In this document: in pieces, positions 1 through 64,000 of the stretch
Layout: the number at the start of each line of letters is the position of its first letter
Numbering within the stretch: position 1 is the stretch's first letter
From: Macrostomum lignano
Taxonomy: Eukaryota
Assembly: GCA_002269645.1 (NCBI GenBank)
Contig: NIVC01000831.1
Coordinates: 1-64,000 of the forward strand
Direction of reading: 5' to 3'
Length of the DNA stretch: 64,000 nt
Program-made: the position numbers and the translations under genes
The notes under the pieces: generated by a model
Database searches by the model: none
Seen by the model: only the letters and a program-made list of their open reading frames with translations
Told to the model about the DNA's origin: nothing

Positions 1-224
1 CGAATCCTTTGTCCGTTAGAAGGCTTGCATTCGCAATTGAGCTCTTGTTGTTATTGGCTTGAGTTTGATCAAATAAACTTGGCATTTTGCCAGCCTCTTG
101 ACAGCTGGCGGGGTCCACCATCACCGCTTTATCTATAGTTATTAGCTATTTAGTTTGCAGTTGCTAAGTAGTCCTTCTTCGCAGGGCTTAGCAATAATTA
201 AGCTTTGCCATAGACAAACATTTT

Positions 225-1115
225 GAATTGCCACGCTCAATCTACCCACAGGTGTGTTAACCTACCCACAGGTGTCTTAATCTACCCTCAGGTGTCTCAA
301 TCTACCCACAGGCGTCTCAATCTACCCACAGGTGTCTCAACCTACCCACAGGTGTCTCAATCTATCCACAGGTGTCTCAATCTACCCACAGGTGTCTCAA
401 TCTACCCACAGGTGTCTCAATCTACCCACAGGTGTCTCAATCTATCCACAGGTGTCTCAATCTACCCACAGGTGTCTCAATCTACCCACAGGTGTCTCAA
501 CCTACCCACAGGTGTCTCAATCTACCCACAGGTGTCTCAATCTACCCACAGGTGTGTTAATCTACCCAAAGGTGTCTTAATCTAACCTCAGGTGTCTTAA
601 TCTAAGCTCAGGTGTCTCAATCTACCCACAGGTGTGTTAATCTACCCACAGGTGTCTTAATCTAAGCTCAGGTGTCTTAATCTAAACCTCAGGTGTCTCA
701 ATCTACCCACAGGTGTCTCAATCTACCCACAGGTGTCTCAATCTACCCACAGGTGTCTCAATCTATCCACAGGTGTCTCAAATCTACCCACAGGTGTCTC
801 AATCTACCCACAGGTGTCTCAACCTACCCACAGGTGTCTCAATCTACCCACAGGTGTCTCAATCTACCCACAGGTGTGTTAATCTACCAAAGGTGTCTTA
901 ATCTAACCTCAGGTGTCTTAATCTAACCTCAGGTGTCTCAATCTACCCAAAGGTGTCTTAATCTAACCTCAGGTGTCTTAATCTAACCTCAGGTGTCTCA
1001 ATCTACCCTCAGGTGTCCCACTCCACCCCAGGTGTCCCACTCTACCCCCAGGTGTCCCACTCTACCCCCAGGTGTCCCACTCTACCCCCAGGTGTCCCAC
1101 TCTACCCCAGGTGTC
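225..1115. repeat. 20-bp minisatellite (tctcaatctacccacaggtg)n
   Basis: Direct tandem array; the ORF translations repeat every 20 aa (3 x 20 nt). Boundaries approximate. Confidence 0.95.
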
Positions 1116-1283
1116 CCCCTAGGGCATTCTATCCCAGCTGACGAAACCCTCTATCCCAGTTAAATTTTGCATCAAAAGCAAGAGTACCACAAACTTACTT
1201 AGCTGTCACATTTTGTCAGCCAGCCGCCCATATACAGTGCAAAATCGGTAGTACCATCCACTGGCTGCCTGCGACTCTAACTA

Positions 1284-2630
1284 CGAGGTTGTATTCAAAA
1301 AGTTCTTTTCGGTCCTTTGGCATTTATTTTTAAAAAGCCTTGTAAACAGAATTTTAGCGATTTCACCAAGTTATGTCTATGGCCTAAACGTTCCTAGGGT
1401 TTTAAGTCTCAGTTTGCAACTATGTTAGAGCAGCGAACATTTCTATCAGCTACCACTCAATTTCTTGGCCATGGCTGAATCATTTTCAAAGCAAGACGTT
1501 CGAAGCTTGATGAAGTTTCAGTTTCTGCAAGGAAAAAAGCCACCGGATATGTTTAGGGAGCTTCAGCAAGTGCTTGGCAAATGTGCACCAACTGAGCAGA
1601 CAGTTCGAAAATGGTACCGGCTGTTCGCTGAGGGAAGAGAGAGCGTTGAGGACAATGATCGCTCTGGAAGGCCGATGACTGCAACCAACGAGACTGTCGT
1701 GAAGAAAGTGCAAGAGCTCCTGGATGATGATCGGCGACGGACTTGCGAAGAGTTGGCAGAAGACGTTGGTGTGTCAGTAGGAAGCGTCCACACCATTCTG
1801 ACGGAGCGTCTTCACCTGCAGAAAAAGTTTTGCAAGTGGGTGCCACACCTGCTGACAGGTGAGCAAAAGATGCAGCGAACTGTGGCTTCAAGCAGCCACC
1901 TGCGTCGGTTCCATCGAGAAGGGGAGGATTTTCTATCAAGAATTGTAGCTGGAGACGAGACGTGGGTTTACAGCTGGGATCCTGAGACAAAGGCCCAGTC
2001 TGCCGAATGGCTTCCAGCACATTCTCCAAGACCTCAGAAGGCCATCAGGAAGCAGGGCGCGATGAAGATCATGCACGTCATGTTTTTTGATTCCCAAGGA
2101 ATCCTGCTGAACTGGGCAGTCCCACAAGGAACCACCGTCAATGGGGACTACTACAGGTGGATTCTGCAGGAGAAGCTGCGCCCAGCAATACGAAAGAAGC
2201 GCCCTGATCTGCTGGAATCTGGCGTGATCCTGCTGCACGACAATGCGCCAGCACATCGCAAGCACAACGTCGTGGAACTCCTGAGCAAATGGGGATGGGA
2301 AGTGCTCCAACATCCAGCCTATTCGCCTGATTTGTCGCCGTGCGACTTCTTCTTATTTCCATCTGTGAAGAAGCACCTTCGGGGCATTCGATTCGACAGC
2401 GTCGAGCACATCGAGGCTGCATGCAATCAAGCTGTTCGCCAAACGGACGCGAGTGGTGTGAGTTCCGGAATCAGAGGCCTGGTAAATCGCTGGCAGAAGT
2501 GCAAAGACATTGGCGGTGAATATGTTGAGTGACCGAATCATGTTAAGCAATCTAACAGTGTTTTCATAGTTCCAGTTGTTTTGTGTTCAGTTTTGTAGGG
2601 CACCGAAAAGAACTTTTTGAATACACCTCG
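1284..2630 (+). mobile_element. Full-length mariner (DD34D) DNA transposon
   Basis: TIRs cgaggttgtattcaaaaagttcttttcggt (1284-1313) and accgaaaagaactttttgaatacacctcg (2602-2630), identical except a 1-nt indel; TA duplications at 1282-1283 and 2631-2632; encloses an intact transposase ORF. Confidence 0.96.
1465..2532 (+). CDS. Mariner transposase, 355 aa, intact
   Basis: WVPHLL motif, GDETW / HDNA / YSPDLSPCD catalytic triad with 34 residues between the second and third Asp; N-terminal HTH-like region. Confidence 0.95.
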   Translation: MAMAESFSKQDVRSLMKFQFLQGKKPPDMFRELQQVLGKCAPTEQTVRKWYRLFAEGRESVEDNDRSGRPMTATNETVVKKVQELLDDDRRRTCEELAEDVGVSVGSVHTILTERLHLQKKFCKWVPHLLTGEQKMQRTVASSSHLRRFHREGEDFLSRIVAGDETWVYSWDPETKAQSAEWLPAHSPRPQKAIRKQGAMKIMHVMFFDSQGILLNWAVPQGTTVNGDYYRWILQEKLRPAIRKKRPDLLESGVILLHDNAPAHRKHNVVELLSKWGWEVLQHPAYSPDLSPCDFFLFPSVKKHLRGIRFDSVEHIEAACNQAVRQTDASGVSSGIRGLVNRWQKCKDIGGEYVE

Positions 2631-3206
2631 TAACATCAATTTTAGCTGGAGCGCACATGCAATCTGCAGTCACAGTTTGGTTCTATGCAGTCCCAGTTGT
2701 ACTATTGCACTGTGATCGATATGGGAGTGCTGGCATGTCTTGCGCTGCTACCACTACCACAGTCCACAGCTAAATGTCAATCCATAGAATTTATGGGACG
2801 AAAAATATTGCAGTGTTGCGAAGCTGTACAACTATCGTACAGAGAGAAAACATACATTAGCAGAAACTATTTTGCATTTGTTCTTCAACAAGTGTTCCTC
2901 TATAGATTATTGTGAATTTTTCAACTGGCTGACATTCTACATGATAATAATTGTGGGCATTTGGTAAATTAGATTTGCATATAGAGATACATTATAAAGT
3001 CGTTATAATGTACATTATTATATATTATTAGTCTACCTAAAGTAGATATACGTGTGTATAGAAGTAGAGTTTTATCGCAAAATCGTCCATTTTTTAAACA
3101 ATTAAAACAAAGTGAGAGAAATTTGAATTTAAAGCAAACAAATTAAGTTATAACAAAAAATATATTCTATTCTATTACATTATATTATAATATCATATTA
3201 TATTCC

Positions 3207-3466
3207 ATGCTATTCTATTCTATTCTATTCTATTCTATTCTATTCTATTCTATTCTATTCTATTCTATTCTATTCTATTCTATTCTATTCTATTCTATTC
3301 TATTCTATTCTATTCTATTCTATTCTATTCTATTCTATTCTATTCTATTCTATTCTATTCTATTCTATTCTATTCTATTCTATTCTATTCTATTCTATTT
3401 TATTTTATTCTATTCTGTTCTATTCTATTCTATTCTATTCTATTCTATTCTATTCTATTCTATTCT
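3207..3466. repeat. (TATTC)n microsatellite
   Basis: Near-perfect pentanucleotide run just downstream of the tektin stop codon. Confidence 0.97.
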
Positions 3467-3494
3467 ACTGTCATGTCTCTTGCCCAGCGTCTCA

Positions 3495-14613
<11,119 letters not shown>

Positions 14614-15139
14614 ATTGATGAAGCTGTGAACTTCTGTCAGATATTCTAGTATTCTGAATATTCTGACGCTGTGTTTAATTTGCTATTGAGCTGACAGAGA
14701 TAGAGCGTGAAGCACGGAGTGAGAGAGAGATAAAGTGAAGTGAGAAGCTGAGGCGGGAGTTGGTATATTAGACCAGTTACTTGCTTGAGTCCGACCAACT
14801 CTCAACCCACCCCCCCCCTTCCCCGGTCTTTCAGGTAAATTGTTGTGCGCTGCGTGTCATGGCTTAACAATGGCAGATTGCATTTAGTGGTATCTCATCT
14901 TCAAACGAACTCGAATTATATTTAGAAGCTGAGGCTTGTTTGTCTGTTATAATAAGAATCCCTATCTCTGTACCTGGGTGAACGGCCAGCACTTTCTGAG
15001 CCTGCATAGTGCACATGCACACTTGCCTTGTCTGAGTGGTTCTCAGTTTCAGTAGGTCTAACATGTGCCCCAACAGTTAATGGAATTGGCTGTTGACCAT
15101 GCACTGGGCAACCGCGCGACGGAAGTGCTTTAGTAAGAC

Positions 15140-15408
<269 letters not shown>

Positions 15409-15610
15409 CAGTTTGTTTGAGTAGTCCCTGGTTTAGGATAGGGTTTACGATAGAGTTCAGGATAGGGTTTAGAATTGGGTCTAGGATAGGGTTTAAGATC
15501 CTTCTTAAACTTTATCCTAAACCTTTATCCTTCTTTTTCGAAGGATGCCTTCAAACCTTTTACATGTGGACCTTTTGACTTTTACGAAGGTATTTCGGAA
15601 TATCTGTGAC

Positions 15611-15654
<44 letters not shown>

Positions 15655-17125
15655 GTTACGCCCCACGCCAGCCACAGAAGTGGCCAAAAGGGGGGAGCGT
15701 CAAATCGCGCGTTTCAGAGCTAGGTCTCTAATGTGCTTCACACCGGCCGCCTGGCTGGGTGCTCGCGCATCTTCAAAAAGGCGGTCGACGTAGCGGGCTG
15801 ATCGTCCCTGGCCACGCCTGCGCGGTCCCTGCGGGGTCCACAGCAGGACGTCCTGCAGCGGCTCTGGGCAGTAGGCTTCGGCCCGGATGACATGTCCGGC
15901 CAGCCGCAGGCGCCGCTGACTCAGCAGGGCAGAAGGCCGCGTCAGGCCTGTGCGCTTGTACAGGGACTCGGTTGTCTCGCTGCCAGGGCCGCGGCGGGCG
16001 CCGAAAGCGGCGCGGACTAGGGCCGCATGTGCCGCGTCGAGCTGCGCCTCAAGCGCCCCGGTCAGCGTCCAGGTCTCAGCATTGTGCAGCAGGGCGGTTT
16101 CAACAACCGCCTGGAACAGCTGGGACCTGGCGCCGTCGGACAGGGCCTCGGAGAGCAGCACCGCCAGCACAGATCGGAAGGCAGCCCAGGCCTTGCCGCG
16201 CCGTCTCGCTAGGTCGTCGCCGACGTCCGGCACCAGTCCGCCGAGGTAGACGAACTGAAGGCACTTCGGGAGCGCCGTCCCGGGGCCGTTGCCGTCTCGA
16301 AGTCGAATCTCGGCGGGTAGATCATGCGCAGCAACTTTGCGTACACCTTTGCGACTGCCCTGGGATCCGCGCAGGCGCCAGACTACGCCACCATCAGCTC
16401 AGCCATCACCACTGCCGCTGCTAAAACTCTGCCGCTAATGGAGCCCGCGTCACGGCAACTTCCGGTTTGGACGAGCGACCCGGAGGTCCGAGAGGCCGAG
16501 CAGCTGCGACGAGCCGGGCGACCGACATCCGATGCCGAGAAAGCCCTGGCAGACGCCTACGCTAGTCGACAGCAAGCCGCTGTTGACGACGCAATCAGGG
16601 CGGTCGCCTCCGTTGGGCCTGAACGGCAGAACAGGGTCGTCTGGCCGGTCGTGAACGCCCTAACCGGTCGCAAAAAGAAGACGGCGCTCAACCTGGCTGG
16701 CGACACGGCAAAGAGCGCAGAAACGAGCTGCGCACCTTCTTCGCCGCCATTGTCAACGCGCCGCCGCCGACTCTGCCGAACGAGATGCTGCTGCCCCCGA
16801 GGTGGCGCTGCCGCGGCAGGAGGACTTCGACACCCGTCCTGTGACCAGCACCGACGTCGTGGAATTCGCCCGCAGGGCTCCGGGAGGCCGCGCCCCCGGC
16901 CCGGACGAGGTCCCCGTCGAGGCGCTGCGAGTCACAAGGGTTGCCACTGAGGTGGCCCGCGTGATGAACGGCGTCCTGGCGGGAGGCCCCGCGCCCCGCG
17001 AATGGACCCACGCCAACATCGTCGGCATCCCGAAGAAGCCGGGCACTACACGGAAGGAGGAGCATCGTGGAATCTCGCTCATGTCCTGTACCGCGAAGCT
17101 GTTCAACCGGGTACTACTAGCAGAT
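15611..17125. mobile_element. RTE-like non-LTR retrotransposon relic: 3' part on minus strand with (ATT)n tail, 5' RT-proximal part inverted on plus strand
   Basis: Minus about 16330-15700 encodes FVYLGG...LRLAGHVIR (end of RT and C-terminus), followed by a short UTR and (ATT)n tail at 15654-15611. Plus about 16330-17125 encodes, with frameshifts, APGPDEVP...IVGIPKKPG...RGISLMSCTAKLFNRVL (RT N-terminal domains). Confidence 0.85.
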
Positions 17126-17299
17126 TTATCGGCTGAAGCTGAGGAAAACTTTCTCGCTTAGTGCACAGTGCACAGTAAGTAGAGGGTGCAGAGTTTGAGC
17201 TAACTTTGAGCAGACACAGACGGTAGTGAGGTGCTATAAGAGACGGGGGAGGGGAGATTGGGGAAGAGCAAGCAGTATGAAAGGGTAAGGACTGTATGA

Positions 17300-17657
17300 A
17301 GGGGGGCCGTAGCTCAGCGGTAGCGCAGCTGCTCTGGTGTGCCAGCGACCCAGGCTCGATTCCAAGTGCAGTCACATTAATTTGGGGCTGAATTGGAATT
17401 TCGGCTTGGCTCGCTTGTGCAATTAACGGCCTTGAGAGCCAACCCCCCAAGGCGCAGTGAAGTGTACATGCCTAACAATTGATAAAGTTAGGGCCGCTGT
17501 ACACTCCTGTGTGAGTGTGTGCCTGCGTAACGTATCCGCGCGCTTGTATGCCTGCTCAGGGGAGTCGGCGGAATGGGCAGTAATGCCTCTCGCCGGTTGT
17601 GTGCCTATGTCGCCTAAAGTGCGCCAGGGTGCACACAACCCCCCTGCCTCTAATAAA
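17300..17657 (+). mobile_element. tRNA-derived SINE with 13-bp target-site duplication
   Basis: Head gggccgtagctcagcggtag (A box) and ggctcgattcc (B box); A-rich 3' end taataaaa; direct repeat aaggactgtatga at 17287-17299 and 17658-17670. Confidence 0.8.
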
Positions 17658-18504
17658 AAGGACTGTATGAGAAAGGGGAGAAGGGGACCCCCCAGCGGCA
17701 TTGGACTACACAAGTGCACCCAGCCCTTCTTTTTTTAATCTGGTCTTTCACTGCACCCCGTTGGCCACGGTGTGGACGTGGAGACCTCTGTACTGTCTGT
17801 AAGAGAGAGTGGACTCGACTTGAGAATTGGCCCTCTGCTTGGATAGAGCTGATGGAGGTTGGGGTGGATTGCTGAGTTTTGGAACCAATTGGGGCGTGGC
17901 TTCTGCCCAATTCCTGTCCTTCCTGTCTTGTCCCGTTTCGGGGGCATAAATTCTTTGCTTTGGGGTGTGGCATGTTTCTTGTTTTTCTTGCTTCTCTTGA
18001 TTTCTTCTGAGTTTTACTCGTGGCTCGAAGACTACTATTGCAACTTTCTATTTTCCTCGTTTTCATTTTTACAAATCAAATCAAAGAAAGGTAAGATTTG
18101 ACTTTTATAGTTTTGTAGTTTTAAAATTGTAGTTTTAACCTTAATTTTAAGTGTACGTTTGTTTTTATGTGTTTTTTGCGTTTCTACGTAAGTTTTTTAC
18201 ACTTGGCAAAATGTAAAAGTTTTCACCACAAAACCTGTTTATGAGGATCATAACTCAAAACTGAGACTGACAGCTTTAATCCAACTCTAGCCATAAGCCC
18301 TTAACCCTTCACTGGATCTCTCCTCACAAAGCCTAAGTCAGGGTCAATTGTTGCGACGCAAATTGCATCGCTTCACTGTTGAGATCTGAGAGAACAGTTG
18401 TTGACCACTGGTTTTAGGGTGCAAAGCCAATAATTCTACATGTACATGTACATGACTAAATTCTCCTACATGTACATTATTTTCAGAATCGGTGTTGGCA
18501 GCGA

Positions 18505-19160
18505 TCATTTTTGCGCCTCAGGCACTCATTTTACCGCCACAGGCACTCATTTTAGCGCCACGGGCACTCATTTTAGCGCCACAGGCACTCATTTTAGCGC
18601 CACAGGCACTCCTTTTAGCGCCACAGGCACTCATTTTAGCGCCACAGGCACTCCTTTTAGCGCCACAGGCACTCATTTTAGCGCCACAGGCACTCATTTT
18701 AGCGCCACAGGCACTCCTTTTAGCGCCACAGGCACTCATTTTAGCGCCACAGGCACTCATTTTAGCGCCACAGGCACTCATTTTAGCGCCACAGGCACTC
18801 ATTTTAGCGCCACGGGCACTCATTTTAGCGCCACAGGCACTCATTTTAGCGCCACAGGCACTCATTTTAGCGCCACAGGCACTCATTTTAGCGCCACAGG
18901 CACTCCTTTTAGCGCCACAGGCACTCCTTTTAGCGCCACAGGCACTCCTTTTAGCGCCACAGGTACTCATTTTAGCGCCACCGGCACTCATTTTAGCGCC
19001 ACAGGCACTCATTTTAGCGCCACCGGCACTCATTTTAGCGCCACAGGCACTCATTTTAGCGCCACAGGCACTCATTTTAGCGCCACAGGCACTCATTTTA
19101 GCGCCACAGGCACTCATTTTAGCGCCACAGGCACTCATTTTAGCGCCACCGGCACCATTT
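18505..19160. repeat. 21-bp minisatellite (tttagcgccacaggcactcat)n
   Basis: Direct tandem array; 7-aa periodic spurious ORFs on both strands. Confidence 0.95.
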
Positions 19161-20379
19161 TGGCAAAAATATTTATTTCCAGAACACTGAGAACAGGTCA
19201 GCAAAGGTGGGGTGGGGGACGACAAAGCATTGGGGGGGGGGCATGCCCCTGTCCTCCCCGGTGGCGACGCCCCTATGCTGCCGAGTGTGTCGTTTCTATT
19301 GTTTATACTGCGCTAATAATTGTCTGGCGGTTTTTAAACTCTGGGTCTCAATAACTATGTGCTTGTAATATCATGTTACAGTGTTCGATGTAATGTACAT
19401 TTCATACATATATTACAAAAAACGGATACAAGCTATGTATGTCGGTCATGTCTGAGTTATGTCAATGATGAGAATCAGATAGGATTAGAGGAAGCACATG
19501 GGGAAAAAACAACTAGAGAAGCTAAGGCAATGACTGACTCGCATAATTTCCCTTTGCCTGGCTCTCGACTCGATATTCATCTCATCATCCTTCCTCAGTG
19601 TCTTTTCCCTCTCTCTCCTCTCGCCTGCCTGCCTTCACCCTTCAGTCACAGTCACAGTCGAAACATTAACTACGAGCTTACTTCCGTATAGTAGGGCCAA
19701 ATTAGCCCTGCCTCCACATTCTTAACGTCAATTTCGGTGAAAAGAAGACTGAAAGTATAGATATTCAATACATAACATATTAGTATTAGTACATATAGTG
19801 TATCTCAAATAATTACCCAGGGGGAGAACGGTAGCGAGGCCCCGACCTGCAAGTTGCAGGCTTGCATTGCAAGCACTGCGCGCAGCTGCGACTCAACTTC
19901 TCAAGAAAAGCTGAGCACACACCATGCAGTCTACATTAATACTGCATCTCCATACCATCGATTTGAGAATGGAGTGACGGGGTAAGAAAGCCCAAGAAGT
20001 GCGCCAAATAAGCCCATTAAACAGGCACAGCTGGAAACAGACAGTGAAACAAACACTAATAGTACATACAATCTATAATAAAAGCAGTCTGTGTTCGTCT
20101 GCTCAGTTTTAGTCTAGTTTAACTCAGACAATCCAGGCCACACACATTTGGGCCAAATCAAGTGTACATTCATTTAGAGGCTGATGGACAGTGTGCCGTT
20201 TTTGCATTTCGTCGCCACTCATCCCATTGGCATTTATAGTTGGCCCAACTCACTGCTGTACATCCAGCAAATGTACATCCAGCCCATAAAATCAAACCCC
20301 AACACCCACACACCCCAGTCTGGGTTAAACGGGGGAGAGAAGGACAAGTTTAGTCAAGGGAAAGAGAATTGGGGGAGCG

Positions 20380-20570
20380 GGTGGAACTGGATGGACGAAA
20401 GAAGGGTGTGCGCGCGCAATGAATGAATGAGAGATTTAGCAGCCCCCCCCCCTGCTGCGCCGCTTTGGGGGATTGGAGTTGGAGCGTGCCTCCCTGCGCC
20501 ATATGCGAAACATTCACCGCCTTTAAAGCGGAAAGACCCCCCATCCACAACTTAATATATAAGTAGGCCG
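20380..20570 (+). promoter_or_regulatory. Possible promoter region upstream of the arginine kinase gene
   Basis: GC-rich island with a TATA-like tatataag at 20556-20563 and a candidate donor near 20925; no transcript evidence. Confidence 0.25.
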
Positions 20571-22118
20571 CGGGCCAGTTAAAGCTTGTTTAGATTTGCT
20601 ATTAAGATAATTAGCGAACCGTTACTTGGCATTTGACTTTGCATTCGTCTCGGCGGAAAACATAACTTCTAACACTCCTTTACCCCAAGCCCAACCCTGC
20701 CTTGATTCCTGGCGCAACTATCGATAAGCTTTTATTACTCTGGACTACGAGGCTTAGCTTTCTGCAGCTAAATTCCGAGAGAATTTCAATAGTTTATTAC
20801 TTGCCTTGCTGTTTATCGCATAAGTTATTAATAAGTCAAGTCGTTAGATTTACTCCGGTCGACTTGACTTACTCAACTGATTTGATTAATAAAAATCCTC
20901 GGTTTTTATGTATTCTACATTCAAGTAAGTTTCTCTGCATCGGCTTCTACGACCTATATATTAAACTGCGCTTTGTTCAAGCTGTTCTAAAGTATTAGTA
21001 ATATTTAAAATAAATGTAGGTGACGTTAGTTTAGTTACTTGATGGTTGATAGTACAGTGTCGCCGCAAGAAGGGGGATCGTTTTAAATAGAACACGACAG
21101 AACCTATACAAGGTAGACTTCTTCAAGCAATACAACTACAAGATTGCCGCTGGAGTTGTTATGTTAGAAAAAATATATATCTTGTTAGAGCTAACTTTAT
21201 TATAACTGCACTGCACTCTAATTTTAGTCCATTAGTCCAACGCTCTGACTTTCTCCCGACTCCTTAAGTATTTCTTTATTATTTATCTAAAAAGCAATTA
21301 GATTAATTATCTAAAAAGCATTCCTCAGTCAATCTAAATATACTAAATCTCTAATATTTGTATGCTTGTCCATAACGCTCTAGAGATCGCAATTCTCGAC
21401 CGATTTTGATCGCGTTTTCGCCAAAATTTGAATACTAAAGTCCAAATTCCAAACTTTTCTGTCCGATTCAGAATCTATTTAAATAAAAAGTCTTGACGTC
21501 AATGAATAAGTATTACAGTTCTCCTATCAAGTTTCTATATATATAGCTAAATTCTGTACACGCTACTCTCAGTAGCTTCAATAGGAAAGTTTTCTATTTT
21601 AAACGATATTTTACCGGAGTGTAGATTGTAGAAACAAGTCGCTTTAGCCTCAAAGCAAGACAAGAAGGAGAAAAAAGAAGTTAGCAACGGCAGTTGGTGG
21701 GGGGTGGTATTAGAAGAGGCTGAGACAGGACTGGAAGGTTCCATTGTGGACAATGTACTGACTATACACTTCTGCGCAGTTGAGCTAGAAGAATATTCCA
21801 GAAGCAAAAAATTGCACACAATGTTCTCCTTCGCAACAACTAGCCTCCCCTCCTCCGGCCACCCACCCACCTCCGCAGCTGAGCCAATACCTGCCGATAT
21901 TATAAGAGCCAGCGCACAGTGAGCCGCTGCCCCCATCGATAAACACCCCCCGCAAAAGCATTAACCCTGTCATGCTAACAGTCCTGTCATTGGCAGCAAG
22001 TGTCAGCAGACAGTTAAATACAGTTGGCCGGTTAACTAGTACAACAGCATCTGCGTCAGCAGCAGCAGCAGCTCACCAAAACTCTTCTAAAAGCAAATTT
22101 TCAACTACTAGCGGAAAT

Positions 22119-25100
22119 ATGTACACGCAGTACAAGTGAGTTCTGGCGAGTGTCCAAGCTTACCAGTAGATCTCTATGAATGAAAATCAGTGTTGAGGTT
22201 TGACTAAGTAACACTGCTCTAAGATCTGTAGTTTGTTTAATTGTATGTACTTTTTATAATACAAACACGTGTGCTCTGCATATAGCTGTTTCGTTTGGCA
22301 TTTAATTTCATTTTTTTCTGCTGGCCTTTTTAGTACTAACCAAAACTTGTAACAGTAGTATTCATAACAGCAATAATATAATGTAGCCATTGTGTTTTTG
22401 CTTGCTTCTAACCTAAAAATGAATTAATTATGATAGCTCAGCATGACGCTTGATTGATTAATTGAGACTTACAATAAGTACATACTCTCATTTTTTGATT
22501 CCCGATTCTCCTTCTATTCCATCAAGAGAGCGCATGATGCCCGGTGCATGCGGAGACGGCGTTGACCCATCGGTGGTGTCCTACCTAGAGGAGGGCTACA
22601 AGAAGCTGCAGTCCGACCCCAAGTGCAAGTCCCTGCTAAAGCGTCACCTGACCAAGGATGTGCTTGAGAAGCTCAAGAACAAGAAAACGTCGTTTGGTTC
22701 GACTCTAAAGGATGTGGTGCAGTCTGGTGAGTTTTTTGAGATCAAACTTTTCATTTGTTTTTGTCTGATCTTAGTTTAAATGTAGTTAACCGATTTTTTT
22801 TCCAGGCGTGGAGAACCTGGACTCAGGCGTCGGCGTGTACGCCCCGGACGCGGAAGCGTACTCGGTGTTCGCCGACCTGTTCGACCCGATCATCGAGGAG
22901 TACCACGGCGGCTTCAAGCGCACCGACCGGCACCCGCCGTGCACGCTGGGAGACGCCAGCGAGTTCGGAGACGTGGACCCGGAGGGAAAGTACGTGGTGT
23001 CCACCAGGATCCGGTGCGGCAGGTCGCTGAGAAAGTTCCCGTTCAACCCGAACATGACGGAGGGGCACTACAAGGAGATGGAGGATCTGGTGTCGGGCAC
23101 TCTGAAGGGCATGACGGGAGAGCTGAAGGGCACGTTCTACCCGCTGACCGGGATGACGAAGGAGGTGCAGCAGCAGCTGATTGACGACCACTTCCTGTTC
23201 AAGGAGGGCGACCGGTTCCTGCAGAAGGCGAACGCGTGCCGCTACTGGCCGACGGGCAGGGGCATCTTCCACAACGACAGCAAGACGTTCCTGGTGTGGG
23301 TGGGAGAGGAGGACCACATGCGGATCATCTCGATGCAGAAGGGCGGCAGCATCAGGGAGGTGTACGGCAGGCTGGTGAAGGCGGTGAACGAGATCGAGAA
23401 GCGGATGGAGTTCAGCCACGATGACCGGCTGGGCTTCCTGACGTTCTGTCCGACGAACCTGGGCACCACGATCCGCGCCTCGGTGCACATCAAGCTGCCG
23501 CGGCTGTCGGCGGGAGGCCAGGAGGCCCTGCAGCGGGTGGCCGACCGGTTCCAGCTGCAGGTGCGCGGGTCCGCAGGCGAGCACTCGGAGGCGGTGGGAG
23601 GCCTGTACGACATCTCGAACAAGGAGCGCATGGGCCTGACGGAGTTCGAGGCCGTCGGCAAGATGTACCGCGGCATCGCCGAGCTCATCAAGATGGAGAA
23701 GGCGCTGGAGCGGGGCGTCGACCCGGAGGTGGTGAAGTACGTTGAGGACGGGTTCGCCAAGCTGCAGGCCAGCGACTCGTGCCACTCGCTGCTGAAGAAG
23801 CACCTCACCAAGGAGGTGGTGGACCGGCTGAAGAACCTCAGCACGCCGTCCTTCGGCTCCACGCTCAAGGATGTCATTCAGTCAGGTGATATTTTACTCT
23901 GAATTGGAATTCATATAGTAAATTTTTTTGTTATTTACCTATGGCAATATGGGATGAGCACAGTAAGAAGTTTGTTGGCATTAACGTAGGAAATGAAAGT
24001 TAGCTGAAATTTTCATAATAAGGAAATGTGCCTCTTCACTGCCAATCAAATCTAACCTAAGATTGGACGCCAAGAGCTTACAATTACACTTTTCGTAAAT
24101 TAGGATTCTATATAATAATTGCTTCAACGCTTCTTAATCCGAGGTAGTTGTAGTCTAGTGGGTAGAGCATCGGACTCACGACGGGGGTTCGATTCTCGAC
24201 CCACTGGGAACAATTTGTGTGCTTGAGCAAGACACTTAACTCTACATTGCTTCAGTTCACCCTGCTGTAAAATTGGTGCCAGCATGTGAGAGTCGCCCCT
24301 GAAAGTCGCCATACCCCAGTGAGTCGCCCGTTAGAGTCGCCCCACGTCCCCAGTGAGAGTCGCCCCACGTCCCCAGTGAGAGTCGCCCCACATCCCCAGT
24401 GAGTGTCGCCCCACATCCCCAGTGAGAGTCGCCCCACATCCCCAGTGAGTGCCGCCCCACATCCCCAGTGAGTGTCGCCCCACATTCCCAGTGAGAGTCG
24501 CCCCACATCCCCAGTGAGAGTCGCCCCACATCCCCAGTGAGTGTCGCCCCACATCCCCAGTGAGAGTCGCCCCACATCCCCAGTGAGAGTCGCCCCACAT
24601 CCCCAGTGAGAGTCGCCCCTCATTCCCAGTGAGAGTCGTCCCACATTCCCAGTGAGAGTCGCCCCACATTCCCAGTGAGAGTCGCCCCACATCCCCAGTG
24701 AGAGTCGCCCCACATTCCCAGTGAGAGTCGTCCCACATTCCCAGTGAGAGTCGCCCCACATCCCCAGTGAGAGTCGTCCCACATTCCCAGTGAGAGTCGC
24801 CCCACATTCCCAGTGAGAGTCGCCCCACATTCCCAGTGAGAGTCGCCCCACATTCCCAGTGAGAGTCGTCCCACATTCCCAGTGAGAGTCGTCCCACATT
24901 CCCAGTGAGAGTCGCCCCACATTCCCAGTGAGAGTCGCCCCACATCCCCAGTGAGAGTCGCCCCACATTCCCAGTGAGAGTCGTCCCACATTCCCAGTGA
25001 GAGTCGTCCCACATTCCCAGTGAGAGTCGCCCCACATTCCCAGTGAGAGTCGCCCCACATCCCCAGTGAGAGTCGCTCCACGTCCCCAGTGAGAGTCGCC

Positions 25101-28100
25101 CCACATTCCCAGTGAGAGTCGCCCCACATTCCCAGTGAGAGTCGCCCCACATTCCCAGTGAGAGTCGCCCCACATCCCCAGTGAGAGTCGCCCCACATTC
25201 CCAGTGAGAGTCGCCCCACATTCCCAGTGAGAGTCGTCCCACATTCCCAGTGAGAGTCGCCCCACATTCCCAGTGAGAGTCGCCCCACATTCCCAGTGAG
25301 AGTCGCCCCACATCCCCAGTGAGAGTCGCCCCACATTCCCAGTGAGAGTCGCCCCACATTCCCAGTGAGAGTCGTCCCACATTCCCAGTGAGAGTCGCCC
25401 CACATTCCCAGTGAGAGTCGCCCCACATCCCCAGTGAGAGTCGCTCCACGTCCCCAGTGAGAGTCGCCCCACATTCCCAGTGAGAGTCGCCCCACATTCC
25501 CAGTGAGAGTCGCCCCACATTCCCAGTGAGAGTCGCCCCACATCCCCAGTGAGAGTCGCCCCACATTCCCAGTGAGAGTCGCCCCACATTCCCAGTGAGA
25601 GTCGCCCCACATTCCCAGTGAGAGTCGCCCCACATTCCCAGTGAGAGTCGCCCCACATCCCCAGTGAGAGTCGCCCCACATCCCCAGTGAGAGTCGCCCC
25701 ACATCCCCAGTGAGAGTCGCCCCACATTCCCAGTGAGAGTCGTCCCACATTCCCAGTGAGAGTCGCCCCACATTCCCAGTGAGAGTCGCCCCACATTCCC
25801 AGTGAGAGTCGCCCCACATCCCCAGTGAGAGTCGCCCCACATTCCCAGTGAGAGTCGCCCCACATTCCCAGTGAGAGTCGCCCCACATCCCCAGTGAGAG
25901 TCGCCCAAGATCCCGCACTCCCAATGTAGATAAAGCTCTTTAATAGATTGATTCTCTTGAACATAAAGTGATATGCTTCAGATGCGGAAACAGTTAGAAG
26001 TCACTCGGAGCCATATCTGGTAAATAGGCAGGGTTAAGCAGCTCTTGGAATCCTGCAACTTTCACAGCAGCAGCCTTCGCGATCCTGCTGGAGTGAGCTG
26101 GTGCATTGTCGTGCAGCAGCGCCACACCGCGGGTCAGCATTCCTCGCCGATTTTCCTTGACTGCCTGGCGCAGACGAGCGATCAAGTCAGCTTAGTAGAC
26201 CCCTGCGACTGTCTGCTTGTGCAGTAGAAAGTCCAGCAGCAACGGACCCTTTGAATCGTAGAAGACTGTCAGCATTATCTTGCCAGCAACGCTTGCAGTC
26301 CTCGCCTTCAGAGGTGCTGGTGATCCAACTGGCAGCCACTGCTTGGATTCTGGATCGTGGTGGTCTGGATCCACGACGTCTCATGCCGCGAGCTCCCTGA
26401 CTTTGATGCGGCGAATGTTTTCAGCCGTGACAGCCGCGTCCACATCGCAGATCGTCTTCGAGCGATGTTTGATGCTGGGGTATGAGGGGGCAGCCCAGCA
26501 TACACATCAGCCATGTGACTGTGAATTTCTGCAGGCTTTGAGCCCTCATGCCTGATGTAGACTTTTGGAACAGTTATGTGAGCTGGAGTTTTGGAGCTTT
26601 AATGTTTAGGGATTTTTGTCAGGCTCAGATGAAACTTTCGTAGTGCCCCTCGTAGTTCTCTCCTTATCTAGTATTTTTAATTGTCAATGAAACTAGGTGT
26701 TTACAGGCTTCTGATTCTAAGGCTTCGTCAATCTTCACTGAGCCTTCAAACTCAATCAATGATTCATAGCATTTTTCTCAGCTGCTATTCACTTCCTTAA
26801 TCCCCTTCCTCTTCCCAGGCGTGGAGAACCTGGACTCGGGCGTCGGCGTGTACGCCCCGGACGCGGAGGCGTACTCGGTGTTCGCCGACCTGTTCGACCC
26901 GATCATCGAGGAGTACCACGGCGGCTTCAAGCGCACCGACCGGCACCCGCCGTGCACGCTGGGAGACGCCAGCGAGTTCGGAGACGTGGACCCGGAGGGA
27001 AAGTACGTGGTGTCCACCAGGATCCGGTGCGGCAGGTCGCTGAGAAAGTTCCCGTTCAACCCGAACATGACGGAGGGGCACTACAAGGAGATGGAGGATC
27101 TGGTGTCGGGCACTCTGAAGGGCATGACGGGAGAGCTGAAGGGCACGTTCTACCCGCTGACCGGGATGACGAAGGAGGTGCAGCAGCAGCTGATTGACGA
27201 CCACTTCCTGTTCAAGGAGGGCGACCGGTTCCTGCAGAAGGCGAACGCGTGCCGCTACTGGCCGACGGGCAGGGGCATCTTCCACAACGACAGCAAGACG
27301 TTCCTGGTGTGGGTGGGAGAGGAGGACCACATGCGGATCATCTCGATGCAGAAGGGCGGCAGCATCAGGGAGGTGTACGGCAGGCTGGTGAAGGCGGTGA
27401 ACGAGATCGAGAAGCGGATGGAGTTCAGCCACGATGACCGGCTGGGCTTCCTGACGTTCTGTCCGACGAACCTGGGCACCACGATCCGCGCCTCGGTGCA
27501 CATCAAGCTGCCGCGGCTGTCGGCGGGAGGCCAGGAGGCCCTGCAGCGGGTGGCCGACCGGTTCCAGCTGCAGGTGCGCGGGTCCGCAGGCGAGCACTCG
27601 GAGGCCGTGGGAGGCCTGTACGACATCTCGAACAAGGAGCGCATGGGCCTGACGGAGTTCGAGGCCGTCGGCAAGATGTACCGCGGCATCGGCGAGCTCA
27701 TCAAGATGGAGAAGGCGCTGGAGCGGGGCGTCGACCCTGAGGTGGTGAAGTACGTCGAGGACGGGTTCGCCAAGCTGCAGGCCAGCGACTCGTGCCACTC
27801 GCTGCTGAAGAAGCACCTCACCAAGGAGGTGGTGGACAGGCTGAAGAACCTCAGCACGCCGTCCTTCGGCTCCACGCTCAAGGACGTCATTCAGTCAGGT
27901 GAGTGGCGCACCTTTCTAGATATCGGCTTCAAGGATGAGTTTGAAACTCGAGCCCTAGCATTATTTTGAGCCTATTCGTGATTAGGGCTCATAACTTGGG
28001 TTTTTCACTCTGTCTAGCTCTGCACGCAATAGGTCGCTGCACCTGTTCGGCCCCTAATCACTAGCTGGCTGGCTTTTGTGCATAAAAGCCAATGCGTCTC

Positions 28101-31100
28101 GCTAATTGGCGCCTATTGCACTCGCTCGGCTGGGCGGAACAGCTCAAGATTTTGACTTCGATTTGCGCCGGCATTGTTTTCCTGTCTGTCTGTGCGAGTG
28201 CAGTTAGCCTACCTGTTGTATCTTGTCTAATTGTAGCGTTTCTACCTGTGGGCTAGGTGTATGCAGATTGTGCATGTCTGCGTCACGTGACACTAGCCTT
28301 GCATTTTTGCTATTATCTGCGGAAGAATAGAAATGCTTTTAAGTATAGCTCTGGAATCAGATTTCATTTTGCATCAAAAGTTGCTATATGTGTGTTATAC
28401 CTGTCCTGATGGTGTGTCGCCTCATACAGTTTGTCTCACCTGATGTGTCTCCTGACATGTCTCACCTGATGTGTCTCCTTACATGCCTCACCTGATGTGT
28501 CTCATATGCCTCACCTGATGTGTCTCATATGCCACACCTGATGTGTCTAATATGCCTCACCTGATGTGTCTCCTCACATGTCTCACCTGATGTGTCTCAT
28601 ATGCCTCACCTGATGTGTCTCATATGCCTCACCTGATGTGTCTAATATGCCTCACTTGATGTGTCTCCTCACATGTCTCACCTGATGTGTCTCATATGCC
28701 TCACCTGATGTGTCTAATATGCCTCACTTGATGTGTCTCCTCACATGTCTCACCTGATGTGTCTCATATGCCTCACCTGATGTGTCTAATATGCCTCACT
28801 TGATGTGTCTCCTCACATGTCTCACCTGATGTGTCTCATATGCCTCACCTGATGTGTCTAATATGCCTCACTTGATGTGTCTCCTCACATGTCTCACCTG
28901 ATGTGTCTCATATGCCTCACCTGATGTGTCTAATATGCCTCACTTGATGTGTCTCCTCACATGTCTCACCTGATGTGTCTCATATGCCTCACCTGATGTG
29001 TCTAATATGCCTCACTTGATGTGTCTCCTCACATGTCTCACCTGATGTGTCTCATATGCCTCACCTGATGTGTCTAATATGCCTCACTTGATGTGTCTCC
29101 TCACATGTCTCACCTGATGTGTCTCATATGCCTCACCTGATGTGTCTAATATGCCTCACTTGATGTGTCTCCTCACATGTCTCACCTGATGTGTCTCCTC
29201 ATATGCCTCACCTGATGTGTCTAATATGCCTCACTTGATGTGTCTCCTCACATGTCTCACCTGATGTGTCTCATATGCCTCACCTGATGTGTCTAATATG
29301 CCTCACTTGATGTGTCTCCTCACATGTCTCACCTGATGTGTCTCATATGCCTCACCTGATGTGTCTAATATGCCTCACTTGATGTGTCTCCTCACATGTC
29401 TCACCTGATGTGTCTCATATGCCTCACCTGATGTGTCTAATATGCCTCACTTGATGTGTCTCCTCATATGCCACACCTGATGTGTCTCCTCATATGCCAC
29501 ACCTGATGTGTCTCCTCATATGCCACACCTGATGTGTCTCCTCATATGCTACACCTGATGTGTCTCCTCATATGCTACACAGCCTACACTTACCTGATAT
29601 TTCTAAATATCCCACTGACCTGAAATCCCTGCTGAGATCTCGTACCAGATTCCTCCGCGTGCGTACCCACTCGTGTATTTTCATCATAAATCTCGGTTAG
29701 CATCCCAGCCTGACTCAGCTTATGCTTGTATTCTACCAGAGCCTCTGCAGCAGAGCAAATAAAAAAGGATATTTTGCCACTCATCGCTACTGAGCCTCAT
29801 TCCTCCAGATATTTTTGCATATTTTGAAAAAATAAGCTGCTTGCCTTTGCATCTTTGCTCAGCTAAATTGCTTTTATGGCGGGGATGACAAAGCCTGAAC
29901 TGCTGCCCCAATGCAACTGTGGATAGCGTGACTCGCCCCCACCCCTATGCGCCATCGAGACCGGCTGCTTTCATAGCCAATTCCCTCGGAATTAGCATAT
30001 TCGCTAAACACAGGATTCTCAATCAATTGAAATTGCTCCAACTCTTCTGCGAGATAATTTTACAAGAAATATTACTTTACCCTTCTCCAGAATTCCGTGA
30101 CTAATCTACAGTTCACTTCCTTTATCCCCTCCCCTTCCCAGGCGTAGAGAACCTGGACTCGGGCGTCGGCGTGTACGCCCCGGACGCGGAGGCGTACTCG
30201 GTTTTCGCGGACCTGTTCGACCCGATCATCGAGGAGTACCACGGCGGCTTCAAGCGCACCGACCGGCACCCGCCGTGCACGCTGGGAGACGCCAGCGAGT
30301 TCGGAGACGTGGACCCGGAGGGAAAGTACGTGGTGTCCACCAGGATCCGGTGCGGCAGGTCGCTGAGAAAGTTCCCGTTCAACCCGAACATGACGGAGGG
30401 GCACTACAAGGAGATGGAGGATCTGGTGTCGGGCACTCTGAAGGGCATGACGGGAGAGCTGAAGGGCACGTTCTACCCGCTGACCGGGATGACGAAGGAG
30501 GTGCAGCAGCAGCTGATTGACGACCACTTCCTGTTCAAGGAGGGCGACCGGTTCCTGCAGAAGGCGAACGCGTGCCGCTACTGGCCGACGGGCAGGGGCA
30601 TCTTCCACAACGACAGCAAGACGTTCCTGGTGTGGGTGGGAGAGGAGGACCACATGCGGATCATCTCGATGCAGAAGGGCGGCAGCATCAGGGAGGTGTA
30701 CGGCAGGCTGGTGAAGGCGGTGAACGAGATCGAGAAGCGGATGGAGTTCAGCCACGATGACCGGCTGGGCTTCCTGACGTTCTGTCCGACGAACCTGGGC
30801 ACCACGATCCGCGCCTCGGTGCACATCAAGCTGCCGCGGCTGTCGGCGGGAGGCCAGGAGGCCCTGCAGCGGGTGGCCGACCGGTTCCAGCTGCAGGTGC
30901 GCGGGTCCGCAGGCGAGCACTCGGAGGCGGTGGGAGGCCTGTACGACATCTCGAACAAGGAGCGCATGGGCCTGACGGAGTTCGAGGCCGTCGGCAAGAT
31001 GTACCGCGGCATCGGCGAGCTCATCAAGATGGAGAAGGCGCTGGAGCGGGGCGTCGACCCGGAGGTGGTGAAGTACGTCGAGGACGGGTTCGCCAAGCTG

Positions 31101-34100
31101 CAGGCCAGCGACTCGTGCCACTCGCTGCTGAAGAAGCACCTCACCAAGGAGGTGGTGGACAGGCTGAAGAACCTCAGCACGCCGTCCTTCGGCTCCACGC
31201 TCAAGGACGTCATCCAGTCAGGTGAGTGGGCGCATTATCTACCTGAAACTACATGGCATTTAGTCTTGAACTAATTATTAATTTCCTGCATTCTGCTGGC
31301 TGTGCCATCCTAACTGCCGCCCTCCGCCGCAAATTGTCCAGCACCTGGGGCTCTCGAGTTACAGTCGAGCAGACCCTCCCCCCTGCGGTGCCTACTCAAG
31401 CCGTTCCAACTACTTAGCTAATAGTGTGTGATGACGCCATTGAGTTTTAGTTTGCTTTGCCCTCTTATCACTTTGTATTCTGTCTGCAGTTCCATACCCC
31501 TGGGACTCTCCGTTGTTAAGCGGGTTTTTTTTACCTTATATATATTTAACCTAGCACCTGGCTTTTCTTGGATTTCTGTTTATTGCCCTGCCTCACAGTC
31601 TCAGCCACTAAAGTGTGCTTCGAAGCTGTAGTGCAGTGTGGTAGGATGCTATTTAGCATAATAGAATAATTTTGCTTTGCCAACCTCTCTGCTTCAAAGC
31701 TTTAGACTTGAAGAGAATTGAAATGCCTGCCTGCACCCGCTCAGGCTATAGGCTGGATTGGGTAAGCGATTCAGTGAGCAGCAGGCCCTGCAGTGTCGTT
31801 GCCTGTTATTTTCCGGTCTCTCTCTCCCTATCGCACTGCTGTACTCTCTGTCCCGCATGTCTCTCTAGACTCTCCGCCCTTGTTACCATGGCAACCATTT
31901 CTATCAGCAGGGAGACTCTGTCTTTGCCGACCGACTGAGAAATATTCTAGGGCCAGTGGGCGAGTACCCATGCAGGTGTGTCTCATAGACGCCCTGTTTC
32001 ACAAAATATTAAACTATAAACACTAACAATATTGAGTGTCTGAGAATGCTTTACTTGCATTTTAATTTACTTTGTACTGTAAACGGCATTTCGATTAATG
32101 TAGAAATGCTCTTGGTTAAATAAAAAATATGTGACTATAGTTCAAATACCATAGTATGATAGTGCTTATCCTATCGAATTCTCTAGTTGAAAATTTATTT
32201 AGCAATTTAGAATGTATCTCTGAACAATCATACTACTGACAGAGTCTTATCACTAGTAATAACTTCCTGATTGTTAGAGATCAATTAATTAAAGGGGTAC
32301 TGGCAATATTAGTCTTCAATCTTCATGCATGGGGGGCATCGCAAAACCGAAATATCACAAACCCGAAATATCATAACTCCAAAAGTTGTATTTTGGCTTT
32401 GGGATTTACGAATATGATATTTCGGGGCTGTGATATTTTGGGTTGTGATATTTCGGGTTGTGATATTTCGGGTTTGTGATATTTCGGGTTGTGATATTTC
32501 GGGGTTGTGATATTTTCGGTTGTGATATTTCGGGTTGTGATATTTCAGGTTGTGATATTTCGGGTTGTGATATTTCAGGTTTGTGATATTTCAGGTTGTG
32601 ATATTTTGGGTTGTGATATTTCGGGTTTGTGATTTTTCAGGTTTGTGATATTTCGGGTTGTGATATTTCAGGTTGTGATATTTCGGGTTGTGATATTTTG
32701 GGTTGTGATATTTCGGGTTGTGATATTTTGGATTGTGATGTTTTGGGTTTGTGATATTTCTGGTTGTGATATTTCGGGTTGTGATATTTCAGGTTTGTGA
32801 TATTTCGGGTTGTGATATTTTGGGTTGTGATATTTCGGGTTTGTGATATTTCAGATTTGTGATATTCGGGTTGTGATATTTCGGGTTGTTATATTTCGGG
32901 TTGTGATATTTTGGGCTGTGATATTTCGTTGTGATATTTCGGGTTGTGATATTTCGGGTTGTGATATTTCAGGTTTGTGATATTTCGGGTTGTGATATTT
33001 TGGGTTGTGATATTTCGGGTTTGTGATATTTCAGATTTGTGATATTCGGGTTGTGATATTTCGGGTTGTTATATTTCGGGTTGTGATATTTTGGGCTGTG
33101 ATATTTCGTTGTGATATTTCGGGTTGTGATATTTCGGGTTGTGATATTTTGGGCTGTGATATTTGTTGTGATATTTCGGGTTGTGATATTTCAGGTTGTG
33201 ATATTTGGGGTTGTGATATTTCGGGTTTGTGATATTTCGGGTTGTGATATTTCGTTGTGATATTTCGGTTTTGTGATATTTCAGGTTTGTGATATTTCGG
33301 GTTTGTGATATTTCTGGTTGTGATATTCGGGTTGTGATATTTCGTTGTGATATTTCGGGTTGTGATATTTCGTTGTGATATTTCGGGTTGTGATATTTCG
33401 GGTTGTGATATTTCGTTGTGATATTTCGGGTTGTGATATTTCGGGTTTGTGATATTTTGGGTTGTGATATTTCGGGTTGTGATATTTCGGGTTGTGATAT
33501 TTCAGGTTTGTGATATTTCGGGTTGTGATATTTCGGGTTGTGATATTTCGGGTTGTGATATTTCGGGTTGTGATATTTTGGGCTGTGATATTTGTTGTGA
33601 TATTTCGGGTTGTGATATTTCAGGTTGTGATATTTGGGGTTGTGATATTTCGGGTTTGTGATATTTCGGGTTGTGATATTTCGTTGTGATATTTCGGTTT
33701 TGTGATATTTCAGGTTTGTGATATTTCGGGTTTGTGATATTTCTGGTTGTGATATTCGGGTTGTGATATTTCGGGGTTGTGATATTTCGTTGTGATATTT
33801 CGGGTTGTGATATTTCGGGTTGTGATATTTCGTTGTGATATTTCGGGTTGTGATATTTCGGGTTTGTGATATTTTGGGTTGTGATATTTCGGGTTGTGAT
33901 ATTTCGGGTTGTGATATTTCAGGTTTGTGATATTTCGGGTTGTGATATTTCGGGTTGTGATATTTTGTTGTGATATTTCGGGTTTGTGATATTTTGGGTT
34001 GTGATATTTCGTTGTGATATTTCGGGTAGTGATATTTCGGGTTTTGATGTTTTGGGTTTTGATGTTTGGGTTTGTGATATTTCGGGTTGTGATATTTCGG

Positions 34101-35149
34101 GTTGTGATGGTGACCCCATTTAAGAGAAACAGACGTAAACGTTTCCATTGAATAATCTGTCTGCACGACGGTCTGTCTGTGTGTCTGTGTGTCTGTCACA
34201 TCTGTTACAATTTACAATTCCACAAAATACCCCAGGCGTTGAGAACCTGGACTCGGGCGTCGGCGTGTACGCCCCGGACGCGGAGGCGTACTCGGTGTTC
34301 GCTGACCTGTTCGACCCGATCATCGAGGAGTACCACGGCGGCTTCAAGCGCACCGACCGGCACCCGCCGTGCACGCTGGGAGACGCCAGCGAGTTCGGAG
34401 ACGTGGACCCGGAGGGAAAGTACGTGGTATCCACCAGGATCCGGTGCGGCAGGTCGCTGAGAAAGTTCCCGTTCAACCCGAACATGACGGAGGGGCACTA
34501 CAAGGAGATGGAGGATCTGGTGTCGGGCACTCTGAAGGGCATGACGGGAGAGCTGAAGGGCACGTTCTACCCGCTGACCGGGATGACGAAGGAGGTGCAG
34601 CAGCAGCTGATTGACGACCACTTCCTGTTCAAGGAGGGCGACCGGTTCCTGCAGAAGGCGAACGCGTGCCGCTACTGGCCTACGGGCAGGGGCATCTTCC
34701 ACAACGACAGCAAGACGTTCCTGGTGTGGGTGGGAGAGGAGGACCACATGCGGATCATCTCGATGCAGAAGGGCGGCAGCATCAGGGAGGTGTACGGCAG
34801 GCTGGTGAAGGCGGTGAACGAGATCGAGAAGCGGATGGAGTTCAGCCACGATGACCGGCTGGGCTTCCTGACGTTCTGTCCGACGAACCTGGGCACCACG
34901 ATCCGCGCCTCGGTGCACATCAAGCTGCCGCGGCTGTCGGCGGGAGGCCAGGAGGCCCTGCAGCGGGTGGCCGACCGGTTCCAGCTGCAGGTGCGCGGGT
35001 CCGCAGGCGAGCACTCGGAGGCCGTGGGAGGCCTGTACGACATCTCAAACAAGGAGCGCATGGGCCTGACGGAGTTCGAGGCCGTCGGCAAGATGTACCG
35101 CGGCATCGGCGAGCTCATCAAGATGGAGAAAGAACTCGAGGCGAAGTGA
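22119..35149 (+). CDS. Four-domain arginine (phosphagen) kinase, about 1456 aa, 6 exons
   Basis: Exons 22119-22135, 22527-22726, 22806-23885, 26819-27898, 30142-31221, 34236-35149; all GT-AG and in frame, total 4371 nt. Each domain has [48 protein letters not shown]. The 17-nt first exon is the least certain part. Confidence 0.9.
22806..23885 (+). CDS. Arginine kinase exon 3 (1080 nt: C-terminal part of domain 1 plus N-terminal part of domain 2)
   Basis: tccag|GC GTG acceptor and CAG TCA G|gtgata donor; phase 1 at both ends. Confidence 0.93.
24143..24283 (+). mobile_element. tRNA-derived SINE with CORE-like domain, arginine kinase intron 3
   Basis: A box tagtctagtgggtagag, B box ggttcgattc, then gtgtgcttgagcaagacacttaac...ttcagttcaccctgctgtaaaattgg, which resembles the CORE consensus as I recall it. 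Confidence 0.65.
24285..25906. repeat. 23-bp minisatellite (tcccagtgagagtcgccccacat)n
   Basis: Direct tandem array; 23-aa periodicity in the minus-strand ORFs. Confidence 0.96.
25945..26652 (-). mobile_element. Degenerate, internally deleted mariner relic
   Basis: Frameshifted fragments [35 protein letters not shown]; terminal sequence cgaggggcactacgaaagtttc preceded by TA at 26653-26654 on the minus strand. Confidence 0.85.
26819..27898 (+). CDS. Arginine kinase exon 4 (1080 nt: domain 2 C-part plus domain 3 N-part)
   Basis: cttcccag|GC GTG acceptor and TCA G|gtgagt donor; near-identical to exons 3 and 5. Confidence 0.93.
28420..29580. repeat. Compound minisatellite with a 72-bp higher-order unit (26+23+23 bp), arginine kinase intron 4
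   Basis: Three related subunits starting tgatgtgtct recur in fixed order; 72-nt periodicity seen (for example 28681 vs 28753). Confidence 0.92.
30142..31221 (+). CDS. Arginine kinase exon 5 (1080 nt: domain 3 C-part plus domain 4 N-part)
   Basis: cttcccag|GC GTA acceptor and TCA G|gtgagt donor. Confidence 0.93.
32325..34125. repeat. 15/16-bp array (tgtgatatttcgggt)n with inverted copies at its left end, arginine kinase intron 5
   Basis: Main array about 32420-34105; inverted units aaccgaaatatcacaaacccgaaatatca at about 32345-32375. Confidence 0.9.
34236..35149 (+). CDS. Arginine kinase terminal exon 6 (domain 4 C-part, ends KELEAK*)
   Basis: cccag|GC GTT acceptor; the only repeat copy with an in-exon stop codon. 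Confidence 0.93.
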
Positions 35150-37031
35150 GCGGCCTGGCTGGATTGAAGTCTTCAAGATTCCAAGATTGACTGCTGTAAC
35201 GGCTAAATGCGAGCTTTGAAGACTGAAACTGTTAACACATGTTCATTTCTCAATCAAAACATTTCCTTCGTAAGCAAAGTTTTCTGTTAAATTTACACAT
35301 TCTGAAAAAAACTATAGTTAATTCTGGAATATTTGAATCTTTATTTAGGTAAATCATTAAAAACTGAGCTGCAGTAGCATTGCTATGCCTAGCCTTTATA
35401 GTTTCTCGTACACTCTAAATTAAAATTTATACTCAACGCACACGCAGATAGAAGTCTTGTTTTTTTCTTGTTTCCTAAACTTCTACTTTAAATAGTGTTG
35501 TAGGTTTTTTGTCCTCTTTATATTAGCAGTGACTCATTTGAAAGTTTTTTGAAAACGTAGTTTCTGTTTCAGCTAAGTTCATAATCTGTTATAGTAATTA
35601 ATGTCTCTTTTAGCACAGGTAAATAGAAATGGTTAGAGTAAATTTCTATTCTCCGTTCTCTAAGTAAATTATAGCTACTTAAAGTAATATATAATCATGC
35701 GCCTAGCTATTTTTGTTTAAATAATCAAAATATATTGTATAACATCGTAACACAGTTTCACTGTTTTGTTAATTTGATAAAGACGTCGCGAGAAGTTCTG
35801 TAACTCTCAAAATTATCGACATGTTGTGGCTTGCTTTTGGATTTAAGGATTACTTTGAAGGATTTGGGAAGCGCCGTAATAATTGGCGACAGTCGAGCAG
35901 CAGACAAGAGAGTGGACCCCTGAGCACGCACATGTATAATGTATAGTGCCTAGATTCTCGAGACATTCTCGTCATCGCATGTACATGTAATGTACGGATA
36001 TGTTATTACATGTATATGTATGCGCTTTGGGATTCATCCTCTGAGCAGAGGTGTTGACTCGCGCTACAAACGCTAGTATAGGTAGAATAAATGCGAACGC
36101 ACAGTGAAAAGGAAACCAGGTAAGTCTGCTGCGAGAGTTCAAAAGAATTGTATTACTTTTACTACCGTACGGCTCGTCCGTCTGCCCTGTCAATTTATGT
36201 ACTTTTGGTTTTGATTAATTTTTATGATACACTTTTGTTCGTTTGCTCTATGCTAAAAATGGCTAAAAATGAGTTGTCTCCGGGTAACTCATTACCAAGG
36301 TGGGTATCTGTGGTTTATTTATTTCAGAAATGATACCATTGTTGAACCAAGGACTATATAACTAAGTGTTCCTAGTGGTCCTTGTGTTGAACTTTTAGTT
36401 CTTCGAGCATGATAAGTTCAATAAAAGCTGGGCAACATATTGTCTTAAAAAGAGAGCCAAAAAAGCAGTGCTATTTTTATTTTATGTAGTTTCGTAACAG
36501 CTTTACTTACGGCATTTCTGTTTTCAATTAGAAGTAAAAAGATGGCCTTTTATAATATATTTTGTTTATAATATAATGACGCATTTTAAATGCTTGTTTC
36601 GTGATTTTGCAAGAAATGCAGCTTTCTGTATTGTAAATGCCTAGCGCCGTGGCGCTTTTAGTTGTATGATTGTATCCTATATGAATGAGAGATTATTTTT
36701 ATGGTTATTATTTTGCAAATAATTCTAACCAAAGAAATTCATATATTGACTCTTGACTGGAAAGTCAAGCCTACTACTACTAGTTGGCAGTTGCCTTCCT
36801 TCAGCGTTCAGCTTCAGCCTAAGCTTAGACTCAGAGCTCTGCTGAGTCAGACTGTAGTGTAGGCCTCTAGTCGTGTGTGTAGGCACTGACTGCCTATAGC
36901 AAATCTGTCATAACTCTCAGTGCTTTCACTATCTAGGATAAGCGGCCTATGCAAAGGAATTTTTGTTAACCTAACCTTTATTGGTAAGAAATTAAATTCT
37001 AGCTTGTTTACTTTAATGTAAGCAATTTAAT

Positions 37032-40000
37032 ATGGGACGCTTAAAGGATTTCTTTGAAGGCTGCAAGACAGGAAACATTTCTATTGTCACAGAGCTCATC
37101 AGCACCCATAAACAGAAGAATCCACTACTGTGAGTCAGCCTAACAGAGCCTTAAGTCCTATAATTGATCATTTTTATTATATTTCATTTTAATCATCATT
37201 AATTTTATAATATACAATTACAACTATTGAGATTATTTGGATTTTAAGATTCCTAAGCCTATCAATTATGAAATTTAAATAGGCCTAATCTATTAAACAT
37301 AATTAATTAATGTCATAATTAATAAGTAATTAATGATAATTTGATGCAAGTAGTTTCGGAGAATTATATGTTTGAAAATTAAACTTTTTTAGAATCATGG
37401 CTTTCAAAGGTAAATATTGTCTAAAATTATTATAAATTATTGCAAGAGACAGGGGCGCCCACCAAGAGACAGGGGCGCCTACCAAGAGACGGGCGCCTAC
37501 CAAGAGACAGGGGCGCCTACCAAGAGACAGGGGCGCCCACCAAGAGACGGGCGCCCACCAAGAGACAGGGAATTGTAAAAAACATTTAGGAGGTTAAATT
37601 TTTAACTCTAATAAAAGGAGTGTCTGTTCTAATTTATCTTCACTCAGTTTGTTATAGTGCCTCAGGATGCTACGTCAAATTAGTGTTTTTAAAAAAATGC
37701 TGACTCACAGAATTTGCCACCACTGCCCTCGCCTCCTGCTTTTGATTTGCTATTGTTCTCCCATGCTTGTGACTAGCTGTACATTCTTTAAATGTTTATG
37801 TATACTTAATGTCTACTAATCTACATTGTCTTCTCTATTCTGAAAGGTAATTATAGCTGCTGATTAGAGGTCGGACGGGATTGAAATCTTCGGGCGGGAT
37901 CGGGATCGGGAATAATTTTTTTCTCAGGATCGGGATTCGGGAATCGGGATCAGGTCTTTTAGTGTATTGTCCATGTAAAGTTAAACAAAATTGAGAAAAG
38001 ATTGTCAAGATCAAGAAGTAAAACACAACGAAATTGATATGAAGTTTTGTAACCAACAAAGTAAATAATGTAACAAGTACAAGTTAAAGCAAAATACCTT
38101 CAAGTAATCACTAATTCTATAAATTATTAATCAAAAGACCTGTTCCCTAATCTCGAGTTTTTTAGGGTTGGGATTCTGGTCCCACGGGAATTCAATTTTC
38201 CTTGGGATCCCGAGATTTTGGGATCGGGATCGGGATCCCGTCCGACCTCTACTGTTGATATCAATTACTTTGATAAGATTATAATTTTTCTCAATGGAGG
38301 TGTTTGATAACTTGCTGAATGTTTTATTTAAGCTTCATTACATTTCTACTCTGGAACCCTTAGTCTCCGAATTTATCTACCTTAATCTACAATAGACCCC
38401 CATGCCTCTATTGAAGTTTAGGTAGGTAAAATCAATCCCGATGAAGATTCTCCCTACCCTAAACCCCCATTCCCTATGTCCTAATGGTTAATGGTTATTG
38501 GCCCACCCCCCCCCCTCATCAGACCCCCCTTAGGTTTAGAATTTACCTACCTAATCTTCAATAGATCCCCATGCCTCTATTGAAGTTTAGGTAGGTAAAA
38601 TCAATCCCCATGAAGATTTTCCCCACCCTAAAACCTCCCATTCCCCATGTCCCAGTGGTTGGTAGTTATCAGCCCACCCCCCTTGTCAGACCCCCCCCCC
38701 TCATCAGACCCCCCTTGGGTTCAGAATTTACCTACCTAATCTTCAATAGATCCCCATGCCTCTATTGAAGTTTAAGTAGATAAAATCAATTCCCATGAAG
38801 ATTCTCCCCACCCTAAAACCCCCCATTCCCCATGTCCCGGTGGTTAGCTTTAAGCTACAAAAAATTAAGCTCAAATTTTAAATCAGCACCATAAAAAACC
38901 CCTATAGAGACAAAATTATGATCCTATCAAAACTGCAACTATTTTATCTACCTAAAGTTCAAGAAGTCCGGGCTGTTGTTGCCCGGCACAGTGTGTCTGC
39001 CAACCAGAAGGGCTGTCGTGCAAAGAGGGCCAGAGGTCTGCTGGACTAGGTGAAGTCCCATGGTGGATTTGTGCACATCTTCTTGGACAAGAAGCTGTTC
39101 ACCATTGATGCTGTCGTCAACAGGAGAAATGATCACTCCATCATCTCTGGGCCAGTGTCAGAGATCCCAAGCAATGTTTGAGTGATTCAACATTGCAAGC
39201 ACCCTGCCTCGGTGATGTTTCTGGGTGTCATCACGTCTGATGGCCAAAAGTGCCCTCCAATCTTCATCGAGGCTGGTGTGAAAATTAACTTGGCAACGTA
39301 CCAGGAGCTGCTGAGGACACGAGTCTTGCCCTGGTTGTTTTTAATAATTTTAATAATTTTATTTTTTTATAATTTGTTTTTGTTTATTTGTAAAAAGGTT
39401 ACCAAATCATGCTTGGGTGCAACCTAGGGATTCACCCAGCCATTTCTATTGGAAATATACACATATAAGTTGCTATTGGACCGAATATTAGTCACGTGAC
39501 TGCTCTCAGTCAATAGCAACTTACATGTGTGTGTGTGTGTGTGTGTGTGTTGCCAATAGAAAATGGCCAGGGTATTCCCAAGGTTGCACATGTATGTACC
39601 AAATGGTATTAGTATAGTCAGGAAAGTGGCTTAGGGTATCCAGTCAATCCAGCAACAAGATAATCCAGCAATTGTCAATTTGGTGATAGGCCTAGTCAAT
39701 CCGGCAACAAGGTATAGTATAAGTAAAAGCTATTTAATCAACTATTTAGCATTTATAAAGATTATTAGTGCTATACTATTCTTATTTTGGCATTCTTTCA
39801 GTTTACAATTATCTCAGAGTGACCATCACCATTTAAAATAATTGTATTCTAAGACATAAAAACCAATTATGGTTTCAAAAGAAAAGAAATCAAAAGTTGG
39901 CAAACTAACTTTATTTATTTCAAAAGATGGTAAGATTGTTGTAGCTAGTATATCACATTCAGGTTGCAATCATCCAAATATTCATTTTTAATAAATTGAT

Positions 40001-43000
40001 TATAAACCAAAGCTGGCTGCAAAACATGTGTCAAATATGACAAATTGTCACAGAAAACTGCTGCTCATTCTAGATCAAGGGCATCAAAATCCCCTCTCAC
40101 CTTTGCACCCCCTACCCTTCCCTCAACTTTGGTTTATAATCATTTCCACACATGCACTCCACTAAAATGATTATAAACCAAAGCTGGCAATATGACCTCT
40201 ATCATAAGTGCATGTGCTAAAGGCTAAACAAACACAGATTTTTGGTCAAGCTAAGTATTGAGTTGATACTTGGTGCTTATGTCAAGTAGTCAAGAAATTT
40301 CAGTAATTTGCACATTTTTATGTAGCATTCTCTATAGTCACACTATCATAGTATCATTTCATAAAAAGATTTATATGAATATATTGTATTATAAACAATT
40401 TATATATTTTTTAAAATGTTTTTGATACTTAAGTTATTAAGAAATAATAAATTTGTTTATATGGGTCATTCCACAAGAGTTTTTTTTTACTTTGACTTTC
40501 TAACAATTAATTCTATGAAACAAGGGCTGCAGCACTGAGTTTTCCAGCTGAGTTGTGATTGCCAAATATGACATCCATATCTCCAGGAGTGTCCAGCAGT
40601 TGTCACAGCTTGTTAGCTGGCCAAATTCTTGTACAAGGATCTAAAGAAAAAAGTGATAATATTTCTAGTTAGTGTTCTATTCAGTTTTTGTATAAAAATA
40701 CCAAGATGTGCGCAACAATAAAACTTATACAATTGTTACAAAAGAAAAACGCCATGCTAAAATTTCATTGCCATTTTGATATTTCCTATATTAAAAAGCA
40801 TATTTACCCCATATTATCTATATATGCATAATTAAAAAATACTAAAATTTCTCAATTTGACTTGAATAAAATTTCTCGATAGTCAATTAGTTGAAAAAAT
40901 AGTCAATTACTTGACATGTCAAGTACTACTTAGTCAAGTACTCGTTCGGCCTCTAGTATGTGCATTACATACAATATTAATTTTAACCTAGCTTTGGTTC
41001 ATAATAATATCTATGTGCCTTGCACATTCAAATGATTCTATACCAAAGCTGATATTCAAACATCATCTAACAAACTGTAACTTTCCCATTAAATTTTGGG
41101 TATTTTTTTGTCAGCCAGTTTTGAACACGCCATTTTTGCACTGCAATGAGCAAAATATAAGGTGATTGTAAACTAAAACTAGCAATTTTTAAGTCTTTGC
41201 TTCTCAAATATTATTAAAAGGAAAAAGACCCTCAACAATTAATTGCTTAAAAGCTTTTACATATTTATATAGTTCACATGTAGCAACAAATAAATGAATA
41301 TGAAATACAATTCATATAAGGCATATTTGTATTACATAATAAACAGCTTTAAGTTTAAATTAGTAGTAAAATTTAATTACAATTACAACAGTAACTTTAA
41401 TTTGATTAAGTTCTGGGGTTTTTTCGTCCATAACTTGGGTGCAATTTCGCACCCTGTGCTAGATTTCAAGGTGCAATTTTCAAGACCAGGATGTGCTGCA
41501 CTGCTGCCGACAAAAACTGGTCTAACATAACACTACTCGATGTCCATATCACTAAATTGTGAAATCCGCATCACATCCTTGCAAAAGATTCTGGTGCGCT
41601 TTTTGCATCATGAGTCAAATTTCAGGGTGCAATTTTTAAAACCAGGATGCTATTCTCACCCATTTGCACAAATAACCCAGATTAAGTTACATTAGGAGTA
41701 AATTCAAATTATAACCAATAAATTTTGCATTATAATGATATAGAAACATAATATTGTAACAATAAAACAACAAGAAAACTAGAGATTGGATAAATACCTT
41801 TATTGTGCACAAGCATAACATTTTGTGATTTCATTTTTGTTATACATGAATATAATTGTGATCATGAAAATGATTTTCATATTATATACATATATTACAT
41901 TAGATACAAAATATACACATTAAAACAAAATAAAGTAAAAATATGTGAATGTGCTCTTAGACTTGGATAAAGAGTTCAAACTTGCAAGATTATTTGTTCT
42001 ATTCTAACTCTTGGAATATATATTAAGACATATTTATTTGGTTTTTAGCTTTTACAAATCATATATTATGGCATAACTATTCAAATGTCAAGGCTAAAAT
42101 TACAAGTATGATTACATTTAATTATATATCATAGAGTTTGTTTGGGATACTTCGGGTGTGTCATAAGTAATGTCACTGCAGGCTTCTGTCTAAAATATGT
42201 AGGCACATGGACTTGTGGGTAGCGTAGCTGCAAAGTATACTTAGTGAAGCAATAGCAGTGCATTTGAGACGTGCATAGGTTGTTTATGGCCCAAGCTATC
42301 GCAAGAATACGCCAAGCAGATTTAGCAAGTGCAACGCGATGAAAAATCATCTATGCAGTGAACAAAAATCACCATGAATCTCGACATGACGCCTGCACCA
42401 AGCAGATCCGCAAGGTGTTTAGCAGCCGGGGCTTGAATGACATCCTAAACTGCCTGGTTGCTGAGGATGAAAGCTGGCTCCACCTGGATGGCAAGGGCAG
42501 CAAGGCAGATAATCGCTGCTGGTTGGGAGCTGGGGACTTCAGGCCGATGGTGACTAGGAAGTCCATCTTGGACAAGAAGACCATGCTGCTGGTAGCCTTC
42601 ACGCCAAACAAACGAGTCTCCATCTGCACAACTCCACCGAACACCAAAGTCGATGGCCAGTACTTTATCGACTTTGTCCGGCACACTGGGGACCTCTGGC
42701 GCAATCTCCGGTCAAATCCATGTCACCTGGACGAGGTTCTGTGGCAGATGGACACTGCACGGCCGCACACCTGTAAGGCTTTTTCGAATTTTCTGCCTGC
42801 ACGGCAGTCGGCAAGTGAATATGCTCTGACAGTCCCTACAGCCCAGACTTCAACTTGTGCAAAAGATTCCTGTTCAAATGGCTGAAGGCTGAATTTTCCA
42901 AGAAGAGTTTCGCAAACCATGAAGAAGTCAAACAGGCCGCGTTGCACTGGTTACGGCAGTTGGAGGAAAAACACCTGTAGGCTGAGGTGGACAGGCTGTA

Positions 43001-46000
43001 TGAGCACTGCCAGAGGGTGATTGATATTGGGGGACTCTATGTTGTTGAGTGGTACAGTTTTGTTCATCTGCGATTGCAAGTTCGTCTGTTTTCACATCAG
43101 TGACATTACTTATGACACACCCGAAGTATAAGTCATATTTGTAGTTTTATGAAAAAAATTACACAACTTCTTTTAAGAAAACTAGGACCATTTCCACAGT
43201 ATAATAAGTCACATGAAAATCACAGTCATGGCTAAAAAATGATTAAACTAGATGCTCTGTCAAGTTATCATTACAAATTGTAAGCTTTATCTTAGGCCTG
43301 AAATGTTCCTATTGATCGTAGCTTTAAAATATAATTTATAATAGAACATACCCGACATCATTTTAGGCAGAAATTATCTGGCAACATCTTAGACTCAGCG
43401 GAGGATGGAAAGAGAACTGGCTTACTACTGGCTGCCAGGCACAATCACCTGTGAGTATTATTGGGTTTTTTATCCTTCTGTTAAAACATTCCTAAATCGC
43501 TATGCTCTCCACCCTACCGCATCGCGCATGCAGCATCTGCGTCAAAGCTCTGGTGGACGCCGGCGCTAATCTGTACTCACGTGACGAGACCGGTTGCACA
43601 GCGCTGCACTACGCCGTTTGGAATGCCAACTCCGAGATGGTGGCCTACCTGCTCACCGAGGACTCAAAGCAGAAGTCTCAGCTGGTGTCTATGGCCGCTA
43701 CTAGCGAGTCTAATAATGGCGCCACTCCTCTGCACGTTGCCTGCCAGCGAAATCTGTCAGATATTGCCGCCTATCTGCTTCGGTGCAATGTGAGTGAGGC
43801 TTGGAGATGGGGAAGAGACTAGGGAGAGGATTAGGAGATGGGGAAGAGACTAGGGGGAGGATTAGGAGATGGGGAAGAGACTAGGGGGAGGATTAGGAGA
43901 TGGGGAAGAGACTAGGGGGAGGATTAAGAGATGAGGAAGAGACTAGGGGGAGGATTAGGAGATGGGGAAGAGACTAGGGGGAGGATTAGGAGATGGGGAA
44001 GAGACTAGGGGGAGGATAAAGAGATGAGGAAGAGACTAGGGGGAGGATTAGGAGATGGGGAAGAGACTAGGGGGAGGATTAGGAGATGGGGAAGAGACTA
44101 GGGGGAGGATTAGGAGATGGGGAAGAGACTAGGGGGAGGATTAGGAGATGGGGAAGAGACTAGGGGGAGGATTAGGAGATGGGGAAGAGACTAGGGGGAG
44201 GATAAAGAGATGAGGAAGAGACTGTGGAGAGGATTAGGAGATGGGAAGAGACTATTGAGAGGATTAGGAGATGGGGAAGAGACTAGGGGGAGGATTAAGA
44301 GATGAGGAAGAGACTAGGGGGAGGATTAGGAGATGGGGAAGAGACTAGGGGGAGGATTAGGAGATGGGGAAGAGACTAGGGGGAGGATAAAGAGATGAGG
44401 AAGAGACTAGGGGGAGGATTAGGAGATGGGGAAGAGACTAGGGGGAGGATAAAGAGATGAGGAAGAGACTAGGGAGAGGATTAGGAGATAAAGAAGAGAC
44501 TAGGGAGAGGATTAGGAGATGGGGAAGAGTCAATAGACAATGGAGAGGATTAGGAGATGGGAAGAGAATATGGATAGGATTAAGAGATGGGGAAGAGACT
44601 AGGGGGGAGAGGATTATGAGATTGGGAAGAGACTAGGGGAGAGGATTAAGAGATGAAGAAGAGACTATGGAGAGGATTAAGAGATGAAGAAGAGACTATG
44701 GAGAGGATTAAGAGATGAAGAAGAGACTATGGAGAGGATTAAGAGATGAAGAAGAGACTGTGGAGAGGATTAGGAGATGGGAAGAGACTATTGAGAGGAT
44801 TAAGAGATGAAGAAGAGACTATGGAGAGGATTAAGAGATGAAGAAGAGACTGTGGAGAGGATTAAGAGATAAAGAAGAGACTGTGGAGAGGATTAAGAGA
44901 TAAAGAAGAGACTATGGAGAGGATTAGGAGATGAAGAAGAGACTATGGAGAGGATTAAGAGATAAAGAAGAGACTATGGAGAGGATTAAGAGATAAAGAA
45001 GAGACTATGGAGAGGATTAGGAGATGGGAAGAGACTGTTGATATTAGAAAGGGGATTCTAAAGAGAGGTAGGGGTTAGACTTGAAAAACGAAATGGAAGA
45101 TACTTAAGCCTGCAAATCCAGTTACAGCAGATTAGAGATTATCTCGATCTGCCAATTCCAGGCCAGCCCACTGGTTACCAACGCTGCCGGTCAGACCGCC
45201 TTTGACCTGGCCTGCTCAGGCGGTCACTCGGACACAGTGGCCGTTCTGCTGCCGGCCTGTCGCGGCTTCCTAACCGAAGTGGTCAGCTTCACCGATTGCT
45301 CACCTCTGGAGGAGGCCGCACGCGGCGGTCACGCCAATGTTGTACAGCAGCTACTTGAGGCCGGATTTCGCGTCAACGCTAGGAGCGGCTGCGGCGACGG
45401 CAGTGCGTCGGTAGGCGGCACGGCGCTGCACGCGGCTTGCGCTGGACTTCGGCATTCCACTGTACAGTTGCTGCTGTCGGCCGGAGCCAACCCAGCTGCC
45501 AGGGACTGCTCAGGCAGGACCGTTGTGGAACTGCTGCAGTCGTTTGGCTCCCCTGAGCACCTGCGCCTAGCCGAAGATGTCGCCTGTCGGGCCGAACTAA
45601 ACAGCAGTCGTCGAGATTCGAAAGCCACCGCCACCACCGGCGCTCAGCAGCAGCCACCGCCGCCGCGACCTCCGCCGCCTCGGTCTCTACTGGTGGGCGA
45701 CGACAGCGAAGAAGGTCGTTCGGCATCGCCAACACCTACTCCAAGGCCAAGATTATCCGCCCAGTTGCAGCAGCAGCAGGCAGCGCCTGTACCAAAACGA
45801 CGCTCGATGCTTGGCGCTAACAGCTTGCATGGTCCAGCTGATTCAACAACTTCGGCTGCCGGTCAAATGCAGCCTTCAGCTCGGCCTCGCCAGCAGCGCG
45901 CCACTATCATGCTGTTGCCGCCGTCAAAGGCGTCAACTGGTGTTCAGCCTCCGAAGCGCCCTCCGCCGCCTCCGCATCTTCGCGGATTGACATTCAACGA

Positions 46001-48200
46001 AGAGCAGCAGGCGTCTGGGCAACAGCAGCAGCCTGAGGTTTGATAGTTTTCTATTTTCCGAAATGGCGCCCCTCAACAAAAAATTCGCCCTTTAAATAAA
46101 ATGGCGCCTCTCTTAAACGAAATGGCGCCTCTCTTAAACGAAATGGCGCCTCTCTCAAACGAAATGGCGCCTCTCTCAAACGAAATGGCGCCTCTCCTAA
46201 ACAAAATGGCGCCTCTCTCAAACGAAATGGCGCCTTTCTCAAATGAAATGGAACCTCTCTCAAACGAAACGGCGCCTCTCTTAAACGAAATGGCGCCTCT
46301 CTTAAACGAAATGGCGCCTCTCTTAAACGAAATGGCGCCTCTCTTAAACGAAATGGCGCCTCTCTCAAACGAAATGGCGCCTCTCTCAAACGAAATGGCG
46401 CCTCTCTCAAATGAAACGGCGCCTCTCTCAAACGAAATGGCGCCTCTTTCAAATGAAACGGCGCCTCTCTCAAACGAAATGGCGCCTCTCTCAAACGAAA
46501 TGGCGCCTCTCTGAAATGAAATGGCACCTCTCTAATAATAAAGTGGCGCCTCTCTCAAATGAAGTGGCGCCTCTCTCAAATGAAATGGCGCCTCTCTCAA
46601 ATGAAATGGCGCCTCTTTTATACGAAATGGCGCCTCTCTTAAATCAAATGGCGCCTCTCTCAAATGAAATGGCGCCTCTCTCAAATGAAATGGCGCCTCT
46701 CTCAAATGAATTGGGGCCTCTCGAATGAAATGGCGCCTGTCTCAAATTAAATGGCGCTCCTTCAAATAAAGTGGCGTCTACTCAACTGTCAAAAATTATT
46801 TTTTTAATAAATTTAATACCAATATTTCTAAATTTTTTACACAGGCTGCTGAAGAATATTCTGAACCCGAGCTGTTAATATCAATTGATGCCGATGGCAG
46901 TCTTGCTCCAATTACTCCTTCGACATCAAGTGCCCGATCCTCTTCTAGAACGAATATTGACCTATTGACGATGTCCCTCGCTGGTGTGGAGAATCTTCCA
47001 GAGACTGCAGAGCCGTCCCCAGCAGCCAGGCAATCAGTTGCGTGTGGTGACCTACTAGATCTAACCAACTTCGACAATAGTACAAGGGCTCAATCCGCTG
47101 GGCAGGATTGGGAACCAATCAGAATTGACCCGATTTCGCAGCCAATCGCCGAGGAGCTGGATAGTGGTAGCTGCCAGCCAATCAGCGACGACCATTTGGG
47201 GAGTAGCTCTCGGCTAAGCGCGGAGGAGATTGCGGGCCAGGAGTCCCACATAGTCTCAGATGAGACCAAAGAGGACTCTCAGCCAATCTCAGATGAGACC
47301 AAAGAGGACTCTCAGCCAATCTCAGATGAGACCAAAGAGGACTCTCAGCCAATCTCAGATGAGACCAAAGAGGACTCTCAGCCAATATCAGAAGAGAACA
47401 AAGAGGACTCTCAGCCAATCTCAGATGAGACCAAAGAGGACTCTCAGCCAATCTCAGATGAGACCAAAGAGGACTCTCAGCCAATATCAGAAGAGAACAA
47501 AGAGGACTCTCAGCCAATCTCAGATGAGACCAAAGAGGACTCTCAGCCAATCTCAGATGAGACCAAAGAGGACTCTCAGCCAATGTCAGAAGAGAACAAG
47601 CAGGACTCTCAGCCAATCTCAGATGAGACTAAAGAGGACTCTCAGCCAATCCCAGATAAGCCCAAAGAGGACTCTCAGCCAATCTCAGATGAGACTAAAG
47701 AGGACTCTCAGCCAATCTCCGATGAGACTAAAGAGGACTCTCAAACCTCCAGCGGCACTCTCAATGCAGCATTAGAACCAATTTACGATGAACCAAGACG
47801 ACATTCAAAGCCGCTCTCGGCCGAGCTGCAGTCTTTGTTAAGCCGAACTTCTGTCGTGTCAACTTTGACCCCGGAGCCTGAGCCGGAGGCACCCTTGCCT
47901 AGTCCGAGGGGTCAGCGCGCCTCAACAGAGATGCTACTTGACTTGTCCTCACCTGAACAGGCGCCAACGACAACTGCTGAATCAACTTCTTCTCCTCCTC
48001 TGGAAGATTCTCCCCTGACAGACTGGAAGCCGCTGTCAATTGTTGTGCAGCCGCGTATAAGTCGGCAGAGCCGGTTTTCTGGCGCCGCTACGGCCTCGGT
48101 TGTGAGCTTGCCGCTGGTGCAGGAGACTAACAGGCTGGGCTCCCAGCCTGACTGCTGGCCCGCCCCAGTGACTGTTGGCGATTCCACTTTCTATTTGTGA
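37032..48200 (+). CDS. Ankyrin-repeat protein with long disordered C-terminus, about 889 aa, 5 exons
   Basis: Exons 37032-37129, 43367-43450, 43534-43789, 45162-46037, 46845-48200; GT-AG and in frame. Ankyrin motifs GCTALHYAV, GATPLHVAC, GQTAFDLAC, SPLEEAARGGH, GGTALHAAC. The N-terminus (MGRLKDFFEGCKTGN) loosely resembles ANKS1/Caskin-type starts. Extra exons in the 6-kb first intron cannot be excluded. Confidence 0.78.
37450..37570. repeat. Short 19-21-bp tandem repeat (aagagacaggggcgcccacc)
   Basis: About 6 copies. Confidence 0.85.
37865..38251. mobile_element. hAT-type MITE, 387 bp
   Basis: 16-bp perfect TIRs tagaggtcggacggga / tcccgtccgacctcta; 8-bp flanks ctgctgat and ctgttgat (7/8 identical); subterminal gggatc repeats. 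Confidence 0.82.
38370..38850. repeat. Three tandem units of about 170-185 bp, each containing a 23-bp-stem hairpin
   Basis: tttacctacctaatcttcaatag ... ctattgaagtttaggtaggtaaa recurs three times with small variations. Confidence 0.85.
38975..39335 (+). mobile_element. Tc1/mariner (maT/DD37D-like) transposase fragment
   Basis: Degenerate frames FLDKKLFTIDAVVNRRND and HPASVMFLGVITSDGQKCPPIFIEAGVKINLATYQELLRTRVLPW; no TIRs found. Confidence 0.6.
42150..43126 (+). mobile_element. Non-autonomous Tc1/mariner element, 977 bp, perfect 29-bp TIRs
   Basis: TIR cttcgggtgtgtcataagtaatgtcactg (42150-42178) and its reverse complement (43098-43126); TA at 42148-42149 and 43127-43128; truncated, frameshifted transposase (VAEDESW, WQMDTARPH, PYSPDFNLC). 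Confidence 0.92.
43800..45035. repeat. About 31-bp purine-rich minisatellite (ggagatggggaagagactagggggaggatta)n
   Basis: Direct tandem array filling ankyrin gene intron 3. Confidence 0.93.
46060..46790. repeat. 21-bp minisatellite (aaatggcgcctctctcaaacg)n
   Basis: Direct tandem array filling ankyrin gene intron 4. Confidence 0.94.
47256..47745 (+). repeat. 33-bp coding tandem repeat (SDETKEDSQPI x15) in the last ankyrin-gene exon
   Basis: In frame within exon 46845-48200 and flanked by non-repetitive coding sequence. Confidence 0.85.
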
Positions 48201-48429
48201 GAATGCGATCGATCCTCATCAACTTGTACTGAATAAATAATCTTGCACTTTTTGCATCTTGCGCACAATTAGCTCACCTACTCTTGATGTTTTTGATGCT
48301 TTTGAAGGCTTAGATTAAAAAACCATGTGTTTTGCTTCCTTAGTTAGAACTGCTCATTCGGACAAACCCGTTGAAAACGGTACAGGCTAAAGAGTCATTG
48401 CAAACAACTCACTCAAGTGACTCTACGCC

Positions 48430-49700
48430 GACTCTAGCAGCTCTGTGGCGACTCTAGTGACTCTAAGGCGATTAGCACTTAGCAGCTCTGGGGCGACTGT
48501 AGTGACTCTAGGGCGACTGTAGTGACTCTAGGGAGATTAGCACTTAGCAGCTCTAGTGACTCTAGGGCGATTAGCACTTAGCAGCTCTAGGGTGACTCTA
48601 GTGACTCTAGGGCGACTGTAGTGACTCTAGGGCGACTGTAGTGACTCTAGGGCGACTGTAGTGACTCTAGGGCGACTGTAGTGACTCTAGGGCGACTGTA
48701 GTGACTCTAGGGCGACTGTAGTGACTCTAGGGCGACTGTAGTGACTCTAGGGCGACTGTAGTGACTCTGGGGCGACTCTAGTGACTCTGGGGCGACTGTA
48801 GTGACTCTAGGGCGACTGTAGTGACTCTAGGGCGACTGTAGTGACTCTATTGCGACTGTAGTGACTCTAGGGCGACTGTAGTGACTCTAGGTCGATTAGC
48901 ACTTAGCAGCTCTAGGGTGACTCTAGTGACTCTAGGTCGTCTGTAGTGACTCTAGGGCGACTGTAGTGACTCTAGGGCGACTGTAGTGACTCTAGGGCGA
49001 CTGTAGTGACTCTAGGTCGACTGTAGTGACTCTAGGTCGACTGTAGTGACTCTAGGGCGACTGTAGTGACTCTAGGGCGACTGTAGTGACTCTAGGGCGA
49101 CTGTAGTGACTCTAGGGCGACTGTAGTGACTCTAGGGCGACTGTAGTGACTCTAGGGCGACTGTAGTGACTCTAGGGCGACTGTAGTGACTCTAGGGCGA
49201 CTGTAGTGACTCTAGGTCGACTGTAGTGACTCTAGGTCGACTGTAGTGACTCTAGGGCGACTGTAGTGACTCTAGGTCGATTAGCACTTAGCAGCTCTAG
49301 GGTGACTCTAGTGACTCTATGGCAACTCTAGTGACTCTATGGCAACTCTAGTGACTCTATGGCAACTCTAGTGACTCCATGGCAACTCTAGTGACTCTAT
49401 GGCAACTCTAGTGACTCTATGGCAACTCTAGTGACTCTATGGCAACTCTAGTGACTCTAGGGCGACTCTAGTGACTCTAGGGCGACTCTAGCAACTCTGG
49501 GATGACTCTAGCAACTCTGGGGAAACTCTAGCAACTCTGGGGCGACTAGCAACTCTGGGCGACTAGCAACTCTGGGGCGATTCTAGTGAGTCTATGGCAA
49601 CTCTAGTGACTCTAGGGCAACTCTAGTGACTCTATGGCAACTCTAATGACTCTAGGGCAACTCTAGTGACTCTAGGGCAACTCTAGTGACTTTTTAACGA
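48430..49700. repeat. 20-bp minisatellite (gtgactctagggcgactgta)n
   Basis: Direct tandem array with variant blocks. Confidence 0.94.
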
Positions 49701-50847
49701 CTCAAACGACTGTAATGCAACAGAGAAGCGACTGCTGACTCACTACTAGCGCATCACGTGAGTTGCAGAATCGGTAAAAAGAGTTACAAAAAAGTCGCCC
49801 AAGGGCCGTTGTGTTAACGCTTTAATTTCTACTAACTTTTTACGGTGACATCTCATCGTTTTAGAGTTGTCCATAGTCACTTGTTTCCTATTTTACCTGT
49901 GTTACCTGCAACGACTCTAAAGCTCTACCGTTTTCATCGGGAAAATTGTAAAACAAAAATTGGCTTTTAAAAGAAAAAAATTACTGTCAATATAATCTCT
50001 TATTTGCGTTGAGACATAGCTTGTCGCTTTTTAGTGTTTTTGTTTCCTGTTAATTCAAGATTTGTAGCATGCTTTTGTTGAAGTAATATTTATTCCAGGG
50101 AAACTTTTATTTCAAATGTTTAAATGGTTTTTTATTATACCACGTAACTTTGCCAATTTTTTTATAAACTTTTAAAGTTAATGCTTAAATTTTATTGCCT
50201 TTGTAAAAAAATCATGAAAAACCTCTTGTGCCTACTCATTTTTCTCAGTAGCCTTAAAGGGTTTTTACACTATTTTATTCTGCACTTTTTCACACTTTGA
50301 TTGAACACATTAATAATCACGAAAACAGTATTGAATTCTTTGAATTGAATTCTATATACAAATGATTGCCAATATATCATATTTCCTTAATTTTTTGCCA
50401 ATTCTAAATTCCACTCCGAAGTTCACAATCACATTATTAACTGTGTATATCTTTGATTTTTCATTCACAATATTTTCTTTTTTTAACTTGTCTTTTATTC
50501 CGATTTTTGCATGTTTTATTGCGAGACATATTGAGTAGATTTGTATTAGTTTTTTGTACTTTTTAAGGGTCACACTCGCTGACTAACTACTGTTAGTAGA
50601 TGAAGTAATAAATCTGAATTTTGCGATATAGTTTTTTGTTGTAACTTTTAAAGCTGAATCGAACAAGTTTTTTCTCAGTTTCCGTTGTTTTCCACTTGGC
50701 TTATACTACTACAAGTACTATTCTAGCTAATGATAATATTTGAAACAATTGTGAGGATTTTTAATCTGTTTTTGGAGTAAAACTTTATTTTTTTTACGAT
50801 CAATATTGCAGTCTCTTTTTGCATTGGATTTCATTTAAGTACATGTC

Positions 50848-51900
50848 TGCCCTTTATCCCTTTCTACTCTCCCCCTTTATCCCTTTCTACTCTTCCCCAT
50901 TTATCCCTTTCTACTCTTCCCCTTTATCCCTTTCTACTCTCCCCCTTTATCCCTTTCTACTCTTCCCCATTTATCCCTTTCTACTCTTCCCCATTTATCC
51001 CTTTCTACTCTTCCCCATTTATCCCTTTCTACTCTTCCCCTTTATCCCTTTCTACTCTCCCCCTTTATCCCTTTCTACTCTTCCCCATTTATCCCTTTCT
51101 ACTCTTCCCCTTTATCCCTTTCTACTCTCCCCCTTTATCCCTTTCTACTCCCCCATTTATCCCTTTCTACTCTCCCCCTTTATCCCTTTCTACTCCCCCA
51201 TTTATCCCTTTCTACTCTTCCCCATTTATCCCTTTCTACTCTTCCCCTTTATCCCTTTCTACTCTTCCCCATTTATCCCTTTCTACTCTTCCCCTTTATC
51301 CCTTTCTACTCTCCCCCTTTATCCCTTTCTACTCTCCCCCTTTATCCCTTTCTACTCTCCCCCTTTATCCCTTTCTACTCTTCCCCCTTTATCCCTTTCT
51401 ACTCTCCCCCTTTATCCCTTTCTACTCTCCCCCTTTATCCCTTTCTACTCCCCCATTTATCCCTTTCTACTCTTCCCCATTTATCCCTTTCTACTCTCCC
51501 CCTTTATCCCTTTCTACTCTTCCCCTTTATCCCTTTCTACTCTTCCCCATTTATCTCTTTCTACTCTCCCCCATTTATCTCTTTCTACTCTCCCCCATTT
51601 ATCCCTTTTTACTCTCCCCCTTTATCCCTTTCTACTCTTCCCCATTTATCTCTTTCTACTCTCCCCCATTTATCCCTTTCTACTCTTCCCCTTTATCCTT
51701 TTCTACTCTCCCCCATTTATTCCTTTCTAATCTCCCCCTTTTTCCCTTTCTACTCCCCCTTTATCCCTTTCTACTCCCCCATTTATCCCTTTCTACTCTC
51801 CCCCTTTATCCGTTATTACTCTCCCCCTTTTTCCCTTTCTACTCCCCCTTTATCCCTTTCTACTCCCCCATTTATCCCCCTCTACTCTTCCCCTTTATCC
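50848..51900. repeat. 22/23-bp pyrimidine-rich minisatellite (ttatccctttctactctccccct)n
   Basis: Direct tandem array ending about 150 bp upstream of the RABL6 start codon. Confidence 0.93.
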
Positions 51901-52059
51901 GCTTTATACCAGGATAAGCCAATACAGTTTCTGGTTATATAGTGTTGTTTACATCTGTTATAATTCAATTTGAACCAATATTTCTGCATCATGCAAGCAA
52001 TGAACCCTTCATCAATAATAGCCTGAAAAAAGCTACAATCCAAAATCCCAAAGAGCTCA

Positions 52060-55000
52060 ATGTCGTTCATCAGTCGCTTAATAAACAAATCCTCCAATGC
52101 CAATTCGGAGTTCGGGTCGGCTCCGCCGTCTTCGACTCCGGCACCGCCTGCAGGCGTGTCCCCGGCGCCTTTCCAGCCAATGAACCAGCACCTGCAGCGC
52201 CGCTTTGCTCGCGGAGTCCAGTACAATATGAAAATCGTCATCCGTGGCGATTCCAATGTTGGTAAAAGTTGCCTGTTAGCCAGACTGCAGGGCAAAGATT
52301 TTATTGAAGGCTATACACCGTCTGATGAGATTAAAGTCGTGTCGGTGCATTGGAATTATAAAACTACGGATGACGTTATTAAGGTTTGGCTTTTTTTAAA
52401 AGACTTCCCCATATCATTCCCAGAATTCCCCATATCATTCCCAGAATTCGCCACATCATTCCCAGAATTCCCCATATCATTCCCAGAATTCGCCACATCA
52501 TTCCCAGAATTCCCCATATCATTCCCAGAATTCGCCACATCATTCCCAGAATTCCCCATATCATTCCCAGAATTCGCCACATCATTCCCAGAATTCCCCA
52601 TATCATTCCCAGAATTCGCCACATCATTCCCAGAATTCCCCATATCATTCCCAGAATTCGCCACATCATTCCCAGAATTCCCCATATCATTCCCAGAATT
52701 CGCCTCATCATTCCCAGAATTCCCCATATCATTCCCAGAATTCGCCACATCATTCCCAGAATTCCCCATATCATTCCCAGAATTCGCCACATCATTCCCA
52801 GAATTCCCCATATCATTCCCAGAATTCCCCATATCATTCCCAGAATTCCCCATATCATTCCCAGAATTCCCCATATCATTCCCAGAACTCCCCATATCAT
52901 TCCCAGAATTCCCCATATCATTCCCAGAATTCCCAATATAATTCCCAGAATTCCCTATATAATTCCCAGATATCCCAATATAATTCCCAGAATTCCCCAT
53001 ATCATTCCCAGAATTCCCCATATCATTCCCAGAATTCCCCATATCATTCCCAGAATCCCCCATATCATTCTCAGAATTCCCCATATCATTCCCAGAATTC
53101 CCCATATCATTCCCAGAATTCCCCATATCATTCCCAGAATTCCCCATATCATTCCCAGAATTCCCCATATCATTCCCAGAACTCCCCATATCATTCCCAG
53201 AATTCCCCATATCATTCCCAGAATTCCCAATATAATTCCCAGAATTCCCTATATAATTCCCAGATATCCCAATATAATTCCCAGAATTCCCCATATCATT
53301 CCCAGAATTCCCAATATAATTCCCAGAATTCCCTATATAATTCCCAGATATCCCAATATAATTCCCAGAATTCCCTATATAATTCCCAGATATCCCAATA
53401 TAATTCCCAGAATTCCCCATATCATTCCCAGAATTCCCCATATAATTCCCAGAATTCCCCATATAATTCCCAGAATTCCCCATATAATTCCCAGAATTCC
53501 CCATATAATTCCCAGAATTCCCCATATAATTCCCAGAATTCCCCATATAATTCCCAGAATTCCCCATATAATTCCCAGAATTCCCCATATAATTCCCAGA
53601 ATTCCCCATATAATTCCCAGAATTCCCCTGTATCACAGAACCCCCTTCAACCCCCCACCTCGCAGGTAGAAGTGTGGGACGTAGTGGACAAAAGCCGCCG
53701 ACCGAAAGGCCGACCCACGGAGCCGGTGCTGGACGCCGAGTGGGTGGACGTGTACAAAGGCTGTCACGGCGTCATCCTAGTGCTGGACATGACCAAGGCT
53801 TGGACTTTGGCCTACGTTGAACGCGAACTGCCTCAGGTGCCTGCAAGTCTGCCAGTGCTCGTGCTGGCCAATCACAGGGACATGGGCGCCCACCGGAGTG
53901 TCACGGAGGCCCAGGCCCGGGCTGTCATAATGCAGAGCGGCCGGCCGCTAGAATCCACTCGCTATGCCGAATCTTCCATGCGAAACGGCTACGGATTAAA
54001 GTATATTCATCGGTTTTTAAATCTGCCATTCCTGCACCTGCAGAGGCTCAGTCTGATGGCCCAGCTGAAAACTAACGAGGAGGATATGGAGGCGGTGATT
54101 CTGGAGCTGGATTTGGAAGAGGAGAGCGAGGAGAGTAGCTATGATAGGTGAGTATTGCTCTTTCTTTACTTCTTTTCGTTAATATTCTATGTGCACTACT
54201 AATCCATCATCTATCAGTAGCATCCGAAGTGTTTTTCTTAGTTTTTATGGCTTATTAAAAAAGTTCATTACGCCAGGAATTGCTTTGAAGCGAAAGATTA
54301 AAGTGTTGGATTAAGAACCGAAGTGCCTGAATTGGGGGCAGGAGTGCCAGAATTGGGGGCAGGAGTGCCAGAATTGGGAGCAGGAGTACCAGAATTGGGG
54401 GCAGGAGTGCCAGAATTGGGGGCAGGAGTACCAGAATTTGGGGCAGGAGTATCAGAACTTGGGGGCAGGAGTACCAGAATAGGGGCTGAATTGCCACAAT
54501 GAGAACAGGAGTGCTACAACAGGAGTGCCACAATAAGAACAGGAGTGCCACAATGAGAACAGGGGTGCCAAATAAATCACAAAAGTTCTAACTTTGTTTT
54601 GCATGTCCTGTGAAATGCTTTAGGAATAATTATTGCATCTATATTACATTTTTTCTATGTACTTAAAGTACTGTTTTATCTGCTTTCAGTCTGGCTCTGT
54701 ACCGAAGCAGGTAAACAAGTTGTGCAGAATTTCTTAGAAAAAAACACGCGCACAAAAGTTGCTTGAGTAAGTTTTTGTTACACGTGGTTTTTAACAAGCT
54801 GACACAGTTAGTTAGTCAATAATACAGCTGGTCTAACACTTCGCACCAAAATATCCAGTCTTGTACTATTATGTTACTTTAATTTCAGACATGTTTAAAG
54901 TCTTTAAAGCGTGTTTTTATACCAATATTCGTTTTCGACTACTAGTGTTTTATTGACAGTAGTGCATTTAGCGCACATGTGCTGTTTTTAACTTGTTTTT

Positions 55001-56764
55001 CTAATAAAAAAATCTTGATCTAATTTTGCTGCTCTTATTGTATTGTTTGATTGTTAATCCAATTTTCTCTAATATCATTGTCTATTTTTTCCATTGCAGC
55101 TGCATTAAAGCCAAAAGATCCGATGAAGTCAGCCGAGTTTCTGAGTAGGCATCATTTTGTAGCATTTATATAAAAAAATATTTTTAATTCTGAGGCTTAG
55201 TTTATTTTGATTGATAAAACTATTTAAATAGTGCAACAATCACTTTTTTGTTGTTGTGTATTATACGAGTATTGATAAGCCTGTTTATTGTTTACCAAGA
55301 ATTTAGTTGCAAAAATTGCGCTTTACTTATATATTTAATAGACTATGCTTGCATGTTGTGATTTTGTTATATTTAGCAAATCTTACTACTGCTGACTACT
55401 TTGTTGGTAAGTAGTGCAAAATTTCAGCAAATCTAATGCAAACCCATTTAGTAAACTTCTTTTTCGCCTAATATAGAAATTAGCTAATAGAATTAATTAG
55501 ATTTTATAAATTATCATTTGTAACATTTTTAAAACCTGTTGTTGAATTAATTAGAAATGTTAGTTAGTTGTTAGTCTGGTTTATAACAGCTTTTTAAAGT
55601 AGATTTTCGATACATATCGGCAGTTCTCATTTTTTTTATCTAGGTTTGCGCTAATCTAAAGCTGAAAGTCTGAAACTGAAGCGCTTTTTAAAATAAAACC
55701 GAGATTCTGCTTTCAGAAAAAGTTATTTAGAAAAAATACATGTGAAATAGAAAAAAAATTGTCAGAAGTGGGATTCGAACCCACGCCCTCAGAAGAGGAC
55801 TGCGACCTGAACGCAGCGCCTTAGACCACTCGGCCATCCTGACTTGGCAGTTGGGCAACGATTTCGTTCTACTAGTTAGAGTCCTTATCTGTCTATATGG
55901 CCATAGCCAGTTATGATTTATTAGAGTCATTTTTACTAACAAGACAGAGACAGAACAACTATTCGATTCGAATTAAACAGGTATCAACAGCAGCTTCGAG
56001 CTCGAGCTGATAGTGGACAATTGGCTGCTCAGAATTCTGTTCCGCAGCAGCCGCCATCGGAGCAGCAACAACAGCAACGAACTGCTGTTGTCAAGGACGC
56101 CTCTCCGTCTCCAAGCAGCCCAGTAGTCGAAGATCAACAGCAGCAGAGACCGGCGGCGCCGCCTCCCCGCCTGATCCCCGGCAGTGAGCGGCTGCTGATA
56201 GAGCTGCAGCGAGCCCAGACTCGCCCAGAACCGGCCGGGGCTCCGGCCTCGTCAGCAGCGGCAGGTGCTGCAAGTACAGCGCCAGCTTCTACTTTAACTT
56301 CCATTGATAATTTTGTACCCCCAGTGGATGACCGAACTGACAATGATGGCAGCGGTTTGGGACGCTTAGATCGATTCCTAGATGAGGAGGAGGATGCTGC
56401 TGCTGATGCTGCGGCAGCTGGCAACGGGCTGGCTAATCAAGAAGACAGCAGCGACGATGACCAACCGTCAGGCAACCCCATGGTGGCCGCGTTTGCCGAA
56501 GACATCGACTCTGAGGACGAGTCAGCAGTTGCTGCCGCTGTCCATCTGTCTGAGCAGCCCGTCTTCGATCACCGACGTTCCCAAGTGGTCGAAACTTCCT
56601 CTAGCAGCGAGTCCGAGCCTGAACAGCCACCGCCCCCGACTTCGCAGGCTGAACCCGTTGAACCTGCAGCGCCAGAGACAGCAACAACAGTAGTTACCGA
56701 AGCAACACAAGAGACTGGCCAAGCAGATGAAGACGATTTGGAGAAATTCTTGAACGATGATTGA
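52060..56764 (+). CDS. RABL6: Rab-like protein 6 (RBEL1/PARF homolog), about 529 aa, 3 exons
   Basis: Exons 52060-52383, 53666-54147, 55981-56764. Hallmarks [33 protein letters not shown]|[37 protein letters not shown], acidic tail ending DDLEKFL. Confidence 0.92.
52405..53630. repeat. 21-bp minisatellite (cccagaattccccatatcatt)n, RABL6 intron 1
   Basis: Direct tandem array; stop-free in several frames, which produces false ORF extensions. Confidence 0.95.
54325..54570. repeat. 21-bp degenerate repeat (gggggcaggagtgccagaatt), RABL6 intron 2
   Basis: About 8-10 degenerate copies. Confidence 0.8.
55760..55843 (-). tRNA. tRNA-Leu(CAG)
   Basis: 84-nt cloverleaf GTCAGGATGGCCGAGTGGTCTAAGGCG...GGTTCGAATCCCACTTCTGACA; anticodon stem CTGCG/CGCAG with loop TTCAGGT; long variable arm; followed by an oligo-T Pol III terminator. 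Confidence 0.96.
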
Positions 56765-56849
56765 ATTTCTATCTTTAGTTTTTCTTACTGGTTTCAGTTG
56801 TGTTATAGACTGGTTCAGATTGGTTTAGGCGTTTAAGTTGGCACCAAAC

Positions 56850-57350
56850 TGGTCGGGCGTTTAAATTAGCGCCAAACTTATGGGGTGTTTAAATTGGCGC
56901 CAAACTTATGGGGTGTTTAAATTAGCGCCAAACTTATAAGGGGTTTAAATTGGCGCCAAACTTCTAGGGTGTTTAAATTGGCGCCAAACTTATGGGGTGT
57001 TTAAATTGGCGCCAAACTTCTAGGGTGTTTAAATTGGCGCCAAACTGATGAGGCGTTAAAATTGGCGCCAAACTTATGGGGTGTTTCAATTGGCGCCAAA
57101 CTTATGGGGTGTTTAAATTTGCGCCAAACTGGTCGGCTATTTAAATTCGCGCCAAACTTATGGGGTGTTTAAATTTGCGCCAAACTGATGAGGCGTTTAA
57201 ATTGGCGCTAAATTGTTTGGTCATTTAAATTAGTGCCAAACTTATGGGGTGTTTAAATTTGCGCCAAACTGGTCGGCAATTTAAATTCGCGCCAAACTTA
57301 TGGAGTCTTTAAATTGGCGCCAAACTAGTTGAGCGTTGAAATTGGCGCTA
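56850..57350. repeat. About 28-29-bp minisatellite (ttaaattggcgccaaacttatggggtgt)n
   Basis: Direct tandem array downstream of the RABL6 stop. Confidence 0.9.
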
Positions 57351-58723
57351 GAGAGGGTAGGAAATTTTCCTCTTACAGGGGTCATGACCCCAAATATCTT
57401 TTAGAGAGGGTCTCCTGACCCATTCTAGATCAGCTTATGATACGTTTATTAATTTCTTGGCTTCCAATGCTTGTTTATTACAAAAGCAAACTGTGTTTCC
57501 AGTTTGGCATTGATTCTTCGAATAGATTGTAAATAATAGTCACTCTCGTTAGTTTCTTCTATTATGTTTTTGTCCACTATAAACATTATTCGTTTTTCCT
57601 CGTGTGACACTCATCCTGATAATTCACAATACCGATTTATTGTTTATGCTTACTGTTTCGCTTATGTTTAAAAACAATTGTGCCTTGAATTCTGTTGTAA
57701 CGTTTCTAGTGGCATCCAATTCCTTTCACTCTAGAGAGTGGTAATGGGGACAGTGGTACTGGACATAAAAATAGGTGAGAGTGGTAGAGTGACGTGTTAA
57801 GAACAGAGTGACAGGGGTAGAGTGACAGTGTTTGGAATAGAGTGACAGGGGTAGAGTGACAGTGTTTGAGATAGAGTGACAGTGTTTGGGATAGAGTGAC
57901 ATGTATAGAGTGACAGGGAAAGTTGAAGCAATGAGACAGTTAAAGTGTGAGAGTGAAAGGGATTTCACCCCAGTCATGATCGTACAAAGAATTATATGAA
58001 AGCGATTTATTTCTGTTAAAAAATTGTTATTTTCTGAGTCAAAGGCATATTAAAATGCAAGCACAAGCATATTTTCCATACGCACAATAACGTCTATTAT
58101 GATGATTTATTGATGAAGCCTAAACAATTAACAATGGAATGCAGTTTATTGAAACAAAACCATTTTATCGGTTTTTTTCATTTTTTTATTTGAATCTTTT
58201 AATTTAAGTCCCTACTACAGAACCATTATAGGGAGAAGGGGATCGTTAGAAAATGGGAAGTGTCTGTACAGGACTAAATCCAAACAGTCATTCTCTCTCT
58301 CTCCCAACATTTCTTTCCCCGAGTGTGCAGCAATGTGAATATCTTGCCTGTCTGTGCGTACAGCCTTCACAACCCCCTCCTCTCCTCTCTTCCCTCACCC
58401 CCCCCCCCAGTTCGGGTACAAATAAGAGAGGGATAGGACTTAGATAATTTCCATCGGCGTTTTTCTTCTTCTAAAAGAGAACAAGCAGTAAGCAGGGCAA
58501 TGAAGCCTGGCAGTTTTGGTCAAGTAAATCGTCGGCTTTGTATCATTTGCACAGCACTTTTAACTGTCTGGCTGATCTGTCTAGCTTATTTAGTTGGCCT
58601 GGAGCATGGGGCCGTTCGAGCTAGGCCTACTCTCAAACACGTGCTTAAGCAGCTGATGCCTGAGTCCTGAGCCAACAACTGTCTCTGTATCTGATTGTTT
58701 CAGCAAATTGAAGCTCAACAACA

Positions 58724-61700
58724 ATGAAGCTGTACTCTCTGCAAGTGCTGTACAAGTCTGAGACTTCGGATCAGGCCACGCCTCTGATTGTAGCTCACGA
58801 TCTCAACTCGTTTGGATTCTTCGAGAAGAAGGCGTAAGTTATTTTTGGTGTCTGCGTCCTCTTCACTTCATCTCTAACACTGCATCTCATTCACTCTCCA
58901 TCTCATTCACTCTCCCCATCTCATTCACTCTACATCTCATTCACTCTCCCCATCTCATTCACTCTCTCCCCATCTCATTCACTCTCTCCCCATCTCATTC
59001 ACTCTCCATCTCATTCACTCTCCCCATCTCATTCACTCTCCCCATCTCATTCACTCTACATCTCATTCACTCTCCATCTCATTCACTCTCCATCTCATTC
59101 ACTCTCTAACTCATTCACTCTACCTCTCATTCACTCTCTCCCCATCTCATTCACTCTCCATCTCATTCACTCTCCATCTCATTCACTCTCTAACTCATTC
59201 ACTCTCTCCCCATCTCATTCACTCTCCATCTCATTCACTCTCTCCCCATCTCCTTCACTCTCCATCTCATTCACTCTCCATCTCATTCACTCTCTAACTC
59301 ATTCACTCTACATCTCATTCACTCTCTCCCCATCTCATTCACTCTCCATCTCATTCACTCTCCATCTCATTCACTCTCTCCATCTCATTCACTCTCTCCA
59401 TCTCATTCACTCTCTCCATCTCATTCACTCTCCATCTCATTCACTCTCCATCTCATTCACTCTCTAACTCATTCACTCTACATCTCATTCACTCTCTCCC
59501 CATCTCCTTCACTCTCCATCTCATTCACTCTTCATCTCATTCACTCTCCATCTCATTCACTCTCCATCTCATTCACTCTCTCCCCATCTCCTTCACTCTC
59601 CATCTCATTCACTCTTCATCTCATTCACTCTCCATCTCATTCACTCTCTCCCCATCTCCTTCACTCTCCATCTCATTCACTCTTCATCTCATTCACTCTC
59701 CATCTCATTCACTCTCCATCTCATTCACTCTCTCCCCATCTCCTTCACTCTCCATCTCATTCACTCTCTCCATCTCATTCACTCTCTCCATCTCATTCAC
59801 TCTCTCCATCTCACCCACTCTCTCCATCTCAATCTCCCCCTTTCAATCTCTCAATCTCACCTATTCATCTCCCCCCCTCGGCCCATCGCAGGGTGAAGGA
59901 GTTCATGGACTTCACAGGCAAGCTGATTGTGGAACGTTCGCAGCGCTGCAATCGCAGCAAAGTTCGCGAGCAGGCCTACATCTGTCACTGCTACATCAGG
60001 GGCGATTATCTAGCCGGCATCTGCATCTCAGATGACGAATATCCCGATAGGGTCGCTCAGACCCTGCTTAACAACGTTCGTTTATTCTACCTGAATTAGC
60101 TTGTACTATGTTAATTTTAGACCCTGAAACTGCTGCAATATTTACTTTAAAAACTTGATTTCAGATTCTGGACGAATTCACCAAGGAATATCCTGCTTCC
60201 AGCTGGTCGAGCTTGCAGCCTGGGTTAGTGAACAATGGTCTCCATCTTTGTCTATTAGGAAGGACTAAAACGGCCCTTTTAAGGGCCATCCCCTCATCAT
60301 CAGTTTTGTAAGAGAGTTCTTTTTTTCATCATTTTTACTACGAGTATCATCTCGTTCCTCCTCACGGCTTGTACTTTGGAAATAACTCAAAACGGCCCTT
60401 TTCAGGACACCTTTTTCATAGACCTATGTGCAAAATTGGTGTTTTTAGCATATTTTGAAAGCTAACCTGAAGTCTAAATTTTTACTAAAGCAGTGGTCGG
60501 GAAACTTTTTTACGTCAAGCGCCAGATAAAGAATCCAACTCAAGTGGAAAGGATAGGGAATGAAAAATTAGAGATGAAAAAAGAGAGGAGATGCAGGAGA
60601 TGTGATGAGAGAATCACATCTGATGAGAATCACATCAGATAAGAGAGAGAAGTGGAGAGGAGCGAGGAAATGGGAGCGGAGGGAGGAGTTGAAAGAGGAA
60701 ATGGGAGAGGAGAGAGGAGAGAGGAGTGGGAAGAGATGAAACGGGAGAGAAGAGGAAAGAGGATAGAGAGGAAAGAAGATGAAAGAGGGGAGAAGAGGAG
60801 AGAGGGGAGAGAGGAGAAAAGAGGAGAGAGGAGAGAGGGGAAAGAGGAGAGAAAAGAAAAGAGGAGAGAGGAGAGAGGGGAAAGAGGGGAGAGAGGAGAG
60901 AAGAGGAGAGAGGAAAGAGGGGAGAGAGGAGAGAAGAGGAGAGAGGAAAGAGGGGAGAGAGGAGAGAAGAGGAGAGAGGAAAGAGGGGAGAGAGGAGAGA
61001 AGAGGAGAGAGGAAAGAGGGGAGAGAGGAGAGAAGAGGAGAGAGGAAAGAGGGGAGAGAGGAGAGAAGAGGAGAGAGGAAAGAGGGGAGAGAGGAGAGAA
61101 GAGGAGAGAGGAAAGAGGGGAGAGAGGAGAGAAGATGAAAGAGGAGAGAAGAGGAGAGAGGAGAGAAGAGGAAAGAGGGGAGAGAGGAGAAAAGAGGAGA
61201 GAGGAAAGAGGAGAGAAGAGGAGAGAGGAAAGAGGAGAGAAGAGGAAAGAGGGGAGAGAGGAGAGAAAAGGAAAGAGGGGACAGAGGAGAAAAGAGGAGA
61301 GAGGAGAGAAGAGGAAAGAGGGGAGAGAGGAGAGAGGAGAGAAGAGGAGAGAGGAGAGAAGAGGAAAGAGGGGGAGAGAAGACTGAGAGAGCTGAGAAGA
61401 GACAAACCTTGAGCGACCGGATTGCTATTGTGAAGTTTTAAAGGCCCTGAGGGCCGAATAGAGTGGTTTCGCGGGCCGGCGTTTGTCGAAACTAAAATTC
61501 TCGGAGGGAGGAGTTGAAAGAGGAAATGGGAGAGGAGAGAGGAGAGAGGAGTGGGAAGAGATGAAACGGGAGAGAAGAGGAAAGAGGATAGAGAGGAAAG
61601 AAGATGAAAGAGGGGAGAAGAGGAGAGAGGGGAGAGAGGAGAAAAGAGGAGAGAGGAGAGAGGGGAAAGAGGAGAGAAAAGAAAAGAGGAGAGAGGAGAG

Positions 61701-62684
61701 AGGGGAGAGAGGAGAGAAGAGGAAAGAGGGGAGAGAGGAGAGAAGAGGAGAGAGGAAAGAGGGGAGAGAGGAGAGAAGAGGAGAGAGGAAAGAGGGGAGA
61801 GAGGAGAGAAGAGGAGAGAGGAAAGAGGGGAGAGAGGAGAGAAGAGGAGAGAGGAAAGAGGGGAGAGAGGAGAGAAGAGGAGAGAGGAAAGAGGGGAGAG
61901 AGGAGAGAAGAGGAGAGAGGAAAGAGGGGAGAGAGGAGAGAAGAGGAGAGAGGAAAGAGGGGAGAGAGGAGAGAAGAGGAGAGAGGAAAGAGGGGAGAGA
62001 GGAGAGAAGATGAAAGAGGAGAGAAGAGGAGAGAGGAGAGAAGAGGAAAGAGGGGAGAGAGGAGAAAAGAGGAGAGAGGAAAGAGGAGAGAAGAGGAAAG
62101 AGGGGAGAGAGGAGAGAAAAGGAAAGAGGGGACAGAGGAGAAAAGAGGAGAGAGGAGAGAAGAGGAAAGAGGGGAGAGAGGAGAGAGGAGAGAAGAGGAG
62201 AGAGGAGAGAAGAGGAAAGAGGGGGAGAGAAGACTGAGAGAGCTGAGAAGAGACAAACCTTGAGCGACCGGATTGCTATTGTGAAGTTTTAAAGGCCCTG
62301 AGGGCCGAATAGAGTGGTTTCGCGGGCCGGCGTTTGTCGAAACTAAAATTCTCGTCTAAAACGACCCTTTTAGGGACCGATTCTCCCATTGGCAATCGTG
62401 TCTCTAATCCCGCTTGTGTCGCACTCACCCGCAGGCAGGTACAGTTCAAGCAGCTGGAGTCAGATCTGGCCCGCTACCAAGATCCAAAACAAGCGGACGC
62501 TATGATGCGAATCCAAAGTGAAATCGACGAGACTAAAGGCATCCTGAGCCAGACTATGGACAGCCTGTTGCAGCGCGGCGAGAAACTGGACGATCTGGTG
62601 GCCAGATCTGACGCGCTTAGCGCCCAGAGCAAGGCCTTCTATCAGACGGCTAAGAAGACTAACCGATGCTGCACTTTGCTGTAA
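58724..62684 (+). CDS. YKT6: Longin R-SNARE YKT6, 200 aa, 4 exons
   Basis: Exons 58724-58833, 59892-60075, 60165-60223, 62435-62684; MKLYSL start, DEYPDRVAQTLL, RGEKLDDLV (R layer), SKAFYQTAKKTNRCCTLL with C-terminal CC-aaX. Confidence 0.94.
58880..59820. repeat. 16-20-bp pyrimidine-rich minisatellite (ctctccatctcattca)n, YKT6 intron 1
   Basis: Direct tandem array. Confidence 0.92.
60677..62354. repeat. Two tandem copies of an about 830-850-bp unit (purine-rich GA repeat plus about 115-bp unique tail), YKT6 intron 3
   Basis: The tail agacaaaccttgagcgaccgg...cgaaactaaaattctcg occurs at about 61400-61503 and 62250-62354. Confidence 0.9.
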
Positions 62685-64000
62685 CGCTCACCCGGTTTTC
62701 TTGACTTGCCCAGTCAGAGAGCAACTTGGCAATCTCAGATTCTCAGATTCCGATTTTCAATTGTTTCCAACGTCACACATGGGTTCACGTTTCCAACAAT
62801 AAACCAGTTATTGATAAGAAAAATCTGTTTTCTTTTAAGTTGCGATAGAATAGATTACATATTTCTTATAGTCTACTGATAATGAAGATTGCAGTAGGCA
62901 AGTAGCGAGTTTTGATACTATTATTTATTTTGGTAATAAAAGGACAGTTTAAAAGTGTCAAAATAACTGACACACTTGTTGCAATCATTCCTGCGGTATT
63001 GGTCTGGTTAAAATGAATCCTCTTTATGACTTTTCCATGGCTGGTTTGAAACAACATATTATCAATTGAAAATCTAGGTTAATTAAGTTAATTACACAAC
63101 ATATCGGCAGTGAACCCAAAGTTTTGGGTTAAATTAGGCGAAGAAGCGAAGCGCGCTTTCTCACTTAGGCTAATCTGTGTTACTGCAACACGGAACATTT
63201 TTTCGATTCGATTCTGTTTATTTATGCCTGAATGAAAATTACTTATTATAATCATAATTTTACTTAATATTTGTCTTAAATGTTGTCTCAGCTCTTGGCC
63301 TATCCAATCCCTCAGCTCTATTAACTCATTTATTATCATACTAATTTAACAATCCTTGCTACTGTCGGACGTATATTGAGATTGATTCGGTAGAAAATTA
63401 TTTTTCAACTTTTAAAATAAAAAAGACACGCTCGAGATGATGCCTCTTAATTCTTTTATTTGTAGTTTACGTGATTGGTGTCAGTTTCGCCCCGAGATAA
63501 ATTTAATTTGTTCCAAAAAGCAATAAAACTTTGTTTGTTTGTATTTTTGTTGCTTCCATGCTCCGTGTCTGCTTGTTTTGAATTGCATCAGTCTGTCAAT
63601 CTGCCCCGCCACTCCCCTCGAAATTGTTTTATTGTCCTTATATTACTGGATTATGTTTACAAAAACATCACTGAAATTATAATAATGTTTCTAATAAAAG
63701 ATTATTAGTTCAGGAAATTGTTTAACTAAACAGATTTCTCTTCCCTACGCAGTGAAGCGAAGCCCCCTGATTCCTAACTATTGTGCAGTCGTGGTTATTC
63801 TGTATGATATGCTCTCTGTCTTTATTATTTAGCTAGTGACAGCCGGCAGTTGTTGTAAAATTCTGTCCTCTGTCTTAGGAACAGAACAGATCGCTTTGCT
63901 GACACATTATTATATACATAAATGAAAATTAAAGTTGAATCGAGACCAATGTTTCGATAAAATATTAATTATTATAAGCCTGTTGTGTCGGCAAACTTGT

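Follow-up and report, generated by a model that had tools for sequence, protein, structure and literature searches.

The stretch of DNA analysed here (the window) comprises 64,000 nucleotides from Macrostomum lignano and has a GC content of about 0.46. On its forward strand, positions 22534-35149 are predicted from the sequence to hold one gene, whose five coding exons join at canonical gt/ag sites. The spliced coding sequence of 4347 nt translates into 1448 amino acids, with a single terminal stop and four complete arginine-kinase (AK) domains. On this gene model, the locus is a single gene for a contiguous four-domain AK, and its four large exons would be spliced into one mRNA. The sequence-only reading had numbered the large exons 3 to 6. 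Upstream of the first of them, only one coding exon was found (22534-22726), so they are coding exons 2-5; the labels E3-E6 are kept here from the earlier numbering. A further untranslated exon may lie upstream. The parts of the locus are as follows, a slash marking the splice site.

22534-22726, + strand: exon A, first coding exon, from the ATG to ...DVVQSG, donor G/gtgagt, ending in phase 1
22727-22805, + strand: intron 1, 79 nt, gt...ag, at the conserved position VIQSG/VENLD
22806-23885, + strand: E3, 1080 nt, body of domain 1, linker and N-terminal 57 amino acids of domain 2
23886-26818, + strand: intron I3, 2933 nt, with a SINE-like element and a 23-mer minisatellite
24147-24285: tRNA-derived SINE-like element in I3
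24333-25906: 23-mer minisatellite in I3, 68 copies
26788-26818: 3' end of I3 (31 nt), homologous to the 3' end of I4 at 30112-30141
26819-27898, + strand: E4, 1080 nt, body of domain 2 and N-terminus of domain 3
27899-30141, + strand: intron I4, 2243 nt, with a 72-mer minisatellite
28435-29566: 72-mer minisatellite in I4, 15.6 copies
30142-31221, + strand: E5, 1080 nt, body of domain 3 and N-terminus of domain 4
31222-34235, + strand: intron I5, 3014 nt, GC 0.39, with a 15-mer minisatellite
32415-34108: 15-mer minisatellite in I5, 113 copies
34236-35149, + strand: E6, last exon, body of domain 4 with the ancestral C-terminus ...KMEKELEAK and a TGA stop

E3, E4 and E5 are in phase 1 at both ends, and E6 begins in phase 1. 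Each of E3-E5 joins the catalytic body of one domain to the N-terminal segment of its successor, and the only intron position, which is common to the single-domain relative, falls within the N-terminal part of every domain. The single-domain AK gene of M. lignano has a 78-nt phase-1 intron at the codon matching the site of intron 1. Exon A, which encodes the N-terminal 64 amino acids of domain 1, is single-copy and not homogenised; against the N-terminus of the M. lignano AK it gives 67% in tblastn.

We have also considered other ways of reading these exons. Mutually exclusive alternative exons are ruled out, since E3-E5 contain no stop and end in the N-terminus of the next domain, so that each of them needs another body exon after it. 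Separate trans-spliced genes are ruled out as well, as an mRNA begun at any of the large exons would have neither an N-terminal domain nor a start codon. A peroxiredoxin-AK fusion, as in some relatives, is likewise rejected, no peroxiredoxin part being detected within the window by tblastn. Because all internal exons are of phase 1-1, exon-skipped isoforms with one, two or three domains would equally be in frame. Exon skipping might conceivably yield kinases of one, two, three or four domains from this one gene, with selection favouring identical modules.

Phosphagen-kinase membership

Three motifs define the phosphagen kinases: CPTNLGT with the reactive cysteine, the acidic EEDH, and SGVG.YAPD, the N-terminal substrate loop. 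In the predicted protein each is present four times with an exact period of 360 residues: CPTNLGT at 279/639/999/1359, EEDH at 232/592/952/1312, and the loop, as SGVGVYAPD, at 71/431/791/1151. For an excerpt of two domains, the Pfam families PF02807 (N-terminal helical) and PF00217 (C-terminal catalytic) both match full-length over two stretches each, with E-values of 7.5e-65 and 8.7e-152. The best protein matches overall have 71-86% identity, and the closest proteins are annotated arginine kinases (83-86%). By homology, the predicted enzyme is thus probably an AK, and the annotation of its best matches suggests that the substrate is arginine, not creatine or taurocyamine.

Protein searches with the whole exon unit and with the domain junction as queries found no orthologous multi-domain gene, only single-domain relatives, the best being M. 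lignano at 83% and a Logan transcript at 86%, and distant multi-domain kinases. A scan of metagenome contigs with the junction peptide gave no orthologue. In the protein collection searched, no transcript or protein of this gene was found. For gene prediction and expression analysis it should be kept in mind that a gene of this type would be reduced to one domain in transcriptomes assembled from short reads.

Exon identity, intron divergence and base composition

A blastn search of one copy (26701-28100) against the window gives matches at 22799-23889, 30112-31234 and 34231-35130, with identities of 99.1-99.4%. The comparison of dS that had been proposed as a check was carried out on the four aligned large exons by the Nei-Gojobori method; the pairwise dS values are 0.024-0.040 and dN is at most 0.001, the copies being separated by 5-9 synonymous differences over ca 207-252 synonymous sites. 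The sequence-only reading had described the exons as nearly identical even at synonymous sites and as differing in one amino acid, and both descriptions are correct. The sole amino-acid difference is GCC (Ala) in E3 compared to GGC (Gly) in the other copies (23679/27692/31015/35109).

In total, 16 sites vary among the exon copies. E3 has 6 private differences, including the change from Gly to Ala at 23679, and E6 has private differences deep inside the repeat, at exon positions 194, 446 and 812. Most of the private differences are held by these two outer copies, as is expected for the ends of an array. When only E3-E5 are compared, there are 12 variable sites and none between exon positions 69 and 787, an invariant core run of 720 nt (p ~2e-5). 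All differences lie no more than 70 nt from the 5' edge or about 290 nt from the 3' edge; on average, a difference is 91 nt away from the closer exon edge, as compared to ca 270 nt expected (permutation p ~1e-5). This edge gradient confirms the earlier remark that silent differences lie mostly near the exon edges. E6 differs from E4 at 5 positions in 895 nt and then at 4 of the last 12 homologous nt (33%), after which the homology ends.

One site divides the copies two and two, with G in E3 and E5 and C in E4 and E6 (23593/27606/30929/35023), and two sites group E3 with E4. The GCG/GCC grouping of copies 1 and 3 against 2 and 4, in the order G C G C, was therefore seen correctly. As evidence for a mosaic pattern, however, it is weak, as it consists of one G/C site only. 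With four sequences and one fully parsimony-informative site, a GENECONV-type test has no power, and the direct evidence for mosaic tracts is accordingly thin.

The three long introns, of 2.2-3.0 kb, are mutually unrelated in blastn (word size 7, E up to 10). The sole match among them joins the last 30-31 nt of I3 and I4, with 90% identity. In addition, some 13 nt at the 5' end of I4 resemble the start of I5, while the 3' end of I5 is unrelated to those of I3 and I4. Each long intron contains at least 1 kb of unique non-satellite sequence besides its array, and about 24 independent minisatellite arrays are found across the window. The SINE in I3, tRNA-derived and with a conserved core, is 85% identical to M. 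lignano copies. The introns thus lack bulk similarity and carry separate minisatellites, as had been stated, and the splice-flank similarity that was said to pair the second and third large exons is also found. On both sides of E3 and on the 5' side of E6, only the splice consensus is common with the other copies, and the identity stops sharply, at most 4 nt from the splice sites. For E4 and E5, the divergence of the intron flanks (3/31) is not significantly higher than the synonymous divergence (6/252; p = 0.06). An Rfam scan of 22000-36000 gave a single miRNA match, below threshold and within the 15-mer minisatellite (35.7 bits compared to a gathering score of 136), which we take to be due to chance.

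We now turn our attention to exon A and its internal counterpart A', the N-terminal segment in E3-E5. The divergence between the two is old, with dS of 0.8, dN of 0.31 and 69% nucleotide identity. The kinase bodies, which are expected to be as old as A/A', differ by a dS of 0.03; the dS to the M. lignano AK is 1.8. At four-fold sites, A and A' differ in 14 of 22 cases, 7 of which are G<->C, whereas between the copies 4-7 of 143-175 sites differ, with 0-2 being G<->C. The repeated exons also have a GC3 of 0.94-0.95, which is clearly in excess of the 0.73 in exon A (Fisher 2e-6), and the same holds for A' alone (0.93, p = 0.007). For comparison, GC3 is 0.72-0.78 in single-domain relatives and 0.47-0.65 in other open reading frames of the window.

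Probable homologous exchange and rival explanations

We consider it rather probable that the four exon copies are kept alike by repeated homologous exchange, mainly in the form of GC-biased non-crossover gene conversion. The exchange would take place within the chromosome or between sister chromatids, and conversion tracts would have to both start and finish in homologous DNA, that is, in the exons and in a few tens of bases beside E4 and E5. Homogenisation would then be strongest in the exon core, weaker at the edges and absent in the introns, which would have diverged long ago and grown independently of one another through minisatellites and a SINE. The final 12 nt of homology in E6 are the expected relic beyond the reach of conversion tracts, and the GC3 excess is the signature of long-acting GC-biased conversion.

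The copies are far more alike than A and A', which favours exchange over one recent duplication. The earlier proposal of repeated exchange confined to the exons is in this way supported by the A/A' clock, as it is by the end of E6, the edge clustering and GC3. A recent unequal crossover would duplicate an intron, and the long introns being all unrelated argues for conversion, rather than crossover, as the main process. A duplicated-haplotype assembly artefact is ruled out, as it would have copied the introns too; the sequence-only reading was thus right that this is not a simple assembly duplication.

A different scenario is that the four-domain gene arose by recent expansion (dS ~0.03) of a two-domain ancestor, whose short inter-domain introns of ca 50-80 nt then became bloated. 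Minisatellites, the SINE and other insertions would in that case have filled each intron separately, and small deletions would have erased the flanks of E3 and E6. A short ancestral intron is made plausible by the introns of 79 nt here and 78 nt in the M. lignano AK. The ancestral intron was probably only some 80 nt long, in which case most of the "unrelated" intron sequence is later insertion and not diverged homologous DNA, and the ca 24 independent arrays in the window indicate that new minisatellites arise readily. Furthermore, an intron I4 with an I5-like 5' end and an I3-like 3' end is the exact prediction of a tandem duplication of E4/E5, and it fits that the flanks have not diverged significantly more than the synonymous sites (p = 0.06). 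The E4/E5 pair may have arisen by tandem duplication fairly recently, with breakpoints near the exon, which is a point against conversion, and the flank similarity of these two exons fits a remnant of the original duplication better than it argues for conversion. Nevertheless, we judge the recent expansion to be unlikely. It leaves unexplained the difference-free central 720 nt (p ~2e-5), the 33% divergence in the final 12 homologous nt of E6 next to 99.4% identity upstream, the dS of 0.8 for A/A' as compared to 0.03 for the bodies, and the restriction of a GC3 of 0.94 to the repeated unit. It also requires splicing-preserving indels near +5 of I3 and -5 of I5, and has to account for at least 1 kb of unique non-satellite sequence in every long intron.

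The clustering at the edges is also expected from short-read polishing of a long-read assembly, which is another point against conversion. Real exons a few percent apart would then have had their core differences erased by multi-mapped short or RNA-derived reads, and the surviving E3-E5 differences do lie within reach of reads or pairs anchored in the unique flanks. Polishing with 150-nt reads is routine for long-read flatworm assemblies (PMC9469890 being an example), and it could exaggerate both the identity of the exon centres and the clustering at their edges. As an explanation of the whole pattern, we find it distinctly unlikely. The private differences of E6 at 194, 446 and 812 persist deep in the repeat, and the contig resolves minisatellite arrays of 1.1-1.7 kb with unit-to-unit variation, which implies reads spanning each 1.1-kb exon plus both unique flanks. 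Polishing cannot produce the GC3 excess, the A/A' contrast or the lack of intron similarity, and since multi-mapping needs copies that are ca 95% or more alike, the main phenomenon would survive it. Homogenisation from an RNA template, with cDNA of spliced mRNA or a back-spliced circular exon RNA of this probably highly expressed gene as the repair donor, would explain why the identity ends at the splice junctions themselves, at most 4 nt away on both sides of E3 and on the 5' side of E6. The single-exon domain bodies, with no internal introns, would also fit a lineage with cDNA-mediated intron loss. However, cDNA tracts across exon-exon junctions would delete introns, and all introns are retained. 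Homology-limited DNA conversion gives equal boundaries and the gradient without any extra mechanism, and nothing in the sequence separates the two. We regard the RNA-templated route as highly unlikely. Finally, if expression is high, extreme codon bias could be thought to preserve old duplicates by purifying selection at synonymous sites, without any exchange. The GC3 of 0.94-0.95 in the repeated exons is in line with this idea, which is nevertheless hardly credible and already largely refuted: GC3-neutral G<->C four-fold changes amount to 0-2 of ca 175 between copies compared to 7/22 for A/A', the dS to the M. lignano AK is 1.8, and exon A has a GC3 of 0.73 in the same transcript.

Comparison with known systems

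To our knowledge, the contiguous phosphagen kinases described to date have two or three domains, and none has four. Literature searches on AKs with three or four domains, and on conversion in AKs with several domains, gave only the known two-domain cases, and no relevant paper on Macrostomum AKs came up. In the two-domain AKs of the sea anemone Anthopleura japonicus and of clams, complete domains have been fused head to tail by duplication and fusion, with a "bridge" intron between the units. The present protein is like those of Anthopleura japonicus and the clams in having complete AK domains head to tail in one polypeptide, encoded by domain units with an intron between them. It differs in that there are four domains with bodies that are essentially identical in DNA, and in that each body is a single exon, with the boundary shifted such that the exon spans the domain junction. 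Contiguous two-domain AKs of Anthopleura japonicus and of the clams Pseudocardium, Corbicula, Ensis and Calyptogena are cited in PMC11492440 (refs 16 and 33) and PMC3018575 (refs 29 and 30).

Among flatworms, two-domain taurocyamine or guanidino kinases are described for the trematodes Schistosoma, Paragonimus and Clonorchis (PMC3836730, PMC3018575). These phosphagen kinases likewise descend from AKs and have their duplicated domains in one chain, but they are parasite enzymes with another substrate, a deletion in the guanidino-specificity region and diverged domains. They are not near in sequence either, the best matches of the four-domain protein being AKs of free-living flatworms and arthropods.

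Repeated duplication of a whole unit, giving more than two contiguous phosphagen-kinase domains, is shared with the three-domain flagellar creatine kinase. This enzyme is reportedly present in sea-urchin and annelid sperm (Wothe et al. 1990; Suzuki et al. 2004). It differs in being a creatine kinase and in having many exons per domain. As far as is known, its domains are clearly diverged, and domains at the same position in different species cluster together, a sign of ancient triplication with no homogenisation.

Concerted evolution restricted to coding sequence by homology-bounded conversion is known from the Drosophila Amy duplicates, the primate gamma-globin genes and Hsp70 pairs. As in those systems, the coding repeats are here more alike than their age would suggest, the similarity stops sharply at non-homologous flanks, and GC is raised in the tracts. 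Unlike there, the repeats are exons of one gene, each corresponding to a whole enzyme domain, and the spacers are the introns of that gene. If conversion is indeed at work, the locus is a clean and precedented case of copying between repeats that halts where similarity halts; the mechanism is of a known kind, and no new class of mechanism is opened. What the locus adds is its own controls, in the form of an unconverted exon A, a preserved end of homology in the 3' part of E6, and introns without the mark of a recent unequal crossover. Both an edge effect on conversion tracts and a GC3 shift from biased conversion would be displayed by one sequence, and domain number could vary through exon skipping or copy-number change.

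Tandem gene arrays that include arginine kinases are described in trypanosomes (PMC1855330). In the beetle Asbolus verrucosus, two head-to-tail AK units, with ca 2.1 kb between them, are jointly annotated as a single multi-domain protein. These units are only 76% identical in DNA over 1185 nt, and with no homogenisation they provide a useful contrast to the exons described here.

Gene model and domain architecture

The window has a GC content of 46% and is eukaryotic. On its forward strand, five exons with canonical splice sites make up a predicted gene spanning positions 22534-35149, as listed below.

Coding exons of the arginine kinase gene, with the first intron
22534-22726, + strand: exon A, the first coding exon, from ATG to ...DVVQSG
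79 nt, + strand: intron 1, between exon A and E3
22806-23885, + strand: E3
26819-27898, + strand: E4
30142-31221, + strand: E5
34236-35149, + strand: E6, terminating in TGA

The predicted joined coding sequence is open over its 4347 nt and would encode 1448 residues. Both the N-terminal and the catalytic guanidino-kinase domains are full-length (Pfam), and the motifs CPTNLGT, EEDH and SGVGVYAPD each occur four times in the predicted protein, with an exact period of 360 residues. The best protein matches are arginine kinases, among them a single-domain M. lignano enzyme (83%) and a transcript from SRR7428099 (86%). The single-domain M. lignano gene has one intron, of 78 nt and in phase 1, at the identical codon (VIQSG/IENLD). 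The matches, the motif period and the conserved intron position together indicate a predicted four-domain arginine kinase.

Each 1080-nt exon contains the body of one domain, joined without any spacer to the 57 N-terminal residues of the following domain, and ends where the conserved intron lies. E3, E4 and E5 are in phase 1 at both ends and divisible by three in length; skipping any one of them keeps the frame, and exon A joined to E6 alone is predicted to give a canonical 368-residue kinase. The sequence-only reading described these exons correctly and differs only in their numbering, as a single coding exon was found upstream of E3.

Three-domain flagellar creatine kinases occur in sea-urchin sperm. 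Established cases with two contiguous domains include the arginine kinases of a sea anemone and of clams and the taurocyamine kinases of trematodes (PMC3836730). Searches of the literature, with incomplete coverage, turned up no arginine kinase with four domains, which is likely the record number for the family.

Near-identical exons and dissimilar introns

The four exon copies are 99.1-99.4% identical. In the four-exon alignment their pairwise dS is 0.024-0.040, and the sole non-synonymous difference is a Gly to Ala change in E3. The long introns following E3, E4 and E5 (I3, 2933 nt; I4, 2243 nt; I5, 3014 nt) behave quite differently. With blastn at word size 7, similarity is limited to the final 30-31 nt of I3 and I4 (90%), and by eye and alignment the starts of I4 and I5 share some 13 nt. 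Each of these introns has a minisatellite of its own (23-mer x68 in I3, 72-mer x15.6 in I4, 15-mer x113 in I5), plus unique sequence totalling roughly 1 kb or more. In the flank alignment, identity collapses right at the splice sites on both sides of E3 and on the 5' side of E6. The contrast between exons and introns is real and far beyond chance. The factual statements made from the sequence alone all hold: exons nearly identical even at synonymous sites, a single amino-acid difference, and introns without bulk similarity that carry different repeats.

Probable homogenisation by exchange and its rivals

The gene has its own internal clock, since E3-E5 each close with a segment, A', that is a homologue of exon A; under any domain-fusion scenario the A/A' pair arose in the same duplications as the kinase bodies. 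Between A and A', dS is 0.8 and dN 0.31 (69% nucleotide identity), as against a dS of 0.03 for the kinase bodies. At four-fold sites, 14 of 22 differ between A and A', 7 of these being G<->C and hence GC3-neutral, compared to 4-7 of 143-175 between the exon copies, with 0-2 G<->C. These counts do not fit codon-bias constraint as the cause of the low dS, nor does the dS of 1.8 to the M. lignano arginine kinase gene, and we regard synonymous constraint as extremely improbable.

E6 and E4 have 5 differences in 895 nt, and then 4 in the last 12 homologous bases (AAG GCG CTG GAG vs AAA GAA CTC GAG), beyond which the sequences are unrelated, E6 running into its stop codon and 3' UTR and E4 into the linker. 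Old divergence kept where homology ends is the expected leftover of conversion, because conversion tracts require homologous DNA on both sides. GC3 is uneven within the gene: the repeated exons have 0.94 and A' has 0.93, against 0.73 for exon A (Fisher, 2e-6 and 0.007, respectively). It is 0.72-0.78 in two single-domain relatives, which have no gradient from N-terminus to body, and 0.47-0.65 in the other ORFs of the window. Since all exons of one mRNA have the same expression level, the excess belongs to the repeated unit; it is as expected from long-acting GC-biased gene conversion.

We consider homogenisation by exchange to be the best-supported reading of the exon identity, and a fairly probable one. 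The earlier preference for gene conversion or unequal exchange over a single recent duplication is supported by the A/A' clock, the end of homology in E6, the GC3 values and the clustering of differences at exon edges. As had been noticed, the differences tend to lie near the edges: in the comparison of E3 with E4 and E5, the 12 variable positions are all at most 68 nt from the 5' edge or 292 nt from the 3' edge, with a mean edge distance of 91 nt vs an expected value of about 270 (p about 1e-5), and they leave an invariant run of 720 nt (p about 2e-5).

Had the copies decayed independently after one duplication, the differences should be spread evenly, which is at odds with this invariant core and the edge clustering. 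We regard a recent duplication with short introns that were later bloated as unlikely. It does draw on the flanks, where the reported pairing of E4 with E5 was recovered: they share 31 nt upstream, with 2 substitutions and 1 indel, and some 13 nt downstream. I4 combines an I5-like 5' end with an I3-like 3' end, exactly the hybrid intron that tandem exon duplication with breakpoints near the exon predicts. An ancestral intron of only about 80 nt is probable, so that the 'unrelatedness' of the introns would mostly be inserted material; the information lies in the few tens of bases adjoining each splice site. Flank divergence is about 10% vs 0.55% in the exons (p = 0.0015), but p = 0.06 when compared with synonymous sites alone. 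The mosaic pattern proposed earlier is real at its GCG/GCC site, where E3 = E5 and E4 = E6, but this is one G/C position, too little for a formal test, and at two other sites E3 goes with E4.

Edge clustering would also arise if a long-read assembly were polished with short reads, but inflated identity of this origin is quite improbable: private differences of E6 persist at exon positions 194, 446 and 812, the same contig resolves minisatellites of 1.1-1.7 kb, and the GC3 excess and A/A' contrast are beyond what polishing can produce. Homogenisation from a cDNA donor we consider more doubtful still.

As to the kind of exchange, unequal crossover between misaligned exons would delete or duplicate an intron together with the exon. 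No two long introns are alike, and therefore no recent crossover expansion is recorded in this haplotype, from which we infer non-crossover conversion as the main homogenising process. Deletional crossovers could also have taken place, for example one near position 895 yielding the present E6. Most private differences are in the outer copies, E3 and E6; such concentration at array ends is usual.

Duplicated genes provide well-known cases of coding-restricted concerted evolution through homology-limited conversion, and the present locus is a clear intragenic example. A contrasting state is seen in the beetle Asbolus verrucosus (QDEB01071628.1, 5864-9142), where two head-to-tail arginine kinase units, annotated as one partial multi-domain protein, are only 76% identical in DNA. 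The locus would serve as an example of conversion that brings its own controls and shows a GC3 signature.

Other features of the window and comparison loci

About 24 minisatellite arrays, no two with like units (14-33 nt), are found between 236 and 62233, in introns and intergenic DNA. They are 0.3-3.5 kb long (e.g. 6893-10357, 12319-14359, 48411-49691, 52401-53628 and 60706-62233) and total about one third of the window; two 21-kb M. lignano loci have none at comparable TRF score. I3 also contains a tRNA-derived SINE-like element of about 140 nt (24147-24285), which on the + strand has the box-B-like sequence GGTTCGATTCTCGACC. Four copies that match it at 85% identity are present in the M. 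lignano loci L001 (NIVC01001210.1) and L002 (NIVC01001845.1). These two loci carry a 100% identical single-domain arginine kinase gene (1191 nt, both exons and the 78-nt intron) with tetraspanin genes upstream in both, which would fit either recent duplication or a failure to collapse these regions in the assembly. Three proteins from JGI and Logan assemblies (P0007, P0012, P0032) are peroxiredoxin (AhpC-TSA / 1-cysPrx_C)-arginine kinase fusions, 75-77% identical to the kinase of the window, in which no such fusion was found.

A mariner/Mos1-type transposase ORF of 367 aa lies at 1429-2529 (+; Pfam HTH_48, Transposase_1, DDE_3). By eye, a shorter ORF at 42343-42882 (+, 180 aa) is mariner transposase-like, and the long ORFs on both strands of a GC-rich (0.61) block at 15703-17158 resemble a degenerate non-LTR retrotransposon reverse transcriptase; neither has a Pfam match. 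An ankyrin-repeat gene (Pfam Ank, Ank_2) has exons at 43496-46040, their two ORF blocks being separated by a 31-mer minisatellite x40 (43796-45036). Finally, a synaptobrevin-type SNARE C-terminal exon at 62313-62681 (+; PF00957, E 4e-15) ends in ...NRCCTLL, which suggests a lipid-anchored, Ykt6-like protein.

Follow-up and report, generated by a model that had tools for sequence, protein, structure and literature searches.

The 64,000-nt stretch of Macrostomum lignano contig NIVC01000831.1 analyzed here, referred to as the window, contains four arginine kinase (AK)-like reading frames on its + strand, which raises the question of whether they are four genes or successive parts of one. We consider it about 82% probable that they form a single gene encoding a 1448-aa, 162-kDa four-domain AK, with the origin, maintenance and function proposed below. 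The gene is composed of five coding exons, all on the + strand (193 nt, three of 1080 nt, and 914 nt), and its four introns are all canonical GT-AG introns in phase 1:

22534..22726, + strand: coding exon 1, 193 nt; ATG at 22534 and the N-terminal 64 aa of domain 1
22727..22805, + strand: intron 1, 79 nt, GT-AG, phase 1
22806..23885, + strand: repeated exon copy 1, 1080 nt; remainder of domain 1 (304 aa, C-terminal), ALERG junction, N-terminal 56 aa of domain 2
23886..26818, + strand: intron 2, 2933 nt; 23-nt minisatellite at 24333-25906 (68 copies)
26819..27898, + strand: repeated exon copy 2, 1080 nt; remainder of domain 2 and start of domain 3
27899..30141, + strand: intron 3, 2243 nt; 72-nt (23/26-nt sub-unit) minisatellite at 28435-29566
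30142..31221, + strand: repeated exon copy 3, 1080 nt; remainder of domain 3 and start of domain 4
31222..34235, + strand: intron 4, 3014 nt; 15-nt minisatellite at 32415-34108
34236..35149, + strand: last coding exon, 914 nt; remaining 304 aa (C-terminal) of domain 4 up to ...MEKELEAK, then TGA at 35147-35149

Exon structure and domain content

The spliced CDS measures 4347 nt and begins at the ATG at 22534, which is the same CDS start as in GenBank entry PAA48667.1, a protein record from another M. lignano contig. Exon 1 ends with ...DVVQS-G at a phase 1 donor (TCTG/gtgagt; slashes mark boundaries), and repeated exon copy 1 lies between the acceptor ttttccag/GC and the donor TCAG/gtgata; the 1080-nt exons have a pyrimidine tract and cag/ on the 5′ side, and /gtgagt or /gtgata on the 3′ side. 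As the first-pass annotation had recognized, three of the copies are exons of exactly 1080 nt with no start codon of their own: in each of them, the stretch from the preceding stop codon to the acceptor contains no ATG. The split it had estimated at about 300 and 57 aa per exon was read as 304 and 56 aa, each exon continuing through ...MEKALERG/VDPEVV... into the next domain and ending with ...VIQS-G/gt in phase 1, at the QSG donor it had described, and the stop codon is indeed found in the last exon only. The first 895 nt of that exon match the repeated exons at 99% identity. The first-pass length estimate of about 1456 aa gives way to the supported 1448 aa from the ATG at 22534, and the extra 5′ mini-exon that the first-pass annotation had placed at 22119-22136 (ATGTACACGCAGTACAAG/gtgagt), although present in the sequence, was not adopted because it is conserved no better than the non-coding flank and is absent from the GenBank CDS of the same gene.

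Splicing would join the five exons into four complete AK domains placed head to tail with a linker of about three residues, and we infer that all four units are carried in one mRNA. The proposal of one gene instead of four, with contiguous domains and almost no linker, agrees with both the PAA48667.1 model and its contig.

A Pfam search returned four PF02807 matches (N-terminal helical, E 1.9e-129) and four PF00217 matches (C-terminal catalytic, E 1.1e-303) in the spliced protein. The catalytic motifs, including ERMG, are kept once in each of the four domains, the arginine-type guanidino-specificity loop reads LDSGVGVY in all four with no deletion (expected ...NLDSGVG(I/V)Y...), and an alignment with 27 two-domain homologues shows no variation at the reactive-cysteine motif or at the active-site Arg and Glu residues. 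The hallmark of the AK group is the reactive-cysteine motif CP(S/T)NLGT, and we take the active-site residues to be R126, E225, R229, C271, R280, R309 and E314 in Limulus AK numbering. Identity between the protein and solved arthropod AKs is 64-70%, and each domain of the protein's AlphaFold model resembles monomeric AK crystal structures with a TM of 0.96-0.97 and an rmsd of 1.2-2 Å. Motifs and modeled fold place the predicted protein among the phosphagen (ATP:guanidino) kinases, in the arginine kinase group; with their motifs intact, all four domains are probably active, and the assembled four-domain protein would be an active enzyme. The domain junction is modeled as a helix, three residues and a helix. 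No conclusion is drawn on domain packing because the inter-domain geometry is uncertain (pTM 0.57) and the predicted arrangement does not superpose on the solved two-domain enzymes (TM 0.46-0.48).

Public records and sister loci

PAA48667.1 (UniProt A0A267DIW5; BOX15_Mlig028863g1, "Arginine kinase", 1448 aa) differs from the window protein at 3 aa (A5G, A356G and G716A, window protein versus PAA48667.1), and is, by its equal length and exon structure, the same gene. Its contig, NIVC01004087.1 (L004), is collinear with the window at 95-98% non-coding identity and has the same three long introns and four exon copies, but its gene spans 10.2 kb compared with 12.6 kb in the window and its intron minisatellites are shorter; from the sequence comparison, it is a different haplotype, homeologue or assembly from the window. 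The record is an automatic 'hypothetical protein' entry, and the annotation behind it was built from RNA-seq with StringTie, TACO and TransDecoder (PMC5730564). As a sequence, the four-domain M. lignano AK is not new, as GenBank and UniProt have listed it from the 2017 genome annotation onwards, so that the novelty raised in the first-pass annotation stands for description alone: no published account of any phosphagen kinase exceeding three domains was found in the literature searched for three-, four- and multi-domain arginine or phosphagen kinases. Literature searched by gene identifiers contained no published characterization of PAA48667.1 or the Mlig gene, 'Arginine kinase' combined with 'Macrostomum' led to nothing more than a brief mention in a subtraction library from 2007, and no entries for these AK genes or for 'arginine kinase' were present in the supplements of Macrostomum expression papers. 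Protein searches with domain 1 plus the junction, and with a 248-aa query across the junction and splice site, found no M. lignano multi-domain protein or spliced cDNA contig, and the lack of a cDNA contig carries no information, since a 100% match was likewise missed by this index.

The window also harbors a RABL6-like Ras/Roc gene and an ankyrin gene downstream of the AK gene, and reverse-transcriptase fragments upstream of it. The UniProt entry A0A1I8I6C1 (1912 aa), covering 12071-46040 of the window, was rejected as a chimeric ab initio prediction that joins the reverse-transcriptase fragments, three AK domains and the ankyrin gene.

Among sister loci in M. lignano, the gene type of the window has 4 AK units in the window and at L004 and 5 at L006 (PAA74349.1, 1808 aa, 5 domains), and a paralogous type has 1 unit at the syntenic locus L008 (PAA68746.1), 6 at L005 (PAA67925.1) and 7 at L007. 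The sister loci share with the window the 1080-nt exon that spans two successive domains, the junction MEKALE[RQ]GVDPEVV and the phase 1 intron, and those of the paralogous type also have a RABL6-like Ras/Roc gene downstream. Loci of the paralogous type differ from the window type in nucleotide sequence (87% identity), in having introns that resemble each other (94-100%), whereas the long introns of the window do not, and in an additional upstream exon encoding MGNLFKGRGG..., which the window lacks. Intron 2 of the window is orthologous to intron 1 of L004 and intron 2 of L006, and is unrelated to introns 3 and 4. At L007, six units are perfectly periodic with 100% identical introns; some of the contig-to-contig differences in copy number could be assembly errors, especially at L007, and L008 could represent a collapse. 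A single-domain M. lignano AK (L002) is 80% identical, and its sole intron of 78 nt has the same position and phase as intron 1 of the window (79 nt).

Near-identical exons and the readings they allow

The exon copies share 98.99-99.4% identity without being fully identical: 8 nt separate copy 2 from copy 1, and 6 nt separate it from copy 3. Their resemblance extends only 4-31 nt into the flanking sequence, and the three long introns have no similarity to one another. Synonymous changes account for 14 of the 15 variable sites (P = 1.8e-8), the proteins of the repeated cassettes differ at 1 aa, and the within-array dN/dS is 0-0.04; this pattern of substitution shows purifying selection on every exon copy. 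Both marks of concerted evolution are present, as the copies are more alike within the array (dS 0.024-0.036) than between arrays (dS 0.47 between the two gene types, which have the fusion junction in common) and form a homogenized tract with diverged flanks. The variants make up a mosaic over the copies and loci, and those at exon positions 4-67 and 1019-1072 are diagnostic of individual copies. The repeated exons reach a GC3 of 0.95, versus 0.73 in the gene's own exon 1, which is not repeated (Fisher p = 0.0026) and has 65% amino acid and 68% nucleotide identity to the equivalent part of the repeated exons. The combination of near-identical exons and unrelated introns fits exon-confined gene conversion with unequal crossing-over, and the high GC3 could be due to codon selection instead of biased conversion.

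Because the copies are about 99% identical and their splice junctions identical, the short reads on which the public model was built are no proof that all three repeated exons occur in one molecule. The gene might be real but yield mainly one-, two- and three-domain isoforms by skipping of 1080-nt exons, with the array serving as interchangeable cassettes. Because the repeated exons are in phase 1-1 and a multiple of 3 nt in length, any skip would be in frame and its product would still consist of whole domains; their ends are so nearly identical that short-read junctions cannot separate neighboring from skipping splices, and the syntenic single-domain version at L008 suggests that one domain is viable. 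Against this, the three internal acceptors and donors are strong and canonical, a choice among cassettes encoding virtually the same protein (1 aa difference) would be purposeless, each copy is under purifying selection, and the transcript-based annotation gives the ORF of this gene at its full 1448 aa and that of the 5-unit locus at 1808 aa, so we regard predominant skipping as unlikely.

It is much less probable that the exon copy number is an artefact of an expanded or mis-joined assembly and that the true gene has fewer domains. The M. lignano genome is very repeat-rich and redundant (PMC5730564), unit numbers disagree among related contigs (4, 4, 5; 1, 6, 7) and the L007 array is suspiciously perfect, but every window copy is marked by synonymous variants of its own and by an unrelated intron with a different minisatellite, where expansion would give identical units, and the same exon/i1/exon/i2/exon/i3/exon order recurs on the independent contig L004 with 2-5% difference in non-coding sequence. 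The slightest chance of all is left to a reading of the frames, which lie 2-3 kb apart and are each roughly one AK in length, as genes in their own right or as decaying pseudogene copies of a single-domain AK, this reading being already contradicted by internal copies that lack a start codon, are bounded exactly by acceptor and donor, represent a circularly shifted unit free of stops and frameshifts, and vary at synonymous sites in 14 of 15 cases.

If the locus is a single four-domain gene, its ancestor would have been a two-exon single-domain AK gene with one phase 1 intron after ...QSG. A tandem duplicate may have fused to this ancestor by loss of the stop codon, spacer and start codon, creating a 1080-nt exon in which the end of one domain was followed by the beginning of another. 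This exon together with its intron would then have been multiplied by unequal crossing-over. Exon-confined gene conversion and unequal recombination may keep the repeated exons near-identical as the introns diverge fully; recombination in the exon array would also change the unit number, and homologous loci would therefore encode 4, 4 and 5 domains and, in the paralogous type, 1, 6 and 7. From what is known of the family, each domain would catalyze reversible phosphate transfer between ATP and arginine. By the same analogy, chaining would raise the number of catalytic sites that each mRNA and each molecule provides, and the resulting enzyme would be large and slow to diffuse; these properties may be the physiological reason for it.

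A bolder proposal, to which we give somewhat less than even odds, is that the AK loci of M. lignano act as a 'catalytic-domain VNTR', in which exon-array recombination would shift the domain number (1 to 7) between homeologous chromosomes of one inbred line and exon-confined GC-biased conversion would keep the domains identical. All lengths would then be expressed, as the largest contiguous phosphagen kinases known (about 160-280 kDa), and the type with the MGN leader may be membrane- or cilium-anchored.

Other contiguous phosphagen kinases

Enzyme evolution by gene duplication and fusion has a textbook example in the contiguous phosphagen kinases, and the spliced ORF described here is of this kind, the class being defined by at least two complete domains in one ORF of one gene. 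Two-domain AKs (Anthopleura japonicus, PDB 4RF6-4RF9; bivalves) and the two-domain taurocyamine kinases (TKs) of trematodes (Schistosoma mansoni 4WO8; Clonorchis) likewise have contiguous complete domains, and two-domain AK and TK structures are the best PDB sequence matches of the M. lignano protein (E 4e-222 and 1e-202). They have two domains instead of four and share only 43-54% identity with it, which argues for an independent fusion in M. lignano, and their domains have diverged from each other, whereas those of M. lignano share at least 99% identity. In the characterized two-domain cases, each of the two domains is active (PMC3836730).

The flagellar creatine kinase (CK) of sea urchin sperm is a 'contiguous CK trimer' with three domains (PMC3080659), and its myristoylation has been reported, according to the title of a reference cited in that paper (PMC3080659). 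This enzyme and three-domain AK/TK-like proteins of nemerteans and Nematostella (database matches P0122, P0289, P0302 and P0320) resemble the M. lignano AK in having more than two contiguous units. However, the flagellar CK is a three-unit enzyme of the CK lineage, and the M. lignano protein falls outside its class, with AK-type domains about 40% identical to flagellar CKs and an N-terminus (MMPGAC...) that has no Gly at position 2 and no Met-Gly myristoylation signal, unlike the MGNLFKG... start of the paralogous locus type; the nemertean and Nematostella proteins, also of three units, belong to distant AK lineages (47-53% identity).

Uncharacterized four- and five-domain phosphagen kinases occur elsewhere in public data, in environmental ENA/JGI contigs, Nonionella stella (foraminiferan), Mallomonas (chrysophyte), Polykrikos (dinoflagellate) and Meganyctiphanes (krill, CAL4062935.1). 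Together with the 5-, 6- and 7-unit loci of M. lignano itself, these many examples run counter to the earlier suggestion that a four-domain animal AK is rare. Each predicted protein resembles the M. lignano AK in combining four or five near-full, CPxNLG-bearing domains, but identity to it is 28-49%, the linkers are longer (10-35 aa), the domains have diverged, and introns are absent from the examples examined; by sequence, they and the M. lignano AK are unrelated fusions. Since some of them are single uninterrupted ORFs, four- and five-domain polypeptides do exist.

For annotation, the locus illustrates that short-read models of such exon arrays are unreliable, as seen in the lengths of 675, 774, 1912 and 2047 aa given for one AK gene family in one M. 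lignano assembly. For genome evolution, it is a clean instance of exon-limited concerted evolution with the non-repeated exon 1 as an internal control. In this recently duplicated genome, it could serve to study domain-number polymorphism, the tracts of gene conversion and GC bias in conversion. Within reachable literature, the series of contiguous phosphagen kinases runs from two domains (AK, TK) to three (flagellar CK), and a four-domain AK with 5-7-unit sister loci would lengthen it. The natural set of 1- to 7-domain versions of one catalytic unit would be suited to testing how chaining relates to kinetics, cooperativity, diffusion and localization.

Structure and integrity of the arginine kinase gene

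Between 22.5 and 35.2 kb, the + strand of the window carries four arginine kinase (AK)-like reading frames; when extended to the upstream stop, each of the three internal ones proves to lack a start codon. The internal exons start at a pyrimidine tract followed by cag/GC and end in ...CAGTCAG/gtgagt, although the donor of the first repeated copy differs (/gtgata). Because the Gly codon of ...QSG/VENLD... is split after its first base, all introns are in phase 1.

Coding exons of the AK gene in the window
22534–22726, +, coding exon 1 (193 nt, from ATG)
22806–23885, +, repeated exon copy 1 (1080 nt)
26819–27898, +, repeated exon copy 2 (1080 nt)
30142–31221, +, repeated exon copy 3 (1080 nt)
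34236–35149, +, last coding exon (914 nt, TGA at 35147–35149)

The introns (79, 2933, 2243 and 3014 nt) are GT-AG in every case, and the spliced product has a CDS of 4347 nt encoding 1448 aa (162.2 kDa, pI 6.3), in which Pfam matches the N-terminal (PF02807) and the catalytic (PF00217) domain of phosphagen kinases four times each. The first-pass annotation had proposed a single gene with four AK domains, and the splice sites, the frames lacking starts and the Pfam matches bear this out. The four-domain model is very probably right; its proposed length of about 1456 aa rests on a speculative mini-exon (22119–22136) and gives way to the supported 1448 aa. The AK stop codon overlaps a consensus-like donor, GCGAA/GTGAGC (35140–35152, GT at 35146–35147). 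An older ab initio model of 1912 aa (UniProt A0A1I8I6C1) splices from this donor, so that ankyrin-repeat exons (43535–43795 and 45108–46040) follow the AK part, and its upstream part consists of transposon fragments (12071–17119); this joining is probably a chimeric prediction.

The array is neither an assembly artefact nor a set of separate genes. Assembly expansion is expected to produce identical units, and is argued against by the pairwise differences among the four exon copies, at 6–10 of 1080 positions. Variants diagnostic of single copies lie at exon positions 5, 20, 50, 62, 68, 1020, 1067 and 1073 (1-based). Similarity between copies stops 4–31 nt beyond the exon borders, the three long introns are mutually dissimilar, each with its own minisatellite (23-, 72- and 15-nt units), and an independent contig, NIVC01004087.1 (locus L004), retains the window's exon/intron arrangement. 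Synonymous changes account for 14 of the 15 variable sites among copies (23% expected by random change, P = 1.8e-8), indicating that each copy was kept as coding sequence.

A search with the full-length product retrieved PAA48667.1 of Macrostomum lignano (1448 aa, BOX15_Mlig028863g1; UniProt A0A267DIW5, named "Arginine kinase"), which differs from the window model at three residues. Its contig, that of L004, is collinear with window positions 17.6–37.3 kb at 95–98% identity, with the same three long introns, four exon copies at matching places, and minisatellite arrays of the same kinds but shorter. Given this collinearity and the near-identical protein, the window is another haplotype, homeologue or assembly of an already annotated locus; the authors of the genome paper call the genome rich in repeats and duplicated in part (PMC5730564). 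The M. lignano annotation was built on RNA-seq with STAR, StringTie, TACO and TransDecoder, and its boundaries were trimmed by trans-splice and poly(A) reads (PMC5730564). It thus backs the four-domain reading frame indirectly at the transcript level, short reads being unable to phase 99%-identical exons and so to prove that all units lie in one molecule.

The specificity loop LDSGVGVY, ERMG and the other catalytic motifs are intact in all four domains. In an AlphaFold model of domains 1–2 (pLDDT 89), each domain matches monomeric arthropod AK crystal structures with TM 0.96–0.97, and the junction is modelled as a C-terminal helix (344–367), three non-helical residues and an N-terminal helix (371–386). 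The predicted domain arrangement appears unlike those solved for the two-domain Anthopleura AK and Schistosoma TK (TM 0.46–0.48), the inter-domain orientation being of low confidence (pTM 0.57).

Minisatellites with units of 15–72 nt recur through the window and give rise, on either strand, to long ORFs that are spurious. The length of these arrays varies between haplotypes and makes up most of the gap in gene length (12.6 vs 10.2 kb). ORFs antisense to the AK exons stem from extreme sense-strand codon bias (GC3 0.95); we regard them as its byproduct and not as a sign of antisense genes.

Other features of the window
1465–2532, +, intact mariner/Mos1-type transposase ORF (355 aa; HTH_48, Transposase_1, DDE_3)
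24333–25906, 28435–29566 and 32415–34108, long minisatellites
~18.5–19.2, 50.8–53.7 and 60.6–62.3 kb, further minisatellites
24252–25964, −, spurious minisatellite ORF (570 aa)
33069–34199, −, spurious minisatellite ORF (376 aa)
22823–23803, 26797–27816, 30072–31139 and 34205–35014, −, antisense ORFs over AK exons (270–355 aa)

Related AK loci with one to seven domains

Domain number ranges from 1 to 7 among homologous M. lignano loci within one assembly, which fall into a window-like type A, with exons about 99% identical, and a type B of three mutually syntenic loci that differs from type A at 87% nucleotide identity (dS 0.47, dN 0.06).

AK loci by type and unit number
Window, type A: three repeated exons and a terminal exon, 4 domains
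L004, type A: 4 domains
L006 (NIVC01000953.1), type A: PAA74349.1, 1808 aa, 5 domains
L008 (NIVC01001373.1), type B: PAA68746.1, 1 unit
L005 (NIVC01001442.1), type B: 6 units, one exon of 1079 nt, annotated model 1843 aa
L007 (NIVC01001443.1), type B: 7 units, perfectly periodic at 1852 nt, introns 100% identical

The flanks of L006 are 98–99% identical to those of the window, and its additional exon comes with an additional intron of the type of i2, the second of the long introns, giving the order i2', i1, i2, i3. The GenBank model for L005 omits part of a unit because of the 1079-nt exon. In the window and in all three type B loci a Ras/Roc (RABL6-like) gene lies 3' of the AK gene, and its presence downstream in both types suggests that type A and type B loci are paralogous chromosome segments.

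RABL6-like Ras/Roc GTPase gene in the window
52060–52400, +, first exon
56021–56764, +, acidic C-terminal exon

Type B loci also carry an extra upstream exon (L005 10997–11071; L007 4471–4545; L008 10001–10075) that encodes MGNLFKGRGGQRGQARPADAQPVSG, ends in the donor /gtaagt and is 100% conserved among the three; tblastn found none in the window. Its Met-Gly-Asn start is similar to N-myristoylation signals of the Arf type, and this would suggest that the protein is anchored to membranes or cilia.

Proposed origin and homogenisation of the repeated exon

The nearest single-domain relative is the M. lignano AK P0042 (80% identity), whose gene has one 78-nt intron (TCG G/gtaagt ... tcatag/GC ATC) at the same position and phase as the window gene's 79-nt intron 1. 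The 1080-nt exon could have arisen if two tandem single-domain AK genes fused with loss of the stop codon, spacer and start codon, which would turn ...MEKELEAK-stop and the next N-terminus into one read-through junction. The low identity of exon 1 to the matching part of the repeated exons (65% amino acid, 68% nucleotide; dS ~0.9) indicates that the first fusion is old, and the junction MEKALE[RQ]GVDPEVV, common to types A and B, places the fused exon before their split.

Among the repeated exons of the window dS is only 0.024–0.036, more than tenfold below that between types. Orthologous introns are 92–99% identical across haplotypes and introns within the window array are unrelated; introns evolving so slowly could not have diverged fully between recent duplicates, so the units are not recent, yet their exons are alike, indicating that homogenisation of the exons came later than the units themselves. 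Over copies and loci the variable sites are distributed as a mosaic, of the kind that within-exon recombination would yield: the 5' signature A/T/G occurs in window copy 3, L006_2 and L006_4, and L006 carries the 3' signatures CTT/ACT/ACC in reshuffled form. The repeated exons have a GC3 of 0.95 (0.946 where they correspond to exon 1), compared with 0.73 for exon 1 (Fisher p = 0.0026), 0.72 for the single-domain AK gene and 0.56–0.60 for neighbouring genes. As exon 1 and the repeated exons belong to one mRNA, the gap is not explained by expression level alone, and GC-biased gene conversion is a reasonable, if unproven, explanation. Type B introns are 94–100% alike, which indicates recent unit duplication, or a partial assembly artefact in L007.

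Multi-domain phosphagen kinases in other organisms

Two-domain AKs occur in sea anemone and clams. Trematode TK has two domains, both active (PMC3836730), and the sea-urchin sperm flagellar "contiguous CK trimer" has three (PMC3080659). Our literature search found no paper on phosphagen kinases with more than three domains, nor on these multi-domain Macrostomum AK genes. A database survey, combining a scan of 1.84 billion representative proteins with a word-index search, recovered proteins with four or five near-full domains and intact CPxNLG motifs from Mallomonas, Polykrikos, the foraminiferan Nonionella, krill (partial, 1592 aa) and dozens of environmental contigs; other four-domain proteins, which the first-pass annotation had proposed to look for, thus exist alongside five-domain ones. 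Three-domain AK-like proteins were found in nemerteans, Nematostella and pearl oyster. Two environmental proteins that we retrieved are single uninterrupted ORFs (4347 and 5496 nt), and their neighbouring genes gave no Pfam matches.

Environmental phosphagen kinases
L009, ENA metagenome contig of 201 kb, 3640–7986: 4 domains, 1448 aa
L010, ENA metagenome contig of 1.4 Mb, 6001–11496: 5 domains, 1831 aa

These kinases share 28–54% identity with the Macrostomum domains, whereas the latter are at least 99% identical to one another, so the fusions are independent. Several crustacean models (P0123, P0125, P0318 and P0364, from Palaemon, Trinorchestia, Macrobrachium and Hyalella) join two or three AK domains and ankyrin repeats in one protein. 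In the window, too, an ankyrin-repeat gene follows the AK gene on its strand, at a distance of 8–11 kb.

The earlier suggestion that a four-domain animal AK is rare fits the literature we searched, which gave no paper beyond three domains, but has to be moderated in view of PAA48667.1, already deposited though uncharacterised, and of the many unpublished parallels. What the present analysis adds is the organism and database entry by name, the range of one to seven domains among homologous loci, and sequence evidence pointing to homogenisation confined to the exons of the AK array.
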